Shown here: positions 1-64,000 of the stretch, piece after piece
How the letters are laid out: each line of letters opens with the position of its first letter
Numbering within the stretch: the stretch's first letter is position 1
Sequence record: MK250029.1
Strand: one strand, 5' to 3'
DNA: 64,000 nt
The notes under the pieces: generated by a model
The model's input: only the letters and a program-made list of their open reading frames with translations
Database searches by the model: none
What the model was told of the DNA's origin: nothing
Made by a program: the position numbers and the translations under genes

Positions 1-146
1 TTCTGTATATAATTTTGCATTCTTACCTTTAAATATGATATTATAAGTATTATTTATTGTGTCAGTATAATAATAATGTGTTATAGTTTTATCTGATGAT
101 ACTTCTCCTTTTTTTAAATATTTAATACCATTTATCGTTAACATAA

Positions 147-1205
147 TTATTTAGATTTCTTTGTATTTTTATTTGTATTAGATTTATCTGTACTATTAGT
201 TTTCTTATCTGATTTACCGGTAGATGTATCTTTTTTACCAATGGATGTATCTGCAGTTTTTTTTGCTACGTCCTCTTTAGTAATACCTTGATTTGCATAT
301 TCTATAGCTGGATCATTTGAATTATATGGTATTTTTAATTCATCTAACACAATACAAGAATCATTTGTAGAATATATACGTGTATGACTACTTGCAAATT
401 TATCTTTTGATGAAAACATTGTTTGTTTAGATGTAGCAGAAGCCATTTGAAATGCATTATCTTTTGAATTTTCAAATATATTACCACCTTGACCGGTAAA
501 TGTTTGATATTCATCATGTACAGGATATGCATTAGAATTTCCCATACCTGTACCACCAGTATCACCAAAACCACCACCGTCTAAACCACCGCCAGAAACT
601 TCAGTACCTAATCCTGATAAATCAGCTAAGTTTACAGAACCCATTTTACTTAATACTGCATTTGCCCATGATGTTCTGCATGTTAGTGCACCAATATATC
701 CATCTTTAAATGTACGTCTGCTACCATCTGCCATATATGATGTTTTACACCATGTATATGATTTCATAGATTGCTATGAACGTAATCTTGTTCCTTTACC
801 TGCAGAACCATTTTCATAACCGCGTAGCACAATATCAGTTGATTGTCCAACTGATGTAGTTTTTCTTAACAAATTAATAAATGATTCAGAGCATCCTTTT
901 GTTACAATAGCTATTTGCTAATCTAATGACCAATTTTCTATAGGTCTAGAATTATTGAATTGTCTCTATATTTGACGTTTCCATGCATTAGACCATTGTG
1001 CAAGTCCGGCACCATATCCGGAACCATTTGCAGATGAACCTTTAAATCTTCCAGATTTTTCAGCAGCGTTATATGCTCCAGGATCACAACCAGATTCTTC
1101 CATAAAACATCCTGCAAATCCAGCAGCCTAGAAATCTTTAAGATGCCATGTATCCATTATTTTCTTTGTTATATAAACACCATTTAATAATTTTTTACCT
1201 GCCAT
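147..1205 (-). CDS. Phage tail lysozyme-like virion hydrolase (352 aa, code 15)
   Basis: ATG at 1205 reads through 4 TAG into the listed 147..767 ORF. N-term QAAGFAGCFMEESGCDPGAYN...GYGAGLAQWS..W...IENWSLDQQI matches the phage tail lysozyme (Phage_lysozyme2) pattern. Confidence 0.75.
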
Positions 1206-1211
1206 AAATCA

Positions 1212-2135
1212 TTAACCATTAGTTTTAACTGAACTATTTACTATATTTAATGTTGTCGTATTTGATGAAACACTAGAATCCCAAGGATTTATTGGAATTG
1301 ATAATTCGTCTAATACGATAGAAGAATCATTTGTTGAATATATACGAGTTGTTTTTAAATTCATTACTGAAGAATCATTCATCTATTTATATGCTGTAGA
1401 ATCTGTATATGTTAATCTTAATTTATTTTCACCAACTATTTCAAATACAGATTTTGAACCATTACCTGATGCAATAGTTTCATATTCATCATGTACAGGA
1501 TATGTATTTGAAGTATAATTAAATTGTGAACCTGCACGACCATTAAATGTACCACCAATACCATATCCTGTATTCATTTGTTGTTGCATTGTATTTCCAT
1601 TAACAGAAGAAAAATCTAATGGTGTATCAATGCTTACACCAGAATTTCGCCATATAATAGAATATCCTGGTTTAATTGATGTATAACATGGCATACCTGC
1701 TCGTTTTTTTCCATTTGGACCTGGTCGTCCATCATGTATATTTCCCCATGCGTATGACATAAAAGAAGATCCGTTTTTTCCATAAAATACTTCAACATGA
1801 CCATTTCTTGCAATTATATCGAATGGCTATAATAGTGTAAATCCTGAAAATCGTAATGGAGAGAAACCTGCTTTTTTAAGATACCTTGCAGTTGTACTTG
1901 TAGTAGATGTAAATTCATGTGAAGATACAAGATAAGATTTTGGAAACGCACCAAATAACTATAAACATGCTGATGTAAAGCCTGAACAATCATCTCCTAC
2001 ACTATTACCTAATAAAGGACATGAATACATACGTCTTGATCCTGTTGCATGTCCAGAAACACCACCCTAATATGTATGAATATTATGAAAGTAAAAAGTA
2101 CCCATAGATTGAACAGCTTGATTCCATGTTGCCAT
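1212..2135 (-). CDS. NlpC/P60-like peptidoglycan endopeptidase/amidase (307 aa, code 15)
   Basis: ATG at 2135, 4 in-frame TAG, TAA at 1212. GDDCSGFTSACL (catalytic Cys) and ARNGHVEVF (His) motifs. Includes the listed 1383..1760 ORF. Confidence 0.7.
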
Positions 2136-2300
2136 ATATTATTAATTCAGTTAAATAAATTTTAAATATTTATTAAATAAAAAGGAGTATATCAAATAAA
2201 CTGAATATTTGATACACTCCTAAAATTAGTTTAATATAAACCAATATATGTTTATATTTTTAAATTACACAAAATTCTCATTTAAAGTTTGTCTTATAAA

Positions 2301-2474
2301 TTACATAGGACAAACTGTAGAATCTGCTGCTGTAGAATCAGCAGCTACTGAATCAACAACTGTAGTATCTGTTGCTGTAGAATCAGCACCAGCACCATAA
2401 CCAACAGTCTTGTTACCGCATGATGCAAAACTCAATGTTACAACAGCAGCAAGTACGAATAAAATCTTTTTCAT
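2301..2474 (-). CDS. Small Bacteroidota-type lipoprotein (57 aa)
   Basis: MKKILFVLAAVVTLSFASCGNKTVGYGAGADSTATDTTVVDSVAADSTAADSTVCPM: signal peptide II with lipobox FASC (Cys19). Not in the ORF track (<60 aa). Confidence 0.75.
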   Translation of the reverse strand: MKKILFVLAAVVTLSFASCGNKTVGYGAGADSTATDTTVVDSVAADSTAADSTVCPM

Positions 2475-2638
2475 ATTCTTCTTTACTTAAAATTTATTTT
2501 TTAAACTTTATTATTTATCTCAATTATTTAAAAAGTTCTTATATTATAGTGAAAAAATATATTTTTGTCTATAATTTATTATCTATAATTTTGAAGATAA
2601 ATAAATAAAATATAAACAAAATATACTTTGATAATAAT

Positions 2639-3265
2639 ATGGCAGTAACAAATGGACCTACATTACCTAAGAAATCCCCAGGTTTGTTAGGATTATCACA
2701 TTTTAGAAATAGCCGTGTAGCAACATCTCTTTGGGAACCAATATATTTGAATTTATTTACTGTTCAATTAACATGTCCTCAAGGTATGGTAGATACTACA
2801 GATGATGAGCGCTTAAATATTATTCTTGAAGGTGTATCGTCAGTTGGTTAGATTTCTACTTCATTTGGTGCAAATGCAACAGAGCAGAAGTATAAATTTG
2901 CACAGCGTTCATTCGCAGGCGCAAAACCTGATAGAACAAACGTTGATTTGACATTACACTTTAATCTTAACCTTTCTTATGATAACGGTTCACCAGAGAA
3001 CTATACATATAAGTTCCTTCGTGAATGGGTTGACCTTATTTATGATCCTCTTACAGGTCGTGAAGGTCTTAAGAAAGATTATGTTGCGCCTTCTATGACT
3101 ATTACTATGCAAGACCGTGCAGGTAATCCTTATTGGCAATGGGTATTCTATTACATTTTCCCTACAACCGGTGTACCTGGTCCTACACTTAATTATGATA
3201 GTACAGACCTTATGTCATGTGATATGACATTCCGTGCTGACTGGTGGGATGAATGTATGCTTTAA
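2639..3265 (+). CDS. T4 gp19-like tail tube protein (208 aa, code 15)
   Basis: Listed ORFs 2639..2851 and 2948..3265 are in frame and joined by one TAG. FLREWVDLIYDPLTG..GLKKDY...ITMQDRAG...FRADWWDE resembles T4-like tube proteins. Confidence 0.7.
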
Positions 3266-3368
3266 TATTCATATATTTTATAGTAATATGAAGTTAAAAA
3301 GTTTATATAAAATAAAGAGACTTAGAATTAAAAATTATTCTAAGTCTCTTTTACATTATAAAATATAT

Positions 3369-4193
3369 TTAATCTTCTTTCTTTCTACGTCCACCTCTAT
3401 TAACACGTCTACGTCCGCGTGTAGGTTTTTCTTCTTCAATTACTGGTTCGACTTCTTTTAATTCAGGTTCTTCAACTGGTGATTCTGCAATAATTTCATG
3501 TGAATCTGTATTCATAAGTTTTGCATTTGACCATGTATCATCATCTGAATCATATGTGTCTATTAATTCATTTACAGCATTATCAGAATCTTCATTCTAT
3601 TTTTCAAAAATATCATTAGATTCTGTATTTAAATTTGAATCATCTACATCATTTAATATAGAATCTACATCATCTGATGTTTCCACTGGTTCAATTTCAT
3701 CAGGAATACTATCTACTAATGGCATACCATAACAAGATGTCGTTTCTATTGATGAATCTTCATTTTTATCTGTATTATTTCCAATATTATCTGGAATTGG
3801 ATTTGGTATATAATTTTCTGGTACTTTATGTATTAAATCACCTTCTACAAAGCCATCTCCATCTGTATCTATTGGAAATAAATGTGGATCATGACAATCG
3901 CAATGATGATGCGGTGGACATGGTGGTACTGGTTGACAACAATGATCATGTTTACAATCACAATGATGACAATCACAATCACAATGATGACAATCACAAC
4001 GATGCTCACAGCAATCACAATGGTCACATTTTACACATGAATCTGTAAATTCGCAATCAACACAATGATGATGGTGATGACAATGATGACAATGGCAGAA
4101 ACAATAAGTTCCAACTGGTCTAATATTCATAATTTTATCACCTAAATTCCAATCACTCCAATTATCATATGATACTTTACTTGATGTTTGCAT
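3369..4193 (-). CDS. Cys/His-rich (metallothionein-like) protein with acidic linker and basic tail (274 aa)
   Basis: Listed 3597..4193 ORF extends through TAG 3597 to TAA 3369. CHCHHCHHHHHC...CDCHHCDCDCHHCDC block; C-term RGRRRVNRGGRRKKED. Confidence 0.65.
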
Positions 4194-4224
4194 ATATCTA
4201 TTTTATTATTAATTAATTTTCATT

Positions 4225-4725
4225 TTATAGTGTTACTTCATCCTCAATTTCATCCTTAGAATCATCTGCAGGTTCTACAGGTCTAACATTAATAGTTCCA
4301 TGAGGACCATGTGAACAACCGTTTTCATCAATAACTTCTTCAAACATCATAGGTTTACGATTTTTTGAATGGAATTTATGCCAATCTGGTCTATCATCAT
4401 CTTCGAATGGTGGTATAAGTCTTGTTGTTGCAATACCATATGGTTTATGCTAATTAAAACAAGGCATATTCATATGACTATATTTATTAGGATGACATGG
4501 ATCACATATATTACAACCATCTGCAGGACATGTATACATTGATGGATTCTTATGTTTAATAATAAACTGTGTTTTATGAGGTCCACAAGGACGCATAATA
4601 GGTTCTGGACAAACAGGAGGTCTCCAAGGTTTACTAACTTCTACAGAAGGCGTGTATTTGTTAACTTGCTATTCAAAATAACCAACCCATGCATCTGGGA
4701 TATTACTTATATTTGTAGTTATCAT
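4225..4725 (-). CDS. Hypothetical Pro/Cys-rich protein (166 aa, code 15)
   Basis: ATG 4725 to TAA 4225 open with 2 TAG read as Gln. Confidence 0.55.
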
Positions 4726-4757
4726 TTGTTATATTAATTTATTTTTATTTTATTTGA

Positions 4758-5708
4758 TTATCTAAGATAATTTCTAAACTTCTTTAACATCGCCTTCCAA
4801 TTAACTTGAGGATTGTTTTTATTAGATGTTATCTTCAAAACATTTTTCTGAATTATCATTAGGAAATCAATTATATTATCTAATCTTTTAAATACAAGAT
4901 TTGAACTGACGGTATAAGATACACCATTATCTAATAATTTTATACCATTATTAGGATATTCTTTATTAATACGAGAAATAAGTTTCTATACTTTTTCAAT
5001 ACCAACTTCATTATCCATTGGCCTCATTTTAATATTATTTTCAGGAAACAAATAATAAAAGTCTTCAAATGTTAAATGTAATGCAGAAAGTGGAATAGGT
5101 GCAAACATTCCCTTATTTGTATACTTATTATATGTTACTTTACCTAATATTGATTTTAAAAATTCTTGTCTTTGATCATATGCTTTACTTGCTTTCTTCT
5201 ACTCTTTAGAATAATTTTTTAATAACATATCCATTTGTTCAGTATTATTAAAATAATCTTCAAGCAAAACTTTTATTGAATTTACCATCCTATCTTTTCG
5301 CTTTAATTTATTATATTTATCATTAAAGATAGTTTCATATAATTTTATAGCTACATCAAAACCATATGATTCATTAATATTCTTATTATATTTTAATGAA
5401 TTATAATTTAATGTTAATTTATTTCGAGTCTTATTATCAATAACATAAACTAAATATGGGACTTGTGTGGTAGAACTAAATAAAATATTTGTAATTCTAC
5501 CTGAATGATATTTCTAATCATCTATACATAAACCTTTTACATTATCGCCGATATTAAATTTACATTTATTATATTTCTTTGTCTTCACATCATTTCCTCT
5601 CTATTGTAAATTAAAAGATAAAGGCATGATTTTATATAAGAATCCATTATTTCTCGTACTACCATTAATATTATAATTTCTCTAAGATGGTTGATTTATT
5701 GGATTCAT
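4758..5708 (-). CDS. Hypothetical protein (316 aa, code 15)
   Basis: ATG 5708 to TAA 4758 open only if TAG is sense; fills a gap in the ORF track. Confidence 0.6.
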
Positions 5709-5721
5709 AATTTATAGTATA

Positions 5722-6315
5722 TTAAAATTTTACTGCATATGCATTATTTACTCCGCAAAGACCAGCATCAGGATTAGGTAATTTCTAATCTTGACCATAA
5801 TCAGCAGTAGAGCATTTATCTAATCTAAAAAGGTATACATATTTATGAATAACAGAAAGAAAACTACTTGTTAATGAGCGAGCACCTTCATATTCAATAT
5901 CATCTACATGTAATGTAAACCAATTTTGTACACATTGTTTTAACTCATTAATAATTTCAAGAGGATTATCACTAATAGGTAATTCAATTTTAGTAATATC
6001 AGAACCTTGTAATACTCCAATTATTGACTACACTACTTCAAATATATCTTCTTTATATTGTTGTAGTCTCCACATAAAATCTTGAATATGCATCTTATAT
6101 TGATTATTAGGTGTTACACTTGCTAAATTATTAAATTTGGTATAAAATGCGATAATTTTTGTTAAATAAATAACATCATCACATTTCTATGGTTCACACT
6201 TTGAATCATCAATAGTAGATTTAATTCCTGCTACATATTCTGTTTCTTCTGGTGTAATATTCTGTGTAATATATCTTACTGTATCTTTGTCCATTAACGG
6301 TAACATTGTTGGCAT
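5722..6315 (-). CDS. Hypothetical helical protein, possibly ferritin-like bundle (197 aa, code 15)
   Basis: ATG 6315 to TAA 5722 with 3 TAG. Helical pattern ending IHKYVYLFRL; fold guess is weak. Confidence 0.5.
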
Positions 6316-6329
6316 AATATAATATGTTT

Positions 6330-7745
6330 ATTTTCATATTTATTCAACATTTATTTCTTGTTTCACAGACACGCTACTTTTTAGTATAGTTAAATAATTT
6401 AACTTCTTTCATCCATAGTTGGTATCTCCGCAAGCGTAAATTCGGGTATGTTCATCCCTATTTAATATCTTATATTAATATTTGTTTTAAACCATTATCT
6501 AATATATTTAATGATGCATTATAATCTCTATCAATTTCTTTACCACAATGAGGACATATCCATTCACGTTCACTTAATTTTAAGTCTTTATAAATATAAC
6601 CACAATTATGACATGTTTTAGATGATGGATAGAATCTATCTATTATAATTAACTATCTTCCATACCATCTACATTTATATTCTAACTAACGTCTAAATTC
6701 ATATAAAGATAATTCTTGAATAGATTTTGCTAATTTATGATTAGACATCATACCTTTCACATTCAAATCTTCAATACAGATAATTTGGTTTTCATTAACT
6801 AATTTTGAAGTGATTTGATGTAAATACGTATTACGTTGATTACTTATCTTTTCATGAACTTTTGCTAATTTAATTTTTAATTTATTTCTATTGTTACTTC
6901 CTTTTTGCTTTTTACTTAATTGCCGTTGTAGTTTCTTTAATTTCTTTTCTTGATTTTTATAGAAATGCTTATTCTCATATCTATTTCTATTAGAATCTAC
7001 AATAAAATCTTTAATTCCTAAATCCAACCCTATTACTGTATCTAATTTTTCTTTCTAAATTATATTATAATCAATAAGAATCGATAAGTAATATTTGTTT
7101 GTAGATGTTTTAGTAAGAGTAACAGAATGAATATATTTTTCATTATGATTTAAATAGATTTCCTCTTTTCTTGAACATTTAAATAATATATTTGTTAACT
7201 ATTTTATTAAAGTTATTCTATTACCATTAATTTTCTTCTTCCCTCTAAAAATTAAATTTGTAAATCTACAACTCTATTTTGTATCTTTTTTAGATTTAAA
7301 TTTAGGATAACCTTTATGTAATTTAAAGAAATTATCATATGCTTTTAATAAATCCTGCATCGTTTGTGCTAAACACATTGCATATACATCATTAAGAAAT
7401 AGATATTCATATTGTTTCTTTAAATTAGTTAAATATTTACCTAACTAAGATAAAGATGTATTTTGCTTATATTCTTTATACTATGTTTTCTTATAATCTA
7501 ATAATTTATTATATATAAGTCTACAACAACCTAACTGTTTAGAAATAAAATCTTTCTAAACAGAATCAGGATATATTCTTATTTTAATTGCTTTTAACAT
7601 AATATAATAAAAAATCGTTTATATTTTTAATTTGTATAAAAATTGGCCGGTTAATACAAATTATTAATATAAACGATCTATAAATATCTTTAATTATATA
7701 GTATATTCAAAATTATAAAAATAGTCTAAATTAACCGGCCAAAGT
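6330..7745 (-). mobile_element. tnpB-only IS1341-type element (no tnpA); ends approximate
   Basis: tnpB plus an upstream 13-bp inverted repeat (ttggccggttaat ~7643 / attaaccggccaa ~7730) and a GC-richer downstream segment (~6330-6470) typical of an omegaRNA/right end. Confidence 0.6.
6470..7600 (-). CDS. tnpB: IS200/IS605-family TnpB RNA-guided endonuclease (376 aa, code 15)
   Basis: [14 protein letters not shown] start, Ruv[10 protein letters not shown], Ruv[10 protein letters not shown], Zn finger CHNC..CPHC, Ruv[15 protein letters not shown] counted 8 in-frame TAG. Confidence 0.9.
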
Positions 7746-7832
7746 TTTTAAACATATTTCTTATATTATTTATCTAAATTATTTTAAAAATTATTGTAAA
7801 TTAATAAATATTTTTATATTTATTTAAAATAA

Positions 7833-7868
7833 AAAAGAGACTTGTAAACTAAATACAAGTCTCTTTTA
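7833..7868. terminator. Intrinsic terminator hairpin
   Basis: aaaaaagagacttgta-aactaaa-tacaagtctctttt inverted repeat with A/T tracts. Similar hairpins at ~3313-3350, ~17908-17945 and ~62355-62390. Confidence 0.6.
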
Positions 7869-7871
7869 TTA

Positions 7872-8369
7872 TTAAATCTTTTTCTTCAAAATAGAATCTC
7901 TATATTTAACAGCCTCATCTTTTGTATAAAAAAGATTATTTGTTAATGCTCTCCATGAATCAGCTGCTGGATCTTTTCCAATATAAGATGATGAAGTCTG
8001 ACCAGATGAATTAATAAAATAATAGAATGTTACTGGTTTCAAACGATGATACCCAACTCTGGAAATCTCCTTATTTGCATATACCTCATGAAGGCTGCAG
8101 ATACCTGTGATATAATTAATATCTGTGATTCTATACAATCTTGTCTCATATAATACAATATCATCTATCTTAAAAGAAATATCTACACATTTCTTTACAA
8201 ACTTTGAATTTGAAATATCAAAATCAGAAATTTGTACACCATTTGGAAATGACGCAACTTTAGTTATTGCATTATAAGTAAAGATTGTATCCTTTTTCAG
8301 ATTACCGAATGGAAGATCAGCACTAAGGATATATTTCTTCTCTGTTGTCTTATTTTTCTTTGTATTCAT
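7872..8369 (-). CDS. Hypothetical protein
   Basis: 165-aa ORF directly downstream of a TAnnTTTG promoter motif. Confidence 0.6.
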   Translation of the reverse strand: MNTKKNKTTEKKYILSADLPFGNLKKDTIFTYNAITKVASFPNGVQISDFDISNSKFVKKCVDISFKIDDIVLYETRLYRITDINYITGICSLHEVYANKEISRVGYHRLKPVTFYYFINSSGQTSSSYIGKDPAADSWRALTNNLFYTKDEAVKYRDSILKKKI

Positions 8370-8400
8370 AATCTTTATTTTTTAATTGTTTATTATTTCA

Positions 8401-8440
8401 TTAACAATACAAAGATACATATTTTATTTGAAATAAAAAA
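8401..8440 (-). promoter_or_regulatory. Repeated Bacteroidota sigma-A-type promoter (-7 TAnnTTTG)
   Basis: Minus strand TTTTTTATTTCAAATAAAATATG-TATCTTTG-TATTGTTAA. Near-identical copies have the TATCTTTG core at 11842, 34302, 34416, 36735 and 44813, with a variant at ~20640. Confidence 0.7.
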
Positions 8441-8441
8441 A

Positions 8442-9935
8442 TTAATTAGGTAATTTCATAGGTAATTGTATAGCAGATGGGATATTCCATGCATTTGCTT
8501 TAATACCATTTGAATAACCAAATTTTATAATTCTATCATTTGCAATCTGCTCTTGTAATGATGATGATATATATCCATCTTTTGTTATATAATAAAGAAA
8601 TGACCTATTATCAGATATAACTACATCTTTTTTATTGGATATTGCTTTATCTAATTCACCATGTTCAGATTGATTTGGAAATTCTTGTGATTTAGAAATT
8701 AGTAATTGTGGATGTCCCGGATCACATATTTTCTTATAACCTGTATTTATATTAATTTCCATAAAATCATACATATATGGTAAATAAGACGGTAACCACA
8801 ATTTCCAAGCAGCATTTTCATTAATAAGCATAATAAAATCTTGTATCAATACAGATTTACCATCAGGTGATATGATCGATTTCAATGCTCTAACATTATT
8901 ATTAATTATATCAGATTTACTATATGAATCAGGAAGTTCATTAAACCATTCTGGCACAATTTTTAATCTATCATACCTTGTACCTTCATACCTAAATGTA
9001 TCTTTAACTATAAATTTTCCATTTTCATCTTTATCAGATAAATCATATGAAATAGTATAAGGTGATTTATAATTATTTTTTATACATTCATGATCAGGTA
9101 CAAATTTATCTACAATATTTGTCAAATTATGCCAGAAATCAGATGAGTATGAAGATAAACTAAATCTATGTAAATACTCATTTACTTTTTCTTTTGAAAA
9201 ATAATCTTGCTGTATTTCTGCAATTATACTAGATACTGATTTAAATACAAAACAATCACTATAATCTCGATTGTTATCATTATCATTATTAGCTATATAA
9301 TTATGACAATTATATAACCATGCATCTTCATCAACAGAAACAAATGCAAGTTTACTTACATATTTCTTATCAAACTCAGTGGATAATTTTACTTTACCAA
9401 TATATACGACATTACTATTACCTTTACATCTATATAACGTACCTGGTACTAAATCTTTTTCTTTAAATGAATTCTTAGTAAACATCTTTTCAGACATTTC
9501 ATTTGATTCAATATAATCTGTAGAATTTACAGGAAGCAGTACAAGTTCAGTACCATAATAACTATATACTAATTTACCTTTAATTTCTTTTTTATCAGTA
9601 TTACACCAATTTAATATATACAGTAAATTATCTATTGATATTTCAATTTCAAATCCACGCGGATCAAATATACGTGCGAATGTCATACGTTGTGACCATC
9701 TTTCACCACCTACTCGCTTATTTAATACAAAACCATCAATAGGTTCATTATCTATATATAACGGATCTATTTTCTGATCTCTCCATGAATTCCATGAAGC
9801 TTCTTTACGTAATTTATTCATTGCATCATAATAAATTACATAACCAATTTTTCCTGTATATGTATCAGATCTTTTATTAAATCCAACTGCTAGTTTTTTA
9901 GGAATAAAAAAACTATCTTCTTTTTTACCATTCAT
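8442..9935 (-). CDS. Hypothetical phage protein (497 aa)
   Basis: Long TAG-free ORF; no function recognised. Confidence 0.7.
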   Translation of the reverse strand: MNGKKEDSFFIPKKLAVGFNKRSDTYTGKIGYVIYYDAMNKLRKEASWNSWRDQKIDPLYIDNEPIDGFVLNKRVGGERWSQRMTFARIFDPRGFEIEISIDNLLYILNWCNTDKKEIKGKLVYSYYGTELVLLPVNSTDYIESNEMSEKMFTKNSFKEKDLVPGTLYRCKGNSNVVYIGKVKLSTEFDKKYVSKLAFVSVDEDAWLYNCHNYIANNDNDNNRDYSDCFVFKSVSSIIAEIQQDYFSKEKVNEYLHRFSLSSYSSDFWHNLTNIVDKFVPDHECIKNNYKSPYTISYDLSDKDENGKFIVKDTFRYEGTRYDRLKIVPEWFNELPDSYSKSDIINNNVRALKSIISPDGKSVLIQDFIMLINENAAWKLWLPSYLPYMYDFMEININTGYKKICDPGHPQLLISKSQEFPNQSEHGELDKAISNKKDVVISDNRSFLYYITKDGYISSSLQEQIANDRIIKFGYSNGIKANAWNIPSAIQLPMKLPN

Positions 9936-9941
9936 ATCTAA

Positions 9942-10472
9942 TTAAATTTTATTCTGTTCTCGTAATCGGTCTAATTGCTTATATGGTGAATCTGTTGAAT
10001 ATGATGTACCATGCATTTGTATTTTAAAACATTTACAATCTAATGATGGTGTATATACGTAATTTTTCTTTATACTTTTTTCTATATTATATAAATCACA
10101 ATTACTTTCATAAATTTTTCGTCTACAAAATATAATATCAGTTACAACAAATAATTTTGGAGATAATCCAAAATTATTTGGATACTTATCTAAATGTAAA
10201 TACCATGGCTGACCATAAAATGTTATTCGTTTAAAATCATCATACCATAAACCAGTATTTGTATCATAATTTGCATCAAATTCAGTTCTACATATTAACA
10301 TTAAAAAATACCTATCGTACTTATCAACCATAACAATGCCATTTGCAAAACGATATTCGGAATTGTTACTAGTACAACTTGTTAATACTTTACATTTAAA
10401 TAACATCCCTGGATGAATATCAATTTTTTTAATATCCGGTAATATCGTTTCTGTATAATTACTCATAATCAT
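9942..10472 (-). CDS. Hypothetical protein
   Basis: 176-aa ORF in a tightly packed run. Confidence 0.55.
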   Translation of the reverse strand: MIMSNYTETILPDIKKIDIHPGMLFKCKVLTSCTSNNSEYRFANGIVMVDKYDRYFLMLICRTEFDANYDTNTGLWYDDFKRITFYGQPWYLHLDKYPNNFGLSPKLFVVTDIIFCRRKIYESNCDLYNIEKSIKKNYVYTPSLDCKCFKIQMHGTSYSTDSPYKQLDRLREQNKI

Positions 10473-10929
10473 ATTTAAATTCTCTAAGAAAAATAGGAGT
10501 TAATTCATACTTTTTCCATCCATATAATTTATATTGATTACATCGTTTTTTGTTATCTAATGTAGTAATAGGTCTATCATATATAGCAACAATTTCTAAA
10601 TATTTTTTATCAAACCCGAAGTTTAACGTTGTTATATCAAGATTATTAGGATTATAATGGTGCCATATACTTTCTTTATTTACATCAATTATAAATGATC
10701 TACCCATTACCGGATCTGTAACAGATGTAAAACATATAAGAACTGCACCATTTTTATCTGTATACTTACTTATTATAAAAGTTTCAAAAGAAATATATAT
10801 ATTACTAAATCGTTCTGTTAAAAATTTTATAACAATAATAGAACCATTAGGTATATGACATAATGTAAATGTCCGTCCATCATGAATAGCAACATAACTA
10901 TCAATAATTTTCCTATTTGTTTTGTCCAT
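10459..10929 (-). CDS. Hypothetical protein
   Basis: 156-aa ORF in a tightly packed run. Confidence 0.55.
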   Translation of the reverse strand: MDKTNRKIIDSYVAIHDGRTFTLCHIPNGSIIVIKFLTERFSNIYISFETFIISKYTDKNGAVLICFTSVTDPVMGRSFIIDVNKESIWHHYNPNNLDITTLNFGFDKKYLEIVAIYDRPITTLDNKKRCNQYKLYGWKKYELTPIFLREFKYDYE

Positions 10930-10947
10930 AATTTTATATATAAAAAT

Positions 10948-11114
10948 AATGCAAAATATAACAAATTTAAATCCACATCATCTTATATTCACTTCAATCC
11001 ATGTTTCAATCTATAGGGACATTTGTTACATTTTTGAACGCAACAGGTATGATAAACATCCGCACTTCAATCAGATCCTATAAAACTTCGACGATAAACG
11101 TTATATCTTGCATT
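10948..11114 (-). ncRNA. Candidate structured ncRNA (long irregular hairpin)
   Basis: 15-bp closing stem AATGCAAGATATAAC/GTTATATTTTGCATT and inner TATAGG/CCTATA stem; GC-richer than the flanks. Confidence 0.35.
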
Positions 11115-11137
11115 TATAACTATTCAACTTTTCATAA

Positions 11138-11207
11138 TATAGTTTAAAGGATTCGAACCTTTTTCTCTGCTCTCACAGTGTGTTGCCACATACACCATTA
11201 AACTATA
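11138..11207 (-). pseudogene. Degenerate tRNA-like element
   Basis: TATAGTTT/AAACTATA acceptor, GTGT/ACAC D-stem and AAAGG-TTCGAAT-CCTTT T-arm, but the anticodon arm is collapsed. Confidence 0.45.
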
Positions 11208-11252
11208 CATTATAAATGTCATTGATATAGTTATATAAACATTAATTCTTAA

Positions 11253-11360
11253 TGTTATTAAAGTCAGATTCGAACTGACACCTCAGCAAGGAGATAATAC
11301 CACTATGGGGTAACAGAGCATCCCAAGGCACTGACCAACAAATTATGCCTATTTAACAAC
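11253..11360 (-). ncRNA. Aberrant tRNA-like RNA (9-bp acceptor, extended D-stem)
   Basis: GTTGTTAAA/TTTAATAAC, AGGCA/TGCCT and GTCAG-TTCGAAT-CTGAC; no canonical anticodon loop. Confidence 0.45.
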
Positions 11361-11417
11361 AAACTAATGTATTAATTAATAATTATATATTTTATATGTA
11401 TATTACTACATAAAGTT

Positions 11418-11801
11418 TTAATGCTTCAAGTTAAATTTTTCAAATATAGGCAATAAATCATCACTGAAATCAGTAAATAACTTCTGATATGTTTCCCATG
11501 CATCCATGGGTTTATCAGGTTTCGTAAATCTTGCAGATTCCCAATCGAGAATCGCCTCGTCAAAATGCATATGTTTTTTATATTTACGCAAATGATGTTT
11601 TGCAAATCTTGTATGTATTTTTTGTATTACTTTAGTTCCTAAAAATGGGAAAAATATATACATAAAAATTTTATCCAAATCATGAAAAGGATATTTATAA
11701 TAACCTATATATTTCTTTTCTAATTTCATTACCATAATATAATGTTTAAAACTATATGGTATATGTTTATATGATTTTTTTATATTTGTTATAATGTTCA
11801 T
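11418..11801 (-). CDS. HD-like domain protein
   Basis: FHDLDK...IHTRFAKHH...EAILDWESA; paralogous to 63437..63940. Confidence 0.5.
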   Translation of the reverse strand: MNIITNIKKSYKHIPYSFKHYIMVMKLEKKYIGYYKYPFHDLDKIFMYIFFPFLGTKVIQKIHTRFAKHHLRKYKKHMHFDEAILDWESARFTKPDKPMDAWETYQKLFTDFSDDLLPIFEKFNLKH

Positions 11802-11913
11802 TGTTAATTAAATTATTAATTACTTATTAAATTGTTATATACAAAGATACATATTTTATTCAAAATAAAAAAGTCACCAATAGGAATTTGACTTCTTATT
11901 AGTGACTTTATTT

Positions 11914-12153
11914 TTATTTCAAATATTTAAATATCTCGTGATATTTCTTTATATTTTCTTTAAAATGTTCAGTCGATATATTAGAATAATCTACATAATC
12001 ACCTTCTACGTAATAAAGATTATCATCAGATGAAAAATGTTTAAATCCATATTTATTAGCTTCATTTAAGGCTTCATCATCATCTTTTGCTTCAAATCTA
12101 TGATGGAAAAAGTGTCCATGATAATCTTCTAACTCTACTTCATATTTTCTCAT
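11914..12153 (-). CDS. Hypothetical protein
   Basis: 79-aa ORF, last gene of the operon. Confidence 0.5.
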   Translation of the reverse strand: MRKYEVELEDYHGHFFHHRFEAKDDDEALNEANKYGFKHFSSDDNLYYVEGDYVDYSNISTEHFKENIKKYHEIFKYLK

Positions 12154-12164
12154 AATAAAAATTA

Positions 12165-13031
12165 TTATTGTGTAATCATTTTATAAAGTAAATTCCACTT
12201 TTCCAATACTTGATCTGATGAACCTCCTGCACGCCATACATCTTTATCAAGACTTCCAAGATCATAATGTCTATATCGTCCGCAATCTGGTGAAATTTCG
12301 CCATATACAGTTTTACCATCTTCTGATATAAACAAACATAAGTCATATATTACAATATCTTTTTCTGCAAGAAAATCAGATAATACAGAAAATGTCATAG
12401 CTGCTGTTTTTCTTGCTTCTTTTACATCAATATAATAATCTGCTTGAGCATCACACATAACTTCATCTGCTAACATCTTATGTGTATCTGGTTCCCAAAA
12501 TGGATTTCTCCAATCAAAACGTACAATTGGTTCAGGATATGGTTCCATATCTTTAATTTCCATACCTGCATAATAAGGATGTGTTTTTCTTACGTGTGAT
12601 TTACCCATACCAAAATATCGGTGTTTACTTGTACCTGTATGATTTGCTTTAACTACAACTTCAATATTTGGTGCATCTTTAATTATACGAGCTAATACAA
12701 ATTCATCGCCATAATCAAGATATGCATGTTTAATACCATGTTCTTTAAGCAATTCACATAATACTTTACTTACATGTACACGAGGAATATTACTACCTTC
12801 TACAATACCTGTTCTATTATATGTAAATGAATAAATTGTAGGTTTAAAATAGATAATACAATATTCGTCATCTAATGCACGTATTTCTTTACTTTCACCT
12901 TCTACAACTAAAGGCATTTTTCTAAATGTTTCAAAATCAATAGAAAATAAGTCTTTAATATTCCATTTAGGATATAATACTGTTTTACAATATTCTATTG
13001 ATTTCAAATCTTCTTCTTGTATCTTATTCAT
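12165..13031 (-). CDS. purC: SAICAR synthetase (PurC)-like ATP-dependent ligase
   Basis: EGESKEI, PNIEVVVK, YDLCLF...GEISPDCGRYR, LDKDVWR motifs of the SAICAR synthetase fold. Confidence 0.8.
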   Translation of the reverse strand: MNKIQEEDLKSIEYCKTVLYPKWNIKDLFSIDFETFRKMPLVVEGESKEIRALDDEYCIIYFKPTIYSFTYNRTGIVEGSNIPRVHVSKVLCELLKEHGIKHAYLDYGDEFVLARIIKDAPNIEVVVKANHTGTSKHRYFGMGKSHVRKTHPYYAGMEIKDMEPYPEPIVRFDWRNPFWEPDTHKMLADEVMCDAQADYYIDVKEARKTAAMTFSVLSDFLAEKDIVIYDLCLFISEDGKTVYGEISPDCGRYRHYDLGSLDKDVWRAGGSSDQVLEKWNLLYKMITQ

Positions 13032-13037
13032 AAATTA

Positions 13038-13529
13038 TTACCAAGTTAAATTATTATCCTTAATATATTTCTCAACAACAGGAGGTACAAACTCTCCAAT
13101 AGGAAGTTTATAATGTACTAACTCTCTTACAAATGTAGATGAAATATCAATATTATAAGGTTCACAAAAGCCCATTACCAACATTGTTTCTACACCTGCT
13201 AAATAATGATTAGTTGCTGCCAAAGACTTTTCATATGTAAAATCTTCTGAATTTCTAATACCTCTAACAATATATGAAACATTATTTTTCTTACAATAAT
13301 CAGAAATTAATGTATCAGTCATATCAATTACTGTTACATTAGGATAATCCTTGAAAATTTCTTTAATTAACTTAATTCGCTCTGAACGTTTAATAAGCCC
13401 TTCACCTTTCTTTAAATTTGTTGCTAATGCAATAATAAATTCATCACATAATTTATATGTCTGATCTACAATTGCCTTATGCCCATTTGTAAATGGATCA
13501 AATGATCCAGGAAATATAAATTTCTTCAT
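13038..13529 (-). CDS. coaD: Phosphopantetheine adenylyltransferase (CoaD)-like nucleotidyltransferase
   Basis: FPGSFDPFTNGH, VRGIRNSEDFTYE, ISSTFVRE. Confidence 0.88.
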   Translation of the reverse strand: MKKFIFPGSFDPFTNGHKAIVDQTYKLCDEFIIALATNLKKGEGLIKRSERIKLIKEIFKDYPNVTVIDMTDTLISDYCKKNNVSYIVRGIRNSEDFTYEKSLAATNHYLAGVETMLVMGFCEPYNIDISSTFVRELVHYKLPIGEFVPPVVEKYIKDNNLTW

Positions 13530-13532
13530 CTT

Positions 13533-14183
13533 TTAATTTTCAATATTTTGTGAAACCCAAAGTCCTAATTGCTTTAATGCTTGCTTTCGATGACTCTTCA
13601 AATTTTTTCTTGCTGAATCTAATTCAGCATATGTTTTACCAAATGTATTATCTCCTACAAATATAGGATCATATCCAAATCCATTTGTACCTCTTAATTC
13701 ATCTAATATATATCCATATGAATATCCGCTAAACGTTTTTTCGATAATACCATTTTTTGCTATTGCAAAACATACTTCAAAATATGCAGATCGTTCATTA
13801 AATGGAATCTTTTTGATATATTGTAACAATTTCTCATTGTTAAGTCTATCATGTTCTGACTTATCTGTTGTAAACTCTTCATGCGGTACATTAGTAACAT
13901 TTAATTCATTATCTATTGTAACTTCATGAAAACGAGCTGAATATGGTCCCGGTAAATTATTCAATCCAGGAACAACTAAACCACTATCTTCTGCAATAAC
14001 ATATGTATCAGGATATTCTTTACTATATGCAGTTGCTTTAAGTATAGCATTATCTTTAATTGTTTTACCAGTCTCTTGAACATCTAATGCATGTGGTTCA
14101 ATTTCATATCCTAATGGACTTAAAATTGATGCAATCTCTCTAATTTTACCAGGATTACTTGTACCTACAATAATTTTACTCAT
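13533..14183 (-). CDS. rdgB: HAM1/RdgB non-canonical purine NTP pyrophosphatase
   Basis: GTSNPGK, ETGKTIKDNA.LKA, EDSGL, PGPYSARF, GFGYDPIF, SHR..AL. Confidence 0.9.
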   Translation of the reverse strand: MSKIIVGTSNPGKIREIASILSPLGYEIEPHALDVQETGKTIKDNAILKATAYSKEYPDTYVIAEDSGLVVPGLNNLPGPYSARFHEVTIDNELNVTNVPHEEFTTDKSEHDRLNNEKLLQYIKKIPFNERSAYFEVCFAIAKNGIIEKTFSGYSYGYILDELRGTNGFGYDPIFVGDNTFGKTYAELDSARKNLKSHRKQALKQLGLWVSQNIEN

Positions 14184-14644
14184 GATTTATTCATTATTTG
14201 TTTCTTAATAAAATCTCTTATAATTTCTATAATAGTTCCTGTACTATCATATGGTATTCTTGAAACTAAATATACATTACTATATTTTTTTTCTTTACAA
14301 TGATTATATAGTAACATAAATGATTTTCTATAATACTCTAAATCTTCTAATGTATGAAATTCTTCATCTAATGAATCTCCTCTTTTTTGTATTCTTTGTT
14401 GACAATGTTCTGGAAAATCATCTAAAATAATATATAAAGTATCATTATCAATATTATTATCGATGTAATCATACATTTTTTCTTCTGAATCTTTATTTAG
14501 TAATGTAGCTTTACTGAAAATACCTCTATCTTTAAATATACAATTATTAAAAAATTGTTTAATAAGATTAATTATATAAGTTTTACCAGTACCATCATTA
14601 CCGTCAAATTCAATATTAAACGTTAATTGTTTTTCTGTTTGCAT
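14180..14644 (-). CDS. P-loop nucleotide monophosphate kinase-like protein
   Basis: IEFDGNDGTGKT Walker A, DRG and CQQRIQKRG motifs of TMPK-like kinases. Confidence 0.65.
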   Translation of the reverse strand: MQTEKQLTFNIEFDGNDGTGKTYIINLIKQFFNNCIFKDRGIFSKATLLNKDSEEKMYDYIDNNIDNDTLYIILDDFPEHCQQRIQKRGDSLDEEFHTLEDLEYYRKSFMLLYNHCKEKKYSNVYLVSRIPYDSTGTIIEIIRDFIKKQIMNKS

Positions 14645-15261
14645 AAATTATAAACTTTTTGTATATTTGTTGGTAACCAGCAATCCATTAAACTAGCATG
14701 CTCAAATATACATGTATCAGTATTAATAATATTACTTAATATCTTTATGCCATTTGCTTTTAATGTTGCACCTGTTTCAACAACATCTATAATACAATCA
14801 GCACCAATATCGATATATCCTTCTGTTGAACCTGATGTATTCAATGTATAATATGGACAATGCATTTTATTTGTAAAATAATGCTTTGCTATTGTTTCAA
14901 ATTCAGTTGCACATATGATAGGATGTTTCAATGATGTTAATTCATCTAATGTCATTTTTGATGCTAAACATATTTGTACCTTATTTAAACCTGTATGTGA
15001 TACTAATTCTAATTCATTTTCATACTCGCTATTATTAACCATATCATAACCACATATACCAAATTCACAAAACTTACTTGCAATTAATTCTGGTATTGCT
15101 TTTGGTTTAGCTATAAATAATGCACAGTCATCTGACCAATCAGGAAAATAATATTTACGAGTATTTTCATCTGGCATATCAATATTACATTCATTAAATA
15201 ATGATTTAACTCCTGTATATAATCTACCTTTTGGTACAACTAATATTGGTTTATTATTCAT
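14623..15261 (-). CDS. hisG: ATP phosphoribosyltransferase, short form
   Basis: VPKGRL, GICGYD, CATEF, GSTEG, ADCIIDVVETGATLKANG. Confidence 0.88.
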   Translation of the reverse strand: MNNKPILVVPKGRLYTGVKSLFNECNIDMPDENTRKYYFPDWSDDCALFIAKPKAIPELIASKFCEFGICGYDMVNNSEYENELELVSHTGLNKVQICLASKMTLDELTSLKHPIICATEFETIAKHYFTNKMHCPYYTLNTSGSTEGYIDIGADCIIDVVETGATLKANGIKILSNIINTDTCIFEHASLMDCWLPTNIQKVYNLCKQKNN

Positions 15262-15709
15262 AATTATTTTTCTTTAAAATTCTTAGATTATCTCTATCTT
15301 TTAAAATAAAATTTGTAATCTCTTCAATTAAATATTTGTTATTAGTAGTCATATAGAAACATGTAGTTGAATCATCTCCTCTATGTTTATCCCAACCCTT
15401 TCTACCAAATTCAATTTTCAAATTATCTTTCTTAAATAAAAATCCAGGAAACCAATAATATACAAAACCTGAAAATGAATTTGTTTTCTTTACTTCACCA
15501 TTAGTTAACAATGCTAATTCATTTAAAAATTTTCTATATTGATAACTAAACATTCTCGCTGTATATGATGTAGTATTCCTAAAAATTAAATCATAATAAT
15601 TTTCATGACCAGTTGCATAAGATTTTCCTGATAAACTTACACATTCTATATGTTTCCCAAATATATTAATAATTTGCTTTACTATTTCATCTAATTCTGC
15701 ATTTACCAT
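15254..15709 (-). CDS. Hypothetical protein
   Basis: 151-aa ORF, overlapping or abutting its neighbours. Confidence 0.55.
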   Translation of the reverse strand: MVNAELDEIVKQIINIFGKHIECVSLSGKSYATGHENYYDLIFRNTTSYTARMFSYQYRKFLNELALLTNGEVKKTNSFSGFVYYWFPGFLFKKDNLKIEFGRKGWDKHRGDDSTTCFYMTTNNKYLIEEITNFILKDRDNLRILKKNNYE

Positions 15710-15711
15710 AA

Positions 15712-16395
15712 TTACTCTAATATTTTACATTCCTCTTCTGTATATCTCTTATGTAATTCAGTTAACCACCATTTTGTTTTAACTTTTACTTTAGGCATTC
15801 GTTGTCCCTTTAATAATGTTGATCGCCTAATTACTACACCTTCTTTTATATATGGATATTTACAATTAGTTTCAGTCCAATCATTATTTTGTATATCTTT
15901 AATAAAGTCATTAACTAATGGTCCTGTATAAACTAATTGAGGTAATTCAATACCACAATCTTTAAATAAATCCATATAAATTTTTGGTTCAATATATCCT
16001 TTCTTTTTTATAAATACATCAATTAATGCAAGATGCATATTATCTTTATCTTCTAATGAATGAAATCCTGCGAAACTATGTTCTCCATACCATTCAAAGA
16101 AAAATGTAATTTCATCAACACCAGAGAATACATCTTTTTTACATCTATGTTGTTCAACAATATTAGATAATATAGTTTCATAATTATGTGATTTAAAATA
16201 ACGTACAGCATCACCAAATTGTTCAGATGACTCATCTACCATACATTTTCTTGAACCAAAATTTGTGAACATCTTTTTCTTAACAGAATATTTAGCGCAG
16301 AAATTTTGTCCATCTAATTTATTAAATGCCCATACTTGTTCACCTAGTAATTCAGTATTATATTTTATATTATCTATTGAATCGTAATGTTTCAT
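15712..16395 (-). CDS. ATP-dependent RNA ligase (Rnl2-like)
   Basis: Motif I NKLDGQN, motif III FFEWYG, motif IV EGVVIR, motif V KVKTKWW. Confidence 0.75.
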   Translation of the reverse strand: MKHYDSIDNIKYNTELLGEQVWAFNKLDGQNFCAKYSVKKKMFTNFGSRKCMVDESSEQFGDAVRYFKSHNYETILSNIVEQHRCKKDVFSGVDEITFFFEWYGEHSFAGFHSLEDKDNMHLALIDVFIKKKGYIEPKIYMDLFKDCGIELPQLVYTGPLVNDFIKDIQNNDWTETNCKYPYIKEGVVIRRSTLLKGQRMPKVKVKTKWWLTELHKRYTEEECKILE

Positions 16396-16599
16396 GTAAT
16401 TATTTTAGTTTAACTTATTTTAGCAGAAGCATTTTTACATATATCAATGTGTTCTCCTTTATTATCTGTTATTAAATTTAAAATATATGACCACATCTCT
16501 TTATCTTCTAACCCATCTGTAATTATATCTATATCATAATTATCTGGTAATTCAAACTGTAAATGAATATCTAATTTTCTTTTCATAATTAACTCATTA

Positions 16600-17178
16600 T
16601 TAAATATTATCTAATTTACGACAATTATAACCTTGATCGTATGATAATTTTAAAAGTTCTGTAACTAACTTAATATCTTTTGTATTAGAATCTCTATATT
16701 TCTTAATTATTTGTTCAATGAAATAATTTCGTTTATTTGTATATTCAAGTAATTGTCTTGCATCATCAATTACTTCTTTCATACTTTCTAACTGATTTTC
16801 ATCTGTATAAACATTATTATACTCTTTACATTCTATAATACTACAATTTTCATCTTCATCTATATTATCTATATCATAATCTCCAATTACTGGAACCTTA
16901 TAACATGTATAAAATATAGTATGATTAAAAAGAGTTATTTCATACAAATATGAAATATCTCTTGCAACTTTATCATCTTCTTGTATATCATCATATGAAT
17001 CAAGAATTTGTTTTGTTAATGATTCATAATCATATTCTTCTACATTTTTTGAATATTTTTCTAATACTGCTTTTAAATCATCACCAGTACCACTGTCTGG
17101 ATAACCATCACAATGTCTATATAAAATATTGCGTCCTGTTATACCACTTTGAACTATAATATTACAACGTGTAGGCAT
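16600..17178 (-). CDS. Hypothetical phage protein
   Basis: 192-aa ORF with MPTRCNI...LYRHCDGYP start. Confidence 0.6.
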   Translation of the reverse strand: MPTRCNIIVQSGITGRNILYRHCDGYPDSGTGDDLKAVLEKYSKNVEEYDYESLTKQILDSYDDIQEDDKVARDISYLYEITLFNHTIFYTCYKVPVIGDYDIDNIDEDENCSIIECKEYNNVYTDENQLESMKEVIDDARQLLEYTNKRNYFIEQIIKKYRDSNTKDIKLVTELLKLSYDQGYNCRKLDNI

Positions 17179-17281
17179 AATTTTATAATACTTCTATTTT
17201 TAATCTATCTGTTATATAACTTTTATTTTAAAATGTTTATAAAACAAATAAATAATAAAAATAAAATTTTAATTTTTTAAC

Positions 17282-17893
17282 ATGAATAAAAAGGCATTAT
17301 ATGAAGCTATAATGAGAGATATTAGCAAAATCGTTAAGAAAAAAATTAACGAAAATATGGAAGAAAATACAATTAATATTCCATCTCAATATTATGATGA
17401 AGATGGTGATATTGATTTAAGTGATCTTTCGGTATTACCACAAAATATTATCAATGCATTGGCAAAGGATCTTCTTACTAATGGAGATTTTCAAGAAGAC
17501 GATAGAGATGATGATTGTCTCATGTGTAGTATATTACCATATATTGATTCAAAAAATGAAAATGCTACTATTTTAACACGTTCATTAGAAGATTATGGTA
17601 TGTGTTTATCATTCAATGCAACAGTCGATTATGAAAATATTGATCATGCAGCATATCCATCAAATGATAGAGACGTTCCTGATGATCCGGCATATAGAGA
17701 ATGTGATATTAAAGATGTTGTAATTTCTGGTTTAATGTTAACTGACGGTGACCAAGAAATTATGATTAATGACCCAGATATTATTGAAAAGGTAAAGGAT
17801 GAAACATTATCATCTAATGTTATTGATAATTTCAGAATTGAATAGGAAGAGTCATATGATCCATATGAAATGGATGATTATTATGAAGACTAA
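17282..17893 (+). CDS. Acidic hypothetical protein with LYEAIM leader (203 aa, code 15)
   Basis: Listed ORF continues through TAG 17843 to TAA 17893. Confidence 0.6.
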
Positions 17894-17975
17894 TAATTAA
17901 AAACAATAAAGGTTAATAAGCATAAACACTTATTAACCTTTAATTTTTTATATGATAATAAAAATGAAAAAAATG

Positions 17976-18046
17976 TTGGGATAACAGGATTCGAACCTAT
18001 GATTACTGATCCAGAGTCAGTCGTATTACCACTATACTATATCCCA
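17976..18046 (-). tRNA. tRNA-Gln(CTG)
   Basis: TGGGATA/TATCCCA acceptor; ACTGA-CT CTG GA-TCAGT; GGTTCGAATCC. Confidence 0.92.
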
Positions 18047-18459
18047 ATAAAATCTATAAGCTTACTATACTATATATTTATTATATATCGTTTTGGATTT
18101 ATGAGTTAATAAGATTTATTATACCAAAAACATTATTTTCATAAACAACCACATTTATTATTTACCGGTATGTGTTTCATTCACCTATTAATATATACGT
18201 AATATATTAATAACATCTGGGTACTCTTTATTACTAATAAACAATGTTCCTATTTTATCATCTTAATAGAAGTAAATATGAAATTATTTTAATTATCTTC
18301 ATATAACAATAAAACAGAAGATATTTTCAAATCATTAAAATAATCTATTTACTAATGTCAATTGCATTCTTTATTTGTGCACTATTTATAATGCAATAAT
18401 CTCTCATTAAGGAACGAACTTATAGACCACTACATCTTTAAATCTGTTGTGGATTTTTG

Positions 18460-18544
18460 CGGAGAGCAGTGGTCCCGACCCACATTCACATACATGAACA
18501 AGCAATTTAGCAGATTGTCCCTAACCCCGTTAGGTTTACTCTCC
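18460..18544 (-). tRNA. tRNA-Ser(GCT), atypical T-loop
   Basis: GGAGAGT/GCTCTCC; ACAAT-CT GCT AA-ATTGC; long variable arm; T-loop GTCGGGA. Confidence 0.8.
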
Positions 18545-18625
18545 AAATTGATTAATAAATTATATCAATCAATTTTATTTACTATATTTATAGTATATTA
18601 TAATCAAAAAGTTTACTTTTTATCA

Positions 18626-18970
18626 CTAAAAATATAATATAATTTTATTATCAGTTGATTCTTGCCGATATTCACATCTATAACCATATGTGTAAATAAG
18701 TAATGATATAAATTGTTGAATCCATTGTTTATAACAATCTTCTGCTGGTATACTATGTTTTTTTGTTAACATTGCAACCATAGTTAATTCTGATATGATA
18801 CAATACGTACTTCCTTTTGCTACAGCATCTTTAAGTTTTTCATTTACATAATCAATAATAACATCACCACGTCTTAAAAATGATTGATTTGCTTCATATG
18901 CAATAGAATTACGTAATTCTGTAGCTTTTGGAATTATAATATCACTTTTCTTCTGTTTAAATTTTATCAT
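18626..18970 (-). CDS. Hypothetical protein
   Basis: 114-aa ORF. Confidence 0.5.
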   Translation of the reverse strand: MIKFKQKKSDIIIPKATELRNSIAYEANQSFLRRGDVIIDYVNEKLKDAVAKGSTYCIISELTMVAMLTKKHSIPAEDCYKQWIQQFISLLIYTYGYRCEYRQESTDNKIILYF

Positions 18971-19336
18971 TGAAAATTTTCATATTTATCCTTTAATTGT
19001 TGAAGTCTTCTATAATTCGTATACAATACATTTGCATCACCACTAGTAGGATTATTCACCAATTTATAATAATCTAATTCTGCCTGTAAATATTCAGATT
19101 TTGCTATTTGGTAATCTGCTTCTTTATAAGCATTGAATAAATCTGGTTCATATTGTTCAAGTGAATCACCATATTTTTCTTCTGTTACATTATTAATTAA
19201 TGAAACTCTCGAATCATTAAATATATGGTGTTGAAAATCTTCAGTTATATTTGAAGATTCTTTTTTTATTATTTCATCCTTTTTATTAATTACATATATA
19301 ACATACTATTTAGATGAAAAAAGTAATTTAATTAAT

Positions 19337-19708
19337 TTAAAAATGTTCATCTTCATTTAAAATAAATTTCGTACAATCTCGCGTTTTATATAGAAATTCT
19401 TTTGCCGCTTCATATGATAAAAAATAATTTGAAACTAATTCTTTGTCAATTCCAGTACATACTATCTGGTTATCAGTTTTCATTAAAAAATCGCGAAAAA
19501 ATGGTAAAATACTGAAGTAATTCCAGTAAATTTTGTAATATTTTATATGTTTTCCTAAACCTATATCAAATTCATCAACATATTTAATAGTATACTCAAT
19601 TGGACCAAAAATATTAAATATTTTCTTAATTTGTATATCTCTATCATATGTTAATGATATTAGGTACATATAAAAAAATGTGAATATTAATATATTTGTA
19701 ATCATCAC
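19337..19708 (-). CDS. Hypothetical protein with N-terminal hydrophobic segment
   Basis: 123-aa ORF. Confidence 0.5.
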   Translation of the reverse strand: MMITNILIFTFFYMYLISLTYDRDIQIKKIFNIFGPIEYTIKYVDEFDIGLGKHIKYYKIYWNYFSILPFFRDFLMKTDNQIVCTGIDKELVSNYFLSYEAAKEFLYKTRDCTKFILNEDEHF

Positions 19709-19847
19709 AATTCATTTTCTAAATTTTCTAATTTTATCTCTAACAACCTTATCCTGTTTTCTTGTGTTAAAATAATAGTTTTTAACTTATTAATAGAATC
19801 AATAATTTCATTTATCTTATCATATAATTGTTTTTCTTGCTCATTAC

Positions 19848-20159
19848 TCATATTATTATCTTATCATTTAAAATATCATCAACTATATTAACTAATATAG
19901 GGCAAACACAATTATAATAATCAAAGTCTTTTTCAAAAGAAATATCATTATTAGAAAAATCCTTATATAATTGTAAAAGAATAAATGCAACATATTTATT
20001 AAATGGACGATCAGTGATATTATATGATGAAATATTACGTAATATTTCATATACACTTTCTGCATCCATATAAGTATCCAACTCTTTTACATATTTAACT
20101 ATATTATTTTGAATCTGAATAATATAATTATTTATATTTGAATTATTTATAGTTATCAT
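19848..20159 (-). CDS. Hypothetical protein
   Basis: 103-aa ORF. Confidence 0.5.
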   Translation of the reverse strand: MITINNSNINNYIIQIQNNIVKYVKELDTYMDAESVYEILRNISSYNITDRPFNKYVAFILLQLYKDFSNNDISFEKDFDYYNCVCPILVNIVDDILNDKIII

Positions 20160-20164
20160 ATTTC

Positions 20165-20377
20165 TTACTCTTCAATAAATTTTTTAATTGTTTTTGCCAT
20201 ATCAATAATTCTATCAAATTCATATCGGTCTCTATTAGCCTTCTCTGAATTTGCCCAATACATTGTATAAATCAATGCACGATCAGCTGCAGGTAACTTA
20301 CCAAAGTTATCGTCATTGATTAAATCATCAAATTTATTGTTCTTAAACTTAATATTTTTAGTTTCATTTGTATTCAT
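20165..20377 (-). CDS. Hypothetical protein
   Basis: 70-aa ORF. Confidence 0.5.
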   Translation of the reverse strand: MNTNETKNIKFKNNKFDDLINDDNFGKLPAADRALIYTMYWANSEKANRDRYEFDRIIDMAKTIKKFIEE

Positions 20378-20399
20378 ATAATTTATATATCAATTTATA

Positions 20400-20612
20400 T
20401 TATTTGTTTTCATTATTATTAATAACTTTAAACTTATCAGTATCAGGAATAATGGCTAAACTACCCCATGTTCCATGAAGCTGTCCAATACTATCGATAA
20501 ATTGAACAACACCTTCACGTCCAATATATGAGTTTACAACTGTATCATAACCACAATCATCAACCCATAAAATTTTAATAGTATCTCCTATCTTTACGTT
20601 TTCTTGTTCCAT
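20400..20612 (-). CDS. DUF4314-like small protein
   Basis: IGDTIKI..DD...G.EGVVQFIDSIGQLHGTWGSLAIIPDTDKF pattern. Confidence 0.6.
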   Translation of the reverse strand: MEQENVKIGDTIKILWVDDCGYDTVVNSYIGREGVVQFIDSIGQLHGTWGSLAIIPDTDKFKVINNNENK

Positions 20613-20694
20613 AACAAATCTTATTTAAACATTATATAACGAAGATACATATTTTATATTAAAAAAGAAAGGATACTAACTTAAATTAGTATCC

Positions 20695-21081
20695 TTAATA
20701 TATTTTCCACTATTCAAAATGATTTCTTGTATCTAAATAAAATAAATTAGTTTCATTCTTATATGCTTCCTGTTCAAATGATATATTTCTATATGCTTTA
20801 TGCGAAAATCTATCTTTTGTAAATAATACACGCCATAACCATTCAAAGAAATATATTATATAGAATATAATACCACCTATATACTATTGAAGACACAATG
20901 GTAAAAAACATGCAAAATCTTTCATTTGTTCAGTATGTATAGACTCATGATTTAATATTTTTTCTTTATATCTAAGAATCTATAATTTATATGCATATTC
21001 TTTTCTGACAAATAATGTACCGAAAAGATTAATAGCAATAAAACCCTATACCGGTATAATACTATTATAAACAATTTTCAT
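20695..21081 (-). CDS. Membrane protein with HExxH motif (128 aa, code 15)
   Basis: ATG 21081 to TAA 20695 with 4 TAG. FIAINLFGTLF, NHESIHTEQ, ISFEQEAY and a hydrophobic segment. Confidence 0.6.
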
Positions 21082-21098
21082 TTTATTAAATTATCCTT

Positions 21099-21833
21099 TT
21101 AATTATTTATTACTTGTTCTGTTTTTAACTCAATAATTATATCTTCTTTTATAAATAAAACATTATTATCATCTATATCTAAATATTCAATATTTTTAAT
21201 AGTATTCACAAAATTATGAACAAACGTATTTAATATAGATATATCTGTATCTTCTATTCTAAATAGAAATTTAGATAATTCTGGATATGCTAATGATATT
21301 TCTTTCTTTGTAAAATATTCATCACCATTTATTAAGCCTAAACATTGTCCAGATTGAAATGCAATTAATTTTAATATATCTTCTTTTGACATATTATTAT
21401 TTAATGTTGTGAAATCTATTGTTGTTAAATCAATATTTAATAATGTATTTAATCTACAATCAAAGTCACTACGTAATGCGAGTTTTACTTCTGATCTATA
21501 TTGAGATCTAGATAAATGAGATAAAATAGAACGTATAGAGCGTACTATCTTTAATGGTATATTGCGTTTTACATTTTTTGTAATTAATAAAGGAGTAGTC
21601 TGATGATGTAAAGAATATGTATTTTTAATAGCATTATTTAATTCATCTTTTGTTCCTTTATAACAATTAGAAATAATACCATCATCAATAGTTATTAAAT
21701 TTCTATTTTCATTTTTATCAGATGAACAAAATATCTTACATTCATTTAATGACGATAATTTATCTACAATATATGCTATGTCTATATCAGTTGAATCAGA
21801 TGAACCATATATATAATTTCCATATATTTCCAT
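21099..21833 (-). CDS. Pol-beta-superfamily nucleotidyltransferase-like protein
   Basis: YIYGSSDSTDIDIAYIV (hG[GS]..DxD) motif. Confidence 0.6.
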   Translation of the reverse strand: MEIYGNYIYGSSDSTDIDIAYIVDKLSSLNECKIFCSSDKNENRNLITIDDGIISNCYKGTKDELNNAIKNTYSLHHQTTPLLITKNVKRNIPLKIVRSIRSILSHLSRSQYRSEVKLALRSDFDCRLNTLLNIDLTTIDFTTLNNNMSKEDILKLIAFQSGQCLGLINGDEYFTKKEISLAYPELSKFLFRIEDTDISILNTFVHNFVNTIKNIEYLDIDDNNVLFIKEDIIIELKTEQVINN

Positions 21834-21838
21834 TTTAA

Positions 21839-22105
21839 TTATTCTAAATTAATTTGCTTAAATATTAAATAATTCTCTAAATCTATAAGAGTCTGTAACG
21901 ATTCATCAAAGTATTGATGATCATAATTTTCATCATTTCTTGCATGCAAATCTATTAAAGCTTCATGAAATCTTGAATCCGGATATTTCTCAAAATACTT
22001 CTTCAAAATTTCCAAAATTTTCATATTACTTTCATAACGTTTACTTCTGTAATATTCAAACATCTTCTGCTCTGACTCATTTCTTTTTATATCATTCTCT
22101 ACCAT
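21839..22105 (-). CDS. Hypothetical protein
   Basis: 88-aa ORF. Confidence 0.5.
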   Translation of the reverse strand: MVENDIKRNESEQKMFEYYRSKRYESNMKILEILKKYFEKYPDSRFHEALIDLHARNDENYDHQYFDESLQTLIDLENYLIFKQINLE

Positions 22106-22134
22106 AATTATAATTTATAAAATTAAATTATTAG

Positions 22135-22998
22135 TTATATACTTATATCTTTTATTTCTCTATCTAATGATATACATTTAGGATCTATATTTTCATATGT
22201 AAAAACACTATTCTATCCTTTTGGATCATCAAAGAATCTATACATAGTTGCTTTATTTCCTTCAATATAAGAACCTCTTGTTTTTAAATCTATCTTTAAT
22301 ATTACTGCATTATTTATATTTTGTTTATTCTTAAATAAATCTTTTGCATAACTTTCCAATTTATTATAATTATATTTTAAATAAAAATAAACTCTATCTG
22401 GATAATTATCACCATTAAATTGTTTAGATCTCGGTATTAACCCATTTTTCTATATTTTCTAATATGTTTTATAATCAGTTATATGGTATAAAATACCATC
22501 ACATTCCTTATATACATAATCAGTTAATTCATATATAAATTTTGGATGTAACATAAATACATAGTTATCATTCTATCGTTCTTTTACCGCAATAAAATAT
22601 CCTAAATTATAAATAATAGATTCTAGATTTATTAATGCATCTTTATTATATTCATCATCATAATCATCACAATATATATAAAAATATAATAATGGCGTTT
22701 TATCTTTCTATAATGGATTATAATCAATTCCAGCATGATGAATAAAACCATCAAAATATTTTTTTAGTTTAGATAATGCTTTATTCGGATCCATTGTATG
22801 TAATAAACCTTCATACAAATAATTTTGTTCACATTTTTTTAAGTAACTATATTGACATGTATCTTCTATACCATATTTTAGTTGATTATATGGCTAAAAC
22901 CATATATTATCTTTTGAATATTCTCTTAATGCATTATCATAATAATTAAATTTCATTTCAAATAAGGTTTTACCTATCAATCTATCATAACTATCCAT
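22135..22998 (-). CDS. Protein with C-terminal ADP-ribosyltransferase/Tpt1(KptA)-like domain (287 aa, code 15)
   Basis: ATG 22998 to TAA 22135, open only with TAG=Gln. LYHIT...IQKNGLIPRSK...YPDRVYF...VILKIDL...TYENIDP pattern. Confidence 0.5.
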
Positions 22999-22999
22999 A

Positions 23000-23989
23000 T
23001 TATTTGTGAAATTTATTATATATTATTTTCTATATATTCTACTTGAACTTCTTATAATTAGTCTATAATTCAAATATCATCGCTTGAAATTTATCTTTAT
23101 CATCCTATGTATATTCAGAAAATCTAGGTCTATAATCAAAATGATATTCGTTAATCTTATATTTTACTAAATGATATTTATAACATGAATAATTAAATAT
23201 TTCCATAGGACCAAAATTATTTGAAACATATATAGTTCTTAACATATTAATATATTTTTTCATTTCTGATAATAATGTTATATCATTCAATGAATCAATA
23301 TCTTCATCTTCAGATTTAACATGTTCATATACAGCATTTAATCTTGCACGCTCTTCCGATTTATTAAATATATAACATAATCTCTAACTTTTTTCAAAAT
23401 ACATATTATCCCATATAAATGGATTCGTTTCATCATCCGGTAATCTATTTTTCTCTGATTTTAAAACGTCTTTATCTTCCAATGCATACATTTCTCTTAT
23501 ATGTAAAAATTCATGCTTACATGAATCTCGCAATAACTATATATTATTCTATATCATATATGAATTTAGATAAATAACTATTTCATTATCATCTTTATCT
23601 TCACTTTTTATATATGAATAAGAAGTTGATTTTATATCATTTAATATATAAACATATATAGGATATTTTATATTTTCATTATCTACTTTTTTACATAAAG
23701 AATTTTTAATATTATAGTTATATCCTGTATATACTTTTATATCTCTACTTATATCTATATTATCTTTATAAATATCTTCTATAACATCTATAACTTCATC
23801 AAATACATCACTTATATGGTATTCTTCATTTATGATATTAAGCATGTCGTCATCATCATTATATTGATATTGTAATCTTCTTTCATACGACCAATTAAAA
23901 TTACCACGTAAATGTCTATAATTATTTTCATATAATTTTTTTTCATTATGAAAATAATATTCAACTAATTCCTTTACATATTTGTTCAT
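23000..23989 (-). CDS. HExxH metalloprotease-like protein (329 aa, code 15)
   Basis: Listed 23549..23989 and 23105..23290 are one frame joined via TAG. KHEFLH plus downstream EERARLNA. Confidence 0.55.
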
Positions 23990-24075
23990 ATTAAAACAAA
24001 ATTAATTTCAATATTTATAAAAAATAAAATAAGTTATAAAATTACAGGATAATTTTATAACTTATTGATAATTAG

Positions 24076-24165
24076 AGGAAGAAGTGGGATTCGAACCCAC
24101 GAACCGATATTAAACGATTTCGGGTTTTCAAGACCCGCGCATTCGACCAGCTCTGCCATCCTTCC
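24076..24165 (-). tRNA. tRNA-Ser(TGA)
   Basis: GGAAGGA/TTCTTCC; CGGGT-CT TGA AA-ACCCG; long variable arm; GGTTCGAATCC. Confidence 0.92.
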
Positions 24166-24307
24166 AAATAAAAAATTAGGATTTATATTCTGTGAGAATC
24201 CTTTAACTCAATACCAATACGATGGTCTCCAAGACTTTCCATTAAATAAATTTAATGTTCTTGTAGTTACGATTCTATATCATAGTAATATAGACTATTA
24301 ATAATTG

Positions 24308-24378
24308 TTGCAACTAACGGAATCGAACCGCTTACTCTCTCGCATGATGAGAATGTGTTGCCATTACACCAAGATGCA
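24308..24378 (-). tRNA. tRNA(CAT), atypical (A32, acceptor mismatch)
   Basis: TGCATCT/AGTTGCA; TTCTC-AT CAT GC-GAGAG; GGTTCGATTCC. Confidence 0.6.
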
Positions 24379-24500
24379 TGCAGAGTTTTATCGACCGCTT
24401 ATTATCTCTGTCATTCATATTTCCCCATTTATAATATTACTTTATAGATACACAATCGCGAACAGTTATCTATATTCATAAAATAAACGTATCATACTAG

Positions 24501-24574
24501 TTGCGCACTCCTGAACTCGAATCAGGGACCTCCAGGTTATGAGCCTGGCGAGCTACCAACTGCTCCAAGGCGCG
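24501..24574 (-). tRNA. Initiator-like tRNA-fMet(CAT)
   Basis: CGCG start with C1 mismatch; GAGCAGTTGGTAGCTC D-arm; CCAGG-CT CAT AA-CCTGG. Confidence 0.8.
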
Positions 24575-24918
24575 ATATATAAAAACATAAAAATAATAAT
24601 GAATTCATAGATGGATTCCTGACTACCATCAAACCTCATTACATATTAAGCACATTATTCAGTCACTACAAGTTAGTTCATGACGCTAACTTTTTATGTA
24701 GGAAGGATTGATTACCTTCAAAGGCTACAGACATCATTCCATTAAAACGATTTGACCTTTCTTACGTCACTCACAGTTGGCCAACTGTGGTTATTTTAAC
24801 CTTATGCTTCTTAATATTGATTACTCTAAATCATATCTTTTCAGATATAACCTAAATGCCTTATTTACTGTCCACAAATTATTCAGCAATATAAAAACAT
24901 TATTAAGTTATGTTATTG

Positions 24919-24990
24919 AGCTCCGAGTCGGATTCGAACCAACGACCTGCTCATTACAAGTGAGCTGCACTACCACTGTGCTATCGGAGC
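24919..24990 (-). tRNA. tRNA-Thr(TGT)
   Basis: GCTCCGA/TCGGAGC; GCTCA-CT TGT AA-TGAGC. Confidence 0.93.
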
Positions 24991-25070
24991 ATAAATTTTA
25001 TTAACTTATTATTTATCTAATTTACTTTAAAAATTAATAATAAATCAAAAAAATATTTCATAATTATTTG

Positions 25071-25151
25071 TACCTTCACTCGGACTCGAACCGAGACGTA
25101 ATTAAACCTAGCTCCTTAGGCTAGTGACTATACCAATTCGTCTATGAAGGT
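25071..25151 (-). tRNA. tRNA-Leu(AAG), A34 anticodon
   Basis: ACCTTCA/TGAAGGT; CTAGC-CT AAG GA-GCTAG; class II arm; A73. Confidence 0.88.
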
Positions 25152-25226
25152 ATTAAAATTAGTTTCATAAAGAAACTTTTTATTTAATAACGTAAATTTA
25201 AAATAATTTATTTTTAACTATTTTAG

Positions 25227-25300
25227 TAGTGCGTACCGGGATCGAACCGGTGAAATACCAGCGTGAAAAACTGGCGACTTAACCACTTGTCAAACGCACC
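25227..25300 (-). tRNA. tRNA-Glu(TTC)
   Basis: GGTGCGT/ACGCACT; CCAGT-TT TTC AC-GCTGG. Confidence 0.92.
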
Positions 25301-25383
25301 AAATTTTTTTAAAATACATTATATTATATATAACTTTTTAAATAAAGTCTATATATTTATTAAAAATATTTTCAAAATATTTG

Positions 25384-25487
25384 TGGGAACAACAGGATTC
25401 GAACACTGTGACGTAAGATCATTTCAACCGGTTTGTAAATACAACCCACTTACCATGGGTCTCTCACACCAACGAGAAGGTATTCCC
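25384..25487 (-). ncRNA. Aberrant tRNA-like RNA (104 nt)
   Basis: GGGAATA/TGTTCCC acceptor, TCTCG/TGAGA stem, ACCCA-TGGTAAG-TGGGT hairpin (G at position 33), very long variable region, bulged T-arm with TTCGAAT. Confidence 0.5.
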
Positions 25488-25492
25488 AAATA

Positions 25493-26143
25493 TTATAATT
25501 TATTTATATATTCCTTTAATTCTTTCGCTTTATATGGTAATTCATATTTTTTACACCATTTCTTTATAGCATTACCAGAAATACCATATAATCTTCCAAT
25601 ATTTTCAAATGTAATATATTTCCTAAATAATTCTATTAACTCTTCTTTTGAAGGAATAATATAATTTTTATTGGTTTTTATATTATCAGATATTTTATTA
25701 TACTAACTAATTATAGAATTGTCTTTAAATTTATATATTAAATTATTAACAGCATTATCATCTTTTATAATTTCTGTTGGACATTCTAGTAAATTACTAT
25801 GTATTTCTCGATGACAATTAGAACATACTAATACACATTTATCTAATTCAGTTTTTACTTTATTCCAACTTCTAGTATAACCTCTACTTCCTATTGCAAA
25901 ATCTTTCTATTCAGGATTAATATGATGAAATTCTAATGCTGAAATACATTTATTATAACCACAACATTGACATCTATTCCCTTTATATGCTAATGCTAAT
26001 AGTTTTATATGATCTCTTCGTTTCTAAACATATTCAGACTAACATTTCATGCATTTCCAATGAATTGAATTATCATAAAAATACTATTTAAATAAAGTAT
26101 TCCCATGCTTTTTGCATATACGATATTCTTTTATATCACTCAT
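25493..26143 (-). CDS. HNH homing endonuclease with C-terminal HTH (216 aa, code 15)
   Basis: CQCCGY...ALEFHHINP...CVLVCSNCHREIH; 5 TAG. Confidence 0.8.
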
Positions 26144-26147
26144 ATTG

Positions 26148-26221
26148 CGCTTCGGAATGGACTCGAACCATTGACTTTCTGATTAACAGTCAGACGTTCT
26201 AACCAACTGAACTACCGAAGC
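26148..26221 (-). tRNA. tRNA-Asn(GTT)
   Basis: GCTTCGG/CCGAAGC; TCTGA-CT GTT AA-TCAGA; G73. Confidence 0.94.
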
Positions 26222-26625
26222 AAATATTGAATAGTTTATCTTCGGACACTATTCATAATTATTAAAATTCAGTCATATACTTACCGAGAATTATATATGC
26301 ACTATATCATGAAAGTTTATTCATAATGGCACTACTTATCATGATTAAAACCATATTCAACTTTGGTAACTAATATTCATATAGGAAAAATATCTTACCA
26401 TCTCATCTTAAATATATGGTTGAATAACATATATTCATAATTATTTTTTAGAACCTATATTAAAATCAAAAAATGCATATCATTATTATAAGAAATAATT
26501 AAAACTTATAATAAAGTCTCGAGCTATGCGCAATATCTTTATAAAAAATGTAAATATAAAACAGATAATACTGAATAACATATACATTTTATAACTGTTT
26601 CATACATTTATAACCATTGTAATTG

Positions 26626-26713
26626 TGATCCCACCAGGACTCGAACCTGGAAGTCCTTTTACGGAACACAGTTTAGAAGACTGTTGAGGTCATCCATTAC
26701 TCTTTATGGGACC
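26626..26713 (-). tRNA. tRNA-Arg(TCT) with long variable arm
   Basis: GGTCCCA/TGGGATC; ACAGT-CT TCT AA-ACTGT; 17-nt variable region GTTCCGTAAAAGGACTT. Confidence 0.8.
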
Positions 26714-26745
26714 TAAATATCAACATAGATATGTTAAATAAGTTG

Positions 26746-26819
26746 CGGTACGTACGAGATTCGAACTCGTGACTTCTACAGTGACAGTGTAGCGCTCTGA
26801 CCAACTGAACTAACGCACC
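26746..26819 (-). tRNA. tRNA-Asp(GTC)
   Basis: GGTGCGT/ACGTACC; CTACA-CT GTC AC-TGTAG; G73. Confidence 0.94.
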
Positions 26820-26822
26820 AAA

Positions 26823-27467
26823 TTAAATATTTTTATTTAAATATTGTTCAATTTTTTCTTTATTATTTTCATACCATCCTAACTATCTATTACATACAGA
26901 ACATAATAAACCTCTAAATTTTAATGTTTCATGATTATGATCAATACATAAATGCTTAGGTGCACTTTTTGATTTCCACTTTACACAATCATCTATTGTT
27001 CTTCCACAAATTTCACATGTTTTATGTTCTTCTCTATATTTTTCTAATTCATATTTAGTAATATCTAATATATCTCCATTTCGCATTTTTACTTTATCTG
27101 TAAACTATTTTGATATATATACCGGTTTATTACCATTATTACAAATAGAATTATATCTATTAGGATTTTCTTTACAATACATCATATGATATTTAAGGCC
27201 ATATTCAGTATATTCTTTACCACAAAATTCACATTTTACAAGTTTCTAATTACTAAAACGACCATCCTAATCTTCTTTAAATTTAATAGAATTTTTTAAA
27301 CTAGTAGATATTTTATCTTTCGTTTCTTGCGTCACTATATGAGAATTTGCACATGAACGAGAACAATATTTTTTATATTTTCCTTTTTGATAATTATTTT
27401 CTGTACATTCTATCTCAAACTATTTTCCACATTTTTTACATTCTATTACATATTTTTTTAATTCCAT
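26823..27467 (-). CDS. Endonuclease VII-type His-Me finger homing endonuclease (214 aa, code 15)
   Basis: N-terminal Zn-finger repeats (CKKCG, CSRSCAN, CEFCG); C-term CEICG...LCIDHNHETLKFRGLLCSVCN. Confidence 0.78.
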
Positions 27468-27708
27468 AAAAGATTCACTATTTTTTCAGAAGTCATTTAT
27501 ATATTAAGTATTTGAGTTATTAAATATATTCCAAAAATATATTAATCACTTTGTAAACATTATTATTATAAAAATAAGTTTGCTGTATTGACTTCCATAT
27601 TCATAAACAAATCTCATTAAACACTTACATTTCTTACTAATAAAAGTCTCATTGTAAGTCAAATACTTCAATTATTATTTATGAATTATTATATTATTTA
27701 AATTTGTG

Positions 27709-27783
27709 TGGGCCCAGTAGGACTTGAACCTACGACCTTCAGATTATGAGTCTGCTGCTGCTAACCGTCTGAGCTATAGGCCC
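27709..27783 (-). tRNA. tRNA-Ile2/Met(CAT)
   Basis: GGGCCTA/TGGGCCC; GCAGA-CT CAT AA-TCTGA; A73. Confidence 0.88.
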
Positions 27784-27850
27784 AAATAATATATTTTTAT
27801 ATTATGTAATTAAAATATCTATATTATTAATATTAAAATTTAATTTATAG

Positions 27851-27923
27851 TGTTCCGTACGAGACTCGAACTCGTTACCCCGATATTAAAAGTATCGTGC
27901 TCTGCCAGATGAGCTAACGGAAC
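27851..27923 (-). tRNA. tRNA-Lys(TTT)
   Basis: GTTCCGT/ACGGAAC; CGATA-CT TTT AA-TATCG. Confidence 0.93.
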
Positions 27924-27933
27924 CGCATATTAA

Positions 27934-28752
27934 TTACATAACCTAATATAATTTATCTAATCGTTCATTATATCTCCAAAATTGACAATGTAATTTATTT
28001 ATAATATTATTCTAACGAATTATATCTTTATCTGATAAAATATTATTATATACATCTTTATAATGTTTAGGTTCATCATATTCAAATACAATATTTTTTT
28101 CTTTATCATATCCATCAAGAAAATAACCTAAAATCTCACATTCACCACCATTTCCGTAATACTATAAATTCCAGTTATTTTCTTTATTTAATTTTTCTAT
28201 ATATTCTCCAGAATTTTTATTAAATCGTGGATTGTGAAATCCTTTATTCTTTTTCAAATATTCAATTGCACCTAATCGCTATTTATATTTATGATCTTCT
28301 GTATGATGTGTACCTAAATTATAGGGTATATTTTTACCAGACATATAATTCTATCTAATTGTAATTGATTGCTATTTTACGCTATCACTTGTTTTTATAG
28401 TTAAACCTTTATTCCATGCAATATGTCCTTTTGTTGCTCCATTATTGCCATGATGTATTTCTCTATTAGGATTCATATGACAATATCTTTCATGATATTT
28501 TATACCATAAATTGAATATAAATTATTACAAAACTAACAATTAACTTTCTAACAATTAATTTTCTTTATCTTAAAATCTTTCTATTTAAACTATAAATCA
28601 ATATTATATTTTTCAACTATTATTTTTAAATAATTTATATTTCCTGAATTCTAATAACAATTTAACTATCGCAAACAATCATTATATGATGTACAATTAT
28701 TTAATTTCTAAATAATTTCATTATCACTAATCTATTTAATATTATTTTTCAT
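27934..28752 (-). CDS. Homing-type endonuclease, C-terminal PD-(D/E)XK/Vsr-like domain (272 aa, code 15)
   Basis: Over 10 in-frame TAG. AWNKGLT and LGTHHTE NUMOD-like repeats; YFLDGYDKEKNIVFEYDEPKH. Confidence 0.7.
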
Positions 28753-28837
28753 GTTTTCAAAGAACTAAATACATAATATTATATGTAAAACTTAAAATAA
28801 AGTCTATTTTTAATAGATTATTTTTTAAATTATTTTG

Positions 28838-28911
28838 TTGGGTGAGTGAGACTTGAACTCACGACCTCTTGCTTATCAGGCAAGCTATCTAACCAGCTGA
28901 TATACCACCCA
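28838..28911 (-). tRNA. tRNA-Ile(GAT)
   Basis: TGGGTGG/TCACCCA; CTTGC-CT GAT AA-GCAAG. Confidence 0.92.
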
Positions 28912-28916
28912 AAATT

Positions 28917-29179
28917 AAAACAAGTAGATTTACGAGACACAGCTTCTTCACCCTTTATAAAGGAAACTCGCTATTAGGCACTTGCGCTGTTTTACGAAGT
29001 TGTTGTGTGTCAACTTATGGCTTCTCACGAAATTTGCTGCTCTTCACATCTATGATCGAAATCAAACCAATTCTTTTCAATAATTGACCTGTAACCCTTA
29101 TCAGTTCTTCAGTATATAACATAAGCTAGCATTACTATACACTTACTCATTATTATAATCAGAAGTCTATACTTGTTTT
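28917..29179 (-). ncRNA. Candidate structured ncRNA (~260 nt) between tRNAs
   Basis: Closing stem AAAACAAGTA/TACTTGTTTT; GC-rich interior with no credible ORF. Confidence 0.35.
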
Positions 29180-29182
29180 TAG

Positions 29183-29265
29183 TAGAGATAAAGGGACTCG
29201 AACCCTTACACTTCAACAGTATATGCTCCTAAGGCATACGTGGCTACCAATTACACCATATCTCT
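29183..29265 (-). tRNA. tRNA-Leu(TAG)
   Basis: AGAGATA/TATCTCT; TATGC-CT TAG GA-GCATA; class II arm. Confidence 0.92.
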
Positions 29266-29271
29266 AAAATG

Positions 29272-29425
29272 TGGACCCTCGTGGAATCGAACCACGACCT
29301 CTGGATTGTCTCTATAAATGGGATCGAACCATTAATAATAACCATTAATATTATAGAGATTGATTTAATACAGTTTACTCTGTTAATTCAGTCCAGCGTA
29401 CAGGCACCAGCCATACGCAAGGTCC
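29272..29425 (-). tRNA. tRNA-Phe(GAA) interrupted by a ~79-nt anticodon-loop intron (29308..29386) containing a tRNA-like module
   Basis: GGACCTT/AGGGTCC; CTGGA-CT GAA [intron] AA-TCCAG; CGTGG-TTCGATT-CCACG. Removing the intron leaves 75 nt. An alternative junction would give GAC (Val). Confidence 0.75.
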
Positions 29426-29434
29426 ATTTATGTG

Positions 29435-29514
29435 TTGCGGGTCTTAGAGTCGCACTAAGTATCGCATAGCTTATGAGACTAGCATGATTTATATATCTGT
29501 TTCACTCCCCCGCA
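29435..29514 (-). tRNA. tRNA-Met(CAT), atypical
   Basis: TGCGGGG/ACCCGCA; CTAGT-CT CAT AA-GCTAT; long D-loop; T-loop TGCGACT. Confidence 0.7.
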
Positions 29515-30415
29515 ATATTATATTGTTATTTTTTAAATAATTTATAAAAATATTAAACTATTCATTTACAAATGCTTTATTATATTTTCCCATATCTTTT
29601 ATTACATATGGTATCCATCCACATTTTTTTATTTCATTTATTTTTATATTATCTCTATTCTATACTTGTTTTACTGAATGCTATTTTTTTATTTGCTCAT
29701 AATGCCATTTACCATTCCATAAAATTGCATATTTTATTTTTGGTAAAATTATATCTGCATCCCAACCATTAAAAATTGGTTTATTATGAAAAACATTTTC
29801 TATATTAAAAAAATTTTCGCATAATGTACAAAATAATTTTTCATTTTTTGAACGACGCTATTCACTTTGAATATTGCAACTATGCTTACCGCCATTAGAT
29901 ATTTTTTTAAGTGCATCTTGTGATAAAAAATCTCGAAAATGTAACTAATAATATTCTCTACATTTTTCTGAACACATTTTTCTTGTGCATCCTATAATAT
30001 CTTTAAAATAAAAATACTATTTATTACAAACTATACATGTATATAATTTTCTATTAGAATTATGATTCTTTTTAACACTAATAGATGTTTTCTTTTTTGA
30101 TTCTTCTGACCGCGGAGCTCTATGTAAATTTCCATATGCAGTAGCACATTGTTTATTACAAAATCTACCTGAGCCGTAAGAACCATCTATTACTTTACCA
30201 CAATTTTCACAATATAAAATTTTACTTTCTTCTAATTGTTTCTGTTGTAATAAATATTCATTCTTTATCTTATTATAATCGATATTTCTTTTCTATAATA
30301 ATCGTCTAAATGTATTATTAGTTAAATTATATTTTTTATCTACATATCTTAATGAATAATTACAATCCTTATATATCTATATTAATTCATTATTTGTTAA
30401 TCCTTTAATATTCAT
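29489..30415 (-). CDS. Homing-type endonuclease, PD-(D/E)XK-like (308 aa, code 15)
   Basis: CENCG..GSYGSGRFCNKQCA Zn finger; GWDADIILPKIKYAILWNGKWH. The 3' end overlaps the adjacent tRNA by ~26 nt. Confidence 0.7.
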
Positions 30416-30754
30416 AACTAAATTAATTAATAATTTATTGGACTAAAAACATACTCAAATAGTTACAAAAACTATTATGTTAATAATCTATTTAAATAAT
30501 AGGTAATTTTCACTGGTTATATTTAAACTATTCCATTGTCCTCAGCTATCTAACGTTCTTTTTCTTTCTAACCCAAATGATTAATTTTAAGGTAATTACG
30601 CTATTTAATAGCGTCACTGAGAGTTGTTTAGAACCTATACTTTATTTGTCAGATTTAGAGATTCGAACTCCTTAGACTTATTCCCGCGCGTCCTATTCAT
30701 CAATCTACCCATCTGTAGAAATACAGTTCCCACACTGTAAGTCACCTGTAATTG

Positions 30755-30825
30755 TTGGACTAGTAGGACTCGAACCTACTCAAATAGCGTCAAAGGCTAT
30801 TGTGCTGCCATTACACCATAGTCCA
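30755..30825 (-). tRNA. tRNA-Gln(TTG)
   Basis: TGGACTA/TAGTCCA; ATAGC-CT TTG AC-GCTAT. Confidence 0.93.
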
Positions 30826-30842
30826 GTATTTATATCACATAG

Positions 30843-31079
30843 CGGTTGTAATTGGATTCGAACCAATAATCTACCCACGACCTTGGGTCATTCTACGAGT
30901 AAACGATAATTTTTTTATTCATTATAAGCAAATAATTATAAAATCAATAACGGTATAAGAGCTTAAGATTAATACCATTCGATCCGCAAACATCTCATAT
31001 TAATTATTATAATATTCGAAATAAATATTCATTTTAATTACCAGTTTTAACTACTCCACCTGTTTTGAACTATACAACC
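30843..31079 (-). ncRNA. tRNA-like RNA (237 nt) with ~155-nt insertion in the D-loop
   Basis: GGTTGTA/TACAACC-G; GTTC..GAAT D-stem split by an insert closed by GAGTA/TACTC; ACCCA-AGGTCG-TGGGT (6-nt loop); ATTGG-TTCGAAT-CCAAT. Confidence 0.55.
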
Positions 31080-31219
31080 ATATTATTAAAAATAGACGTT
31101 CCTATCTGATTTGCACAGCACCCTATACCATAATGATATAGATTCTAACTATTAAACTATCAGAACATTAAATATACTTAATAACTAGTATATAAAAATA
31201 TATCCTCTATTTTTATTTC

Positions 31220-31630
31220 TTAATTTGATGGATGATAATAATCTTTCCAATTATTAAATGTATTCTTTATTGATAAATTTTGTAAATATTCAACAGAATA
31301 ACATTTATTAGTATGTATTATTCTATGATGATTTGGACATACAATAATTAAATTTGAAACATTATCAGTTCCACCATTACATTTCTCAATTATATGATGA
31401 ATATCACATGTTGATTCATTCCAACCACATATTGCACAACCTATTTTAGAACGATTTAAAATCTTTGATATTGTTCTTTTTGAACAATCTAATATAGAAT
31501 TTATTTCTTGTTCTTTTGAATGTTTTCTATGTTGTTTACATTCATCACATCTTATATGCCTATCTTTACGGATTGCCTTATTAGTTAAAAAAGATTTTCC
31601 ACATATTTCACATATATACTAATATTCCAT
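31220..31630 (-). CDS. HNH endonuclease (136 aa, code 15)
   Basis: CAICGW...CDIHHIIEKCNGGTDNVSNLIIVCPNHHRIIH; TAG at codon 4. Confidence 0.85.
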
Positions 31631-31637
31631 AATAATG

Positions 31638-31720
31638 TGGGTGAGGCAGGACTCGAACCTGCGAAGTCAAATGACAGCTGATTTACAGTCAGCCCCCTTT
31701 GCCACTCGGGACACTCACCC
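31638..31720 (-). tRNA. tRNA-Tyr(GTA)
   Basis: GGGTGAG/CTCACCC; GCTGA-CT GTA AA-TCAGC; class II arm. Confidence 0.95.
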
Positions 31721-32065
31721 AAATTAATGAAATATTTCGAAGAAATTGCATCTTCTAATAATCTTACAGCTTACCTTTTAGGTTTTTTAATAGCATGCCT
31801 GTTACTTCACAGGAACAAAATATTTCATTAAAAATTACCCGAAACATTCAATGTCGTCACAGTCACATCTATAGGATTTAAAAATAGATTCTAACCAGAA
31901 AGAGTTTGCTCTACATCATCAGATTTATTTTATATTTAGACTTAATAATAAATCCTACATACTTACCATATAACTCTTTTATTTAATAGTCATATAAATA
32001 CACTGCCTAATAATATAAGTATACAACTATTACTGTAATGTTTCACACAAGACGTTCCTTTTATA

Positions 32066-32965
32066 TTATTTTTTAAATATTATATCAAATTTTGAAAATA
32101 TATCATAATTTATTTTATTTGGATATTCTCCATATTTCTATGTCCATATATTAATCTTATTTTTTAATTCATCTAATGATATATCACATTTTATACTTTT
32201 TGATGCATTTAAGCTATGCTACATTAACTAACAATTTGCTGGATGTGATATTAAATAAGGATCTATTAATTCTTTATATCCTTCATTACGTGAAAATATA
32301 TGATCTCTAGAAACACCATTTAAATTATTACCTGCATTTTTTGGTTTATACCAGCCATATAATGTTATTTGATTAAAATCAAATTCTTTTGGATAACTAT
32401 TTAATGCAAATTTAAATTTACACTAATTATTATATAACTATTTTAAAGTTTTATTTTCAACACGATAACGGCTATTATGTGCACATGAATTACTACAAAA
32501 TTTCTATTTTCTTCTCTTACTTTCAAATACTTTTCCGCAATATTCACATATATGAATATGTGTTGCATGTATTGCACATGTTGTATTTGTTACATGTTTT
32601 GTATATTTTATATTATTACATTTATTTGATAATGTTTTAGAAATTTTCTAATTTTTCTAATTTAAATTTGTATGTGCATTCGTTAATTTTCTTGCGCACT
32701 ATGTTGAACATGTCTACTTATACTTATTTAATGCATACATATTTGGAGTAACATATACTTTATATTCATTATTACATATAACACAATTACATGTATATTC
32801 TTTACGTTTACGGTGATTATGCATTTTTTCTTTTGTATTCTAAAGTATTTCTTCATACTTTGGATTTTTATTACACCAACGTACATGATTTGCATATGAC
32901 TTTATATTCATATACTAAGTTTCTCCACAATAAGGACACTTCTTTTCAATTTTTAATAATTCCAT
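32066..32965 (-). CDS. HNH homing endonuclease with Zn-finger repeats (299 aa, code 15)
   Basis: CPYCG, CEYCG..FCSNSCA; VSRDHIFS...SHPANCQLMQHSLNASK; over 10 TAG. Confidence 0.75.
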
Positions 32966-33248
32966 ATTTTTTAACTTTATTTTTAAAAGGTGACTGGAAT
33001 CACCTTTATATTATATTATTTATTAATAATTAAATAAAGTTAGATAAACCTGGAATTCGTTTATCAAATGGTTCCAGCCATCTGTCCTTTATTTAATGTA
33101 TTAAATATTTCTCTGTTTTAAGAGTAATATTTATATTTGAAAAACATTATATTGTCTATTCAAATAATAAAAAATTGTTCACATAGGTAAATTTGAAACA
33201 CTAATTTTTAGATTTAACTTTACCATAACTAAACTATATGTGAACACA

Positions 33249-33326
33249 TGGTAGGTTATGAGGAACTCGAATCCCCGACCCTCTCCTTGTAAGGGAGATG
33301 CTCTAAACCGACTGAGCTAATAACCT
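33249..33326 (-). tRNA. tRNA-Val(TAC), CCA encoded
   Basis: AGGTTAT/ATAACCT-A-CCA; TCTCC-CT TAC AA-GGAGA. Confidence 0.94.
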
Positions 33327-33396
33327 AAACTAGTATACTGCTTTCCCAAGTGGTATACTATGAAATAATTCACAAATCCGATTTTATGAATTTAAA

Positions 33397-33572
33397 AATT
33401 AAATAGTTAATTAGGGTGGATTTGCACTTCCCTTACTCCATAGCTAAATGTTAATGATGGACCCTTCTTACTAATGAATAAAAGAAAATTGCGCAAGTTT
33501 TTATTCATTAATATGTTTAGTTCTACATAACGTAGCTCTCTACTTACCGTTAAACTTCGTTACTATTTAATT
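33397..33572 (-). ncRNA. Candidate structured ncRNA (~176 nt)
   Basis: 11-bp closing stem AATTAAATAGT/ACTATTTAATT; internal AATGAATAAAA/TTTTATTCATT and CTAC/GTAG hairpins. Confidence 0.35.
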
Positions 33573-33681
33573 AAAAACGTTTAAAAATATATTCAGAAAT
33601 TTAATATATATTCGCCTCGACGATACTATCTGAACATAGAAGGTACATCCTTTATACATACTAAATCATATTTTTAAATTG

Positions 33682-33845
33682 CGGGAATAGAGGGAATCGA
33701 ACCCACGCCCAGAGATTAGCTACATAAATTGGATTCGAACCAATTAAACTTTATAAAGTATGATACCCAACAGCATTATGTAGTTTAATTTAATCAGGTT
33801 GTTTCCTGTATACAGTCTCTTGCTCGACCTTCGAGCTATATTCCC
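33682..33845 (-). tRNA. tRNA-Asn(GTT) interrupted by a ~93-nt anticodon intron (33719..33811) containing a tRNA-like module
   Basis: GGGAATA/TATTCCC-G73; GCTC-GAAGGTC-GAGC; AGAGA-CT GT[intron]T AA-TCTCT. Removing the intron leaves 71 nt. An alternative junction would give GTA (Tyr). Confidence 0.75.
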
Positions 33846-34471
33846 AACTTTTGCATTAAGGTCAGCAAACCACACATCTCGCTGTCATATAAGCATCCAC
33901 GATTACTATCGTTCCATGTATACAACCATATCCAGCCTGTGCGAATATTTGTTCTATTTGGCTCGTGGCGATATTCTTTTCGAAAGCAATAGCAAATATT
34001 AAAAGGACTTTAATATTCTATAATATCGCCTGATGCACTTTGGACAAGCAGTATAATATAAGAAATCTTATATATAGCCTGATATATTTCAATCATATTT
34101 TTCTTTGGCAGCATCATTCTATAAATTCATATAATTATTGTTTTCTTCCTCACATAAGTAAAATACTTATGAAGTTACTTTTCAATAAAGTTCATAGTAT
34201 ATCTGATTAACTTTTCAGTAACAGAAACATTTATTATATGAATAATACTTATATTTGTCTATCAAAATTTCAAAGAACAATATATTTTTTAATTAACAAT
34301 ACAAAGATACATCTTTATTTTGAATTAAAAAAATATTCATTGAAATTTTTGAAATATTTTTTTGTTTATTATCAATATGTCAAAGAACTAAATGTTTGTT
34401 ATTTTATTAACAACACAAAGATACATTATATATTTCAAATAAAAAAATAAGTCTATAAAAAATTGATATTT

Positions 34472-34720
34472 TTATTTAATTTTTATAATTGTATCTTCTT
34501 TAATAGAACGTCTAATCCATCTCATTAGGATTATTGCTCTATCATAATGTGGTAAGAATGAAGCAGTTTCACCTACATCATGTTTATCTGATAAATCGAT
34601 TTCAAACTAATATACATGATTATCAGTTGATGTAATATTATAAACTGCAATTCCTCCAGCATTCATACAAACAAGGTCTGCTGCACCTTTAACTAAAATT
34701 TTTAAATCAATGTTTTCCAT
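34472..34720 (-). CDS. Hypothetical protein (82 aa, code 15)
   Basis: ATG 34720 to TAA 34472 with one TAG; ends ILMRWIRRSIK. Confidence 0.55.
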
Positions 34721-34743
34721 TTTTAATTAATTTTCTTTTTTAG

Positions 34744-34816
34744 TTGGGGTGGTGGGAGTTGAACCCACTACCAGAATTTTATAAGAATTCCACTCTAACC
34801 GTTGAGTTACACCCCA
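34744..34816 (-). tRNA. tRNA-Ile(TAT)
   Basis: TGGGGTG/CACCCCA; GAATT-CT TAT AA-AATTC; GGTTCAACTCC. Confidence 0.9.
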
Positions 34817-35006
34817 ATATGGGATGTTCCTAAATATAATACAACATTATATCATTAAACATATAGGAACATAATTTCTATTGTTAATCCTATATATAAT
34901 AATGTATATAAGATCAACAATTATAATATTCGATGCTTATGTATATGTCGTATTAAATTTGTCATAACTTTATTCTTATAAAATTTGTTTGTATTCTTTT
35001 AATTTG

Positions 35007-35097
35007 CACACAGAGAAGGATTCGAACCCTCGAACAGACTGTTAAATCCGTTATTGGTTTTGGAGACCAACTGCATCAACCACTCGCACATCTGTGT
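35007..35097 (-). tRNA. tRNA with CCA (Trp) anticodon and Ser-like class II body
   Basis: ACACAGA/TCTGTGT-G73; TTGGT-CT CCA AA-ACCAA; 7-bp variable stem AACGGAT/GTCTGTT. Confidence 0.82.
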
Positions 35098-35406
35098 ATT
35101 ATGTATATAATAAATGAAAAAATCTTGAAACTCTCTGATTATGCAGAATGTTTCAAGATTTTAATATATTAATCGTTATTTATATTACACTATTCAACGT
35201 ATTAACTATTCACAATATCTCTTAACATACATGCACAACGTACTTGTTCATACCAATTAAATGAATCGGCATAAATATCCACGTTATTTTTATATATGTT
35301 ATTAAATTGTCTCATAGTTTTTTATCTTTTAAAATTATTTTCTTTATTATATATATCTAAATTTTTTTCAAAAGTCTTCATTTTTGAGAACTTTTTTCAA
35401 AAAATA

Positions 35407-36117
35407 TTAATTTTTTTTAATTTTCTTTATAGTAATCTTTATTTTCTCTATTAATGATTCTAATTTATGAATACGATCACCTGTATAAAAAGCAATATAA
35501 TCATCCAATAGTTTCTTTTCTGTAGACATTACCATAATTCGATTTTTAAAAAATTCACCATAATTTCTATTTGGTTCAAATTCTGTACAATGTTCTACAC
35601 TATAATCATGATCATATATTTTATATGTTGATTCTGTTCTACCTGCACATATTTTTGGTTCCCATTCATATATAGATTTATGAATTAAGCAACACTGATA
35701 TGGTTTTACATCTTTATCATCAGATATACAGCGCCAATATGTTCTAAAATTATTATATAAACTTCTTTGCATACCTGCTGCATAATGTCTAGATTTATAT
35801 GCAATACCTCTATCTACAATAATCTTATTATCTTTATATTCTGATTCTGAATTTCTTTCTAATACCACATAATAAACTGGAATATCTTTATAATTCACAT
35901 TATAATTATGACTTATTAATGATAGCTCTTTATCACCTGCATAACATTCAGGTGATAATAATCCATCTAATTTATATTCATTAAAATAATCTGGATAACT
36001 ATTTTTAAGGTCATCCAGATTATTTGAGTATATAAAATCAAGAGAATCAAATCGATTATGTAATTTATCATTTACAAATAAACAGAATCTCCATCTATAT
36101 AATTCGTTAATATCCAT
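35407..36117 (-). CDS. Hypothetical protein
   Basis: 236-aa ORF. Confidence 0.6.
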   Translation of the reverse strand: MDINELYRWRFCLFVNDKLHNRFDSLDFIYSNNLDDLKNSYPDYFNEYKLDGLLSPECYAGDKELSLISHNYNVNYKDIPVYYVVLERNSESEYKDNKIIVDRGIAYKSRHYAAGMQRSLYNNFRTYWRCISDDKDVKPYQCCLIHKSIYEWEPKICAGRTESTYKIYDHDYSVEHCTEFEPNRNYGEFFKNRIMVMSTEKKLLDDYIAFYTGDRIHKLESLIEKIKITIKKIKKN

Positions 36118-36130
36118 ATAAAATATTCAT

Positions 36131-36694
36131 TTAATCCATATTTAACTTATCTACAATAATACCACACTCTTCAAGAAGTTTGATACCAGCATCACTTTTA
36201 TAGTTATTTAAATAAACAACACGTGATACTTCAGACTGTACCAAAAGTTTTGCACAATGAATACATGGAGATAATGTTACATATACAGTTCCACCTTTTG
36301 CAGATGAATTATATTTTGCAAGTTTTGTAATTGCATTACTTTCTGCATGCAATGTAATATCTTTTGTAATAAGTCTAAAACCAGGCATCATACCTTTATT
36401 GATATTACGATACTGCACAAGAATCTCTTCCTGTTTTTTCTTATCATGATAAGATTCAGCAGTTTCAAGTGTTGTATGTTCACCTGTATTAATATTATAG
36501 ATTTCTTCACAAATATTCGGCATACCAATAGGCATACCATTAAAGCCCTGTGAAATAACCTGATCATCCTTTGAAACAACAATACAACCTACCTGTTTCT
36601 TAATAGCATATGACAAATTACTCATAGCAATAGCCATATTCATATATGCAACATCAAATTCATGCTGTCTTTCTTTAGATGATTTCTGTACCAT
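36131..36694 (-). CDS. dCMP deaminase
   Basis: VGCIVV...GFNGMP; HAESNAI; TLSPCIHCAK. Confidence 0.92.
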   Translation of the reverse strand: MVQKSSKERQHEFDVAYMNMAIAMSNLSYAIKKQVGCIVVSKDDQVISQGFNGMPIGMPNICEEIYNINTGEHTTLETAESYHDKKKQEEILVQYRNINKGMMPGFRLITKDITLHAESNAITKLAKYNSSAKGGTVYVTLSPCIHCAKLLVQSEVSRVVYLNNYKSDAGIKLLEECGIIVDKLNMD

Positions 36695-37072
36695 ATCTTT
36701 ATATTTTTAATTGTTTATTACTAAATTAACAATACAAAGATACATATTATTTTTGGATTAAAAAAATAATTTAAAACTTATTTTCAATACATTATTAAAT
36801 AAAATGTGGTCCAACCGATTTTCACAAACAGACTGGACCCGATAGTTAAAAATAAATTTTAAATTACGTTATTGATTATATTATTTATTATTAAAAACAT
36901 CAAAAGTTTAAGTTTTTAATAATTATTTTTTATAAATATTTCATTTTTTAATAAAGTAATTCTATATCTATATGAATATAATATACTTCATTCGTTTCAC
37001 AATCTTCCCATTTAAGTTTTGAAACTTTCTTTACTTTAACTGAATGATTATCCTTCAGTCTCAATGCATTCA

Positions 37073-37639
37073 TTACTTCATCCATGGTAAAATCAAATTA
37101 TTATTATCATCAATAAAACCATTAAGTTTAAAATATTTTATTTCATCTTCATTAGTACATGTTTTCAATTGGAAAACTAACATATCCTTTGCAAATGAAA
37201 TACATTCATTAAGCTTGTTTATTTCGTCTGTATCGTCCGATTTTATTCCAGATAGAAAATTATATAGGCGTAAAGAAAATGTCTTGTTACAGAGAAATCT
37301 ACCATCTTTTAACAATGATGTTTTGTCATCAGAATTGATATATGATGTGATAACATAAATAAACATATCTCTTTCTTCTTCTGATATAAAATCATTTACT
37401 TTAGTATCTTCAATAATAGATAATATATTTTTTAGTAATGTGTCTGTATAGAATCTATTATATGGATTAAAAATACGGCTATAAATAAATTTTTTATTAT
37501 CTATATCACAATGATACCCATTACAAGCTAACCAACAATTTCCAAGATTACCACAAAAACTACAATAATCACAAATCTTTCCGTCATTATCGAGTACTTC
37601 ATAATACTCATTTTTCGATAACTTTAATATTTTATTCAT
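37073..37639 (-). CDS. Hypothetical protein
   Basis: 188-aa ORF with an N-terminal Cys cluster. Confidence 0.55.
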   Translation of the reverse strand: MNKILKLSKNEYYEVLDNDGKICDYCSFCGNLGNCWLACNGYHCDIDNKKFIYSRIFNPYNRFYTDTLLKNILSIIEDTKVNDFISEEERDMFIYVITSYINSDDKTSLLKDGRFLCNKTFSLRLYNFLSGIKSDDTDEINKLNECISFAKDMLVFQLKTCTNEDEIKYFKLNGFIDDNNNLILPWMK

Positions 37640-37653
37640 ATTATTCTTAATAA

Positions 37654-38628
37654 TTAAGGTAATTCATTTTCTATTTCATTTATTAATGAAGCATTATCTT
37701 TATCAGGTACATGCTCTTCACAATATGGACATATCCATCCTCGTGTCATATACTTTGCATCTTTACCACAAACAATGCAAGTCTTATATGAAATATCTTC
37801 ATATTTGTTTATTATATTAAATATTTCTTGCGTATCACCTTCTGAATACCATCTCAAACCAGCAAATTTTTCCTTGATCTGTAGTATTCTATAATTAAAT
37901 AATAACTTAATACCTTTAATATATGCTATTAAATATTTTATAGAATACTTATGAATATCTTTTGTATATTCATGTAATAAAGCTGTTTTTATTTCTCTAC
38001 ATATATCTTCGCCAAACTTTATACGCCAGCCAGTTTCCATTGCATCTAATTCTGTATAAGTCGGCAATATATGAAATATTCCTAAAAATGTATTTAGTTT
38101 ACGTAACAAATATATTTTCGTATGAGCAAATTTTGTAAGATTTACAGATATATTATTAAGTTTATACTTTACATTATCATTTTCTATATCATCTACTGTT
38201 TTAACAGAAACATAAATATATGGTTTAATAATTTCACCACCTAATGTCTTATATTTAGTTATATAAAATAAAGCATTATTTACTATATGATACTTATCTA
38301 GATTATATACAGTATTTGAAATTATCTTATTATTTGCTTTATTTCTAACTTCAATCTCTATAGAACAGTTTGGAATATTATGATGTCTAAGAATAATTGT
38401 AGTTTCCTGATATTCAAATATAGGTGTTAATTTCCGCTCTTTATTATCCTTAATATCTAATACTTTCTTACATTCCTCAGTAAATTTATCATTTTCCATT
38501 ATATTTAAAGGAATTGATAATATACCGAATGTTCTTAATTCATGTATTTTATTTAATATTAGTCTATTTGTATAATGTTCATCTGTAAATCTATTACGAG
38601 GATATAAGAATGGATATTTAATACACAA
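37654..38628 (-). CDS. Hypothetical phage protein (C-term QIKEKFAGLRWY...CIVCG..CEEH)
   Basis: 324-aa ORF; exact start uncertain. Confidence 0.6.
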   Translation of the reverse strand: MCIKYPFLYPRNRFTDEHYTNRLILNKIHELRTFGILSIPLNIMENDKFTEECKKVLDIKDNKERKLTPIFEYQETTIILRHHNIPNCSIEIEVRNKANNKIISNTVYNLDKYHIVNNALFYITKYKTLGGEIIKPYIYVSVKTVDDIENDNVKYKLNNISVNLTKFAHTKIYLLRKLNTFLGIFHILPTYTELDAMETGWRIKFGEDICREIKTALLHEYTKDIHKYSIKYLIAYIKGIKLLFNYRILQIKEKFAGLRWYSEGDTQEIFNIINKYEDISYKTCIVCGKDAKYMTRGWICPYCEEHVPDKDNASLINEIENELP

Positions 38629-38689
38629 CCATGTATTTTTTAATATCTATTTAAAATTAGTTTTCATAATAGTTTATTTTTTATATTAT

Positions 38690-39580
38690 TTACTTAATGT
38701 TGTTAGTAAGGTATTCTTCTAAATTATTATATAATGGTACTGAATAACGATCACATGTAATTTCCACATTACCATATCTATAAAAATCTTTTTCACAAAT
38801 AACAACAAGCTTTTTAGTTCTCGCGAATAATCCTAATTCCATTAAGGTAATAGGTGATTTACTTGTACCTAATATATTCATTACAATAATATCAGATTCT
38901 TCCAAATGATCTAATTCCCAATTAACTTGATATGAAAATTCATCTGAATTATTATCAGGCCATGTATTTCTACGAGGATTAAATATTACGCATTTCTTAT
39001 TATATTCATCTAATACTTTACAAAGGTATGTTTGCCAATCAACTGAATTTCCCATATCAATAGTTCCTGCAAGAAATATTTTAGGAACGTAGTAAAAATT
39101 AGATGGAATATTCTGTTCTTTACTATCTGGTTTTATTTCAAAGATATTTTTGTATTCAAACATATCATCATTTGTTATTTCATTAATCTTTCCATTAAGA
39201 TAATCTGCAATTTCTTCCAAATTATTCAAAACAATTCCGCCATTTTTCTGCACTAATTCAACTGTTGCCTTTAATGACTTAACCTGAAACTTTTCCATTC
39301 CATCATATAATACGCAAAATAATGTCTATGATGGTTTCTTATTTGATAAATCAACCACTTCTGCAATAGAAAAACAACCTTGCATTTCTTTAGTGATTAC
39401 AAACAAATTATAATCATCATTTTCTTTATGCCAGTTTTCTATTACCTAACAATCTTCAGTCCAATCATCAACAACAGGATTAAAATATGTTATATTAAAC
39501 TTATCCAACATAGGCATTAACTATTCTCTCCATGTTGATTCTGCACATGTTCCTCCAAGGAATACATTATATTTTTCCAT
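38690..39580 (-). CDS. Tandem nucleoside 2-deoxyribosyltransferase-like protein (296 aa, code 15)
   Basis: ATG 39580 reads through 3 TAG into the listed ORF. Domain 1: VFLGGTC..STWRE...YFNPVV..SIAEVV. Domain 2: IFLAGTID..DWQ..FNPRR..WEL..SPITLMELG. Confidence 0.75.
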
Positions 39581-39624
39581 ATTAATTTAAACTATATAAT
39601 TTTACATATATTATATATATAAAA

Positions 39625-40083
39625 TTAATTAAAGTTTTTCATTACTCTATCAAGATTTCTCTTATTATCTTTTTCCTTAATAGATTCTCTTTTATCATAT
39701 TCTTTCTTACCCTTGCATAAAGCTATTTCTACCTTACAAAGACCTCTATCATTAATAAACATTCTTATAGGTACAATAGTTATACCGGGAATTTTTGATT
39801 CCTTTCCAAGACGTTTAATTTCATTTTTATTAAGAAGAAGTTTTCGTGGACGACGTTCTTCCTGTTTAATATACCATCCTTTATCATAAGGAGCAACATA
39901 TGAATTGTTCATCCATACTTCATTATTATTTTTTACATAACAAAATGTATCAACAAGAGAAGCTTTACCATCACGTATTGACTTGATTTCTGTTCCTGTT
40001 AAAATAATACCTGCCGTAAATGTTTCTATAAATGAATAATCAAAATATGCTTTCTTATTCTTAATGTTTATATTTGTTTTCAT
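39625..40083 (-). CDS. smpB: SsrA-binding protein
   Basis: [26 protein letters not shown]...[11 protein letters not shown]...TIVP...[23 protein letters not shown]. Confidence 0.95.
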
Positions 40084-40202
40084 AACAACTTCATTTTAAT
40101 TAATTACACTATATATTATTTAATTAAATATAGATATTGTTTAAAATAATAATAGAGATTAACAATTTTTAATGAAATTAATTGTTAATCTCTATTATTA
40201 TT

Positions 40203-40901
40203 TTAATCTAATGTTATCGTCGCAATAGGAATAATATAACAATCTAATGTTTCAACTTGTGAATCTTTTATATCTTTCCATGTTTTTATATTATTCCATG
40301 TATCATTTCTGTTTTCTAATCTTATATCACTTATAGTTTTATCAATATTATAATTATCTTTTAAACTATATGTAAATTCCAAAGATTTCTTATTATCAAA
40401 TACAATTATATCATTTGATATAATTTCTTGTATATCTTTATCTTTTGGAATATTTATATTATTAAAATATTCTATTCCGTTTAATACTTTATCTGAATTA
40501 TCTATTAATAATTGTAAATCATCTGCAGTTGCCATATTAAATTTCATATCATCAAGTTCTTCATTAAATAACTATTTCGTATATGAATGGACAAATGATT
40601 TAAGTTCCTTTATAATATTTTTTTCTGATATTTTTTCATTCATATCAAATGAAACTTTAATTAAATATGGTGTTATCAATTTTAATGTTTTACAATTAGT
40701 TGATATATCTGCAATAATTCCAATAGGAATGAATCTTAAATTTATAAATCTATCATCTCCAACTTCCTAAATAATTGCCTGTTTATCTATTGTGTCATAA
40801 TATAATATATCTCCTATACATGGAATCATAATACCACGCATATCATATTCTCGTTTCTTATTAAAAAGATTTTTATGTATACTATTCTAAAGTTCTTCCA
40901 T
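40203..40901 (-). CDS. Hypothetical protein (232 aa, code 15)
   Basis: ATG 40901 reads through 3 TAG into the listed 40203..40547 ORF. Confidence 0.55.
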
Positions 40902-40907
40902 TTTATA

Positions 40908-41546
40908 TTAATTGTATTGTAATGTGAACACTGGTAAAAATTCAACTCTTGTTAATGCTAATATATTCTCTATTTTTCTTTTTGAATTAATAACTGGTAA
41001 CCATCTATAATACTTACCTTTATGTATAGAAAATAAGCCGCTTTTATACAATCTTTCAGTAAACTGTATAGATCTTTCTTCACCCCATATAGTCTTAATA
41101 ACATCAACTAATGTAGTTAAATTTTTATTAACAAAATCTAATAAAGCTATCTACGGTACCTAATATTTAAATGTTGTTAAATCTATTACAGATGTTCTCT
41201 AATATTTATTACAATATCTATCAAACATATCTTTTAAATATGCTGATATAAAAGTCGGTTTTTCCATATAACGATATGGTATTAATAAAGATTCACTTGT
41301 AAGGTAATTCTTCATTAATACATCAACTGTCATATCATTATTAACCTATACAACAATACCTACTATTGCTTTATCATCTTCTTTTCCACATCTATCTTTA
41401 GGTATAATATCAAAATTCTAATTACTATAATTAAATACAACAAGATCACCAAATTTAGGTTTCATTATGTTGTATAATGTATCATCATAACTTTCATCTA
41501 TGATATTATAAAATTCATCATCGAATACTTCATTAAACTTATGCAC
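40908..41546 (-). CDS. Hypothetical protein (code 15)
   Basis: GTG 41546 to TAA 40908 consistent in frame with TAG as sense; not every codon was checked. Confidence 0.4.
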
Positions 41547-41579
41547 AATTTATTCAATATAATAAATTTAATTTATTTA

Positions 41580-42119
41580 TTAATCGAATATTGTTTCTTG
41601 CATATCTTTTTCTGCAATAATAGATGCATTTTTAATATCATTCTTATGTGCATTTGCCCATGGAGTATCAATAAGTTCTATATTACCGCCAACTGTAATA
41701 TTTTCTAATACACTTATATCACTAATAGGATTATTTGATGCAATAAAATTATTGTTAATTTTAGGAGCAATACCAGATATATCAGAAATGTTACAATGAT
41801 CACATATAAGAGAACCATAAATTTCTTTTGGACATCCATCTAATGATGTTAATTTTGGATTATTAAAAATATATACATTTCCTGTTACAATATCAGGGAA
41901 ATTCTTTAAACTCTTTAATGATCCATAAGGTTCATCTGAAATATGACCATACCAATTTATAGATCCATTTACTTTATGAATCTTCACAGGAAATTCATCA
42001 TATTCCTTATCAAATATAATAATAGTTCCATCCACTATTATATTATTATACTCATCTTTGTACACATGTACATTCTTATCATTGAGCATGTTTACTAATG
42101 TTAAAACTTCTTTATCCAT
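41580..42119 (-). CDS. Leucine-rich-repeat-like protein
   Basis: LKSLKNFPDIVTGN / LTSLDGCPKEIYGS / ISDISGIAPKINNN / ISDISVLENITVGG repeats. Confidence 0.6.
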   Translation of the reverse strand: MDKEVLTLVNMLNDKNVHVYKDEYNNIIVDGTIIIFDKEYDEFPVKIHKVNGSINWYGHISDEPYGSLKSLKNFPDIVTGNVYIFNNPKLTSLDGCPKEIYGSLICDHCNISDISGIAPKINNNFIASNNPISDISVLENITVGGNIELIDTPWANAHKNDIKNASIIAEKDMQETIFD

Positions 42120-42226
42120 AACGTATCATTTATTTAGTTTATTATTTATATATACAAAAATAGTCATAAGCAATAGAAAGACTCTATCACCTATGACTAT
42201 CGTGAAATTATTAATATGTTATTTTA

Positions 42227-42943
42227 TTACTCACTCTTTGCTTCATCTAGAAACTTCTGACGAAAATTAGTAGGACTCTTTGTTACATGAATAACTGAAT
42301 CATGCACTGGAGCTGCAGCATCAGGTTCAAATGCAACCGCATTCTCATTTGCTTCAGTTTCTTTCTTTGATGCATCCTCAATCTCTGTTTCAGTCATCTC
42401 AACCTCTGCAATCTTACCATCCTTTGCATAACGTGCCTTTGCCTCATTATAGCCTGCAAGATATGAACCTGGGTCCTTCTTAAAATGTTCTGCCTCCTGC
42501 TCAAGCAATGCCTTAACCATCTTAGTATTAATCATACCAGGATGTGAAACATACAATGAATGATCCAAAAGTTTCAAAGCCTTACCATATGCAATTCTAA
42601 CACCCAAATCTGCATCATGTGTATCACGTACACAACGTGTAGCAACACCAACAGAAAGCATCTTTGTAATAGGTGCAAGAACCTCATCAACCTCGTCAAT
42701 AAACTTTTCTGTACTTGCAGGTACATACTCAATCTGACCATTCTCTTCATTCAACACATTCTTTGCAGGAATCTCATACTCATCCTCTACCATAACTGGA
42801 CGTGTTACAACTGCATCATCATACTTCATTGGAATTGATACTGCTACCATTGTAAAATCACGAACCATTCCACGATAATCTGTAAACTTGCCTGTAAGCG
42901 TTTCGTACTTATACTCAGGCTTAAACTCTTTCTTATTTGCCAT
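42227..42943 (-). CDS. Hypothetical phage protein, strongly codon-biased
   Basis: 238-aa ORF, TAG-free, with frequent AAG/GAG/CTT codons. Confidence 0.7.
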   Translation of the reverse strand: MANKKEFKPEYKYETLTGKFTDYRGMVRDFTMVAVSIPMKYDDAVVTRPVMVEDEYEIPAKNVLNEENGQIEYVPASTEKFIDEVDEVLAPITKMLSVGVATRCVRDTHDADLGVRIAYGKALKLLDHSLYVSHPGMINTKMVKALLEQEAEHFKKDPGSYLAGYNEAKARYAKDGKIAEVEMTETEIEDASKKETEANENAVAFEPDAAAPVHDSVIHVTKSPTNFRQKFLDEAKSE

Positions 42944-43031
42944 TACAAAATTACATTAAATATTTAAAATAAAAAAATGTTTTATCTAAAAACTTTATTA
43001 TATATTAAAAAATAATAGATTTGTCTATGTT

Positions 43032-43322
43032 TTAATCAAAAAAACTTTTAATTTTCTCAATTAATGTACGTTTCTTTTTGAAATATACATATGATGAAAA
43101 ACTGGTATAAAACTTCCAACCTATTTTTTCATATTGTAGAACAAAATCTAAAAATTCAGCTCTTGTACATCCACTTATATTACATAATTTAAAAATGTCT
43201 ACTACAAGAAACTCACGTTTATTTCTTTTTATTAAACGAACAACACCATTTGGAAAATTTGTAAAATTATTAGTCTTGATTTCCTCAAGCTGTTGCGATG
43301 TCATTTTTAATTGTGTTGCCAT
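43032..43322 (-). CDS. Hypothetical protein
   Basis: 96-aa ORF. Confidence 0.5.
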   Translation of the reverse strand: MATQLKMTSQQLEEIKTNNFTNFPNGVVRLIKRNKREFLVVDIFKLCNISGCTRAEFLDFVLQYEKIGWKFYTSFSSYVYFKKKRTLIEKIKSFFD

Positions 43323-43755
43323 ATTTCTTACTATTTAAATCAAGACCTAATTGTCTACGAGTTGTTTGAATAATTGCCTTTATAATACATGCAAGATAAC
43401 TAAGCAAATCTGATGAATATAAACGATTTGTATGCGGATTAATTTCCTGATCAATAACATCATAACAATATGTAGTAAAATTATTAAAATCACTATATGT
43501 TGTTACAAAATCAACATTCAAAATCTTTGCACGAAGTTTCAATGAACATGATTTACTATCATTAATAAGATTAAACCAATGTGTCATAAATGAGCCCATA
43601 TCATGAATAAACTTATTCTTCAACATAGGATATTTCTTATCTACTTCTGTAATTATATCAACTAAAACAGGTAATGCTGAACTATCACCATCGATATGTT
43701 TATTAATTGTATTTACAAGCTCATTAAAAGCATTTTCATTATAATTCTTTACCAT
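43285..43755 (-). CDS. Hypothetical protein
   Basis: 156-aa ORF. Confidence 0.55.
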   Translation of the reverse strand: MVKNYNENAFNELVNTINKHIDGDSSALPVLVDIITEVDKKYPMLKNKFIHDMGSFMTHWFNLINDSKSCSLKLRAKILNVDFVTTYSDFNNFTTYCYDVIDQEINPHTNRLYSSDLLSYLACIIKAIIQTTRRQLGLDLNSKKYGNTIKNDIATA

Positions 43756-43905
43756 AAAATCAATTTTTAAATCAAATTTATATTATATACTCTATATAAA
43801 CTATTTTGTTTATAATAAAAATATTAATAATTACTAAACAAAATAATAGGGAGATTAAAATATAGTTAATTTCAATCTCCCATTATTTAACAATTTAAAA
43901 ATATA

Positions 43906-44436
43906 TTATGAACACATCGATTCTTTGAGCTTCATCAATGCAGGATTATCTGACATAACACATGAAGTTGAATTAACAGGTGTTTCTACACGTTTTGAGA
44001 ATTTATCCTTATTCATCTCATTACGTTGCTTCTTATAATAATCACGAGAATGTGATTTCTTATCAGAACCAAACATATTATTAATTGCATTAATACGATT
44101 TTTAACCAATTTCATTGCATCAAGTCCTGTACAATTCAACAACTTCTGAATTTTTTCAATAGTTTCTGAAAGAACTGCTGCATAACTCAACTGCTTAATA
44201 TCTGGAACAGAATTTTGCATAATGAAATATGCAGTTGTTGCTGTATCAATAAGTTCATCAAGCTGAGTCATTTGTTCAACCATTTTATCATTCATTACTG
44301 CATAAACATTATCTACAATATTATATCCAGCATTAAATTCATCCCATGAAAACTTTACGGATGTACCATTTTCCTTAATAGTAATACCATCCTTTTCCTT
44401 CTTTACAATACGAAGTTTCTTATTTTTAAAATCCAT
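43906..44436 (-). CDS. Hypothetical protein
   Basis: 176-aa ORF, codon-biased. Confidence 0.6.
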   Translation of the reverse strand: MDFKNKKLRIVKKEKDGITIKENGTSVKFSWDEFNAGYNIVDNVYAVMNDKMVEQMTQLDELIDTATTAYFIMQNSVPDIKQLSYAAVLSETIEKIQKLLNCTGLDAMKLVKNRINAINNMFGSDKKSHSRDYYKKQRNEMNKDKFSKRVETPVNSTSCVMSDNPALMKLKESMCS

Positions 44437-44456
44437 AGTTAAATATTTTTAAATGA

Positions 44457-44771
44457 TTAGTAAATAATTCTACATGCCTGAAATAACATACTCCAAGTTA
44501 TTTTCATTGCATTTTCGAAAGTTAGATGCATATAAGACGGACATACTTGCTTAACAGTATTTAAAAACCAAATTTTGAAATTGATTTCATCTTTATCATT
44601 ATTATATGAATATGATTTTTTCAATACATTATTATTTGTACCAAGTGGGAGAATAAACTGTGTACTCATCACCTTTCGTACATCTGAAACTGACATACTA
44701 TCAATAAACTCAGATACAGCACGAAGACGAACTGTAAAATTATGCACTGCGTTTGAACTAATCTCTTTCAT
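44457..44771 (-). CDS. Hypothetical protein
   Basis: Probable ATG at ~44771, downstream of the TAnnTTTG promoter at 44813. Confidence 0.5.
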   Translation of the reverse strand: MKEISSNAVHNFTVRLRAVSEFIDSMSVSDVRKVMSTQFILPLGTNNNVLKKSYSYNNDKDEINFKIWFLNTVKQVCPSYMHLTFENAMKITWSMLFQACRIIY

Positions 44772-45049
44772 ATTTCTATTTTTAATTAATATTATTTGTT
44801 TCATTAACAATACAAAGATACACATAAGTTTTGAAATAAAAAAATAAATATAAAAAAAGAACTTAAATAAAATGGAAAATAATAATTATACACAACGTTT
44901 TTGTAAAAATTGTATTCACTATAATCCAAATGAAAATTGGAATGAATGTAAATCTGGTTTTTTTGGACATACATATGCAAATGATCATGGATGTTGGTGT
45001 TGGAAACTTAAAGATATAGAAAAATAAAAATTAAATACGTTATTATATT

Positions 45050-45505
45050 ATGAAACTAAGTAAAAACTTTTCGTTAGAAGAACTCATAAAATCAGATACA
45101 GCAAATGAATGTGGAATTAAAAATTCACCAAATTCATTAGAATTGAAAAACTTAACAAATCTTACTACTAAAATATTACAACCGATAAGAGATGCATTTG
45201 GTAAACCTATTATAATTAGTTCTGGATTTAGATGCATTCAATTAAATAAGAAAGTAGGAGGTGCAAGTAATTCAGATCATTTATTTGGAGCTGCAGCTGA
45301 TATACATACATCTTCAAATACATATGAAGATAATAAAAAACTTTATGATACTATTATATCTTTAAAAAATAAAGGTAAAATATCATGTAGGCAAATAATA
45401 TGGGAATATGGAAAGAAGAATATAGGTCCTAAATGGATTCATATAAGTGTAAACCATACAAAAAATTCATATAAGAAAAATCAATTAGTTTATGTAGGTA
45501 TATAA
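45050..45505 (+). CDS. Peptidase M15 family endolysin-like protein
   Basis: LSKNFSLEEL..S.TA; SSGFRC..LN..VGGASNSDHLFGAAADI; WIHIS. Confidence 0.88.
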   Translation: MKLSKNFSLEELIKSDTANECGIKNSPNSLELKNLTNLTTKILQPIRDAFGKPIIISSGFRCIQLNKKVGGASNSDHLFGAAADIHTSSNTYEDNKKLYDTIISLKNKGKISCRQIIWEYGKKNIGPKWIHISVNHTKNSYKKNQLVYVGI

Positions 45506-45546
45506 ACTATTAAAGGTTAGAGAAGTAATATCTCTAACCTTTAATA

Positions 45547-46980
45547 TTATTGTATAAAATTATCATAATTATTATTATAATATAATATAGCTGAAATTAA
45601 ACTCCATAATATATTTTGAATTTCTTTCATATCTATACGTAAATCACCGTCATCTAACATATTATAAGAACCAATAAATGATGCTGGCACTTGATGTTGT
45701 CCGCATGAATATGATGATATATATCCATCTGTTGTTTTACTTTCTGAATTTATATATTCAACATGAATTTTTGGATATGGATCATAATCATAACCAGTAA
45801 TATAAAATTTTTTATTACTATTAAAAAATTTACCTTCATATATAGGTTCATTTAATTCGAATGACATATCATTATTCTTATTACCTAATTTATTCTTATA
45901 TAATAATATTTCCAAACATGTTAAACATTTTTTAATTGTCGGATATTTCCTTATAACCTTTGGCATTATTTTTTCCATCTCATAAGAATCAATTTCTTCA
46001 TTGAAGTCCCTCTTTTTATTACCGAATTTACCTAATGTATTATTAATGACTTTATTTTTAGGTAAAAATGGATTATTATATTGTCTCTATGATGAATAAC
46101 TTAATTTTGCTAATGCAATTTGGCATAATTCATATAATTGTTCATATGTAATAAATGTATTATCATCTAATTCTATCTTATCACCAATAGGCTCATCATT
46201 AATTGTCATATTATTTTCTAAAATACAGAATGTTCCTTCATATACACGTTTTTTCTATGTTTTCACCCATGATATATATATACAATGTTTATCATTGAAA
46301 TATATTTTCTAATCTTCATCAGTTGTTACAGTTCTAAAATATAATTTATATGTAGGTTCTTCTATTTTATAAAATGATTTCTATATAGTATAATATGTTT
46401 TATCTAATATATTATAAATACATTCACACACTTCAGATAAACTATCATAACCGCGTTTTACAAACTTTAATGTATCTTCATATGACTTTATGCCATCAGG
46501 TAATTTCTTCTATACTATTGTTGGTTGTTTAATAACTTTTTTCTATTCAGTATTATCAACTTTTACCTATGTATCCTATTTAACTTCTGTATTTAATTTC
46601 TATTCTACCTACTTTGGTTGAACATTAATGGTATTTGTTACCAATTTACCACCATTATTTATATATTCTTGTTTGATTTCATCTATTGTACATCCTAACT
46701 ATAAAAGACGCTTACCTACTAATTTAAATGTTTTAATATCATCAATATCCTATTCAGATTCCGGACATTGTTTTTTCATTATGAGAAGTGCTGCAACATA
46801 TCTTGGTAATAATTCTTCTTTAGACTATGATGCTCTTGGTTTAACATTTTCTGCTTCTGTCGCCTTATTTCTTGAACATGTAGATGCAATACTTAACCAT
46901 AATTTTTTGTCTATTGTTCTTGAAACTCTTGCTTCATTTATACAATTTAATAATGATTCATATAATGATTTTATTATCAT
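45547..46980 (-). CDS. Hypothetical protein (477 aa, code 15) with LYE leader
   Basis: ATG 46980 reads through many TAG into the listed 45547..45978 ORF; starts MIIKSLYESLLNCINE. Confidence 0.6.
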
Positions 46981-47016
46981 AATTTCTAATTAATAAAATA
47001 ACTTTTATTATTTATT

Positions 47017-47901
47017 TTATGCGTATAAACAATTAAAAAATGTTCCATAAGTATTAAAATATAGAATATCATAATTTAATAGTTCAAATATAAAATCAAA
47101 TCCTGTATTTTGAATAATATAATTTTGTTTTACATCATAATCAAATGATAATAATATTTTATTACATTCTATATCTGCTTTTAATTTTGTAGTTACTGAA
47201 CCATTTGTTACATCATATATGTAATAATATATCTTTTGATTTGTTTCTTCAATTAAATCATAAGTAGTGTGTGATATTAATGTGCAATATAAATTAGATG
47301 TTAATTTTATTAAATAATTTTCAACTATATCAAATATTCCTTTTAATTCCATTAACTTAGTTGCTAATAATTTTGCACTTGGTTCAAAACGCGCATAATC
47401 AGATATTTTCCTTTTATACTCATTAGAAACTACATAAACACAAAACATTAATGTTAAATCATCATTTCTATATGTTTTTTGATTCGATGTAATATTAAAA
47501 AACTCTAATATTCTATTCTGCTCAGGTTCTTTCCATGCATTAGGATAAAAATAACTTTTATCAGTAGATGTATATAATAACCATCCCTTAATCAAATCAG
47601 ATATATTTCTATCTTTTGTATACTTCTCTATATACTTTTTTGATCTTAATAACGAGAGATTATATGAAACCTCATCATAATCAATACGTTTAATAATAAA
47701 AGCATCATATACAAGATTTTTAATTTTATCATGGAAATCCGTTGTTATATCTTCATCTGTTAAATCCAACTTATCTAACAGTTCTGACCATAAATTTATA
47801 TCAATTGGTCTATTCGAAAATGAATAATTAATTACATTCTTCAATTCATCTTCAGTTAACGGCGATGTTAACATATATTTTATTTTTTCTGATTGTCGCA
47901 T
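47017..47901 (-). CDS. Hypothetical protein
   Basis: 294-aa ORF. Confidence 0.6.
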   Translation of the reverse strand: MRQSEKIKYMLTSPLTEDELKNVINYSFSNRPIDINLWSELLDKLDLTDEDITTDFHDKIKNLVYDAFIIKRIDYDEVSYNLSLLRSKKYIEKYTKDRNISDLIKGWLLYTSTDKSYFYPNAWKEPEQNRILEFFNITSNQKTYRNDDLTLMFCVYVVSNEYKRKISDYARFEPSAKLLATKLMELKGIFDIVENYLIKLTSNLYCTLISHTTYDLIEETNQKIYYYIYDVTNGSVTTKLKADIECNKILLSFDYDVKQNYIIQNTGFDFIFELLNYDILYFNTYGTFFNCLYA

Positions 47902-48740
47902 TTTTCTGATAATGTTTTCATTAATTTATATTTTTGATTTCCAAAATCAATAAATGTATTTAATCTATTTACATCAAAATCAAAATTTTGTTTAAACAAT
48001 TTAAAATTTAATCCTTGTTCATTCGGTTGTCTAAGTAAATTACATACATATACACTTATCTTATCATATGAAGATAAACCATATGTTTCTACCAATGCTT
48101 TCTTATAAACATGTAATTGAATTGTATATGTATTCATATCACACTCATCTAACATATATGCAGGTCCTTGTAATTTCTTACCATATCTTGATGATGTTGT
48201 TATATCATCTGTTGTCTTCCAATCTATTATAATATAAGCATCTGTATTCTCATCATAAAATAAACAATCAAAACGTCCATTAATATGACCATCTTTTGGC
48301 GTTTTACAATATAATGGTAATTCTCGCGCTACATACTTATAATTTGTTTTAGTTAATATAAAATTATAGAAATCATCAAATCCTTTACAGATTGATTTTA
48401 ATCTATCATCATAATCATAACCGTTATCTAACTTCCATAATTCTAATTTTTCTGTTTCTTTATTAAGATTCATACCGGCATAATCATCCAATAAAGAACC
48501 ATATCTTTTTGACTCTGACGATTTTGCGTGCCATTGTTCAAGGATCTGATTTGCAGTCATACCTGCATATTTATAATTAGGATCATTCAAACCTTTCTTT
48601 GAACATACTTCTGCTTGAGCTACATCATCAAACTTTACTTTAATATAATCATTACATAATTTTGAAACAGATACACAACCTTTATATTCTGTCTTTATCT
48701 AATTATTAATATTTTCAATTAATTCTTTAATATTCTTCAT
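47880..48740 (-). CDS. PD-(D/E)XK exonuclease (RecB/Cas4-like, 286 aa, code 15)
   Basis: ATG 48740 with one TAG; YGSLLD, INGRFDCLF, IIIDWKT, IQLHVYKKAL. Confidence 0.8.
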
Positions 48741-48861
48741 ATTAATTTTATATATAATTTATCATTAATTTATAGTAAAAATAATATATAAAGTTTATAT
48801 AAAAATTAAGGGAAATAACACTTACAAAAATGTTATTTCCCTTAATTTAATCATTATATTA

Positions 48862-49704
48862 TTATTTAAAATGTATTAATGCAATAGATAATAATCTTGT
48901 ATTTTTTGTAGTTGATTTAAATGATATATTAGAAAGATCTGCACAATATATATACTTAACATACTCCGAAGTACTTGCATACTATGATGATGTACTATAT
49001 AATTTTGTACTCTATATATTAAATAATTTTCCAAGATTCTTACTAAATGTATGTGCAGAAATACCGCCTGTCTATTCTGGATTATGTTGTTTATCACATA
49101 AATCTTCTAATATTCTTAATATTTCAAATTTAGAAGGTATATACAAATAATAATCATCTGTACTTTCATTTAATAACTTCTACCATATAGTTTGATTTTT
49201 ACCTACTGATAATTCATTTGTATGCTTTGTAAACATATGTTCTGTACCATCCCATCCATTACCATATATATTTTCTGCATGATATGTATTAAATAAATTA
49301 GTATTTAAAAACGCCCAACTATATTCATTTTTAAGTCCTGACCAATATGGTGATGCCCATAATCCTTTACCTACGCAAATACCTAAAACTTCTCCATACT
49401 AATCAGATATATCTGTTATAACATCTGATTTCGGATCCCAGTAATTCTATTCATTTTCATTTGTATTCCATATTGTATACATACCTTTATCATTTTTACT
49501 CATAATTGCACCAATTATACAAAAATATTGATATATCTATTTTATCTCATCCCTATTATAAGTCATAGGTTTCTTCTATTCTGTTATAATACCAATAGAT
49601 GATAATGTATCTAATACAGTTACTTCTTCCCCTGTATAATAAATTACTGAATTTTTATGAATAACTTTCCCTTCTAAACCATCAAGTTTTTGCAAATATT
49701 TCAT
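48862..49704 (-). CDS. Hypothetical protein, possibly CLec/DUF1566-related (280 aa, code 15)
   Basis: ATG 49704 to TAA 48862 with ~8 TAG; YYLYIPSKFEI...LYSTSSQY. Fold guess is weak. Confidence 0.5.
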
Positions 49705-49735
49705 TATAACATAATAATTACATTTAATATATTTA

Positions 49736-51403
49736 TTAAATATTCAAATATGTATCTATTACCTATTTGATAACATCTATCTTATTACTCCATATCGGTA
49801 AATAATTCNNNNNNNNNNNNNNNNNNNNNNNAAATTTTAATGGATCAACTACAGTCCATACATTTATAGCTGCTTCATATTGCTTTGATGTTTCTGCATT
49901 CTATTTCCAAATATTTAATAACTATATATCATCTTCATTATTTTCGTTAAAAAGATGCTTACCATGCGTCCAATATGCATTTATTTCTATAAATAAATCT
50001 AATGAATGTATATAGAAATCTACATGAAACGGATAACGTTCATCTACATTTACATTAAACTAAATATCATCTTTATTAAATAATGTCAATAAATATTCAT
50101 ATGTTTGATATTCTGATTTTGTCATTCCATTATTTTTATTTTTCTATAAACTCTATGTAATTTTATCATATGTTACTTGATAATAGTTTTTAACAGAACC
50201 ATATTTCTCTATATATGTTTGCTCTTTTTTCTTTAAAACTTTATTCCAATTTTCATTTGCTTCTGGTGTACCTGATAAATATTTTTCATAGTATGAATCT
50301 TTCATTTTCTTTTTTATTTGTTCATTCTACTATGGATATTCACAACCATATCGTTCTATATTTGTTTCTCGTATTTTCTATTTTATTTCGTCAGATTTAC
50401 CAATATTATCAACACCATATTTTTCTAAATTTGTATTTTTAATTTTATTTTTTATCCCATCATTCTATATAGGTGAAGTCACACCATATTTTTCTAAATT
50501 TGTATTTTTAATTTTATTTTTTATCTCATCATTCTATAATACATATTCAGTACCATATTTTTCTAAACATGTTTGCTTACTTTGTTCTTTTATAATATCT
50601 GACTATAAAGCGAATTTAACACCATATTTTTCTAACATTGTTTCATAACATTTTTCTCGTATTTCTTTATTCTATAATGGTGATGCATAACCAAAATTCT
50701 AAATATTTTTTTCTTTTACATAATTCATTATATCTTTATTCTATAATGCATGTTCAACACCATAATGTTTCATCATAGTATCTTTAGATTTTTGCATTTT
50801 TATTTCTTTTAATTTATTTGCTTCTTCTGTTCCACTATAATATTTTTCATTAAATGTATCTCTTATTTTATTACGCACTTTATCAGATTTCTATGCACAT
50901 TCATTTCCATATTTTTCTAAATTAGTCTATCGTATTTTCTATTTAACTGATTCTAATTTAAAACAATTATCTACCCCATATTTTTCTATCATATTATTTT
51001 TAATCTTGTCTCTAAATTCCTTTGATTCTAATGTATTCTTTACACCATAACGTTTTAACATTGTTTCTTTGGCTTTATTATTCCAAAATTTATAGCCTTC
51101 TGGTGATTTCTAACATTTTTTTGAACAATATGTACCATATTTAGAAGTATATGGTATTCTGTTTCCACATATAGGACATTTTGGTATTATTTCTATATGG
51201 TGTTCTATACGATAAACTATTTCTTTTAATGTTGTATTTTCATCTATATCATTAAATCTATTAATTAAATAATCATATACATTTTTGTTTTCTCTATTTA
51301 TGTAATTTTTATTAAAACGTCTAGATACATATTTTCCATTACATTTAAAAAATTTTAAAATATATTCATCTGTTATATTATTCATATATTTAATTATATT
51401 CAT
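49736..51403 (-). CDS. Homing-type endonuclease with KYG repeats and C-terminal PD-(D/E)XK/Vsr-like domain (code 15)
   Basis: CPICG..CSKKC, many NLEKYGV-type repeats, RYPFHVDFYIHSLDLFIEINAYWTH; spans a short N gap. Confidence 0.65.
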
Positions 51404-51508
51404 TTATATATTTATCTGTTTACTCTGTTAAAATAAGGGATTTTCATATTTATTTTTACATAAAAGATAAGAGCTAGATATTTTATATCTAGCTCTTATC
51501 TTTTATTT

Positions 51509-52801
51509 TTATTTTATTGTTGCATCTGCAATAGGATCATTTTCATCATTCTCATCATTAGTTGTACCTAATGAATTTTCAATATCTTTAATATCATCAA
51601 ATGAATTTTGATCTGGTAATTGAAATGCCGGTTTTATAACATTTTCATCTAGCTCTTTTAAAAATTCTGGTGTAAATACAGTATCTGAAAAGAATTCGAT
51701 AAAATTAACTTGTCTACCTAAGTGGCGGCATACAATTCCACGAGCTGTATCCTTTTCTTGACAATACAGTGTTTGACCATCATAACTAAAAACATGTATT
51801 TTTTCTTTTTCAGAATCACTTAATTTATTATAATCTCTTTCTGATATTAGACTACCTCTACATACACCTGAATTATCCCATGTCATATATTGCTCTATAC
51901 CTACATAAGGTGACGGTTTTTTAAAAAATGGAATCTAAAAAGTTACTGGGCGAGTAATAACAAAACGACTTTTCTGAGGCTTTGCTGTTACTAAGATACC
52001 ATTTTTTGTAACTTTACCTGCTTGCTTTGCAGCTTTTTCATCATTTTCTTTATCTACTAATTTAGACTTAAATAATTCAATAGTCAAACTGGAATTATAA
52101 ATGATACCACTACCACCGCTAACGACATTACCAGGACTAAACATATTCATACTTGCATATACATGAGAAACAACTACCCATGGAATCTGTAATCTTGCAA
52201 TAGGTGTAGCATTTACTCTAAACATCGCTTTAATTTCCTGTTGTTTTGTCATATCACGTTTTTGATTTCCTGATAATGTATCATCGCGTTCCTTCTCAGA
52301 AGTTAAGTTTCCTAATGAATCAAGAACTATAATTATCTTATCATGTTGACCATATTTTTCATCTTGTTCTTGTAATTTTTTACAAAGATTCGCAATAAAT
52401 CTTGATGTCTCTGTAATTGTATTAACCTGTTTAATAATAAATTTTGTCGGATCAGCACCGAGACGTCTTACAAATTCACTATCATATGCACCTTCTGAAT
52501 CTAACACAATTGGAGTATACCCCATTTTCTATGCTTCTCTACATATAGAAACAGCTAAATAACTTTTTGCACAACCACTTTCTCCTACTAATGTTGTTAC
52601 ACGTCCAGTTGGCACACCAGAAAATAATGAACCACCCATACATGCATTAAGCATTAAATTTCCTGTAGGAATCCATTCTTTAATATTAGAATATGCAGAA
52701 TCTGCAATAATTTCTGCTTCACTATCTATACTACTTACCATTGACATTATTGAACCAATACCACCATCAAAATCTTCACTTGACTACTTTTTCTTTGCCA
52801 T
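51509..52801 (-). CDS. uvsX: UvsX/RecA-family recombinase (430 aa, code 15)
   Basis: Three listed ORFs are in one frame joined by 3 TAG. WIPTG..LN..GG..SGVP.GRVTTLVGESGCAKS, LDSEGA, IVLDSLGNL, GGSGIIYNSS. Confidence 0.88.
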
Positions 52802-52926
52802 AATATTAAATTACGTTAATTTTATATTTTATATATATTATATTCATATTTTTATAATTTGTTTAGAAAATAATAGCATCTAAAATACTAAATCTTAGAT
52901 GCTATTAATATATGTTAAATTAAAAA

Positions 52927-53960
52927 TTACATAATTCCTGTAAGAACGTCATCAAGACTCATATTTGATGCAGGATTAGTTGGAGCTGCTGCAGGAACTC
53001 CACCATTAAGAATTGAATCAAGTTCACCATTTCCAACACCTGGAATATTAGCGGCATTAAAACCACCTGGTGTTGTCTGATTCATTGATGTTGCATCTGC
53101 ACCCATCTCAAGACCTGTAACTGGTGCAGTAGGCATTGATGTCGGCATTACTGGTTGTGCAGGAGCTGCTGGAGATACTGGAGATACCTGTGGCTGCATA
53201 GCTGGTTGCATATATGGATTTGCTGCTGGCATTGCTGCTGCCTGCATTCCTGTTGCTGCTTGCATTGAAGCCTGTGGATTTGTATAAATCTTAATACAAG
53301 AATTTACAAAATTAGTAGTCTCTGATGTCCATGCATGATATTCATATGGTGCAAGTGAAGGACAATTTTCTTTAAGATAATTAAGAACAAGTGGTTTAAC
53401 ATCAGGATTCTGTGCAATAACTTCCTGTGTAATAACTTGCCAATTTTCCTGTCCCTGCGCATTCTTAACCTGAATACGAAGAGCACCATCCTGTGGTTGA
53501 AGATCAATAAACTGAGAATCATCAAAATTATTGAAATTTGATACCAACTTACACTTTACATAGAAAGGACGACCAACAAACATATTAAATGGATTTCTTG
53601 GTGTACCCATTGGTGGATTCATTTCATTATAAATCTTCTCATGGATCTTAATACCATAACGCCAAACAAGAATCTTTCCAACTAGTTGAGGCTCTGCCTT
53701 ACATGAAAGAATCTGAATAAGCGATGCATAACGCTGACGACGTGAAAAATGTTTTGAATTTTCCTTAAGAACCGGATTATCACTATTACGAAGTGCAAAG
53801 AATGTGTCCTGAAGAATATCAGGCTGACCAACTGTAGATGGACAATCAACCTCCATCTGAGCATTTGTCAAAGGATTCTTAAGGAATACTGTATTCTTTG
53901 AAACGATAGATTTGTTAGAAGGATCTTCTGGATTTGGAATAAAGCGAATTACTGCATCAT
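52927..53960 (-). CDS. gp32-like single-stranded DNA-binding protein (5' end in N gap)
   Basis: AVIRFIPNP...CPSTVG...SRRQRYASLIQI...GKILVWRYGIKIHEKI..PFNMFVG; acidic LDDVLTGIM tail; adjacent to uvsX. Confidence 0.72.
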
Positions 53961-54312
53961 NNNNNNNNNNNNNNNNNNNNNNNNNNNNNNNNNNNNNNNN
54001 NNNNNNNNNNNNNNNNNNNNNNNNNNNNNNNNNNNNNNNNNNNNNNNNNNNNNNNNNNNNNNNNNNNNNNNNNNNNNNNNNNNNNNNNNNNNNNNNNNNN
54101 NNNNNNNNNNNNNNNNNNNNNNNNNNNNNNNNNNNNNNNNNNNNNNNNNNNNNNNNNNNNNNNNNNNNNNNNNNNNNNNNNNNNNNNNNNNNNNNNNNNN
54201 NNNNNNNNNNNNNNNNNNNNNNNNNNNNNNNNNNNNNNNNNNNNNNNNNNNNNNNNNNNNNNNATTGTTTATAAAAAATCTAAAATATAAATAAAAAATA
54301 TATTTTTTATTT

Positions 54313-55524
54313 ATGTCAAATCAAGAACTAATAGAATATTTAACTGATAATAGTGGAGAATATAATAAACGTATAAACAGAAAATACTTAGAAATTCATG
54401 ATTTAAACATATTACATATATTATATAATGTATATGATGATCTGTCTAAAGAAACTCCCGTATATGAAATATATTACCGGTTAAAAAATAATTTAAAAAA
54501 ACGACCAGTATGTATTATTTGTGGAAAACCAGTAAAATATACTTCTGGCCATTATGCAAAATTTTGTAGTAAAGAATGTCAATATTCAGATTTAGGTAAA
54601 AAAATAACAAAAGAAATAAAAATAAAATCAAATTTAGAAAAGTATGGAGTTGAACATACGTCTCAATTAAAGGGTGTAACAGATAAACGTACAAAAAGTC
54701 GAGCAGATCACGTTAATAAAATACAATAGCATGTTCGTGAATCATTATATAAAAAATATGGAGCATATGATGTTATGCATATTCCTCATATTTTATAGAA
54801 AATAAAAGATNNNNNNNNNNNNNNNNNNNNNNNNNNNTTTCCTTTACAATAGTTAAAAAAAGAAAATAGTGAAATTTATTAGAAAATTTCGCAAACATGT
54901 ATTAATAAATTTGGTGTAGACTCTCCATTAAAGAATAAAGAAGTTAGAGAAAAAATTAAACAAACCAATATACAGAAATATGGAGTTGATTATCTTTTTA
55001 AAAGTAATATTATAAAAGAAAAAATTAAGCAAACAAATATATAGAAATACGGAGTTGATAATCCATTAAAAAATAAAGAGATATGGAAAAAATCACAAGA
55101 TAATAGACAAATATCTTCAAAATCAAAATTAGAAAATAATTTTTTAAATTATTTAAAATTAAAATATGAATCAGATGATATTATTACATAGTATAAATCT
55201 AAAGAATATCCATATTATTGTGATTTTTATATAAAGTCCATTAACTTATATATAGAAATTCAAGGTCATTGGACTCATAACGATCATCCGTTTGATATTA
55301 ATAATTTAAATGACTAGTTAATAATGAATAAATGGCGTACCAAATCATTATCTGACAAATATTATAAAAATGCTTTAAATACATGGACGATAAAAGACGT
55401 AGAAAAGCGAAATACTGCTATATAGAATAATCTAAATTATTTAGAAATATTTGGAAAAACAGATTTAAATAAGTATATAGATATATTTGAAAACTATATT
55501 AAAAATATGGAGAATAATACATAA
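54313..55524 (+). CDS. Homing-type endonuclease with KYG repeats (code 15)
   Basis: CIICG..FCSKEC, NLEKYGVE repeats, EYPYYCDFYIKSINLYIEIQGHWTH; reads through many TAG to TAA 55524. Confidence 0.7.
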
Positions 55525-55541
55525 TTATTCTCCATATTTTA

Positions 55542-56147
55542 TTAAAATTCAATAATACTATTAAATATATTATGAAGATATTCCTTATATTCTGTTTTAC
55601 CATTATTTACATTAATAAGTTCCTTATTTGTTAATAAAGACATACAAAAAGCCTATTGAAATAAAATACATTCTTTGTTAATAAGTTCTTTATTTGAATT
55701 TGATAATGATAAATTATCTTCATGTTCTAACAAAAATTCTGGATCACCAACTAATACATATAGAAATATGTTTTCTTTACCAAATATTTTAGAAATTTTA
55801 TAATCCATTACAATATTGTCTTCTGTTATTTCTTGATATGTTCTATTTCTATATAATGGACCATAGACATATTCAGAAATCCAGCCTCTATCTAATATGA
55901 TGTAATCATACATATCAGAATTATATAATGTATTAAGTTGTTTTACTAATATATCTGTATAATACATATGTGAATAATGTGGAATATCTTCTTTCTTTAT
56001 TTCCTTCGGTGGTTTTTCAAGATGAATAATATTCACATTCATATTCAACTAATCCTACAAAACCGATGTGATCCGGTTAATTAATGTAGTTTTACCGGTA
56101 TTATCCATACCGTCTATTATAATAAGTTTTGTATCTTTCTATCTCAT
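55542..56147 (-). CDS. Thymidylate/dNMP kinase (201 aa, code 15)
   Basis: LIIIDGMDNTGKTT Walker A, ILDRGWISEYVYGPLYR; 5 TAG. Confidence 0.82.
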
Positions 56148-56151
56148 ATTT

Positions 56152-57021
56152 TTATGAAAAATAATAATTTATACGTATATTGTCCGATGATATATAACCA
56201 TAAATTTCATCTACTAATCGATGAATAATAACAATTNNNNNNNNNNNNNNNNNNNNNNNNNNAAACGGTTCATCAAATAATGAATCTATGTTTTCTTCAT
56301 AATCATAACTTTCTGTATCATAATCTGTGTCATCCGACATTTCATTTACTTCTGGTTCTTGCTCTGATTCAACTTCTGGTTCTGTATCTTCACCATTTAA
56401 TTTACTATATATTTTATCTATTTTTTTATCTATAGTCTTAAGTTGATCATTAAGAATTGTTGTCTTAATCTTATTCTTGAAATCCTCAATCTCCCTATTA
56501 TGAATAGAGTAGAGCTCTGATAATAAAACATATGTTCTATTATAGATATAATTGTCATCTAAACATAATTCTTTCCTTGTTTCTTCAGAACAATCTTCTG
56601 GAATACCTCGATTAATGATATTATACTTATCTTCATACCATCTTGAAAGATAAACATCTCTGATTGAACCACCGTTATCACAATATTCAGAAATCTTTTT
56701 TACTTCTTCCTGTTTCCCATTATTATTTGAAATTATTTCAAATTTATCAGTATGTGAATGAGGATTATTTAATACCCAATATTTTACCAAATGCCATTTA
56801 TAATCGCATGTTTTCATTTTCTCCCAATATTCTGGAATACCATCAATTTCATGTGCAATATGAAATTTTCTATATGGATATTCATTATCTGAATTAACTC
56901 TATAAACATCATATGGTAATAATGTTTTCTTATCTATCTTATTTAGACTTTCTTCATTCCATACATATCCTTTAACACATGGTAATTTTACCTCTATAAC
57001 TCTTGTTACGTATGTACTCAT
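56152..57021 (-). CDS. Hypothetical protein
   Basis: 289-aa ORF spanning a short N gap. Confidence 0.55.
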   Translation of the reverse strand: MSTYVTRVIEVKLPCVKGYVWNEESLNKIDKKTLLPYDVYRVNSDNEYPYRKFHIAHEIDGIPEYWEKMKTCDYKWHLVKYWVLNNPHSHTDKFEIISNNNGKQEEVKKISEYCDNGGSIRDVYLSRWYEDKYNIINRGIPEDCSEETRKELCLDDNYIYNRTYVLLSELYSIHNREIEDFKNKIKTTILNDQLKTIDKKIDKIYSKLNGEDTEPEVESEQEPEVNEMSDDTDYDTESYDYEENIDSLFDEPFXXXXXXXXXIVIIHRLVDEIYGYISSDNIRINYYFS

Positions 57022-57137
57022 TATACTTTAAATCTATTTTTCTATAATTTATATTAAAAGAAATAGGTATTGTTTGAAAACAATATTCTTAAATATAAAT
57101 AAATATATTGATAACAAAAAAAAACATATATTTTATA

Positions 57138-58368
57138 ATGGATAAAAATAAAAAACGTGCATTATACGAAGCTATAATGAAAGATGTTTCAAAAACAATA
57201 AAGAGAAAGATCAACGAAAATGTTGAGGATTCNNNNNNNNNNNNNNNNNNNNNNNNNNNNNNNNNNNNNNNNNNNNNNNNNNNNNNNNNNNNNNNNNNNN
57301 NNNNNNNNNNNNNNNNNNNNNNNNNNNNNNNNNNNNNNNNNNNNNNNNNNNNNNNNNNNNNNNNNNNNNNNNNNNNNNNNNNNNNNNNNNNNNNNNNNNN
57401 NNNNNNNNNNNNNNNNNNNNNNNNNNNNNNNNNNNNNNNNNNNNNNNNNNNNNNNNNNNNNNNNNNNNNNNNNNNNNNNNNNNNNNNNNNNNNNNNNNNN
57501 NNNNNNNNNNNNNNNNNNNNNNNNNNNNNNNNNNNNNNNNNNNNNNNNNNNNNNNNNNNNNNNNNNNNNNNNNNNNNNNNNNNNNNNNNNNNNNNNNNNN
57601 NNNNNNNNNNNNNNNNNNNNNNNNNNNNNNNNNNNNNNNNNNNNNNNNNNNNNNNNNNNNCTGAAATCTTTTAATTTTAAAAAAGAGTTGAATCCTAAAA
57701 TATGGAAAAATGGAAAATTAAAAGATAACATAAGAAAACGCTTAATAAAAATTGCAAAAGAATTTGTTGAATCTACTGAATTAGATTTCATTCCAGTAGA
57801 TATTGTTATCGTTGGCTCTATTGCATCATTTAATTGGTCAAAATATTCTGATATTGATTTACATATAATTACAGATTTCAAATAGNNNNNNNNNNNNNNN
57901 NNNNNNNNNNNNNNNNNNNNNNNNNNNNNNNNNNNNNNNNNNNNNNNNNNNNNNNNNNNNNNNNNNNNNNNNNNNNNNNNNNNNNNNNNNNNNNNNNNNN
58001 NNNNNNNNNNNNNNNNNNNNNNNNNNNNNNNNNNNNNNNNNNNNNNNNNNNNNNNNNNNNNNNNNNNNNNNNNNNNACATAAGAAATTAGATAAAGATGC
58101 GATAAAAGAAATTGCTTCTATGTATATTAATAAAATAGAATATTATAACAGAAAATATGATGAATTAAATAGTGATAAATCTATTTTATTATTATAGTCT
58201 AAAGTTGATTATTTATATGATTCTATTATATAGGGTAGAAAAAAATCATTACCAATTGATGGTGAACAAGCAACAGGGAATATTGTATTTAAAGTATTAA
58301 GAAGAAGTGGACATTTAGAAATGTTAAATAATCTAAAAACAAAAATATTTGACCGATTGAATTCTATT
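57138..58368 (+). CDS. Pol-beta-type nucleotidyltransferase with LYEAIM leader (gapped)
   Basis: LNPKIW...IRKRLIKIAKEF..DIVIVGSIASFNWSKYSDIDLHII...GNIVFKVLRRSG. Continuity across the N gaps is assumed. Confidence 0.6.
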
Positions 58369-58454
58369 NNNNNNNNNNNNNNNNNNNNNNNNGATAAATT
58401 AATAATATAAAAATAAGGGATTTAAATATACCAAATATTTAAATCCCTTATTTA

Positions 58455-58853
58455 TTAAGATGTTCTAATAACGTCATAACACCATGCGCAATTTAAGAAA
58501 TCTATGTAGACCTGTGAATTTCCATTACTTTCTATTCGTAATCGCACAGTTCCCTTATCATAATCTTGATCAATAACATAGAATGTTACTTGTCTACCTC
58601 CTTTATTATCAGTAAAAACATCACCTGTTTTATAAACCTTATATATCTGAGTTTTTGGACTATAAATTGTTATAACATCAGTATTAAGATTAATTGTTAA
58701 AACCATATCAGATGATTGCCAATCACCCCAATAGTATTTACCGTTATAAATCTTTGCTTCTGCAAATGATGTTGTTTTATAATATTGAATTTGTGCATGT
58801 GAAGAAATTACAAATCCAAATATCATTAAAAAAATAAAAATAAATTTCTTCAT
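58455..58853 (-). CDS. Secreted Bacteroidota-like protein
   Basis: MKKFIFIFLMIFGFVISSHA-Q signal peptide I. Confidence 0.65.
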   Translation of the reverse strand: MKKFIFIFLMIFGFVISSHAQIQYYKTTSFAEAKIYNGKYYWGDWQSSDMVLTINLNTDVITIYSPKTQIYKVYKTGDVFTDNKGGRQVTFYVIDQDYDKGTVRLRIESNGNSQVYIDFLNCAWCYDVIRTS

Positions 58854-58876
58854 AATAAAATTAATTAAAAAATTAG

Positions 58877-59366
58877 AAGCTTAGATGGGAATCGAACCCA
58901 TAAAGTTTTTAATAACTTACCACACTTATTCACATAAGCAATACTTGAGTAAACTAACAGCTCATCTGTATTTGACTACTGATTTTGATATTATCTCATG
59001 ATTACTGACTTTTACTCTCACTACTGTTAACCATTTTTCATTTTTAAGTATTTTGTGGTCTGAACTTTTTTTTACCATATTTAAGTTTGCGCGCTCCTTA
59101 TTGTAATACCAAATGCTCAATGATTAGGTGATAGTCTGCAAATTAACTATACTTCGTGTACTTAAACGTAGGTATCTCCTATAAAGTCTCATCACAATTT
59201 ATGCTGTAACACTACAATTTACATTTAAAATAGATTCACGTTCTATTACAATTTAGTGGAATATAATCTATTATCAAAAATAGATTAATATTCATTAGGG
59301 AGATTTTTATCACTATGTATTTCTAACATGTGTAAATATTTTTTAAACTTATTCCAAATCTAAGCT
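58877..59366 (-). ncRNA. tmRNA-like RNA (~490 nt)
   Basis: AGCTTAG/CTAAGCT acceptor, stemless D region (ATTTGGAATA), long interrupted helix in place of the anticodon arm, ATGGG-TTCGATT-CCCAT T-arm. smpB is in the same window, but there is no G3:U70. Confidence 0.5.
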
Positions 59367-59396
59367 TAACCATGTTTATTATATATTGTTAATATA

Positions 59397-59741
59397 TCAA
59401 TGTCTACCAAACAAAGACAAAAACTTTTTAATTAATGAATTATTAGATTTATTTAGGTTATTATCTGTTTTAATTACACTAATTATATTTGATATATTTG
59501 TACCTATTAGCATATCTTGACCATCAATTTTTAATGTTATATTATTATACATAATACCTTGATATGTATTATCATCATTTAAAAATGGTATTAATGCTTT
59601 ACTATACTTATTTTCTTCTTTGTTTACCGTTTTCTGATAATTAATATATGCATTGCTTTCTAATTTAACAATCAATGCATCCTTATCACTTATATTGGTT
59701 CTTACTTTATCTCCTATATGTAAGTCTTCAATCTTTAACAT
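59397..59741 (-). CDS. Hypothetical protein
   Basis: 114-aa ORF. Confidence 0.5.
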   Translation of the reverse strand: MLKIEDLHIGDKVRTNISDKDALIVKLESNAYINYQKTVNKEENKYSKALIPFLNDDNTYQGIMYNNITLKIDGQDMLIGTNISNIISVIKTDNNLNKSNNSLIKKFLSLFGRH

Positions 59742-60693
59742 AATTTTTAATAAAAATAATTTCTTTTAATAAAGATTCAGTTAAACAGGAAATATATAAT
59801 TCTTTATTTGAATCATCTAACCAATTTACTATAGCTTTATTTATATAAGATATGATGTCTAATATTTTATCTTTATGTCGTTTATCATTTAAGTATTCTT
59901 TTAATACATTAAATATTACAGTATTATCATATTTGTAATTTTTACTGAATACGAAATCGATTAATGTTTCAAATGAATTAGTATCTGTAAATGTAGCTGT
60001 TTCCCCTAATATAAATTTAATAATTTCGTTAATATCATTTGTAATAAATTTATCATCTTCTTTTACAGTAACTGGATTCTTCAATAATCCTCTTTTACCG
60101 TTATATGTTTTATGTCGTAAAAATAAACCTTTATCATATGTTAATGTATATTTCCAGAAATCAGTTAATACATGATCATCATTATATACATCCGGTATAT
60201 TAGTAGGAATAAAACTTGCTAAATCAATTAACAAATTTGTTCTATATAAACCTTTGAAGTTTGATTCGTTATTTCTGTAATCTGGTGAATGATACATAAA
60301 TTTTGAATATTCTATATCATTAGAAAACATTAAATCTACTTGAACAACATCTCTAACCCACTTAACACCAAAAGAAATTATATGAAAACCAGAACTGACT
60401 TTTATTTGAGGTTCATTATTAGAAAACGCTGGACAAATCTTATTACGAATACAATTTTCTATTGCATTAATATTGTTATCAGAGAATTCAAGTTCAACAG
60501 CAATATCAATATCGCCTGAATACTCATCATCTTTTTTCTTCCCTGTTGAACCTAATGTGCATGCATTAAAATTCATTATATTTCCGTCAGTATCTTTACA
60601 ATTATGTGTTAAATTATCTATTACCATACTTGCTATATATACTGCATCAAAATTTCTAACAGGCACAGAGCCTTTAATTGCCATACCACTCAT
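59728..60693 (-). CDS. Pol-beta-type nucleotidyltransferase-like protein
   Basis: LGSTGKK...SGDIDIAV...VQVDLMF motif triad. Confidence 0.65.
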   Translation of the reverse strand: MSGMAIKGSVPVRNFDAVYIASMVIDNLTHNCKDTDGNIMNFNACTLGSTGKKKDDEYSGDIDIAVELEFSDNNINAIENCIRNKICPAFSNNEPQIKVSSGFHIISFGVKWVRDVVQVDLMFSNDIEYSKFMYHSPDYRNNESNFKGLYRTNLLIDLASFIPTNIPDVYNDDHVLTDFWKYTLTYDKGLFLRHKTYNGKRGLLKNPVTVKEDDKFITNDINEIIKFILGETATFTDTNSFETLIDFVFSKNYKYDNTVIFNVLKEYLNDKRHKDKILDIISYINKAIVNWLDDSNKELYISCLTESLLKEIIFIKNYVKD

Positions 60694-61005
60694 ATTATAA
60701 TTTAATTAAATATATTCATATTTTGTAATTTATAATAAACTTAATGAGAAAAGTCTTTTATAATAATAAAGAAAAAATAAATTTTAGCTAACTTATATNN
60801 NNNNNNNNNNNNNNNNNNNNNNNNNNNNNNNNNNNNNNNNNNNNNNNNNNNNNNNNNNNNNNNNNNNNNNNNNNNNNNNNNNNNNNNNNNNNNNNNNNNN
60901 NNNNNNNNNNNNNNNNNNNNNNNNNNNNNNNNNNNNNNNNNNNNNNNNNNNNNNNNNNNNNNNNNNNNNNNNNNNNNNNNNNNNNNNNNNNNNNNNNNNN
61001 NNNNN

Positions 61006-62349
61006 AAAGATATTGAAATTGATGGTTGTATAGTATGTCATTCTATTGAAGATGCTATCAGTTATTCAAAAGAAATTAAAATGGATTCTGCATTCATTAT
61101 TGGTGGTGGATCTATTTATAAAGAAGCAATTAACAAAGATCTTATTGATATTTTATATATTGATTTTTTAAATACAGGTTTATCTGATGAAGATTTTGAT
61201 ACTTATTTTGAATTTCCTCCTGTTGAACAAACATATCGTACATGTGAAAATTTAACAGATTATAATCCAAATTCAAATATTAATCCGGTTATTTCATACA
61301 GAGAACGTACATTTGTTACAACTGATTATGATTATTTGTCATTAATGAATAAAATTATTAAAAATGGAAAAACAAAACATACACGTGCAGGTGAAACATT
61401 ATCTATTTTTGGTGAAATGCTTTCATTTGATTTAAGAAAAGGTTTACCTATTCTCACAACAAAGAAAGTGTATTCAAAAGGTTGTATTCATGAATTGTTA
61501 TGGATTTTACATGGTGATACAAATATAAAGTATCTTGTTGAAAATAATACTCATATATGGGATGATGATGCATACAGATATTATTTGCAGAAATTTGAAT
61601 CTGATAAAGATGTAAAGACAACAAAAGAACAGTTTATTAACCGTGTAATTAAACAGGATATTATTCATTATGTTGAAGATGGTGATATGAATAGCNNNNN
61701 NNNNNNNNNNNNNNNNNNNNNNNNNNNNNNNNNNNNNNNNNNNNNNNNNNNNNNNNNNNNNNNNNNNNNNNNNNNNNNNNNNNNNNNNNNNNNNNNNNNN
61801 NNNNNNNNNNNNNNNNNNNNNNNNNNNNNNNNNNNNNNNNNNNNNNNNNNNNNNNNNNNNNNNNNNNNTTGTCATTACTTATCACAATGGTATGTAACTG
61901 AAATGAATAACTATGAAAGAAATGAAGAATATCATAAAAGATATAATATCAATGTAGATGATAATAAACTATTATCTGATGAAGAATTAGATAAATTAGG
62001 AATTCCACATCAATATTTAAGCTGTATGTGGATGCAGAGATCTGTTGATACATGTTTAGGTTTACCATATGATTTATTGAGTTATTCTATATTAACTCAT
62101 CTTATTGCACAGATTTGTAATATGGTTCCTTATGAAGTTAAATGTTCACTTGGTGATTGTCATATATATAAGAACCAGTTATCCGGTGCAATTAAACAAA
62201 TTCAGAGAAATCCGTTTAAATATGAACCTGCACAACTTGTGCTTAATAAAGAAATTAAAGATATTAATGATTTTAAATATGATGATATTAAAATTGTAAA
62301 TTATAATTCATATTCAACAGTTAAATATCCACTTTCTGTTGGACTTTAA
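61006..62349 (+). CDS. thyA: Bifunctional dihydrofolate reductase-thymidylate synthase (5' end in N gap)
   Basis: DHFR C-term (VCHSIEDA..FIIGGGSIYK..DTYF) in frame with TS (LPILTTKKV..ELLWILHG, QRSVDTCLGLPYD, GDCHIYKNQ). Confidence 0.88.
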   Translation, partial: KDIEIDGCIVCHSIEDAISYSKEIKMDSAFIIGGGSIYKEAINKDLIDILYIDFLNTGLSDEDFDTYFEFPPVEQTYRTCENLTDYNPNSNINPVISYRERTFVTTDYDYLSLMNKIIKNGKTKHTRAGETLSIFGEMLSFDLRKGLPILTTKKVYSKGCIHELLWILHGDTNIKYLVENNTHIWDDDAYRYYLQKFESDKDVKTTKEQFINRVIKQDIIHYVEDGDMNSXXXXXXXXXXXXXXXXXXXXXXXXXXXXXXXXXXXXXXXXXXXXXXXXXXXXXXXXXXCHYLSQWYVTEMNNYERNEEYHKRYNINVDDNKLLSDEELDKLGIPHQYLSCMWMQRSVDTCLGLPYDLLSYSILTHLIAQICNMVPYEVKCSLGDCHIYKNQLSGAIKQIQRNPFKYEPAQLVLNKEIKDINDFKYDDIKIVNYNSYSTVKYPLSVGL

Positions 62350-62405
62350 AAAAATAAAGGTTGAAACATTCCAAAATGTTTCAACCTTTTATATTTAAAT
62401 ATATA

Positions 62406-63296
62406 TTATACTTCTAAAGCTAAGAAACCTAAGACAGGGTAGTCTGCATACTTACCGGTGTTGTAGACGCGTCCATCATCGAGACCGAAACTGCGCACAT
62501 CGTCTTTATCGTACTCTCTACTACTCCAATAATTGTTGTCCTCACTAAAACCACTACCTTTTATAGCTGTACGTTTTTCATTTATAACTGTTTTGTTTGC
62601 ATAAATTTGATATAATTCGCCAGGCATTGGTAAATACCAGTCACCGGATTTAGTACCAGGTGTTGAATATGCAACACAACAACATGCAGGTGCACAATAA
62701 CCTGCATCAGGATTATTTGTTACTCCATCACATATGTTCTAATCCTGATTTGTTGCTTTAGATAAACATTGTTGTGTATTCCATTTACCTCCTATATATG
62801 CAATTTTTTCAGTTCCACCCTTTACATTACCTACATCAACGCTATCATTTCCAAAATACATATCCACATCTTGTGGAAGTGGATTTCCATTTGCTGGTGT
62901 TTTATAATCCATATAATTTATAGAAACAAATCTGGCTGTTTTAACAGCACCCGTTGAATCATCACCATTTTTGAAGTTTTCAGTAACCTCGGGAATTACA
63001 CAAATTGCAATTGCAGTGTTATTCACATTATTTGTCTATGCATCAAGTGTTAACTTACCATCTGAAGTTGAATAAAGAATATCTGCAACAGCAGGTTTCT
63101 TTTTACTAGATGAAGCATCCAATTTAACTGGTTCCATATTTACTGAACCTAACATCAAACAATTAGGTCCAGGATGTCTTTCATCTATAAATTTAGTCGT
63201 CTAAGACTGATATACAAATGCACCATCTTTATGATGAATCTATAAAGCAGCTTCATTCATTAATTCATCAGTTGCAAACTATTTAATAAATTTCAT
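62406..63296 (-). CDS. DUF1566/C-type-lectin-fold protein, probable DGR target (296 aa, code 15)
   Basis: ATG 63296 with 5 TAG joins the listed fragments; GDWYLPMPGELYQIY...NNYWSSREY...VLGFLAL. Confidence 0.72.
62425..62560 (-). other. Putative DGR variable region (VR)
   Basis: Abrupt switch to NNC codons (GAC AAC TAC GAC CGC TTC CTC CGC GTC TAC AAC ACC GAC TAC GTC TTC) at the 3' end of a CLec gene in an AT-rich genome. Confidence 0.6.
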
Positions 63297-63436
63297 AAAT
63301 AATATATTTTTTATTATATTTATACTGACAATTACTAACTTTTATGGAATCTTATAACTTTATAAACATAACTAAATAGAATATTTCATAATTAAGTTAT
63401 ATTTTTATAAAAACTTAATATTTTATCAAATTTCTA

Positions 63437-63940
63437 TCAATTTAATCCTATTTTCTTCAGTTTTTCATATAAATTTTGATAAAATTTTTCAACCAGTATA
63501 ATATATCTTGAATTACCATTTTCATCTATAATTTCATTAAAATAATCAGAATATTTTTCAACAATTTGTTTTACATATTCACTTTCATTATTTTTATAAA
63601 TTACATATTGTGCATCAACTTCTTGTTTAGCATTTCTTGGACAATTAGTCTTTGTATAGTGTGAACATTCCCAATCGATAATAGTTGCTTCATAATCATA
63701 ATTATCACATTTATGATATTTTCCCATTTGTAAAAAATAATATTCTGGATGATGTTTATTATGAAATCTATGAAATTTCTGTAATGTTTTATATGGTACT
63801 ATTAATTTAAGAAATGGTTTTTCCATATCATGAAACAGATATTTAAATTTCCAGCATTTTTGATTTAATGCAACCATATTAAATGAACACCAGTGTGCAA
63901 ACCAATATTTAAATGAACTTCTTTCTGCTTTATCAAACAT
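63437..63940 (-). CDS. HD-like domain protein
   Basis: LFHDMEK...FHRFHNKHHPEY...IIDWECSH..TK; paralogous to 11418..11801. Confidence 0.5.
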   Translation of the reverse strand: MFDKAERSSFKYWFAHWCSFNMVALNQKCWKFKYLFHDMEKPFLKLIVPYKTLQKFHRFHNKHHPEYYFLQMGKYHKCDNYDYEATIIDWECSHYTKTNCPRNAKQEVDAQYVIYKNNESEYVKQIVEKYSDYFNEIIDENGNSRYIILVEKFYQNLYEKLKKIGLN

Positions 63941-64000
63941 AATTTTATATTTTATTTTTAAAAATTAAAAGGAAGATTCCAAATATATTACAATATTAGA

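What the first reader, a model, noticed from the sequence alone, without database searches (positions are those of the whole stretch)
12165..16395. Uncharacterised nucleotide operon: RNA ligase-hyp-hisG-NMP kinase-HAM1-coaD-purC
Seen: abutting or overlapping TAG-free genes. Established: these enzymes belong to unrelated host pathways (His, CoA, purine, NTP sanitation), and only one step of each is present. Inferred: a repurposed pathway making or removing a non-standard nucleotide, with PRTase, amino-acid ligase, kinase, adenylyltransferase and pyrophosphatase steps, in the manner of modified-base clusters. Alternatives are ZMP/ZTP control or an immune-signal mimic; for example, PR-ATP cyclised by a nucleotidyltransferase would chemically give N1-cADPR. 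These hypotheses are speculative.
Basis: partly seen in the sequence, partly recalled or inferred. Interest (0 to 1): 0.78.

Follow-up and report, generated by a model that had tools for sequence, protein, structure and literature searches.

The report
Viral histidine-branch pathway for an unusual nucleotide
Four of the seven genes in this Lak megaphage cluster form a gene set that recurs, often fused, in huge phages, giant viruses and tiny or predatory bacteria, and it probably turns ATP into an unusual purine-like nucleotide of unknown role, possibly a blocker of host enzymes that destroy ATP.

Summary
The window is Prevotella megaphage Lak-C1. Seven abutting or overlapping minus-strand genes lie at 12165-16395, inside a longer TAG-free block (7872-17178).

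The seven genes are not one unit. The conserved core is short-form HisG, a truncated dTMP-kinase-like kinase, a HAM1/RdgB pyrophosphatase and a divergent PurC-like protein. This core recurs in other huge phages, giant-virus MAGs, CPR bacteria, Myxococcota, Bdellovibrionota, Planctomycetota and Acidobacteriota.

Fusions link the parts: Kin+HisG, Kin+HAM1, PurC-like+HAM1+Kin, HisG+Kin+PurC-like, and one 1235-aa PurC-like+HisA+HisIE+HisG reading frame. Sixteen loci add HisA, HisI and usually HisE. CPR carriers were not found to have hisD or, in four of five, canonical purC.

The RNA ligase, the 151-aa protein and CoaD were found only in Lak-type phages.

Best reading (inferred, 0.4): ATP and PRPP are taken through PR-ATP to PRFAR, and the PurC-like enzyme converts PRFAR as CofB/PenC do in coformycin and pentostatin synthesis. 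The kinase keeps the product phosphorylated and HAM1 clears ITP/dITP. A role against ATP-deaminase defences is speculative.

No reductase was found. Orthology to CofB could not be tested. Some CPR genomes lack HisA/I or HisG.

The parts
15712..16395 (-). ATP-dependent RNA ligase-like protein (227 aa, adenylyltransferase domain only). Lak-lineage accessory gene, not part of the conserved core.
   Evidence: phrog_548 'RNA ligase', 1.8e-13. Ligase motifs are visible in the translation: KLDG, EGVVIR, KVKTK. Homologues at 26-35% identity in other huge phages. No PDB sequence match. Absent from non-Lak module loci. A non-orthologous PF09414 ligase lies near the module in L073 and L074.
15254..15709 (-). 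151-aa protein of unknown function. It overlaps the HisG start by 8 nt and is restricted to Lak-type phages.
   Evidence: Only 8 relatives among 1.84 billion representatives. AF2 pLDDT 80.7. No significant fold match; class II aaRS cores recur only at Z 4-4.8. No family hits.
14623..15261 (-). Short-form ATP phosphoribosyltransferase (HisG, 212 aa). First enzyme of the conserved module.
   Evidence: TIGR00070, 116.7 bits against a cut-off of 75.75. PRPP loop DVVETGATL is present. Syntenic with or fused to the kinase and the PurC-like protein in 19 non-Lak module loci and in giant-virus ORFs. 73% identical between Lak-C1 and Lak-B.
14180..14644 (-). Truncated dTMP-kinase-like P-loop kinase (154 aa). 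Core module member and presumed NMP kinase for the pathway product.
   Evidence: Family alignment A2 has invariant DGNDGxGK and DRG motifs. The profile's best PDB match is thymidylate kinase 2pbr, 3.9e-10. Fused to HisG, HAM1 or the PurC-like protein in other genomes.
13533..14183 (-). RdgB/HAM1-type non-canonical purine NTP pyrophosphatase (216 aa). Core module member.
   Evidence: TIGR00042, 151.2 against 145.35. Catalytic motifs are intact: SNPGK, AEDSGL, GYDPIF, SHR. Adjacent to or fused with the PurC-like protein in 25 non-Lak loci.
13038..13529 (-). Pantetheine-phosphate adenylyltransferase-like nucleotidyltransferase (CoaD, 163 aa), inserted into the module only in Lak phages.
   Evidence: TIGR01510, 133 against 103.3. 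Motifs TNGH, RGIRxxxDFxYE and ISST are present. 97.5% identical between Lak-C1 and Lak-B. At most 46% identical to any cellular homologue; the best named one is a Bacteroidales PPAT at 43%. Absent from other module loci.
12165..13031 (-). Divergent PurC-like (SAICAR-synthetase-fold) enzyme (288 aa). It is the hub of the module.
   Evidence: TIGR00081, only 27 bits against 189.9. SAICAR-synthetase fold. Member of a very conserved family: 55-78% identity across phages and several bacterial phyla; motifs VRFDWRNP and HSGTSKHRY. It forms a clade separated from canonical PurC by a long stem, support 100/97.
7872..17178 (-). TAG-free co-directional gene block that contains the cluster. It can be translated in the standard code.
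   Evidence: Thirteen consecutive ORFs of at least 100 aa have no in-frame TAG, while flanking ORFs carry 1-19.
17907..17942 (-). Terminator-like hairpin upstream of the block.
   Evidence: Consensus scan: 4 sites found against 1.4 expected. This is a pattern match only.
7833..7867 (-). Terminator-like hairpin directly after the last TAG-free gene.
   Evidence: Consensus scan. This is a pattern match only.

Best explanation
The core of the cluster (HisG, dTMP-kinase-like kinase, HAM1, PurC-like) is a self-standing pathway that branches off the first steps of histidine synthesis.

Proposed steps:
1. HisG condenses ATP (or dATP) with PRPP to PR-ATP.
2. PR-ATP is trimmed to PR-AMP by HisE or HAM1.
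3. HisI opens the ring and HisA isomerises the product to PRFAR. In Lak the host Prevotella must supply these steps; many relatives encode a HisA-HisI-HisE fusion.
4. The PurC-like enzyme takes PRFAR, as the SAICAR-synthetase homologues CofB and PenC do in coformycin and pentostatin synthesis. It gives a ring-expanded (1,3-diazepine, 8-oxo-coformycin-type) or otherwise rearranged purine nucleoside 5'-phosphate.
5. The actinomycete clusters dephosphorylate and export this product. Here the dedicated NMP kinase instead keeps it inside the cell as a di- or triphosphate.
6. HAM1 removes ITP, dITP and XTP. In some relatives endonuclease V and PurA deal with inosine in nucleic acids and with IMP.

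The most likely use is to block adenine-nucleotide deaminases and so protect the ATP/dATP pool of an AT-rich virus. The targets could be host catabolic enzymes or defence deaminases of the RADAR RdrB, Cad1 or Kongming KomA kind.

What is shown: the gene identities, the conserved synteny, the fusions, and that late histidine and canonical purine genes were not found in the small-genome carriers tested. What is inferred: the substrate (PRFAR), the product chemistry, the order of the kinase and HAM1 steps, and the biological role.
For: **One pathway**
- The same four genes lie together in non-Lak loci from phages and five or more bacterial phyla. Of 32 module-type loci, 19 carry HisG, 25 HAM1 and 23 the kinase.
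- Fusions: Kin+HisG (L013, L019); Kin+HAM1 (L014, L015, L074); PurC-like+HAM1+Kin in one frame (L023, L028); PurC-like+guanylate kinase (P0195, P0215).
- Giant-virus MAG ORFs of 595-811 aa combine HisG, kinase and PurC-like. A 1235-aa viral ORF combines PurC-like, HisA, HisIE and HisG.

**Branch at PRFAR**
- Sixteen loci carry HisA with HisI, and usually HisE, next to HisG and the PurC-like gene.
- CPR genomes with the module had no hisD (0 of 5). In the four of five with any HisA match, the module's copy was the only one. Four of five lacked canonical purC.
- Large-genome carriers have a separate canonical purC.

**Precedent**
- HisG homologues (PenA, AdeC), a HisA homologue (AdeK) and SAICAR-synthetase homologues (PenC, CofB, AdeA) are the signature of pentostatin, coformycin and adechlorin clusters.
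- That CofB converts PRFAR is my own recollection of Ren et al. 2020 PNAS, which could not be read here.

**The PurC-like protein is not housekeeping PurC**
- 27 bits against a 189.9 cut-off. It lies in a separate, well-supported clade.

**Inosine theme**
- The genes inserted inside the module in different lineages are HAM1, endonuclease V (L014, L074) and PurA (six CPR loci).

**Plausible targets**
- Cad1 (ATP to ITP) was characterised from a Bacteroidales bacterium. RADAR and Kongming also act through adenine deamination. Coformycin 5'-phosphate is described as an AMP deaminase inhibitor.

**Selection and expression**
- The PurC-like protein is 93% and HAM1 90% identical between Lak-C1 and Lak-B, although the region is only 84% identical in nucleotides.
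- The block is TAG-free. Contigs from four RNA libraries cover it, which does not prove transcription.
Against: - No short-chain reductase (CofA/PenB equivalent) appears among the conserved neighbours. A true coformycin, with an 8-hydroxyl, would need a host reductase. The product may instead be the 8-oxo form, which I recall as a much weaker adenosine deaminase inhibitor.
- No CofB or PenC sequence could be obtained, so orthology of this PurC-like family with them is untested.
- The nearest sister clade sits in mixed contexts. One is a Bradyrhizobium phosphonate cluster with PEP mutase, where plain amide-ligase chemistry is as likely.
- A related operon type (L072, L058, L055) holds a second, more canonical-like PurC and an FmdA/AmdA amidase. 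This hints at different or longer chemistry.
- In three Saccharibacteria genomes with kinase, PurC-like and HAM1, no HisG, HisA or HisIE was found. In three other CPR genomes with HisG, no HisA or HisIE was found. Either these MAGs are incomplete or PRFAR is not the universal substrate.
- A kinase and an NTP pyrophosphatase in one pathway look futile unless they act on different nucleotides.
- Nothing here links the module to any defence system. There are no PADLOC hits.
Confidence: 0.4

Rival explanations
1. Purine interconversion or alarmone pathway. The module converts adenine nucleotides, through histidine-type intermediates, into AICAR (ZMP), FAICAR or IMP. PurA or a guanylate kinase then return these to usable A or G nucleotides. 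Alternatively it builds and trims ZTP: the kinase makes it and HAM1 removes it. The PurC-like enzyme would cleave or re-close the PRFAR amidine rather than expand the ring.
For: - PurA lies beside the module in six CPR loci.
- Guanylate-kinase fusions to the PurC-like protein exist, and an ATP/ADP translocase and an FmdA/AmdA amidase lie in the L072-type operon.
- CPR carriers lack de novo purine genes.
- Kinase, PurC-like and HAM1 occur together without HisG in Saccharibacteria.
- From my own knowledge, the histidine pathway is a classical route from adenine to guanine nucleotides through AICAR.
Against: - No PurH, GuaA, GuaB or PurB was seen in the modules. None was specifically searched for.
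- A deaminase would do the same job in one step.
- A 25%-GC phage has little need to convert A into G.
- No precedent is known for a PurC-fold enzyme releasing AICAR from PRFAR.
Confidence: 0.25
2. Modified-base pathway for the virus's own nucleic acid. This would follow the T4 logic (dCTPase, hydroxymethylase, dNMP kinase) or the Z-genome logic (MazZ, PurZ). A pyrophosphatase supplies the monophosphate, the base is rebuilt at that level, and a dedicated kinase returns it to the pool for incorporation into DNA, tRNA or RNA.
For: - The trio of NTP pyrophosphatase, base-rebuilding enzyme and dedicated NMP kinase matches that logic (my own knowledge of the T4 and PurZ systems).
- The module occurs in huge phages and giant viruses.
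- RNA ligase genes of two unrelated kinds, a Tpt1 gene and a tRNA array lie near the module in phages.
Against: - The same module sits in ordinary chromosomal contexts in Myxococcota, Acidobacteriota and Planctomycetota. A genome-wide base replacement is unlikely there.
- No dedicated polymerase and no enzyme that removes the canonical competitor is linked to it.
- Endonuclease V and HAM1 argue for keeping odd purines out of nucleic acid.
Confidence: 0.1
3. Unconnected auxiliary metabolic genes. Each enzyme does its textbook job (histidine, purine, CoA, NTP cleaning, tRNA repair) to boost the infected cell, and the adjacency reflects only shared early expression.
For: - HisG, HAM1 and CoaD score above the curated family cut-offs and keep their catalytic motifs.
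- PPAT genes are annotated in other jumbo phages.
- Huge phages are known to carry many nucleotide-metabolism genes.
Against: - The four core genes are syntenic and repeatedly fused across viruses and distant bacteria.
- Carriers without histidine or purine pathways still keep them.
- The PurC-like protein and the kinase fall far below their family cut-offs.
- Short-form HisG alone cannot raise histidine output without the other nine steps.
Confidence: 0.1
4. Immune-signal mimic or sink. PR-ATP made by HisG is cyclised by the CoaD-type nucleotidyltransferase to N1-cADPR or a related ADP-ribose signal, which interferes with TIR/Thoeris-type defence.
For: The idea is chemically conceivable. CoaD is inserted inside the module in Lak and is the most conserved protein of the cluster (97.5% between Lak-C1 and Lak-B).
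Against: - CoaD is absent from every non-Lak module.
- It keeps all PPAT substrate and ATP motifs and passes the PPAT cut-off.
- The idea explains neither the PurC-like protein, the kinase, HAM1 nor the HisA/HisI fusions.
- No defence-family hit.
Confidence: 0.03

Closest known systems
Pentostatin, coformycin and adechlorin biosynthetic clusters of actinomycetes (PenA/AdeC = HisG homologue; AdeK = HisA homologue; PenC/CofB/AdeA = SAICAR-synthetase homologue; PenB/CofA = short-chain reductase)
   Same: A HisG homologue is paired with a non-housekeeping PurC homologue, sometimes with a dedicated HisA, outside histidine and purine synthesis. The early histidine intermediates are used as a scaffold for a nucleotide analogue.
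   Different: - No reductase is linked here.
- A dedicated NMP kinase and a HAM1 pyrophosphatase are core members here and are unknown in those clusters.
- There is no phosphatase or export logic. The sister clade of the PurC-like family does pair with HAD phosphatases.
- The carriers are viruses, CPR and predatory bacteria rather than actinomycetes.
- Sequence orthology with CofB/PenC is untested.
Early histidine biosynthesis (HisG, HisE, HisI, HisA)
   Same: The enzyme families and their order are the same. HisG passes the curated equivalog cut-off, and the fused HisA-HisIE proteins score as HisA and HisIE.
   Different: No HisF, HisH, HisB, HisC or HisD is linked. hisD was not found in five CPR carriers. 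No HisZ partner for the short-form HisG was found. The Lak genome encodes HisG only.
Phage nucleotide-rebuilding cassettes (T4 dCTPase / dCMP hydroxymethylase / dNMP kinase; PurZ-MazZ-DatZ of Z-genome phages). From my own knowledge; not tested here.
   Same: The architecture matches: an NTP pyrophosphatase, an enzyme that alters the base at the monophosphate level, and a dedicated NMP kinase. A homologue of a purine-synthesis enzyme is recruited, PurZ from PurA there and the PurC-like protein from PurC here.
   Different: The enzyme families differ. The module is also chromosomal in free-living bacteria. There is no evidence that the product enters DNA.
RdgB/HAM1/ITPA house-cleaning pyrophosphatases
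   Same: The score is above the TIGR00042 cut-off and the catalytic motifs are intact.
   Different: Here the enzyme is an obligate neighbour or fusion partner of a PurC-like enzyme and a kinase. It also carries an insertion of about 40 residues relative to the model, which matches in two stretches.
Phage counter-measures that act on host metabolites, for example enzymes depleting dAMP against Kongming
   Same: The proposed role is also a small-molecule route to neutralise a nucleotide-based defence.
   Different: No experimental or genomic link to any defence system was found. The role is inferred from the inosine-related accessory genes only.

Membership tests
Coformycin/pentostatin-type pathway | HisG homologue co-located with a SAICAR-synthetase homologue that is not the housekeeping PurC | tested here: met
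   HisG at 14623-15261 and the PurC-like gene at 12165-13031 are in one block. The PurC-like protein scores 27 bits against 189.9 and lies in a separate clade. The pairing is conserved in 19 non-Lak module loci.
Coformycin/pentostatin-type pathway | Supply of PRFAR through HisE, HisI and HisA | tested here: inconclusive
   Not encoded in the Lak-type genome searched, so the phage would depend on its host. Encoded as a HisA-HisI(-HisE) fusion in 16 related loci. Not found in six CPR genomes.
Coformycin/pentostatin-type pathway | Linked short-chain dehydrogenase (CofA/PenB) that reduces the 8-oxo intermediate | tested here: not met
   No conserved neighbour family other than HisA-IE, HisG, HAM1, the kinase and PurA. 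None was found in the Lak block. The search was by neighbour clustering, not by an SDR profile.
Coformycin/pentostatin-type pathway | Orthology of the PurC-like enzyme with CofB, PenC or AdeA | not testable with these tools
   No actinomycete sequence could be fetched. The genome-collection scan found no Actinomycetota locus. There was no hit in the plasmid collection, no NCBIfam model for the family and no PDB entry.
Coformycin/pentostatin-type pathway | Product is a 1,3-diazepine nucleoside or nucleotide | not testable with these tools
   This needs enzymology and mass spectrometry.
Canonical SAICAR synthetase (PurC) | Score above the curated equivalog cut-off, and a role in de novo purine synthesis | tested here: not met
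   TIGR00081 scores 27 bits against 189.9. Carriers with large genomes have a separate canonical purC. Four of five CPR carriers have none. The fold is shared.
ATP phosphoribosyltransferase (HisG) of histidine synthesis | Curated cut-off and PRPP-binding loop | tested here: met
   116.7 bits against 75.75; the DVVETGATL loop is present.
ATP phosphoribosyltransferase (HisG) of histidine synthesis | Works within a complete histidine pathway; the short form is paired with HisZ | tested here: not met
   No hisA or hisIE in the Lak-type genome searched. No hisD in CPR carriers. No HisZ was recognised. The 151-aa neighbour gave only weak resemblance to class II aaRS cores and no verdict in the complex test.
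RdgB/HAM1 non-canonical purine NTP pyrophosphatase | Curated cut-off and catalytic motifs | tested here: met
   TIGR00042 scores 151.2 against 145.35. The SNPGK, AEDSGL, GYDPIF and SHR motifs are present.
Pantetheine-phosphate adenylyltransferase (CoaD) | Curated cut-off; T/HxGH, RGxR...DFxYE and ISST motifs | tested here: met
   TIGR01510 scores 133 against 103.3 and the motifs are present. Substrate specificity was not tested.
Thymidylate kinase | Curated cut-off and a full NMP-binding and lid region | tested here: not met
   24 bits against 83.25. The family profile matches TMK 2pbr at 3.9e-10, but the protein is about 50-70 residues shorter. The P-loop and DRx motifs are kept.
ATP-dependent RNA ligase (Rnl2 / PF09414-like) | Nucleotidyltransferase motifs I, III, IV and V | tested here: met
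   KLDG, FEWYG, EGVVIR and KVKTK are in the translation. phrog_548, 1.8e-13. No C-terminal domain is present. Activity was not tested.
Known anti-phage defence or counter-defence families (PADLOC) | Profile match to a catalogued system | tested here: not met
   Only two marginal P-loop hits, for the kinase (E about 0.004); nothing for the other eight proteins scanned.

The most novel reading that the evidence does not exclude
Viruses of bacteria (Lak and other huge phages) and of eukaryotes (giant-virus MAGs), together with episymbiotic and predatory bacteria, share a so far undescribed pathway. It rebuilds ATP, through PRFAR, into a new ring-expanded or rearranged purine nucleoside triphosphate. 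The product would be used inside the cell as an ATP-like transition-state inhibitor of adenine-nucleotide deaminases, or as a new nucleotide cofactor or building block.
Probability: 0.3. Interest if true: 0.92.

Novelty: new variant of a known kind. Interest (0 to 1): 0.8.

Why it matters
If the model holds, a histidine-branch pathway known only from actinomycete antibiotic clusters has a much wider, intracellular version. That version is carried by the largest phages of the human and animal gut, by giant viruses and by the smallest bacteria.

It would add a small-molecule, nucleotide-level strategy to the ways viruses protect their ATP/dATP supply. It could also name a natural inhibitor class for the ATP-deaminase defences (RADAR, Cad1, Kongming), whose viral counter-measures are barely known.

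Whatever the product, the fused viral proteins (HisG-kinase-PurC-like; PurC-like-HisA-HisIE-HisG) are ready-made single-polypeptide pathways. The product can be identified with standard enzymology. The PurC-like family currently has no dedicated NCBIfam model and is labelled SAICAR synthetase or hypothetical in public annotation.

Tried and rejected
- **CofB/PenC sequences.** I could not obtain any. The genome-collection scan found no Actinomycetota locus. The plasmid search gave nothing. A homologue search from the Bradyrhizobium relative gave no actinomycete names. No NCBIfam model exists. Ren et al. 2020 and Xu et al. 2018 are not held.
- **A wasted literature search.** One search matched 'pencil'.
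- **Bradyrhizobium neighbourhood.** I first read it as formycin/pyrazofurin-like because of a MetRS-like gene. I rejected this: it is a phosphonate cluster with PEP mutase and a PhnY-like hydroxylase.
- **The 151-aa protein.** Only Lak-type relatives exist. Foldseek and VIA-align gave nothing significant. The idea that it is a minimal HisZ-like partner of HisG stays a weak lead. The complex prediction of HisG with this protein returned no verdict and is no evidence either way. It is not related to the ORF in the same position in phage L073.
- **Lak and L073 RNA ligases.** They are not orthologous.
- **Single-sequence searches.** Scans of viral contigs with single proteins found only Lak relatives; an alignment was needed. 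PDB sequence searches for the ligase and the kinase alone gave nothing useful.
- **Defence families.** PADLOC gave no match.
- **Promoters.** The sigma-70 scan gave fewer sites than the shuffles and says nothing here.
- **RNA libraries.** Contigs cover the cluster but cannot show transcription, strand or operon structure.

Full report
**Identity of the window.** The region 12165-16395 is 100% identical to Prevotella phage Lak-C1 (MK250029.1), 99.4% to Lak-A and 84% to Lak-B. The window is about 25% G+C and carries 19 tRNA genes between 17975 and 35097. Lak phages are published as alternatively coded megaphages. The main texts of the two Lak papers I searched do not mention a phosphoribosyltransferase, RNA ligase, purine or pantetheine gene.

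**Observation.**
- Seven minus-strand ORFs occupy exactly the stated interval, abutting or overlapping. All start with ATG and end in TAA or TGA.
- Read with TAG as sense, 37 of 76 ORFs of at least 100 aa in the window contain in-frame TAG. The 13 consecutive ORFs of at least 100 aa from 7872 to 17178 contain none.
- The cluster is therefore part of a longer block readable in the standard code. Terminator-like hairpins at 17942-17907 and 7867-7833 flank it; these are pattern matches only.
HisG, HAM1 and CoaD are above curated cut-offs. The kinase and PurC are far below them. The RNA ligase is supported by a PHROG and by its motifs. The 151-aa protein has no hit.
- The remaining block genes that were scanned have no informative hits.

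**The PurC-like protein is the key.**
- It has a SAICAR-synthetase fold (AF2 pLDDT 89.7; only PurC structures match) but scores 27 bits against the PurC cut-off of 189.9.
- It belongs to a very conserved family, 55-78% identical between Lak, other phages and bacteria of several phyla.
- In a maximum-likelihood tree the family is separated from canonical PurC by a long, well-supported stem. The phage sequences form one clade nested among bacterial members, none of them from Bacteroidota.
- Large-genome carriers have a separate canonical purC. Four of five CPR carriers have none.

**Conserved module.**
- I fetched the surroundings of family members from assemblies, reference genomes and viral contigs. 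I searched them with the Lak proteins.
- Of 32 non-Lak loci with a module-type PurC-like gene, 19 carry HisG, 25 a HAM1 and 23 a dTMP-kinase-like kinase within the fetched flank. Several loci are cut by contig ends.
- The Lak RNA ligase, the 151-aa protein, CoaD and the two flanking small genes have no counterpart in any of these loci.
- Fusions tie the core together:
  - Kin+HisG (L013, L019).
  - Kin+HAM1 (L014, L015, L074).
  - PurC-like+HAM1+Kin in one frame (L023, L028), and PurC-like+HAM1 (L032).
  - PurC-like+guanylate kinase (P0195, P0215).
  - In giant-virus MAGs and another viral contig, single ORFs of 595-811 aa with HisG, kinase and PurC-like.
  - A 481.7-kb viral contig with a 1235-aa ORF that combines PurC-like, HisA, HisIE and HisG.
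- The kinase family is a shortened relative of thymidylate kinase, with invariant DGNDGxGK and DRG motifs.

**Link to the histidine pathway.**
- Sixteen loci carry HisA with HisI, and usually HisE, mostly as one protein of about 420 aa directly upstream of HisG.
- Five CPR genomes with the module had no hisD. In the four with any HisA match, the module's copy was the only one.
- The first four histidine steps therefore exist there without the rest of the pathway and next to the PurC-like gene. This places the PurC-like enzyme downstream of HisA, on PRFAR.
- Lak-type genomes appear to encode only HisG. A 553.7-kb Lak-type record that carries the cluster (the nearest record held, rated 100% complete; the window's own assembly is not held) has no hisA, hisIE or purA. 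The remaining steps would come from Prevotella.

**Precedent.**
- The literature held here describes HisG homologues (PenA, AdeC), a HisA homologue (AdeK), SAICAR-synthetase homologues (PenC, CofB, AdeA) and a short-chain reductase (PenB, CofA). These are the signature of pentostatin, coformycin and adechlorin clusters.
- From memory, CofB cyclises PRFAR to 8-oxo-coformycin 5'-phosphate (Ren et al. 2020, not readable here). I mark this step as own knowledge.
- The actinomycete pathway ends with reduction, dephosphorylation and export of a nucleoside.
- The viral/CPR module has no linked reductase or phosphatase. It has a dedicated NMP kinase and an ITPase-type pyrophosphatase instead, so its product probably stays in the cell as a nucleotide.
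- The sister clade of the PurC-like family is paired or fused with HAD phosphatases, which sharpens this contrast. Its contexts are mixed, however, and one is a phosphonate cluster.

**Role.**
- The genes inserted inside the module in different lineages all deal with deaminated adenine: HAM1 (ITP/dITP/XTP), endonuclease V in two phages, and PurA in six CPR loci.
- A coformycin-type nucleotide would block adenine-nucleotide deaminases.
- Such enzymes drive the RADAR, Cad1 and Kongming defences. Cad1 was characterised from a Bacteroidales bacterium. Coformycin 5'-phosphate is cited as an AMP-deaminase inhibitor.
- Protecting the ATP/dATP pool of a 25%-GC virus is therefore a coherent reading, whether against host catabolism or against defence. 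It is inference only. No defence-family match exists.

**Weak points.**
- No reductase was found.
- Orthology with CofB is untested.
- The L072/L058/L055 operon type has a second PurC and an amidase.
- In three Saccharibacteria genomes with kinase, PurC-like and HAM1, no HisG, HisA or HisIE was found. In three other CPR genomes with HisG, no HisA or HisIE was found.
- These are MAGs, but the pattern may mean that PRFAR is not the only substrate. For this reason the purine-interconversion/ZMP rival keeps 0.25.

**Lak-specific genes.**
- CoaD keeps all PPAT motifs and is 97.5% identical between Lak-C1 and Lak-B. It is at most 46% identical to cellular homologues. It may be a genuine PPAT, or it may adenylylate the pathway product. 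Nothing supports the N1-cADPR idea.
- The RNA ligase has relatives in other huge phages. A non-orthologous ligase lies near the module in two other phages, so a link to RNA repair is possible but unproven.
- The 151-aa protein remains unexplained.

**Conservation and expression.**
- Identities between Lak-C1 and Lak-B:

| Protein | Identity (%) |
|---|---|
| CoaD | 97.5 |
| PurC-like | 93.1 |
| RNA ligase | 91.6 |
| HAM1 | 89.8 |
| 151-aa protein | 78.7 |
| HisG | 73.0 |
| Kinase | 57.9 |

- Contigs from four metatranscriptomic libraries (three studies) cover the cluster at about 97-98% identity. This is compatible with transcription but does not prove it.

**Novelty.** No paper in the searched library joins ATP phosphoribosyltransferase or SAICAR synthetase with huge phages, giant viruses or CPR. 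I rate the finding as a new variant of a known kind (histidine-branch nucleotide-analogue synthesis), with a real chance of a new nucleotide.

Noticed in passing
window 7872-17178: A run of 13 consecutive minus-strand ORFs of at least 100 aa has no in-frame TAG. It is flanked by ORFs with 1-19 in-frame TAGs and bracketed by terminator-like hairpins (17942-17907 and 7867-7833). It looks like a standard-code, possibly early, transcription unit in a TAG-recoded phage.
   Followed up: partly
window 17975-35097: Nineteen tRNA genes lie on the minus strand just upstream of the block, including three tRNA-Met and several unusually long ones (Ser 91 nt, Trp 92 nt, Arg 89 nt). No suppressor tRNA for TAG was called in this window.
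   Followed up: no
window 8442-9935: A 497-aa protein in the same TAG-free block matches phrog_2475 (unknown function) at 2.4e-64 over its N-terminal half. It has no NCBIfam or PADLOC hit.
   Followed up: no
L075-L079, L081-L083 (giant-virus MAG and other IMG/VR contigs), about 6540-8970: Single ORFs of 595-811 aa combine HisG, a dTMP-kinase-like P-loop domain and the PurC-like domain. The module therefore also exists in viruses of eukaryotes, as one polypeptide.
   Followed up: partly
L084:7212-10916 (481.7-kb viral contig, 28% GC): A 1235-aa ORF has an unassigned N-terminal 260 residues, then PurC-like, HisA, HisI/HisE and HisG. This is nearly the whole proposed pathway in one reading frame.
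   Followed up: partly
L072:2955-9299; same order in L058 and L055: A different operon type: ATP/ADP translocase, HisA, HisIE, HisG, a second more canonical-like PurC (95 bits), an FmdA/AmdA amidase, and PurC-like fused to guanylate kinase. It suggests longer or different chemistry in this clade.
   Followed up: partly
L048:4165-17635 (Bradyrhizobium chromosome): A distant PurC-like relative (38% identity) sits in a phosphonate natural-product cluster: PEP mutase, PhnY-like hydroxylase, MetRS-like ligase, PLP aminotransferase, P450 and HAD phosphatase.
   Followed up: partly
L073:4085-4762 and L074:247-987: Two other phages carry a PF09414 RNA ligase a few kb upstream of their HisG-Kin-HAM1-PurC-like module. 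It is not orthologous to the Lak ligase (BLASTP E 0.14). L014 has a Tpt1 RNA 2'-phosphotransferase and an RlaP gene nearby.
   Followed up: partly
window 13458-15255 (RNA-library run X4); protein P0244: One contig joins 13458 to 15255 with 36 other letters between. This would remove most of HisG, the kinase and HAM1. A 138-aa database protein (P0244) matches both CoaD and the C-terminus of the 151-aa protein. It may be a natural deletion or rearrangement variant, or an assembly artefact (the shorter side of the joint is only 24 nt).
   Followed up: no
L071:8437-10807 (536-kb contig, 66% GC, mostly small unknown ORFs): A minimal trio of HisG, a HisA+HisI fusion (no HisE) and the PurC-like gene, without HAM1 or the kinase beside it, in what looks like another very large mobile element or phage.
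   Followed up: no

What the first reader, a model, noticed from the sequence alone, without database searches (positions are those of the whole stretch)
29272..29425. tRNA-within-tRNA intron #1 (tRNA-Phe)
Seen: the anticodon loop CTGAA|AA is split by 79 nt: TTAACAG-AGTAAA-CTGTATTAAATCAA, then an 8-bp acceptor-like stem (TCTCTATA/TATAGAGA), a T-arm AATGG-TTCGATC-CCATT and a C exactly at the 3' splice point. It is too short for a group I/II intron, and I see no bulge-helix-bulge. Inferred: the intron mimics a tRNA so that tRNA end-processing enzymes (RNase Z or RNase P-type) cut at or near its boundary, and a phage ligase joins the exons. I recall intron-bearing tRNA predictions for Lak phages but no described mechanism; a literature check is needed.
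Basis: partly seen in the sequence, partly recalled or inferred. Interest (0 to 1): 0.88.

Follow-up and report, generated by a model that had tools for sequence, protein, structure and literature searches.

The report
Mobile tRNA-shaped intron in phage tRNA-Phe
The tRNA-Phe gene of the gut megaphage Lak-C1 is split in its anticodon loop by a 79-base insert that is built like a small tRNA, belongs to a mobile family of such inserts found in four Lak tRNAs, fits no known intron class, and ends exactly where Lak tRNAs normally have their 3' trailer cut off.

Summary
The window is Prevotella phage Lak-C1. On the minus strand, 29425-29272 is tRNA-Phe(GAA), interrupted by a 79-nt insert at 29386-29308. 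Intron-less alleles with identical exons fix its boundaries without ambiguity between tRNA positions 36 and 37.

The intron was already published (Devoto 2019, "enigmatic introns"), with boundaries one base off and no mechanism.

New here: it belongs to a family found in Phe, Asn, Thr and Gly tRNAs. All members share one plan:
- a start of W-U-A;
- a 4-5 bp hairpin with an A-rich hexaloop;
- an A-rich linker;
- a tRNA mimic with a 13-bp acceptor/T stack and a UUCG T-loop but no anticodon loop;
- a single C, then the 3' splice site.

All 102 helix cells pair, and 14 of 17 pairs covary. The Asn intron sits in different paralogous genes in different Lak lineages, so the family is mobile.

The 3' boundary mimics the normal Lak pre-tRNA 3' end (20 of 21 tRNAs encode N73-C74). 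The 5' boundary lies 27 nt upstream of any RNase P site and is unexplained. Lak encodes several ATP-dependent RNA ligases but no RtcB, splicing endonuclease or RNase Z.

Splicing itself is not shown.

The parts
29272..29425 (-). tRNA-Phe(GAA) gene including its intron. C74 follows at 29271.
   Evidence: Sequence. The intron-less allele reads as a normal 75-nt tRNA-Phe. ARAGORN calls the intron-less B2 copy tRNA-Phe(gaa).
29387..29425 (-). Exon 1: acceptor 5' strand, D-arm, anticodon stem 5' strand, and loop bases C32-A36 (CTGAA).
29308..29386 (-). 79-nt intron between tRNA positions 36 and 37.
   Evidence: Empty-site alleles L006 and L010 fix both ends without ambiguity. Model R1 scores it at 99.6 bits.
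29384..29386 (-). First three intron bases, TTA (family consensus W-T-A). The 5' splice site is directly 5' of them.
   Evidence: T2 and A3 are invariant in all 12 distinct copies.
29370..29383 (-). Hairpin P1: ACAG / AGTAAA / CTGT (4 bp, A-rich hexaloop).
   Evidence: 3 of its 4 pairs covary across the family, and all cells pair. It is predicted in the single-sequence fold and by RNAalifold.
29360..29369 (-). A-rich single-stranded linker ATTAAATCAA.
   Evidence: Present at 10-12 nt in all four intron types and always ends AAAT[T/C]AA(A).
29309..29359 (-). Inner tRNA mimic. It has an 8-bp acceptor-like stem (29359-29352 with 29316-29309), a short central hairpin with a GG loop (within 29351-29334), and a T-arm (29333-29317) with loop TTCGATC. 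It has no anticodon loop.
   Evidence: All 8 acceptor pairs and 3 of 5 T-stem pairs covary. The stack is 13 bp in every member. The only weak Rfam matches are tRNA-like families.
29308..29308 (-). Single unpaired C, the last intron base. The 3' splice site is directly 3' of it.
   Evidence: It is C in all 12 copies of the four types. It corresponds to C74, which 20 of 21 ordinary tRNAs in the window encode.
29272..29307 (-). Exon 2: A37, A38, anticodon stem 3' strand, variable loop, T-arm, acceptor 3' strand, A73.
   Evidence: The T-stem pair C-G becomes T-A in intron-bearing B1.
33681..33845 (-). Second family member in the window: tRNA-Asn(GTT) with a 93-nt intron at 33811-33719, between positions 35 and 36.
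   Evidence: The empty-site allele L012 reads CTGTTAA. The Phe-only model R1 finds this intron end to end at E = 9e-5. It was published as Tyr(GTA) and ARAGORN calls it Ser.
26147..26221 (-). Paralogous tRNA-Asn(GTT), intron-less here. The same intron occupies this paralog in Lak-B1, Lak-B2 and contig L020.
   Evidence: the introns are 90/93 identical while the exons of the two paralogs are 44/75 identical. Searches give the L020 and B-lineage copies.
24918..24990 (-). tRNA-Thr(TGT), intron-less here. It is the empty site for the 114-nt family member present in Lak-A1 and Lak-A2.
15712..16395 (-). ATP-dependent RNA ligase gene (227 aa), a candidate exon-joining enzyme.
   Evidence: PF09414 at E = 5e-8 and phrog_548 'RNA ligase' at E = 2e-13. 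No solved relative was found by sequence.

Best explanation
This is a real, mobile intron of a kind that has not been characterised: a tRNA mimic sitting inside a tRNA. It has no ribozyme core and no bulge-helix-bulge.

Most likely proteins remove it, in three steps.
1. The inner mimic presents a 13-bp acceptor/T stack, one unpaired C and an A/U-rich continuation. That is exactly the form of an ordinary Lak pre-tRNA 3' end. The host endonuclease that trims Lak tRNA trailers (most likely RNase Z) therefore cuts right after the C. This makes the 3' splice site and leaves a 5'-phosphate on exon 2.
2. A second endonuclease cuts 3 nt upstream of the conserved hairpin, in the W-U-A context, and leaves a 3'-OH on exon 1. 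An RNase E/G-type enzyme is my guess. RNase P may additionally release the mimic from the 5' module.
3. One of the phage's ATP-dependent RNA ligases seals the anticodon loop, as T4 Rnl1 does after anticodon-nuclease damage.

At the DNA level the element spreads between Lak strains, and between paralogous tRNA genes that share the same anticodon loop. This probably happens by recombination, perhaps helped by the free-standing HNH-type endonuclease genes that fill the tRNA cluster.

Shown: anatomy, boundaries, conserved structure, family membership, mobility, and the enzyme inventory.
Inferred: that splicing happens, which enzymes cut, the end chemistry, and which ligase acts.
For: - Exact boundaries come from empty-site alleles for Phe, Asn and Thr.
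- The same plan occurs in four tRNA species and 12 distinct copies.
- Helices are kept by covariation: 100% of cells pair, 14 of 17 pairs change on both sides, 0 of 500 shuffles reach this. RNAalifold agrees.
- The splice sites follow the intron, not the tRNA. The position is 36|37 in Phe, Thr and Gly but 35|36 in Asn. It is always 3 nt before P1 and 1 nt after the 13-bp stack.
- 20 of 21 ordinary tRNAs encode N73-C74 followed by A/T, and 13 of about 19 can pair base -1 with N73, giving the same 13 bp + C.
- Intron-bearing genes stay under tRNA-type selection. The anticodon stem of tRNA-Gly differs by two compensatory pairs across the intron between A2 (with intron) and A1 (empty). The Phe T-stem changes C-G to T-A between C1 and B1.
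- Enzymes: Lak genomes hold 4-6 PF09414 ligase-family matches and one CCA-adding enzyme, and no RtcB, tRNA_int_endo, RNase Z or RNase E/G. The Bacteroides control genome has RNase E/G and RtcB.
- No ribozyme or intron family in Rfam matches at E up to 10.
- Mobility: the Asn intron is 90/93 identical in two paralogs whose exons are 44/75 identical. Presence and absence are patchy across strains.
Against: - No spliced RNA or excised intron was observed. The only exact 79-nt skip in an RNA library lies on an 800-nt multi-gene contig of a strain with other indels, so it reflects an intron-less gene.
- The enzyme for the 5' cut is a guess. The RN|WU RNase E preference fits Phe, Thr and Asn but not Gly (CC|AUA).
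- Textbook RNase Z cuts after N73 of a 12-bp stack. Here the cut must follow the first unpaired base of a 13-bp stack.
- The phage ligases also occur in a genome with few introns (G002), so they are not intron-specific.
- The intron alone is not unusually stable (z = -0.9).
Confidence: 0.5

Rival explanations
1. It is a new, very small self-cleaving or self-splicing RNA. The hairpin module and the tRNA-like fold would form a catalytic core that cuts at one or both boundaries, and a ligase or the RNA itself would join the exons.
For: Sequence and structure are strongly conserved, including invariant single-stranded bases (W-U-A, linker, T-loop, terminal C). No protein for the 5' cut has been identified.
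Against: No Rfam ribozyme family matches at E up to 10. The conserved parts are ordinary tRNA features. The central region varies from 18 to 79 nt. The last base is C, not the G of group I introns. The phage carries no RtcB to join the 2',3'-cyclic phosphate and 5'-OH ends that a ribozyme would leave, although the host family has one.
Confidence: 0.1
2. It is not spliced. The insert is a selfish tRNA-derived DNA element that has knocked out these tRNA genes, and the host supplies the missing tRNAs.
For: There is no RNA evidence of splicing. Presence and absence are polymorphic, so strains manage without the intron. Standard tRNA finders treat the genes as broken.
Against: Exons of intron-bearing alleles keep their stems through compensatory changes, including across the intron in tRNA-Gly. 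The exons are identical to those of intron-less alleles. The intron's own RNA helices are kept by covariation, which a dead DNA insert would not need. Insertion always restores a 7-nt loop on removal.
Confidence: 0.12
3. The inner tRNA mimic is itself the product. The host tRNA gene would serve as a processing cassette that releases a small tRNA-like RNA by RNase P and RNase Z, for instance a decoy for tRNA-targeting defences or a primer or handle for the element's own spread. Rejoining of the exons would be secondary or partial.
For: The mimic has all RNase P, RNase Z and CCA-adding determinants but no anticodon loop. Known tRNA-like RNAs such as mascRNA are made this way, and there is a weak mascRNA-like match. 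The phage encodes a CCA-adding enzyme.
Against: This reading gives no role to the conserved 5' hairpin module or to the exact restoration of the loop. It does not explain why such a product would always be placed in anticodon loops. It is compatible with the best explanation rather than excluding it.
Confidence: 0.12
4. It is an archaeal/eukaryal-type intron cut by a splicing endonuclease at a bulge-helix-bulge, or a degenerate group I intron.
For: It lies in the anticodon loop, as most such introns do. tRNAscan in eukaryote mode predicts it.
Against: The bases next to the 3' site are locked in a 13-bp helix, and there are no 3-nt bulges flanking a 4-bp helix. Three Lak genomes hold no tRNA_int_endo. 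At 79 nt, with a terminal C and no Intron_gpI match, it does not fit group I. The position is 36|37 or 35|36, not 37|38.
Confidence: 0.03

Closest known systems
Lak megaphage 'enigmatic' tRNA introns (Devoto et al. 2019, Nat Microbiol, PMC6784885, Table S6)
   Same: It is the same object. The paper lists the tRNA-Phe(GAA) intron of A1, A2 and the cholera cohort, plus Gly(TCC), Thr(TGT) and 'Tyr(GTA)' introns. It notes that the Thr intron may itself encode a tRNA, and that Rfam gives no hit.
   Different: The published boundaries are tRNAscan's 37/38 guess, one base off for Phe. 'Tyr(GTA)' is in fact Asn(GTT), split at 35|36. The paper describes no common anatomy, no 5' hairpin module, no terminal-C rule, no mobility between paralogs and no mechanism. 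It lists one intron for the B genomes, whereas B1 also carries the Phe intron.
Archaeal/eukaryal tRNA introns (bulge-helix-bulge, EndA/TSEN, then RtcB or Trl1)
   Same: Short, protein-dependent introns in the anticodon loop, with exons joined by an RNA ligase. Some are mobile.
   Different: There is no BHB and no EndA homolog. The cut sites are set by a tRNA-like fold and a hairpin inside the intron. The likely end chemistry is 3'-OH/5'-P with ATP-dependent ligases, not 2',3'-cyclic phosphate with RtcB.
Bacterial and phage group I introns in tRNA anticodon loops (cyanobacterial tRNA-Leu, Azoarcus tRNA-Ile)
   Same: They sit in bacterial-type tRNA genes, in the anticodon loop, with patchy distribution and mobility.
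   Different: Those are ribozymes of 200 nt or more with a P1-P9 core and a terminal G. This one is 79-141 nt, is tRNA-shaped, ends in C and has no Rfam match.
tRNA-like processing signals: mitochondrial tRNA punctuation, MALAT1 mascRNA, gammaherpesvirus 68 tRNA-miRNA transcripts
   Same: A tRNA-shaped element embedded in a longer transcript recruits RNase P and RNase Z to cut at its ends (established knowledge). There is a weak mascRNA-family match at 29274-29325.
   Different: In those cases the flanks are released and never rejoined. Here the flanks are the two halves of a tRNA and must be ligated, and the 5' cut is not at the mimic's 5' end.
Phage T4 anticodon-loop repair (Pnkp + Rnl1 after PrrC cleavage)
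   Same: A phage-encoded RNA ligase reseals a tRNA broken in the anticodon loop. Lak carries several ligase-family genes.
   Different: T4 repairs damage. Here the break would be a programmed step of intron removal. The Lak enzymes belong to the Rnl2-like PF09414 family and are untested.
Intron spread helped by free-standing homing endonucleases (collaborative homing in T4-like cyanophages; segB in the T4 tRNA cluster)
   Same: The intron has no ORF of its own, empty sites are precise, and HNH/EndoVII-like ORFs lie between the tRNA genes. In B1 the intron arrives with a new exon 2 and a 288-aa ORF as one cassette.
   Different: No endonuclease has been tied to the insertion sites. The ORF next to tRNA-Phe in C1 (29489-30415) is missing both from a strain that has the intron and from one that lacks it.

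Membership tests
Group I intron | Conserved P1-P9 ribozyme core, usually 200 nt or more | tested here: not met
   The intron is 79 nt. There is no Intron_gpI match in 17000-37000 at E up to 1, nor in the gene alone at E up to 10.
Group I intron | Terminal G (omega-G) at the intron's 3' end and a U-G pair at the 5' splice site | tested here: not met
   The last base is C in all 12 copies. The base before the 5' site is A, U or C.
Group II intron | Six-domain structure with domain V, several hundred nt | tested here: not met
   The length is 79-141 nt and there is no Rfam match.
BHB (archaeal/eukaryal) tRNA intron | Two 3-nt bulges holding the splice sites, separated by a 4-bp helix | tested here: not met
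   The 3' site is 1 nt from a 13-bp helix. The 5' site is 3 nt from a hairpin. No 4-bp helix links the two sites.
BHB (archaeal/eukaryal) tRNA intron | A splicing endonuclease of the EndA/Sen family is available | tested here: not met
   PF01974 is absent from Lak-A1, Lak-B1 and G002, while the control finds it in four archaea. The host genome was not searched.
Small self-cleaving ribozymes (hammerhead, HDV-like, twister, hatchet, pistol, hairpin) | Match to the family's conserved core | tested here: not met
   No such family matches at E up to 10 on 29260-29440. By eye there is no CUGANGA...GAAA core. An unknown ribozyme class cannot be excluded.
tRNA (functional decoder) | Acceptor stem stacked on a T-arm with a T-loop of UUCRANY type | tested here: met
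   The inner element has these in every copy, kept by covariation.
tRNA (functional decoder) | Anticodon arm with a 7-nt loop, and a 7+5 = 12-bp stack | tested here: not met
   The central part is a short hairpin with a 4-nt loop (Phe), or long hairpins (Thr, Asn-B1). The stack is 13 bp. It is a mimic, not a decoder.
Lak tRNA introns of Devoto et al. 2019 | Same sequence in the same gene | tested here: met
   Table S6 prints the A1 Phe intron, which matches the window's intron apart from one T-loop base. The window is 100% identical to MK250029.1.
Mobile (homing-type) intron | Presence/absence polymorphism with precise empty sites among close relatives | tested here: met
   Phe: L006, L010 and B2 are empty. 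Asn: L012, L020 and L021 are empty. Thr: C1 is empty. Gly: A1 is empty.
Mobile (homing-type) intron | Occupies non-orthologous copies of the target | tested here: met
   The Asn intron lies in the GGGAATA-type paralog in C1, A1 and A2, and in the GCTTCG-type paralog in B1, B2 and L020.
Mobile (homing-type) intron | An endonuclease that cuts the empty site | not testable with these tools
   There is no intron ORF. HNH/EndoVII-like ORFs are nearby, but their targets are unknown.
RNase Z substrate (tRNA 3'-end processing) | Acceptor/T stack followed by an unpaired base and a non-CCA trailer | tested here: met
   The layout is 13 bp + C + AAU, AAA or UAA, the same as ordinary Lak pre-tRNAs. Actual cleavage was not tested.
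RNase P substrate explaining the 5' splice site | The cleavage site lies at the 5' end of the acceptor helix | tested here: not met
   The 5' splice site lies 27-31 nt upstream of the inner acceptor helix.

The most novel reading that the evidence does not exclude
This would be a third way to splice tRNA, and the first protein-dependent splicing in a bacterial system. A mobile intron disguises itself as a tRNA so that the cell's universal tRNA end-trimming enzymes excise it, and a phage RNA ligase normally used for repair closes the anticodon loop. The released mimic may have a function of its own.
Probability: 0.4. Interest if true: 0.9.

Novelty: categorically new. Interest (0 to 1): 0.74.

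Why it matters
Bacteria and their viruses are thought to have only self-splicing introns in tRNA genes. Enzyme-dependent tRNA splicing is regarded as an archaeal and eukaryal trait.

These Lak introns have been on record since 2019 as unexplained, and I found no later paper in the searched library that addresses how they are removed. This analysis turns the puzzle into a concrete, testable model with defined parts:
- exact splice sites;
- a 13-bp stack plus a terminal C as the 3' signal;
- a W-U-A plus hairpin module as the 5' signal;
- a short list of candidate enzymes.

If the model holds, it would show that tRNA mimicry alone can make an insertion harmless. It would link RNA-repair ligases to routine gene expression. 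It would also explain how megaphages keep large tRNA sets despite invasion by mobile elements.

There is a practical point for annotation. Standard tRNA finders miss or mis-type these genes: Phe is missed, and Asn is called Tyr or Ser.

Tried and rejected
- RNA evidence: one read-laying run on four metatranscriptomes. All data were assembled contigs. The exact 79-nt skip in X9 lies on a multi-gene contig that also carries a 1056-nt strain deletion. I therefore read it as an intron-less allele, not as splicing. X7 keeps the intron.
- Junction motif search in IMG/VR gave one extra hit, L019. It is not an intron but a solo copy of the 27-nt 5' module in front of an ORF.
- The linker motif ATTAAATYAA is not enriched in the window: 4 found against 9 expected. 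It is not a general phage signal.
- MAFFT alignments of all types mis-registered the helices, and model R1 mis-aligned the long L020 Asn copy. I used a model-fitted alignment of six well-aligned members instead and parsed the rest with a script.
- Models R1 and R2 did not recover the Thr intron cleanly. It was placed in the family by the structural descriptor.
- The search for related loci with a neighbouring protein returned only two close relatives.
- RNase P for the 5' cut: I looked for an acceptor-like helix starting at intron base 1. W-U-A can extend P1 by at most 2-3 weak A-U pairs, and not consistently, so I rejected it.
- RNase E motif RN|WU at the 5' site fits three of the four types only.
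- The ligase has no solved relative by sequence.
- The masked N stretches (49809 onward) are far from the finding and were left alone.
Full report
**Identity and observation**

The window is 100% identical to Prevotella phage Lak-C1, MK250029.1, around position 460 kb. It holds a tRNA cluster on the minus strand, in which ARAGORN finds 19 tRNAs.

Exon 1 is 29425-29387 and ends with the anticodon stem CTGGA and the loop bases CTGAA. A 79-nt insert follows at 29386-29308. Exon 2 (29307-29272) starts AA-TCCAG and runs to A73, and a C follows at 29271. Rfam finds nothing there at its usual thresholds.

**Boundaries**

Two IMG/VR Lak contigs (L006 from a 553-kb genome, and L010) carry the same gene with identical exons and an uninterrupted loop CTGAAAA. 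Shifting the intron by one base either way gives a different product. The intron is therefore exactly TTAACAG...TATAGAGAC, between tRNA positions 36 and 37. That is one base 5' of the position printed in the original paper's Table S6.

**Prior knowledge**

Devoto et al. 2019 (PMC6784885; preprint 10.1101/356790) already reported that Lak tRNAs contain "enigmatic introns". They list an identical Phe(GAA) intron in A1, A2 and the cholera cohort, plus Gly(TCC), Thr(TGT) and "Tyr(GTA)" introns. They remark that the Thr intron may itself encode a tRNA. They found no Rfam hit and offered no mechanism.

Later Lak papers only mention that introns exist. Five full-text searches found nothing on how they are removed. 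So the object is known, but its anatomy and mechanism are not.

**A family with one plan**

Empty-site comparison and a structural scan found the same architecture in four tRNAs.

| tRNA | Intron length | Position | Carried in | Empty in |
|---|---|---|---|---|
| Phe(GAA) | 79 nt (86 nt in B lineage) | 36/37 | C1, A1, A2, B1 | L006, L010, B2 |
| Asn(GTT) | 93, 129 or 141 nt | 35/36 | see mobility section | L012 and others |
| Thr(TGT) | 114 nt | 36/37 | A1, A2, L020 | C1 (24990-24918) |
| Gly(TCC) | 84-87 nt | 36/37 | A2, G002, L082 | A1 |

The window's Asn copy is 33845-33681, with the intron at 33811-33719.

Every copy reads as follows:
- W-T-A at the start;
- a 4-5 bp hairpin whose 5' strand starts CA (preceded by an extra A in Phe), with an A-rich hexaloop;
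- a 10-12 nt A-rich linker ending AAAT[T/C]AA(A);
- an 8-bp acceptor-like stem;
- a variable middle of 18-79 nt, which in Thr and Asn includes a D-arm look-alike with GG;
- a 5-bp T-stem with a TTCG T-loop;
- the acceptor 3' strand;
- one C, then exon 2.

The intron position in the loop differs between tRNAs, but the distances to the intron's own helices do not. The cut sites are therefore defined by the intron.

The "Tyr(GTA)" gene of the 2019 paper is tRNA-Asn(GTT). Its empty allele reads CTGTTAA, and it has a G73 discriminator.

**Statistical support**

- A covariance model built from the Phe copies alone finds the Asn intron end to end (39.4 bits, E = 9e-5) and the Gly intron (43.4 bits).
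- On the model-fitted alignment of six distinct members, all 102 helix cells form standard pairs. Shuffles give 72% and slid partners give 21-48%. 14 of 17 pairs change on both sides, and 0 of 500 shuffles reach these values. The fit to the model biases this somewhat.
- RNAalifold on the same alignment recovers the same three helices plus a central hairpin.
- The single pre-tRNA fold shows the outer cloverleaf arms and the inner stem, with z = -2.95.
- The intron alone is not unusually stable (z = -0.9), as expected for 25% G+C.
- The strict descriptor hit only these introns in 759 kb on both strands, which included about 400 kb of unrelated viral DNA.
- Of 45 IMG/VR hits to a loose sequence pattern, only the two Lak Gly introns had the structure.
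- Genome-wide, model R2 finds two to three confident members per Lak genome, all in anticodon loops.

**The 3' splice site looks like a normal Lak tRNA 3' end**

20 of 21 ordinary tRNAs in the window encode N73 followed by C and then A or T. Only tRNA-Val encodes the full CCA. In a genome with about 12% C this cannot be chance. In most of them base -1 (usually T) can pair with N73, so the precursor shows a 13-bp stack followed by an unpaired C.

The intron's mimic has exactly that layout: 13 bp, then C, then AAU, AAA or UAA. Those are also the commonest trailer starts. Whatever endonuclease removes Lak tRNA trailers should therefore cut at the 3' splice site. By established knowledge, the enzyme for CCA-less tRNA genes is RNase Z, which leaves a 5'-phosphate on the downstream piece.

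The phage has no RNase Z-type gene. It does have a CCA-adding enzyme.

**The 5' splice site is not explained by tRNA mimicry**

RNase P would cut at the 5' end of the inner acceptor stem, 27-31 nt downstream of the real 5' site. The real site is always 3 nt upstream of hairpin P1, before W-U-A.

P1 covaries in 3 of its 4 pairs, and U2 and A3 never change, so this module is under selection. An RNase E/G-type cut (single-stranded, A/U-rich, next to a hairpin, U at +2) fits Phe, Thr and Asn but not Gly. The Bacteroides control genome has RNase E/G, and the phage does not. This step is a guess.

**Joining**

The ORF at 15712-16395 is an RNA ligase of family PF09414. Lak-A1, Lak-B1 and G002 hold 4-6 matches to this family and no RtcB. 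ATP-dependent ligases need 3'-OH and 5'-P ends, which is what RNase Z, RNase P and RNase E leave. The inventory is consistent with the model but not specific to it, because G002, which lacks the Phe and Asn introns, has the ligases too.

**Are the interrupted genes alive?**

The exons of intron-bearing and intron-less Phe alleles are identical. Between C1 and B1, both with the intron, the outer T-stem changes C-G to T-A. Between A2 (with intron) and A1 (empty), the tRNA-Gly anticodon stem differs at two pairs, both compensated across the intron. This argues for continued selection on the tRNA and hence for removal of the intron. It is indirect evidence.

The RNA libraries gave no direct evidence. 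X7 holds a contig with the intron retained. X9 holds one with the exact 79-nt skip, but that contig is 800 nt, spans neighbouring genes and carries a 1056-nt strain deletion, so it reflects an intron-less gene.

**Mobility**

C1 has two tRNA-Asn(GTT) paralogs. The intron sits in the GGGAATA-type copy in C1, A1 and A2; that copy is empty in L020 and L021. It sits in the GCTTCG-type copy in B1, B2 and L020; that copy is empty in C1 at 26221-26147, and in A1, A2 and G002.

The introns are 90/93 identical, while the exons of the two paralogs are 44/75 identical. Presence and absence of the four introns are patchy across strains.

In the B lineage, the intron-bearing Phe allele differs from the empty one by a roughly 1-kb cassette. 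It starts in the anticodon stem and carries the intron, a different exon 2 and a 288-aa ORF with a weak endonuclease match.

HNH/EndoVII-like ORFs rich in recoded TAG codons lie between the tRNA genes. This fits DNA-level spread by recombination, perhaps driven by endonucleases, but no enzyme has been tied to the sites.

**Comparison with known classes**

It is not a group I or group II intron, judged by size, terminal base and the absence of an Rfam match. It is not a BHB intron: there are no bulges, no central helix and no EndA. It does not match any catalogued small ribozyme.

In operation it most resembles tRNA-like processing signals (mitochondrial punctuation, mascRNA) combined with T4-type anticodon-loop repair. 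That combination has not been described as a splicing pathway.

**Verdict**

I put about 0.75 on this being a real, spliced, mobile intron family, and about 0.5 on the specific three-step protein pathway.

Noticed in passing
window 30842-31080 (-): A roughly 238-nt RNA-like element with tRNA-type ends: a 7-bp acceptor GGTTGTA/TACAACC, G73, C74, and a T-arm with loop TTCGAAT. It has no anticodon loop. Its length is constant in C1, A1, B1/B2, L010 and L021, with compensatory changes in the acceptor and T stems. Rfam gives only a partial tRNA match (24.7 bits). I could not assign a function.
   Followed up: partly
window 33681-33845 (-): This gene is tRNA-Asn(GTT) with an intron at 35|36. It was published as Tyr(GTA) and ARAGORN calls it Ser(gct). 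The empty allele in L012 settles it.
   Followed up: yes
window 29432-29510 (-): Directly upstream of tRNA-Phe lies a degenerate tRNA-like stretch (GCGGGGG ... CTCATAA ... CCCGCA) that no tool calls. In the B lineage the same place holds a normal tRNA-Met(CAT).
   Followed up: partly
window, all tRNA genes 17975-35097 (-): 20 of 21 tRNA genes encode N73-C74 and then A or T, so only the first C of CCA is encoded. Only tRNA-Val (33249-33326) encodes the full CCA. Base -1 is usually T and can pair with N73.
   Followed up: partly
window 25493-26143, 26823-27467, 27934-28752, 32066-32965 (-): ORFs with 5-14 in-frame TAG codons lie between the tRNA genes and match HNH or endonuclease VII families (two clearly, two weakly). 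They are likely free-standing homing endonucleases.
   Followed up: partly
window 29442-30497 and about 32055-33104: Contigs from other Lak strains skip these stretches exactly. This removes the ORFs at 29489-30415 (308 aa, no family match) and 32066-32965. They behave as insertion/deletion cassettes.
   Followed up: partly
window 33718-33811, run X7: One metatranscriptome contig has 484 other letters in place of the 93-nt Asn intron, so a much longer variant of this intron exists. Its sequence could not be read.
   Followed up: no
window 11137-11207 and 11254-11359 (-): Two more tRNA-like elements (acceptor-like stem plus T-arm with loop TTCGAAT) lie outside the main cluster. ARAGORN's intron mode fuses them into a dubious 'tRNA-Thr(cgt)' with a 143-nt intron.
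   Followed up: no
window 35006-35097 and 26625-26713 (-): tRNA-Trp(CCA) (92 nt) and tRNA-Arg(TCT) (89 nt) have long variable arms, which is unusual for these isotypes. The Lak-A1 Arg copy is 74 nt.
   Followed up: no
L017:16846-17926 (Lak-B1) versus L018 (Lak-B2): The intron-bearing Phe allele of B1 is part of a roughly 1-kb replacement. It begins in the anticodon stem and includes a different exon 2 and a 288-aa ORF with a weak endonuclease match (phrog_945, E = 5e-4).
   Followed up: partly
L019:9606-9660 (IMGVR_UViG_3300030098_006058): A near-identical solo copy of the 27-nt 5' module (hairpin plus linker) sits just upstream of an ORF start, without any tRNA mimic.
   Followed up: no
L027:2473-2707 (Lak-A2, second tRNA cluster): Two long tRNA-like genes (about 105 and 121 nt) have odd anticodon regions and long extra arms. 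ARAGORN reports them with small 'introns'. Models R1 and R2 match them only weakly.
   Followed up: no
window 12165-15261 (-): Next to the RNA ligase gene is a run of nucleotide-metabolism genes without recoded TAG: SAICAR synthetase-like, cytidylyltransferase-like, Ham1-type NTP pyrophosphatase, a kinase-like ORF and HisG-like.
   Followed up: no

What the first reader, a model, noticed from the sequence alone, without database searches (positions are those of the whole stretch)
33682..33845. tRNA-within-tRNA intron #2 (tRNA-Asn): same architecture, so a family
Seen: CTGT|TAA is split by 93 nt: ATACAGG-AAACAA-CCTGATTAAATTAAA, then an 8-bp stem (CTACATAA/TTATGTAG), a T-arm ATTGG-TTCGAAT-CCAAT and a C. 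Both introns share the ACAG...CTG(T)ATTAAATYAA leader and a 13-bp (8+5) acceptor-T helix ending in C, although their stem sequences and host tRNAs differ. Inferred: structure under selection, i.e. a mobile or regulatory intron class that could gate tRNA maturation or shield anticodons from host nucleases.
Basis: partly seen in the sequence, partly recalled or inferred. Interest (0 to 1): 0.9.

Follow-up and report, generated by a model that had tools for sequence, protein, structure and literature searches.

The report
tRNA-like intron in megaphage tRNA-Asn
A 93-base insert that itself looks like the top half of a tRNA splits the anticodon of a tRNA-Asn gene of the gut megaphage Lak-C1; such "enigmatic introns" were reported in 2019, but no known splicing route fits them and how they are removed is still open.

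Summary
The window is Prevotella phage Lak-C1. On the minus strand, 33845..33682 is a tRNA-Asn(GUU) gene split between U35 and U36 by 93 nt (33811..33719). Uninterrupted alleles with identical exons fix the junction as CTGT|TAA.

This intron is already published (Devoto 2019, Table S6), but typed there as Tyr(GTA).

It belongs to a family of at least 13 distinct sequences in seven tRNA isotypes, seen only in Lak-like phages. All members begin W-U-A. They then carry a small hairpin, an A-rich linker and a tRNA-like module with a perfect 13-bp acceptor/T stack, and they end in C.

Covariation is strong: 14 of 17 pairs show compensatory changes. Occupied and empty alleles coexist, and the same intron sits in two tRNA-Asn paralogs, so it is or was mobile.

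New here:
- The final C matches the C that follows the acceptor helix in 28 of 30 Lak tRNA genes.
- The 5' module is a copy of an intergenic leader or promoter-like element common in crAss-like phages.

It is not a group I intron, not bulge-helix-bulge, and not a known ribozyme. The phage has no EndA, RtcB or reverse transcriptase, but has several RNA-ligase homologues.

My best guess is cutting by RNA-processing enzymes followed by ligase sealing. This is inferred; no RNA data could test it.

The parts
33812..33845 (-). 5' exon of tRNA-Asn(GUU), positions 1-35, ending CTGT
   Evidence: Identical to the uninterrupted alleles in L009, L010, L046 and L048-L050.
33719..33811 (-). 93-nt intron between U35 and U36
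   Evidence: Matched by model R1 at 90.1 bits. Same sequence as Devoto 2019 Table S6, with corrected borders.
33784..33811 (-). 5' module: AUA, hairpin CAGG/CCUG with loop AAACAA (33795-33808), A/U linker (33784-33794)
   Evidence: The hairpin covaries across the family (helix 1). The Phe and Lys versions are a copy of an intergenic element of crAss-like phages.
33720..33783 (-). tRNA-like module: acceptor strands 33776-33783 and 33720-33727, D-like region with a GGG run, T arm 33728-33744
   Evidence: It does not reach Rfam's tRNA threshold.
33719..33719 (-). Terminal C of the intron, equivalent to the C that follows the acceptor helix in 28 of 30 Lak-C1 tRNA genes
33682..33718 (-). 3' exon of tRNA-Asn (U36 to discriminator G73), starting TAA
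29273..29425 (-). tRNA-Phe(GAA) gene carrying the sister intron (79 nt, 29308-29386, between positions 36 and 37). It is the phage's only tRNA-Phe gene.
26147..26221 (-). Uninterrupted paralogous tRNA-Asn(GUU). Its Lak-B1 orthologue carries a 141-nt version of the same intron.
15712..16395 (-). RNA-ligase homologue (PF09414, phrog_548), one of several in the genome and a candidate sealing enzyme
   Evidence: The role is inferred, not tested.

Best explanation
The feature is a real, mobile intron of the Lak megaphage lineage. It is a 93-nt cassette sitting between U35 and U36 of a tRNA-Asn(GUU) gene.

The cassette has two parts.
- The first is a 5' leader or promoter-like hairpin element of a kind also found between genes in crAss-like gut phages.
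- The second is a truncated tRNA-like gene: acceptor stem, D-like hairpin with GG, T arm, and the C that normally follows the acceptor helix in this phage's tRNA genes.

I propose it is removed from the precursor by proteins, not by itself.
- The 3' cut is made where the cell or phage normally trims a Lak tRNA 3' end, after that C. The first exon bases (UAA, or AA in the sister introns) stand in for the normal trailer.
- The 5' cut falls at the fixed N|WUA edge of the leader hairpin, by an RNase E/G-like or unknown endonuclease.
- RNase P may also free the tRNA-like RNA.
- The two tRNA halves, held together by the tRNA body, are then sealed by one of the phage's RNA ligases.

Shown: the anatomy, the family, the covariation, the mobility and the absence of known splicing systems. 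Inferred: every enzymatic step.
For: Junction and host identity:
- Empty sites with identical exons fix the junction.
- The joined exons give tRNA-Asn.

Family:
- Ten distinct sequences were collected first, then three more found by model R1, in Asn (two paralogs), Phe, Thr, Gly, Lys, Glu and Pro tRNAs.
- All start WUA, all end in C, and all have a perfect 13-bp stack.
- Compensatory changes occur both between and within types.

The host tRNAs look functional:
- tRNA-Phe carries the intron in both Lak-B1 and Lak-C1. Its exons differ at a few positions, all compatible with the cloverleaf. One is a compensatory C:G to U:A change in its own T stem.
- The intron-bearing genes are the only tRNA-Phe and tRNA-Gly(TCC) genes in Lak-C1.

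3' splice site:
- 28 of 30 Lak-C1 tRNA genes have C directly after the acceptor helix (genome C content 13%). That C is followed by A or UA, and no CCA is encoded.
- The intron's last base and the first exon bases copy this pattern in Asn, Phe, Thr, Gly and Lys.
- The phage encodes a CCA-adding-enzyme homologue.

5' splice site:
- It lies at a constant position relative to the hairpin and not relative to the host tRNA body. It is 35|36 in Asn and Glu but 36|37 in the others.

Ligase:
- Four to seven PF09414 matches per genome, one of them in the window.
Against: - No RNA evidence. The only reads available were assembled contigs of RNA libraries. One contig skips exactly the 93 nt, but intronless DNA alleles exist, so it proves nothing.
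- No nuclease is identified for the 5' cut.
- RNase Z usually cuts after position 73, not 74 (from my own knowledge). The phage has no RNase Z, no T4 Rnl1-type ligase and no RtcB.
- The Glu and Pro members have CAC and GAU after the C, which fits the trailer pattern less well.
- If the 5' module is a promoter rather than an RNA leader, its 5' edge need not be an RNA cleavage site.
Confidence: 0.45

Rival explanations
1. The insert is never spliced. It is a selfish or useful mini-gene (promoter plus tRNA-like RNA) that has landed in, and inactivated, a tRNA gene. The product that matters is the tRNA-like RNA, released by RNase P and the 3'-end nuclease. The host tRNA halves are by-products.
For: - The 5' module matches an element that sits after terminators and 0-40 nt upstream of start codons in many other phages, which looks like a promoter.
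- Lak-C1 has a second, intact tRNA-Asn.
- Occupied and empty alleles coexist.
- The tRNA-like module is itself under strong structural selection.
Against: - The intron-bearing tRNA-Phe keeps an intact cloverleaf across the deep Lak-B / Lak-C split, with a compensatory change in its own T stem, while its flanks are not even syntenic.
- The only tRNA-Phe and tRNA-Gly(TCC) genes of Lak-C1 are the interrupted ones.
- Seven independent insertions all lie at 35|36 or 36|37 of an anticodon loop. That placement is what one expects if removal must restore a working tRNA.
Confidence: 0.25
2. The intron is a new small self-splicing RNA. The three-way junction of anticodon stem, hairpin and tRNA-like arm, with its A-rich loop and linker, folds into a ribozyme. 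That ribozyme cleaves both borders and religates the exons by reversible transesterification.
For: - No protein splicing machinery was found in the phage.
- The single-stranded A-rich segments (loop ARUAAA, linker AAAUYAA) are highly conserved.
- The borders are defined by the intron, not by the exons.
Against: - No match to any Rfam ribozyme or intron family, even at E up to 10.
- The middle of the intron varies freely, from 31 to 79 nt.
- The conserved 5' module also occurs outside any intron, in other phages, where splicing makes no sense.
- No natural self-splicing intron under about 200 nt is known (from my own knowledge).
Confidence: 0.05
3. It is an ordinary intron of a known class: group I as in bacterial tRNA genes, or bulge-helix-bulge as in archaea and eukaryotes.
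For: - It lies in the anticodon loop, as both known classes do.
- tRNAscan's eukaryotic mode accepts it.
Against: - It is 79-141 nt long, with no group I core and no Rfam Intron_gpI match.
- The last base is C, not G.
- The position is 35|36, not 37|38.
- The 3' border abuts an uninterrupted 13-bp helix, so there is no second bulge 4 bp away.
- There is no EndA homologue.
Confidence: 0.02

Closest known systems
The 'enigmatic introns' of Lak megaphage tRNAs (Devoto et al. 2019, Nat Microbiol, PMC6784885, Table S6)
   Same: It is the same object. The 93 nt appear there as C1/A1/A2 'tRNA Tyr GTA intron', with no Rfam hit. The authors also noted that the Thr intron may encode a tRNA and that intron sequences are identical across cohorts.
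   Different: - The paper types the host as Tyr(GTA) with the intron at 37/38. Empty sites show Asn(GTT) with the intron at 35|36.
- It lists no Phe intron for Lak-C1 or Lak-B, and none in Lys, Glu or Pro tRNAs.
- It does not describe the shared two-module build, the covariation, the match of the terminal C to the phage's tRNA trailers, or the kinship of the 5' module with crAss-like phage intergenic elements.
Archaeal and eukaryal tRNA introns cut by the splicing endonuclease (bulge-helix-bulge)
   Same: Short, protein-dependent introns without an ORF, lying in the anticodon loop. Removal would be cut-and-ligate.
   Different: No bulge-helix-bulge motif, non-canonical and variable position, no EndA homologue, and the setting is bacterial.
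Group I introns in bacterial and phage tRNA genes (cyanobacterial tRNA-Leu, Azoarcus tRNA-Ile)
   Same: Bacterial setting, anticodon-loop location, patchy presence and absence.
   Different: The size is less than half that of the smallest group I intron. There is no catalytic core, no terminal G, and no guide pairing that holds across the family.
tRNA-like processing signals: MALAT1 mascRNA, plant mitochondrial t-elements, mitochondrial tRNA punctuation
   Same: A tRNA-shaped element embedded in a longer RNA directs RNase P and RNase Z cuts at its own ends. This is the working analogy for the 3' border.
   Different: Those elements mark the ends of transcripts. None sits inside a tRNA anticodon loop, and none requires religation of its flanks.
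Phage T4 tRNA repair (Pnkp plus Rnl1) after anticodon-nuclease attack
   Same: A phage ligase reseals a tRNA broken in the anticodon loop. Lak carries several RNA-ligase homologues.
   Different: Lak has no Rnl1-type ligase by Pfam, only PF09414-type. T4 repair answers host damage and does not remove an intron.

Membership tests
Lak megaphage tRNA introns (Devoto 2019) | An insert in the anticodon loop of a Lak phage tRNA gene, with sequence as listed in Table S6 | tested here: met
   The window is 100% identical to MK250029.1. [quoted passage not shown]
Bulge-helix-bulge (archaeal/eukaryal) tRNA intron | Two 3-nt bulges separated by a 4-bp helix at the splice sites | tested here: not met
   The 3' border is followed inward by an unbroken 13-bp helix. 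The 5' border lies in a single-stranded stretch 3 nt before a 4-bp hairpin.
Bulge-helix-bulge (archaeal/eukaryal) tRNA intron | A splicing endonuclease (EndA/Sen, PF01974) is available | tested here: not met
   No match in Lak-C1 or Lak-B1, while the archaeal control genomes do match. The host genome was not tested.
Group I intron | Conserved catalytic core (Rfam Intron_gpI) and a terminal G | tested here: not met
   No Rfam match at gathering score or at E up to 10. The last base is C in 13 of 13 members.
Group I intron | An internal guide sequence pairing with the end of the 5' exon | tested here: not met
   Short complementarity exists in Asn, Thr, Phe and Gly but fails in Glu, Lys and Pro.
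Small self-cleaving ribozymes (hammerhead, HDV-like, twister, hatchet, pistol) | Match to the family's covariance model | tested here: not met
   No match at E up to 10 in 33600-33900.
Functional tRNA (the inner module) | Full cloverleaf with a 7-nt anticodon loop, reaching Rfam's tRNA threshold | tested here: not met
   There is no tRNA match for the inner module of the Asn intron. Acceptor, T arm and a GG-bearing D-like hairpin are present, but no anticodon arm in the 93-nt form. Devoto et al. report that Rfam finds a tRNA in the Thr intron's module. By my reading its anticodon-like loop has 6 nt.
RNase P / RNase Z-processed tRNA-like elements | Coaxial acceptor/T stack and an elbow (T loop plus D-loop GG) | tested here: met
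   13 of 13 stack positions pair in all members. The T loop reads TTCGWWY, and a GG lies in the D-like loop of every type.
RNase P / RNase Z-processed tRNA-like elements | Actual cleavage at the module's 5' and 3' ends | not testable with these tools
   Only assembled contigs of RNA libraries were available, and these cannot show RNA ends.
Homing-endonuclease-mobilised intron | An endonuclease ORF inside or next to the intron | tested here: inconclusive
   There is no ORF in the intron. Free-standing HNH / endonuclease VII ORFs lie directly 3' of other tRNA genes in the array, at 25493-26143, 26823-27467 and 31220-31630. None adjoins this gene, and no link to the intron was shown.

The most novel reading that the evidence does not exclude
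These are a new class of intron, defined by borrowed RNA-processing signals rather than by a splicing machine.
- The cassette's 5' end would be the processing site of a phage mRNA leader element. Its 3' end would be the 3'-end processing site of a tRNA-like gene.
- Such an RNA could have been ligated into nuclease-broken anticodon loops by the phage's tRNA-repair ligases and then fixed in DNA.
- It would be removed again by the same nucleases and ligases. Splicing would then be 'RNA repair run in a loop'.

This would be the first protein-dependent, non-bulge-helix-bulge tRNA intron in the bacterial world.
Probability: 0.3. Interest if true: 0.85.

Novelty: already known. Interest (0 to 1): 0.55.

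Why it matters
- Bacteria and their viruses are thought to have only self-splicing introns. A 79-141 nt intron in seven tRNA isotypes that is neither group I/II nor bulge-helix-bulge implies an undescribed way of cutting and rejoining tRNA in a bacterial cell.
- The interrupted genes include the phage's only tRNA-Phe and tRNA-Gly(TCC) genes, so the answer bears on how a 540-kb recoded phage runs its own translation.
- The corrected host identity changes the published Lak tRNA inventory: Asn, not Tyr, with the anticodon itself split.
- The link to a leader or promoter-like element shared with crAss-like phages points to exchange of regulatory RNA or DNA modules among unrelated phages of Bacteroidales.

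Tried and rejected
- **Guide-sequence pairing between the intron hairpin and the 5' exon.** It holds for Asn, Thr, Phe and Gly but fails for Glu, Lys and Pro.
- **Bulge-helix-bulge, hammerhead and HDV-like folds.** Checked by eye and by Rfam; no fit.
- **IS200/IS605-type element.** Considered because of the subterminal hairpins and seamless insertion. Rejected because the left flanks differ (CTGT, TTGT, TGAA, TTCC, TTTT...) and the 3' part is plainly tRNA-like.
- **tRNA-targeting integrase.** Rejected because no duplicated tRNA 3' half is present.
- **Retro-mobility by a phage enzyme.** No RVT_1 match in either Lak genome.
- **Splicing and processing enzymes in the phage.**
  - RtcB, EndA and RNase Z: no match.
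  - T4 Rnl1: no match, but that model matched no control genome either, so its absence is not shown.
- **Prokaryote genomes.** A family pattern scan over 185,579 species genomes gave 40 hits, none of which passed the structural test.
- **'Leader element + tRNA' units outside Lak.** None found in 122 loci.
- **RNA evidence.** Only contigs of RNA libraries could be laid.
  - One pig-gut contig skips exactly 33719-33811.
  - One contig has 484 other letters in place of the intron.
  - Three runs retain the Phe intron.
  - None of this can separate RNA splicing from DNA alleles.
- **L016.** A tRNA in a 76-kb viral contig carries a similar 5' module. I could not resolve it into exons and intron.
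- **Solved structures for the window's RNA ligase.** PDB sequence search gave no match.

Full report
**What the window is.** The 3 kb around the finding is 100% identical to Prevotella phage Lak-C1 (MK250029.1). It is 98% identical to Lak-A1/A2 and partly 84% identical to the baboon Lak-B genomes. Window position equals record position minus 431205. The region is about 25% G+C and carries an array of tRNA genes on the minus strand.

**The observation.**
- Read on the minus strand, 33845..33682 is a tRNA gene. Its anticodon loop is interrupted after CTGT by 93 nt and resumes with TAA.
- ARAGORN finds the gene only in intron mode and calls it Ser(gct), because it places the intron after position 33.

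**Which tRNA, and where exactly.**
- Lak-B1 has an uninterrupted tRNA-Asn with loop CTGTTAA and closely similar exons, lying between the same neighbouring tRNA genes (Val-TAC on one side, Ile and Trp on the other).
- Two IMG/VR contigs and four metagenome contigs carry the gene with exons identical to Lak-C1/A1 and no insert. Three more contigs, plus A1 and C1 read here, carry the identical 93 nt; Devoto et al. list it in A2 too.
- The junction cannot slide, so the intron lies between U35 and U36, inside the anticodon.
- The joined exons are called tRNA-Asn(gtt). The discriminator is G73, as expected for Asn (from my own knowledge of AsnRS identity).

**Prior report.**
- Devoto et al. 2019 (PMC6784885) described 'enigmatic introns' in Lak tRNAs.
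- Their Table S6 lists these very 93 nt as an intron of 'tRNA Tyr (GTA)' at 37/38, predicted with tRNAscan in eukaryotic mode, with no Rfam hit.
- They also listed introns in Phe, Thr and Gly tRNAs. They noted that the Thr intron may itself encode a tRNA, and that alignment with an intronless allele shifts its border by one base.
- Later Lak and recoding papers add nothing on mechanism, and two further literature searches found no follow-up.
- The existence of the intron is therefore known. Its host identity in that paper is wrong.

**The family.**
- I collected ten distinct sequences: three length variants of the Asn intron (93, 129, 141 nt), three Phe, two Gly and two Thr.
- The 141-nt and probably the 129-nt Asn variants sit in the other tRNA-Asn paralog. 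The Lak-C1 copy of that paralog (26221..26147) is uninterrupted. So the same intron occupies two different genes that share only the loop and its nearest neighbours.
- A covariance model built from the ten sequences found exactly three members in the whole Lak-C1 genome.
- It also found three new ones in more distant Lak-like contigs: tRNA-Lys(TTT) and tRNA-Glu(TTC) in L047, and tRNA-Pro(TGG) in L015.
- Lak-B1 has a Phe intron that the 2019 paper did not list.
- Every member starts W-U-A and has a 4-6 bp hairpin three bases in (loop 6-7 nt, A-rich). An 8-12 nt A-rich linker follows, then a perfect 13-bp acceptor-plus-T stack and a D-like hairpin with GG in its loop. The last base is C.
- The middle varies from 18 to 79 nt.

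**Selection on structure.**
- In structural register, all 130 stack cells pair, and 12 of the 13 positions show compensatory changes.
- Some changes are within one type. Examples are A-T to G-C at stack position 8 between Asn variants, and two swaps in the T stem between Phe of Lak-C1 and Lak-B1.
- On the model-made alignment, 91.3% of cells pair against 63.8% in shuffles, 14 of 17 pairs have changes on both sides, and slid controls give 33-43%.
- That alignment is fitted to the model and so leans towards it. The unpaired cells come from a one-base register shift of the Phe type.

**Mobility.**
- Occupied and empty alleles have identical exons.
- In the 300 bp on each side, the intronless L048 is 99.5% identical to the intron-bearing L045. 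The intron-bearing L045 and L052 are only 98.4% alike. Presence therefore does not follow flank relatedness.
- The 93 nt are identical in every carrier seen.
- There is no ORF in the intron. HNH and endonuclease VII ORFs, readable only with TAG as Gln, lie directly 3' of several other tRNA genes of the array. They may drive DNA-level homing, but I have no link between them and this intron.

**Are the host tRNAs used?**
- tRNA-Phe carries its intron in both Lak-B1 and Lak-C1, although gene order around it differs.
- By my count from the sequences read, the exons differ at five positions. All are compatible with the cloverleaf, and one is a compensatory change in the host T stem.
- Lak-C1 has no other tRNA-Phe or tRNA-Gly(TCC) gene.
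- This argues that the inserts are removed from the RNA, but it is indirect.

**What it is not.**
- No Rfam family matches.
- The size, the terminal C, the variable position (35|36 in Asn and Glu, 36|37 elsewhere) and the unbroken helix at the 3' border exclude group I and bulge-helix-bulge introns.
- The phage has no EndA, RtcB, RNase Z or reverse transcriptase by profile search. The T4 Rnl1 model also found nothing, but it matched no control genome either, so that absence is not shown.
- It does have four to seven PF09414 RNA-ligase-like matches, one of them in the window at 15712-16395, and a CCA-adding-enzyme homologue.

**Two new clues to the borders.**
- *The 3' border.*
  - Lak-C1 tRNA genes do not encode CCA.
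  - In 28 of 30 the base after the acceptor helix is C (genome C content 13%), followed by A (21 genes) or T (7 genes). The helix is often 8 bp long, because base -1 pairs with base 73.
  - The intron's tRNA-like module has the same 8-bp helix and the same C. The exon bases that follow (AA, or UAA in Asn) look like a normal trailer.
  - The '13-bp stack' is thus an ordinary Lak pre-tRNA top half. The 3' splice site coincides with the place where this phage's tRNA 3' ends are presumably made.
- *The 5' module.*
  - It is not peculiar to Lak. The 16-mer TAACAGARTAAACTGT, which is the hairpin of the Phe and Lys introns, occurs in more than 117 IMG/VR contigs.
  - A 16-mer would give roughly that many hits by chance. 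But 72 of 121 occurrences (43 distinct contexts) are followed at once by the same A-rich box, AAAWYA.
  - These copies lie between genes, often just after a terminator-like hairpin. They sit 0, 17-19 or 34-39 nt before a start codon on the same strand.
  - They occur in contigs of crAss-like size; one is related to phage cr272_1.
  - One variant keeps the hairpin through a compensatory change.
  - In Lak-C1 itself a loose structural scan found this element convincingly only inside the Gly and Phe introns. The Asn hairpin's loop did not fit the scan's loop pattern.
  - The element is therefore a promoter, or an mRNA 5' leader and processing signal, of other Bacteroidales phages. I could not decide which.

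**Most likely mechanism (inferred).**
- The insert is a cassette bounded by two RNA-processing signals.
- The tRNA 3'-end nuclease cuts after the C. An endonuclease cuts at N|WUA, just 5' of the leader hairpin. U at +2 in all seven isotypes recalls the RNase E preference, which I cite from memory.
- RNase P may release the tRNA-like RNA.
- A phage RNA ligase seals the nick in the anticodon loop of the still-folded tRNA.
- All of these cuts leave 5'-phosphate and 3'-hydroxyl ends, which an ATP-dependent ligase can join without end healing.
- Main rival: the cassette is a nested mini-gene that is never spliced out.

**Limits.**
- No raw RNA reads were available. A pig-gut RNA-library contig that skips exactly 33719-33811 may simply be an intronless strain.
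- The family-level scans were as follows.
  - IMG/VR: the family pattern and the 16-mer hairpin pattern, both requiring exact matches.
  - Species genomes: the family pattern over 185,579 genomes, 0 of 40 hits passing the structure test.
  - JGI metagenomes: scanned once, with the exon pattern only.
- Distant relatives could therefore have been missed.

Noticed in passing
IMG/VR loci L105-L226 (for example L110:2653-2668, L180 with three copies, L182 and L148 with two each): A roughly 26-nt intergenic element, made of hairpin ACAG-ARTAAA-CTGT plus box AAAWYA, recurs in many crAss-like-size phage contigs. It lies after terminators and 0-40 nt before start codons. It is promoter- or leader-like, I found no description of it, and it is identical to the 5' module of the Lak Phe and Lys introns.
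   Followed up: partly
Lak-C1 whole genome (loci L018-L044); in the window, for example 26146, 24917, 33681: 28 of 30 tRNA genes have C directly after the acceptor helix, followed by A or TA. None clearly encodes CCA, and base -1 often pairs with base 73. This suggests an unusual 3'-end processing rule (a cut after position 74) for this phage's tRNAs.
   Followed up: partly
window 25493-26143(-), 26823-27467(-), 31220-31630(-): HNH / endonuclease VII ORFs, open only when TAG is read as Gln (1 to 5 TAG each), sit immediately 3' of tRNA-Asn, tRNA-Asp (here 5' of it) and tRNA-Tyr. They look like free-standing homing endonucleases within the tRNA array.
   Followed up: partly
window 11137-11208(-) and 11254-11360(-): Two free-standing tRNA-like genes with 9+5 bp stacks and aberrant middles. 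ARAGORN's intron mode fuses them into a 'tRNA-Thr(cgt) with a 143-nt intron', and Rfam scores one at 32 bits.
   Followed up: no
Lak-C1 record 89071-89173, 89184-89304, 174723-174824, 537386-537557: Further over-long tRNA-like genes (102-172 nt) with good acceptor/T stacks but large internal inserts of a different kind from the family studied here.
   Followed up: no
Lak-C1 record 184533-184605, 185438-185512, 254126-254198: Two tRNA(CTA) genes and one tRNA(TTA) gene. The CTA suppressors fit the TAG-to-Gln recoding reported for Lak phages.
   Followed up: no
window 33717-33812, run X9: One RNA-library contig has 484 other letters in place of the 93-nt intron at the same site. This may be a much longer variant or a different insert. 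It was not found in the IMG/VR or JGI collections.
   Followed up: partly
L016:5801-5919(-) (IMGVR_UViG_3300032373_000004, 76 kb): A tRNA gene in an unrelated 76-kb viral contig holds a similar module (TAACA, a 7-bp hairpin, ACAAAATCAAA, CTACAT) but not in a clean anticodon-loop position. I could not resolve exons and intron.
   Followed up: partly
window 29308-29386(-) and L005:186-271: Lak-C1 and Lak-B1 both carry the tRNA-Phe intron. The 2019 paper counts 2 introns for C1 and 1 for the B genomes. The C1 copy differs from A1 by one T-loop base.
   Followed up: yes
window 29489-30415(-), 27934-28752(-), 32066-32965(-): ORFs between the tRNA genes that carry 8-14 in-frame TAG codons and have no family match, or only unknown-function phage families. 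They sit inside a region otherwise made of tRNA genes.
   Followed up: no

What the first reader, a model, noticed from the sequence alone, without database searches (positions are those of the whole stretch)
62406..62627. Fingerprint of a diversity-generating retroelement in a CLec gene
Seen: the last ~45 codons switch to GC-rich NNC codons inside a YWSS-type CLec domain. Established: DGR template repeats are AAC-rich and adenine mutagenesis yields NNC codons in C-terminal variable regions. Inferred: a hypervariable ligand-binding protein whose TR and RT lie outside this window (remote target), possibly for host-range diversification.
Basis: partly seen in the sequence, partly recalled or inferred. 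Interest (0 to 1): 0.65.

Follow-up and report, generated by a model that had tools for sequence, protein, structure and literature searches.

The report
Fossil DGR variable region, Lak megaphage
The GC-rich tail of this lectin-like gene in the gut megaphage Lak-C1 carries the mark of a diversity-generating retroelement, but that retroelement survives only in sister genomes, so here the variable region is a frozen leftover.

Summary
The window is Prevotella phage Lak-C1 (MK250029.1), which reads TAG as Gln. The flagged 73-codon ORF is the tail of a 296-codon gene (62406-63296, minus strand) with a C-terminal Lcl_C/C-type-lectin-like domain. Its last ~37 variable codons are 41% NNC, against 4% in the rest of the gene.

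The DGR origin is supported by a sister megaphage (IMG/VR, 553,716 bp). It carries a DGR reverse transcriptase (IGNLTSQ, YVDD) and a 138-nt AAC-rich template repeat. Six variable regions in paralogous genes differ from that template almost only at its adenines (16-26 of 56 A sites; 0-7 of 82 non-A sites). Two of the six sit in tandem genes syntenic with the window's gene. The window's region aligns in register with the template and differs at 24/56 A sites and 12/82 non-A sites.

Lak-C1 has no reverse transcriptase and no template anywhere. The 5.75-kb cassette is cleanly absent. Eight of nine natural variants of the protein share an identical variable region while differing elsewhere.

Verdict: an orphan, frozen DGR target. 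The "active remote target" reading is not supported for this genome. I found no paper in the held library that describes DGRs in Lak megaphages. Read-level variation could not be tested.

The parts
62406..63296 (-). Target-type gene, 296 codons plus TAA, read with TAG = Gln (in-frame TAG at codons 6, 19, 32, 87, 186). The product is a two-part protein. Residues ~58-296 resemble a Bacteroides fimbrial protein, and the C-terminal ~130 residues form an Lcl_C/C-type-lectin-like domain.
   Evidence: frame, TAG positions; 814 homologues, full-length ones at 45-69% identity; pLDDT 92.3; 4eps Z 15.6; 8q4e Z 11.5
62417..62557 (-). Stretch homologous to the DGR template repeat of the sister genome, i.e. 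the variable region in the broad sense. The diverged codons lie between 62436 and 62546. There is one 3-nt insertion relative to the template.
   Evidence: aligned over 138 nt; mismatches at 24/56 template adenines and 12/82 other positions (p 3e-4). NNC enrichment.
62417..62435 (-). Invariant 3' end of the variable region (GTCTTAGGTTTCTTAGCTT, encoding V-LGFLA). It is identical in the template and in nearly every VR recovered (only the G002 218-kb VR shows substitutions there). It occupies the position of an IMH-like homing boundary. Homology to the template stops exactly here.
62356..62389. Perfect 14-bp stem with a 6-nt loop, 27 nt beyond the end of template homology, between two convergent genes. 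It is terminator-like. Every VR of the family listed has a strong hairpin 2-41 nt downstream, and the template does not.
62406..62627 (-). The finding's own coordinates: the table-11 ORF (73 aa, from Met224). It is an artefact of reading TAG as stop.

Best explanation
The gene at 62406-63296 (minus strand, TAG = Gln) is one of four paralogous genes in Lak-C1 that encode adhesin-like proteins ending in an Lcl_C/C-type-lectin-like domain.

Shown: in the ancestor, and still in some sister megaphages, a DGR cassette rewrites the last ~40 codons of these genes. The cassette holds a candidate accessory gene, a 138-nt AAC-rich template repeat and a 676-aa reverse transcriptase. Template adenines are replaced at random, so AAC codons become NNC codons.

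Shown: Lak-C1 has lost the whole 5.75-kb cassette. Its variable regions therefore keep the scar of adenine mutagenesis (NNC codons, high GC, mismatches concentrated at template A positions) but are no longer diversified. They now evolve by ordinary point substitution.

Inferred, not shown: the protein is probably a late-expressed surface or receptor-binding protein, and its binding face was tuned by the DGR.
For: (1) The sister genome IMGVR_UViG_3300045988_166570 is the nearest record held. Its syntenic segments are 93-98% identical to Lak-C1. It has an RVT_1 hit in a 676-aa ORF with IGNLTSQ and YVDD motifs. Its nearest GenBank relatives are phage RTs, led by the Bacteroides uniformis phages F1/F2/F4, which the literature describes as DGR-bearing (PMC8143477).

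(2) That genome has one template and six VRs. Mismatches are 16-26 of 56 at A sites and 0-7 of 82 at non-A sites (Fisher p between about 2e-10 and 3e-6; counts recomputed). Two of the six lie in tandem genes syntenic with the window's gene.

(3) The window's VR aligns in register with that template: 24/56 A sites and 12/82 non-A sites differ (p 3e-4). The non-VR part of the same gene shows no A bias (14-17% at A versus 17-20% at non-A).

(4) All 15 NNC codons align with NNC codons of the template (codon comparison read from those alignments). NNC enrichment has p 7e-9.

(5) Lak-C1 has no RT, no RT remnant and no template. The template search used blastn on the full record, an adenine-wildcard scan of the whole genome and the sister template as query.

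(6) The cassette's flanking genes are 98-99% identical in protein and directly adjacent in Lak-C1. The junction lies at record positions 148764/148780.

(7) Intermediate states exist. Contigs L060 and L066 keep the cis target plus only the last 37-40 RT codons, so the cassette decays by deletion.

(8) There is a decay gradient at non-A sites. Contigs with the RT or with it freshly deleted have 0-2 mismatches (one G002 VR has 7), and the other metagenome VRs have 0-6. Lak-C1 has 10-12, Lak-A1 13, Lak-A2 20/76 and a further relative 31/80.

(9) Eight of nine natural protein variants (93-100% identical, about 25 contigs in all) have an identical VR while differing at 1-9 residues elsewhere. Two Lak-A1 records share one VR.
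Against: The window's VR has 12 non-A mismatches to the only template allele recovered. It was therefore not written from exactly that template. Either it has drifted or it came from an unseen template allele; one metagenome VR (L059) shares the non-A motif CGCAGTTTC with the window.

The independence of the ~25 contigs carrying the frozen VR is not documented.

Absence of the cassette rests on a curated metagenome-assembled genome. A minority subpopulation that carries the cassette cannot be excluded.

The accessory (Avd-like) role of the 131-aa ORF has no support from any profile.
Confidence: 0.8

Rival explanations
1. Active remote target: the VR is still diversified by a DGR encoded elsewhere in the same genome.
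For: In the sister genome the syntenic genes are remote targets of a DGR that lies far away on the 553,716-bp contig. The window's VR keeps the invariant 3' boundary and a downstream hairpin.
Against: There is no RVT_1 match at E<=1 in the whole 540,217-bp record, and the control genomes ring. There is no RT remnant by tblastn and no template. The cassette site is empty. The VR is identical in eight of nine natural variants.
Confidence: 0.04
2. Trans-diversification: Lak-C1 lacks the DGR, but its orphan VRs are occasionally rewritten during co-infection by DGR-bearing Lak relatives, or refreshed by recombination with them.
For: The 19-nt 3' boundary of the VR is identical to that of the template. 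Full, RT-deleted and cassette-less alleles of the locus all occur in public gut metagenome assemblies. VRs with pristine non-A positions also occur in assemblies whose cis locus has lost the RT (L060, L062, L066).
Against: Twelve non-A mismatches to a template that is conserved in two independent DGR-bearing genomes (one change in 150 nt) show that this template has not recently overwritten the VR. The VR is invariant across natural variants. The pristine VRs in RT-deleted contigs are equally explained by recent loss.
Confidence: 0.1
3. No DGR ever acted here: the C-terminal loops are simply a fast-evolving binding site, shaped by positive selection and gene conversion among paralogues, and the resemblance to the template reflects common descent.
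For: Orthologues in Lak-A1 and Lak-A2 differ by indels (12 nt) and third-position changes that a DGR does not make. Non-A divergence of the VR (15%) equals the background divergence of the gene (17-20%).
Against: Selection on amino acids does not explain synonymous choice. In a 26% GC genome where 3.5% of codons end in C, 41% do so here, and each aligns with an NNC codon of the template. The excess of mismatches is specific to template adenines.
Confidence: 0.05

Closest known systems
Bordetella phage BPP-1 DGR (Brt reverse transcriptase, TR, Mtd variable region); the prototype, from established knowledge
   Same: The VR occupies the last ~40 codons of a C-type-lectin-fold protein. The template is AAC-rich. 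Changes are confined to template adenines. There is an invariant 3' boundary followed by a hairpin. The RT has the IGxxxSQ and YxDD motifs (seen in the sister genome). Bordetella phage RTs are among the tblastn matches.
   Different: In Lak-C1 the RT and the template are absent. In the sister megaphage there are six targets rather than one; the RT is 676 aa with a long C-terminal extension found in no GenBank phage (no match covers 80% or more of it); its mRNA needs TAG read as Gln; and no Avd homologue is detectable.
Multi-target DGRs with remote VRs (e.g. Treponema denticola TvpA paralogues, Legionella LdtA); from established knowledge, not tested here
   Same: One template serves several paralogous CLec-fold genes scattered in the genome (six in the sister genome).
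   Different: Those are bacterial chromosomal or island systems with FGE-type CLec domains and lipoprotein signals. Here the carrier is a 540-550-kb phage, the domain is Lcl_C type, and the window's genome retains only the targets.
Pfam PF07603 Lcl_C (formerly DUF1566), structure 8q4e (Legionella Lcl C-terminal domain); also 4eps, Bacteroides ovatus fimbrial protein BACOVA_04982
   Same: The fold matches: Z 11.5 over 125 residues to 8q4e, and Z 15.6 over 194 residues to 4eps. The GDWYLP and YWSS motifs are shared with homologues that pass the Pfam threshold.
   Different: The window's own protein scores below the Pfam gathering threshold (19.2 against 34.9 bits). It has no collagen-like or pilin-assembly parts. 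Its ligand is unknown.
DGRs of Bacteroides uniformis phages F1/F2/F4 (PMC8143477)
   Same: These are the nearest named reverse transcriptases in GenBank phages (33-35% identity over residues 4-394). They are gut Bacteroidota phages.
   Different: They are small siphoviruses (30-40 kb) using the standard code, and each carries its own RT. No published account of a DGR in Lak megaphages turned up.

Membership tests
Diversity-generating retroelement (complete system in this genome) | A DGR-clade reverse transcriptase encoded in the same genome | tested here: not met
   No RVT_1 match at E<=1 in the whole Lak-C1 record, and the control genomes ring. tblastn with the sister RT gives only a chance 37-aa hit (E 0.21). 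The feature is met in the sister genome G002 and in contig L058.
Diversity-generating retroelement (complete system in this genome) | A template repeat that pairs with the VR and differs from it only at template adenines | tested here: not met
   No template in the window or in the genome. Against the sister template, mismatches are A-biased but not A-exclusive (24/56 against 12/82).
Diversity-generating retroelement (complete system in this genome) | Population-level hypervariability confined to the VR | tested here: not met
   Eight of nine natural variants have an identical VR, and the variation lies elsewhere in the protein. Two Lak-A1 records share one VR. The read-level test was not possible.
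DGR target gene / variable region (by descent) | VR at the C-terminus of a C-type-lectin-fold domain, in register with a bona fide template, with an NNC codon signature | tested here: met
   The syntenic genes in the sister genome are VRs with 0-2 non-A mismatches.
DGR target gene / variable region (by descent) | Conserved 3' boundary (IMH-like) and a downstream hairpin | tested here: met
   The 19-nt boundary is identical to the template. A 14-bp hairpin lies at 62356-62389. Its function in homing was not tested, and it may be only a terminator.
DGR accessory protein Avd | A small helical protein encoded next to the template | tested here: inconclusive
   A 131-aa ORF lies upstream of the template in the sister genome, but it has no significant hit in Pfam, NCBIfam or PDB sequences. 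It is absent from Lak-C1.
Pfam PF07603 Lcl_C (DUF1566) | A score above the family's gathering threshold | tested here: not met
   19.2 bits against a cut-off of 34.9, E 1.6e-3. However, 29 of 49 homologues match at E<=1e-3 (best 2.3e-11).
Pfam PF07603 Lcl_C (DUF1566) | The fold of the Lcl C-terminal domain (C-type-lectin-like) | tested here: met
   AF2 model with pLDDT 92.3. Foldseek E 3.2e-4 and VIA Z 11.5 to 8q4e. C-type lectin domains score Z 6-7.5.

The most novel reading that the evidence does not exclude
In Lak megaphages the DGR is a dispensable cassette that is polymorphic in the population. Genomes without it, such as Lak-C1, keep homing-competent orphan VRs, with an intact 3' boundary and hairpin. 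Those VRs could be re-diversified in trans, or replaced by recombination, whenever a DGR-bearing relative co-infects the same Prevotella cell. One retroelement would then serve a whole phage population and up to six or more lectin-like genes per genome.
Probability: 0.1. Interest if true: 0.7.

Novelty: new member of a known kind. Interest (0 to 1): 0.45.

Why it matters
The result explains an odd GC-rich, NNC-rich gene tail in a 26% GC megaphage.

It also shows that the Lak group, the largest known human-gut phages, includes genomes with a six-target DGR. That DGR's own reverse transcriptase needs TAG read as Gln. I found no paper in the held library that describes this.

The locus shows three states side by side: a full cassette, a cassette with the RT deleted, and no cassette at all. 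The fossil variable regions decay in step with these states. This makes a natural series for dating DGR loss, and for asking whether orphan targets stay functional.

For annotation, it marks four Lak-C1 genes as candidate receptor-binding or adhesion proteins.

Tried and rejected
- The VR pattern scan of viral contigs returned only the sister genome. A close-relative scan with the RT returned only the same record.
- The 73-aa table-11 fragment is not in the protein collection.
- Cluster 2 (P0005) was aligned in the hope of a positive control for VR-restricted variation. It is another mostly stable lineage and uninformative.
- The 131-aa ORF next to the template could not be shown to be Avd.
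- I guessed that the 462-aa ORF replacing the RT, template and 131-aa ORF in contig L060 was a TnpB-like transposon nuclease. Pfam gives nothing, so the guess is dropped.
- The in-frame TAG positions of the window's gene fall in unconserved columns, so they do not identify the residue. TAG = Gln rests on the RT motif, the tRNA-CTA genes and PMC6784885.
- No whole genome is held for the window. I rebuilt Lak-C1 for local scans from record stretches outside the window plus the window itself, keeping its N runs. Loci that overlap the masked stretches (L007, L065, L002) were used only for coordinates and identity figures, and their letters under the N runs were neither printed nor used.

Full report
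**What the window is**

Window 62300-64000 is 100% identical to Prevotella phage Lak-C1 (MK250029.1), a 540,217-bp circular genome from human faeces. A window position x is record position x + 431,205. GC is 26%. Lak phages are published as using code 15, TAG = Gln (PMC6784885). The genome shows this itself. Lak-C1 has two tRNA genes with a CTA anticodon. The gene studied here has five in-frame TAG codons and gives a full-length, confidently folded product. In a sister genome the invariant Gln of the reverse-transcriptase motif IGNLTSQ is a TAG codon.

**Check of the observation**

The ORF at 62406-62627 (73 aa under table 11) is the tail of a 296-codon gene at 62406-63296 on the minus strand.

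- In residues 252-288, 15 of 37 codons end in C. In the rest of the gene 11 of 251 do (p 7e-9). In the window's long ORFs 3.5% do.
- GC of 62426-62545 is 47%, against a window mean of 26%.
- YWSS is at residues 256-259.

So the codon switch is real and not due to chance.

**The protein**

Pfam gives only a weak Lcl_C (formerly DUF1566) match (E 1.6e-3, below cut-off). PHROGs gives a family of unknown function.

A scan of 1.84 billion cluster representatives finds 814 relatives. Some are full-length, at 45-69% identity. Many share only the C-terminal ~130 residues. Of 49 chosen homologues, 29 match Lcl_C, with a best E of 2.3e-11.

The AlphaFold2 model built on that alignment has pLDDT 92.3 and pTM 0.86. 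Its best structural matches are:

- a Bacteroides ovatus fimbrial protein (4eps, Z 15.6, 194 residues aligned);
- the Legionella Lcl C-terminal domain (8q4e, Z 11.5);
- the Bdellovibrio Bd2740 C-terminal domain (Z 9.0);
- dozens of C-type lectin-like domains (Z 6-7.5).

The "CLec domain" of the finding is therefore confirmed at fold level. The variable stretch covers the last three or four strands of that domain.

**No DGR in this genome**

- No template-like repeat exists in the window, by blastn or by a scan that treats template adenines as wildcards.
- The full Lak-C1 record has no RVT_1 match at E<=1, and the control genomes ring.
- blastn of the VR against the unmasked record finds only three paralogous gene tails, at record 284.7 kb, 285.5 kb and 366 kb.
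- I rebuilt the genome from stretches outside the window plus the window with its N runs kept. The adenine-wildcard scan of that genome gives only self, paralogues and noise (about 80 of 100 positions).

**A real DGR in a sister genome**

The same RVT_1 search on relatives gave one hit. It lies in IMGVR_UViG_3300045988_166570 (553,716 bp, estimated 100% complete), the nearest record held to the window (43% of its 31-mers shared). This is the Lak-like genome mentioned in PMC8241571.

In locus L003 the gene order is as follows:

| Element | L003 coordinates | Note |
|---|---|---|
| Target gene | 10001-10912 (+) | 63% identical to the window's protein |
| RT gene | 11020-13050 (-) | 676 aa; AIGNLTSQ and YVDD motifs; four in-frame TAG |
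| Template | 13103-13240 (-) | AAC-rich |
| 131-aa ORF | 13485-13880 (-) | candidate accessory gene |

The RT passes the RVT_1 cut-off. Its nearest GenBank relatives are phage RTs, led by the Bacteroides uniformis phages F1/F2/F4, which the literature describes as DGR-bearing, together with Bordetella and Faecalibacterium phages. No Lak record is among them, and no record covers 80% of the protein.

The genome has one template and six VRs:

- Mismatches to the template are 16-26 of 56 A sites against 0-7 of 82 non-A sites (Fisher p between about 2e-10 and 3e-6; counts recomputed).
- Two VRs (contig 6911-7051 and 8059-8199) sit in tandem genes syntenic with the window's gene. One is syntenic with the Lak-C1 366-kb paralogue.
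- Several VRs carry one extra codon within AAC runs.

A second, independent contig (L058) has the same cassette. Its RT is 97.6% identical, and its template differs at one base, inside the 3' boundary.

**The window's VR against that template**

The window's VR aligns in register from GTAGTGGTTT to CTTAGGTTTCTTAGCTT (62417-62557), with one 3-nt insertion.

- Differences fall at 24 of 56 template adenines and 12 of 82 other positions (odds ratio 4.4, p 3e-4).
- As a control, the non-VR 740 nt of the gene compared with the two syntenic sister copies show no A bias (14-17% at A against 17-20% at non-A).
- Every NNC codon of the window's VR aligns with an NNC codon of the template. These template codons are mostly AAC, plus ATC, GTC, CTC, TAC and GAC (read).

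This nucleotide-level signature cannot come from selection on amino acids in a genome where C-ending codons are rare. It shows that the tail was once written from an AAC-rich template.

The non-A divergence (15%) equals the background divergence of the gene. So the last rewriting is about as old as the split from the sister copies, or it used a different template allele. One metagenome VR (L059) shares the non-A motif CGCAGTTTC with the window.

**Loss of the cassette**

The genes flanking the cassette in the sister genome are 98-99% identical in protein to two Lak-C1 genes that are directly adjacent. The 5,753-bp cassette (L003 9930-15682) corresponds to a 15-bp junction at record 148764/148780.

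Metagenome contigs show an intermediate state. L066 and L060 keep the cis target and only the last 37-40 codons of the RT, with breakpoints within about 10 bp of each other. In L060 a 462-aa ORF with 12 in-frame TAG codons lies in place of the RT, the template and the 131-aa ORF.

Non-A mismatches of VRs to the template form a gradient:

| Source | Non-A mismatches |
|---|---|
| Cassette-bearing (G002, L058) and freshly RT-deleted (L060, L066) contigs | 0-2 (one G002 VR has 7) |
| Other metagenome VRs | 0-6 |
| The four Lak-C1 VRs | 6-12 |
| Lak-A1 | 13 |
| Lak-A2 | 20 of 76 |
| A further relative | 31 of 80, with no A bias left |

Lak-A1 and Lak-A2 also lack an RT.

**Is the window's VR still changing?**

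There is therefore no read-level evidence.

As a substitute I looked at the 90% identity cluster of the window's protein. It holds nine distinct 296-aa variants seen on about 25 contigs, including contigs of 434-544 kb. Eight of them have exactly the same VR while differing at 1-9 residues elsewhere. The ninth (93% identical) has eight scattered VR changes of ordinary kinds. Two Lak-A1 records share one VR. This is the opposite of what an active DGR produces.

The 69-kb contig L065 is 100% identical to the window over 2,145 nt and is not counted as independent.

**Mechanism and verdict**

Shown:
- the gene, its fold, the NNC scar and its register with a real template;
- the absence of RT and template from Lak-C1, and the empty cassette site;
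- the invariance of the VR among natural variants.

Inferred:
- the ancestor carried the cassette, and Lak-C1 lost it by deletion; the truncated-RT alleles favour loss over gain;
- the protein is a late-expressed binding protein; it uses TAG codons, which in Lak phages mark mostly structural regions (PMC6784885), and it resembles fimbrial and lectin-type adhesins.

Each VR of the family listed is followed by a strong hairpin 2-41 nt downstream. In the window this is a 14-bp stem at 62356-62389. It may serve homing, termination or both; this was not tested.

**Comparison and novelty**

In kind this is a classical DGR target: a C-terminal VR in a CLec fold, written from an AAC-rich template with adenine-specific changes. 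It is not a member of a complete DGR system in this genome, because three defining features were tested and not met.

No paper in the held library describes a DGR in Lak megaphages. The MGV paper ran DGRscan on its catalogue, which includes the sister genome, but does not report on it.

I rate the finding a new member of a known kind, of moderate interest. The most novel reading still open is that orphan VRs are served in trans by cassette-bearing relatives.

Noticed in passing
L003:11023-13050 (-), sister genome IMGVR_UViG_3300045988_166570: The DGR reverse transcriptase has four in-frame TAG codons, and one of them encodes the invariant Gln of the IGNLTSQ motif. The enzyme can therefore be made only while TAG is read as Gln, which would tie diversification to the recoded (late) phase of infection.
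   Followed up: partly
L049, L051-L054 (six VRs of the sister genome); L062, L066: Several VRs carry one extra in-frame codon (3 nt) relative to the template, mostly inside runs of AAC. This suggests slippage of the reverse transcriptase on the repeat. Codon insertions are not a classical DGR outcome.
   Followed up: no
L060:1417-2805 (+): In one metagenome contig the RT, the template and the 131-aa ORF are replaced by a 462-aa ORF with 12 in-frame TAG codons and no Pfam match. The breakpoints lie within about 10 bp of those of a clean 3.1-kb deletion in contig L066.
   Followed up: partly
L058:13442-13591 (-): The template of the second DGR-bearing contig is identical to the first except for one base inside the 3' boundary (TTAGCTT becomes TTAACTT). 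This is a template-specific difference at the spot where IMH and IMH* differ in the Bordetella phage system.
   Followed up: no
window 17975-35097 (-): A cluster of 19 tRNA genes lies on one strand. The two suppressor tRNA-CTA genes and a tRNA with a TTA anticodon lie outside the window (record 184533-184605, 185438-185512 and 254126-254198).
   Followed up: partly
Lak-C1 record 284.2-285.7 kb (outside the window; loci L008, L010): Two further orphan VR tails sit in tandem there, within longer open frames (575 and 678 codons when TAG is read through). The target domain is thus also found fused to larger proteins.
   Followed up: no
window 62868-62925 and alignment A1 columns 420-525: Lak-C1, Lak-A1 and Lak-A2 orthologues share a second, smaller variable patch with indels, in the middle of the gene (residues ~135-165). 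It is not covered by the template and remains unexplained.
   Followed up: no
window 61081-62349 (+): The convergent neighbour looks like a fused dihydrofolate reductase / thymidylate synthase gene. This was judged by eye from the translation only, and the gene is partly masked by N runs, which were left untouched.
   Followed up: no
They were left out of all later searches.
   Followed up: no
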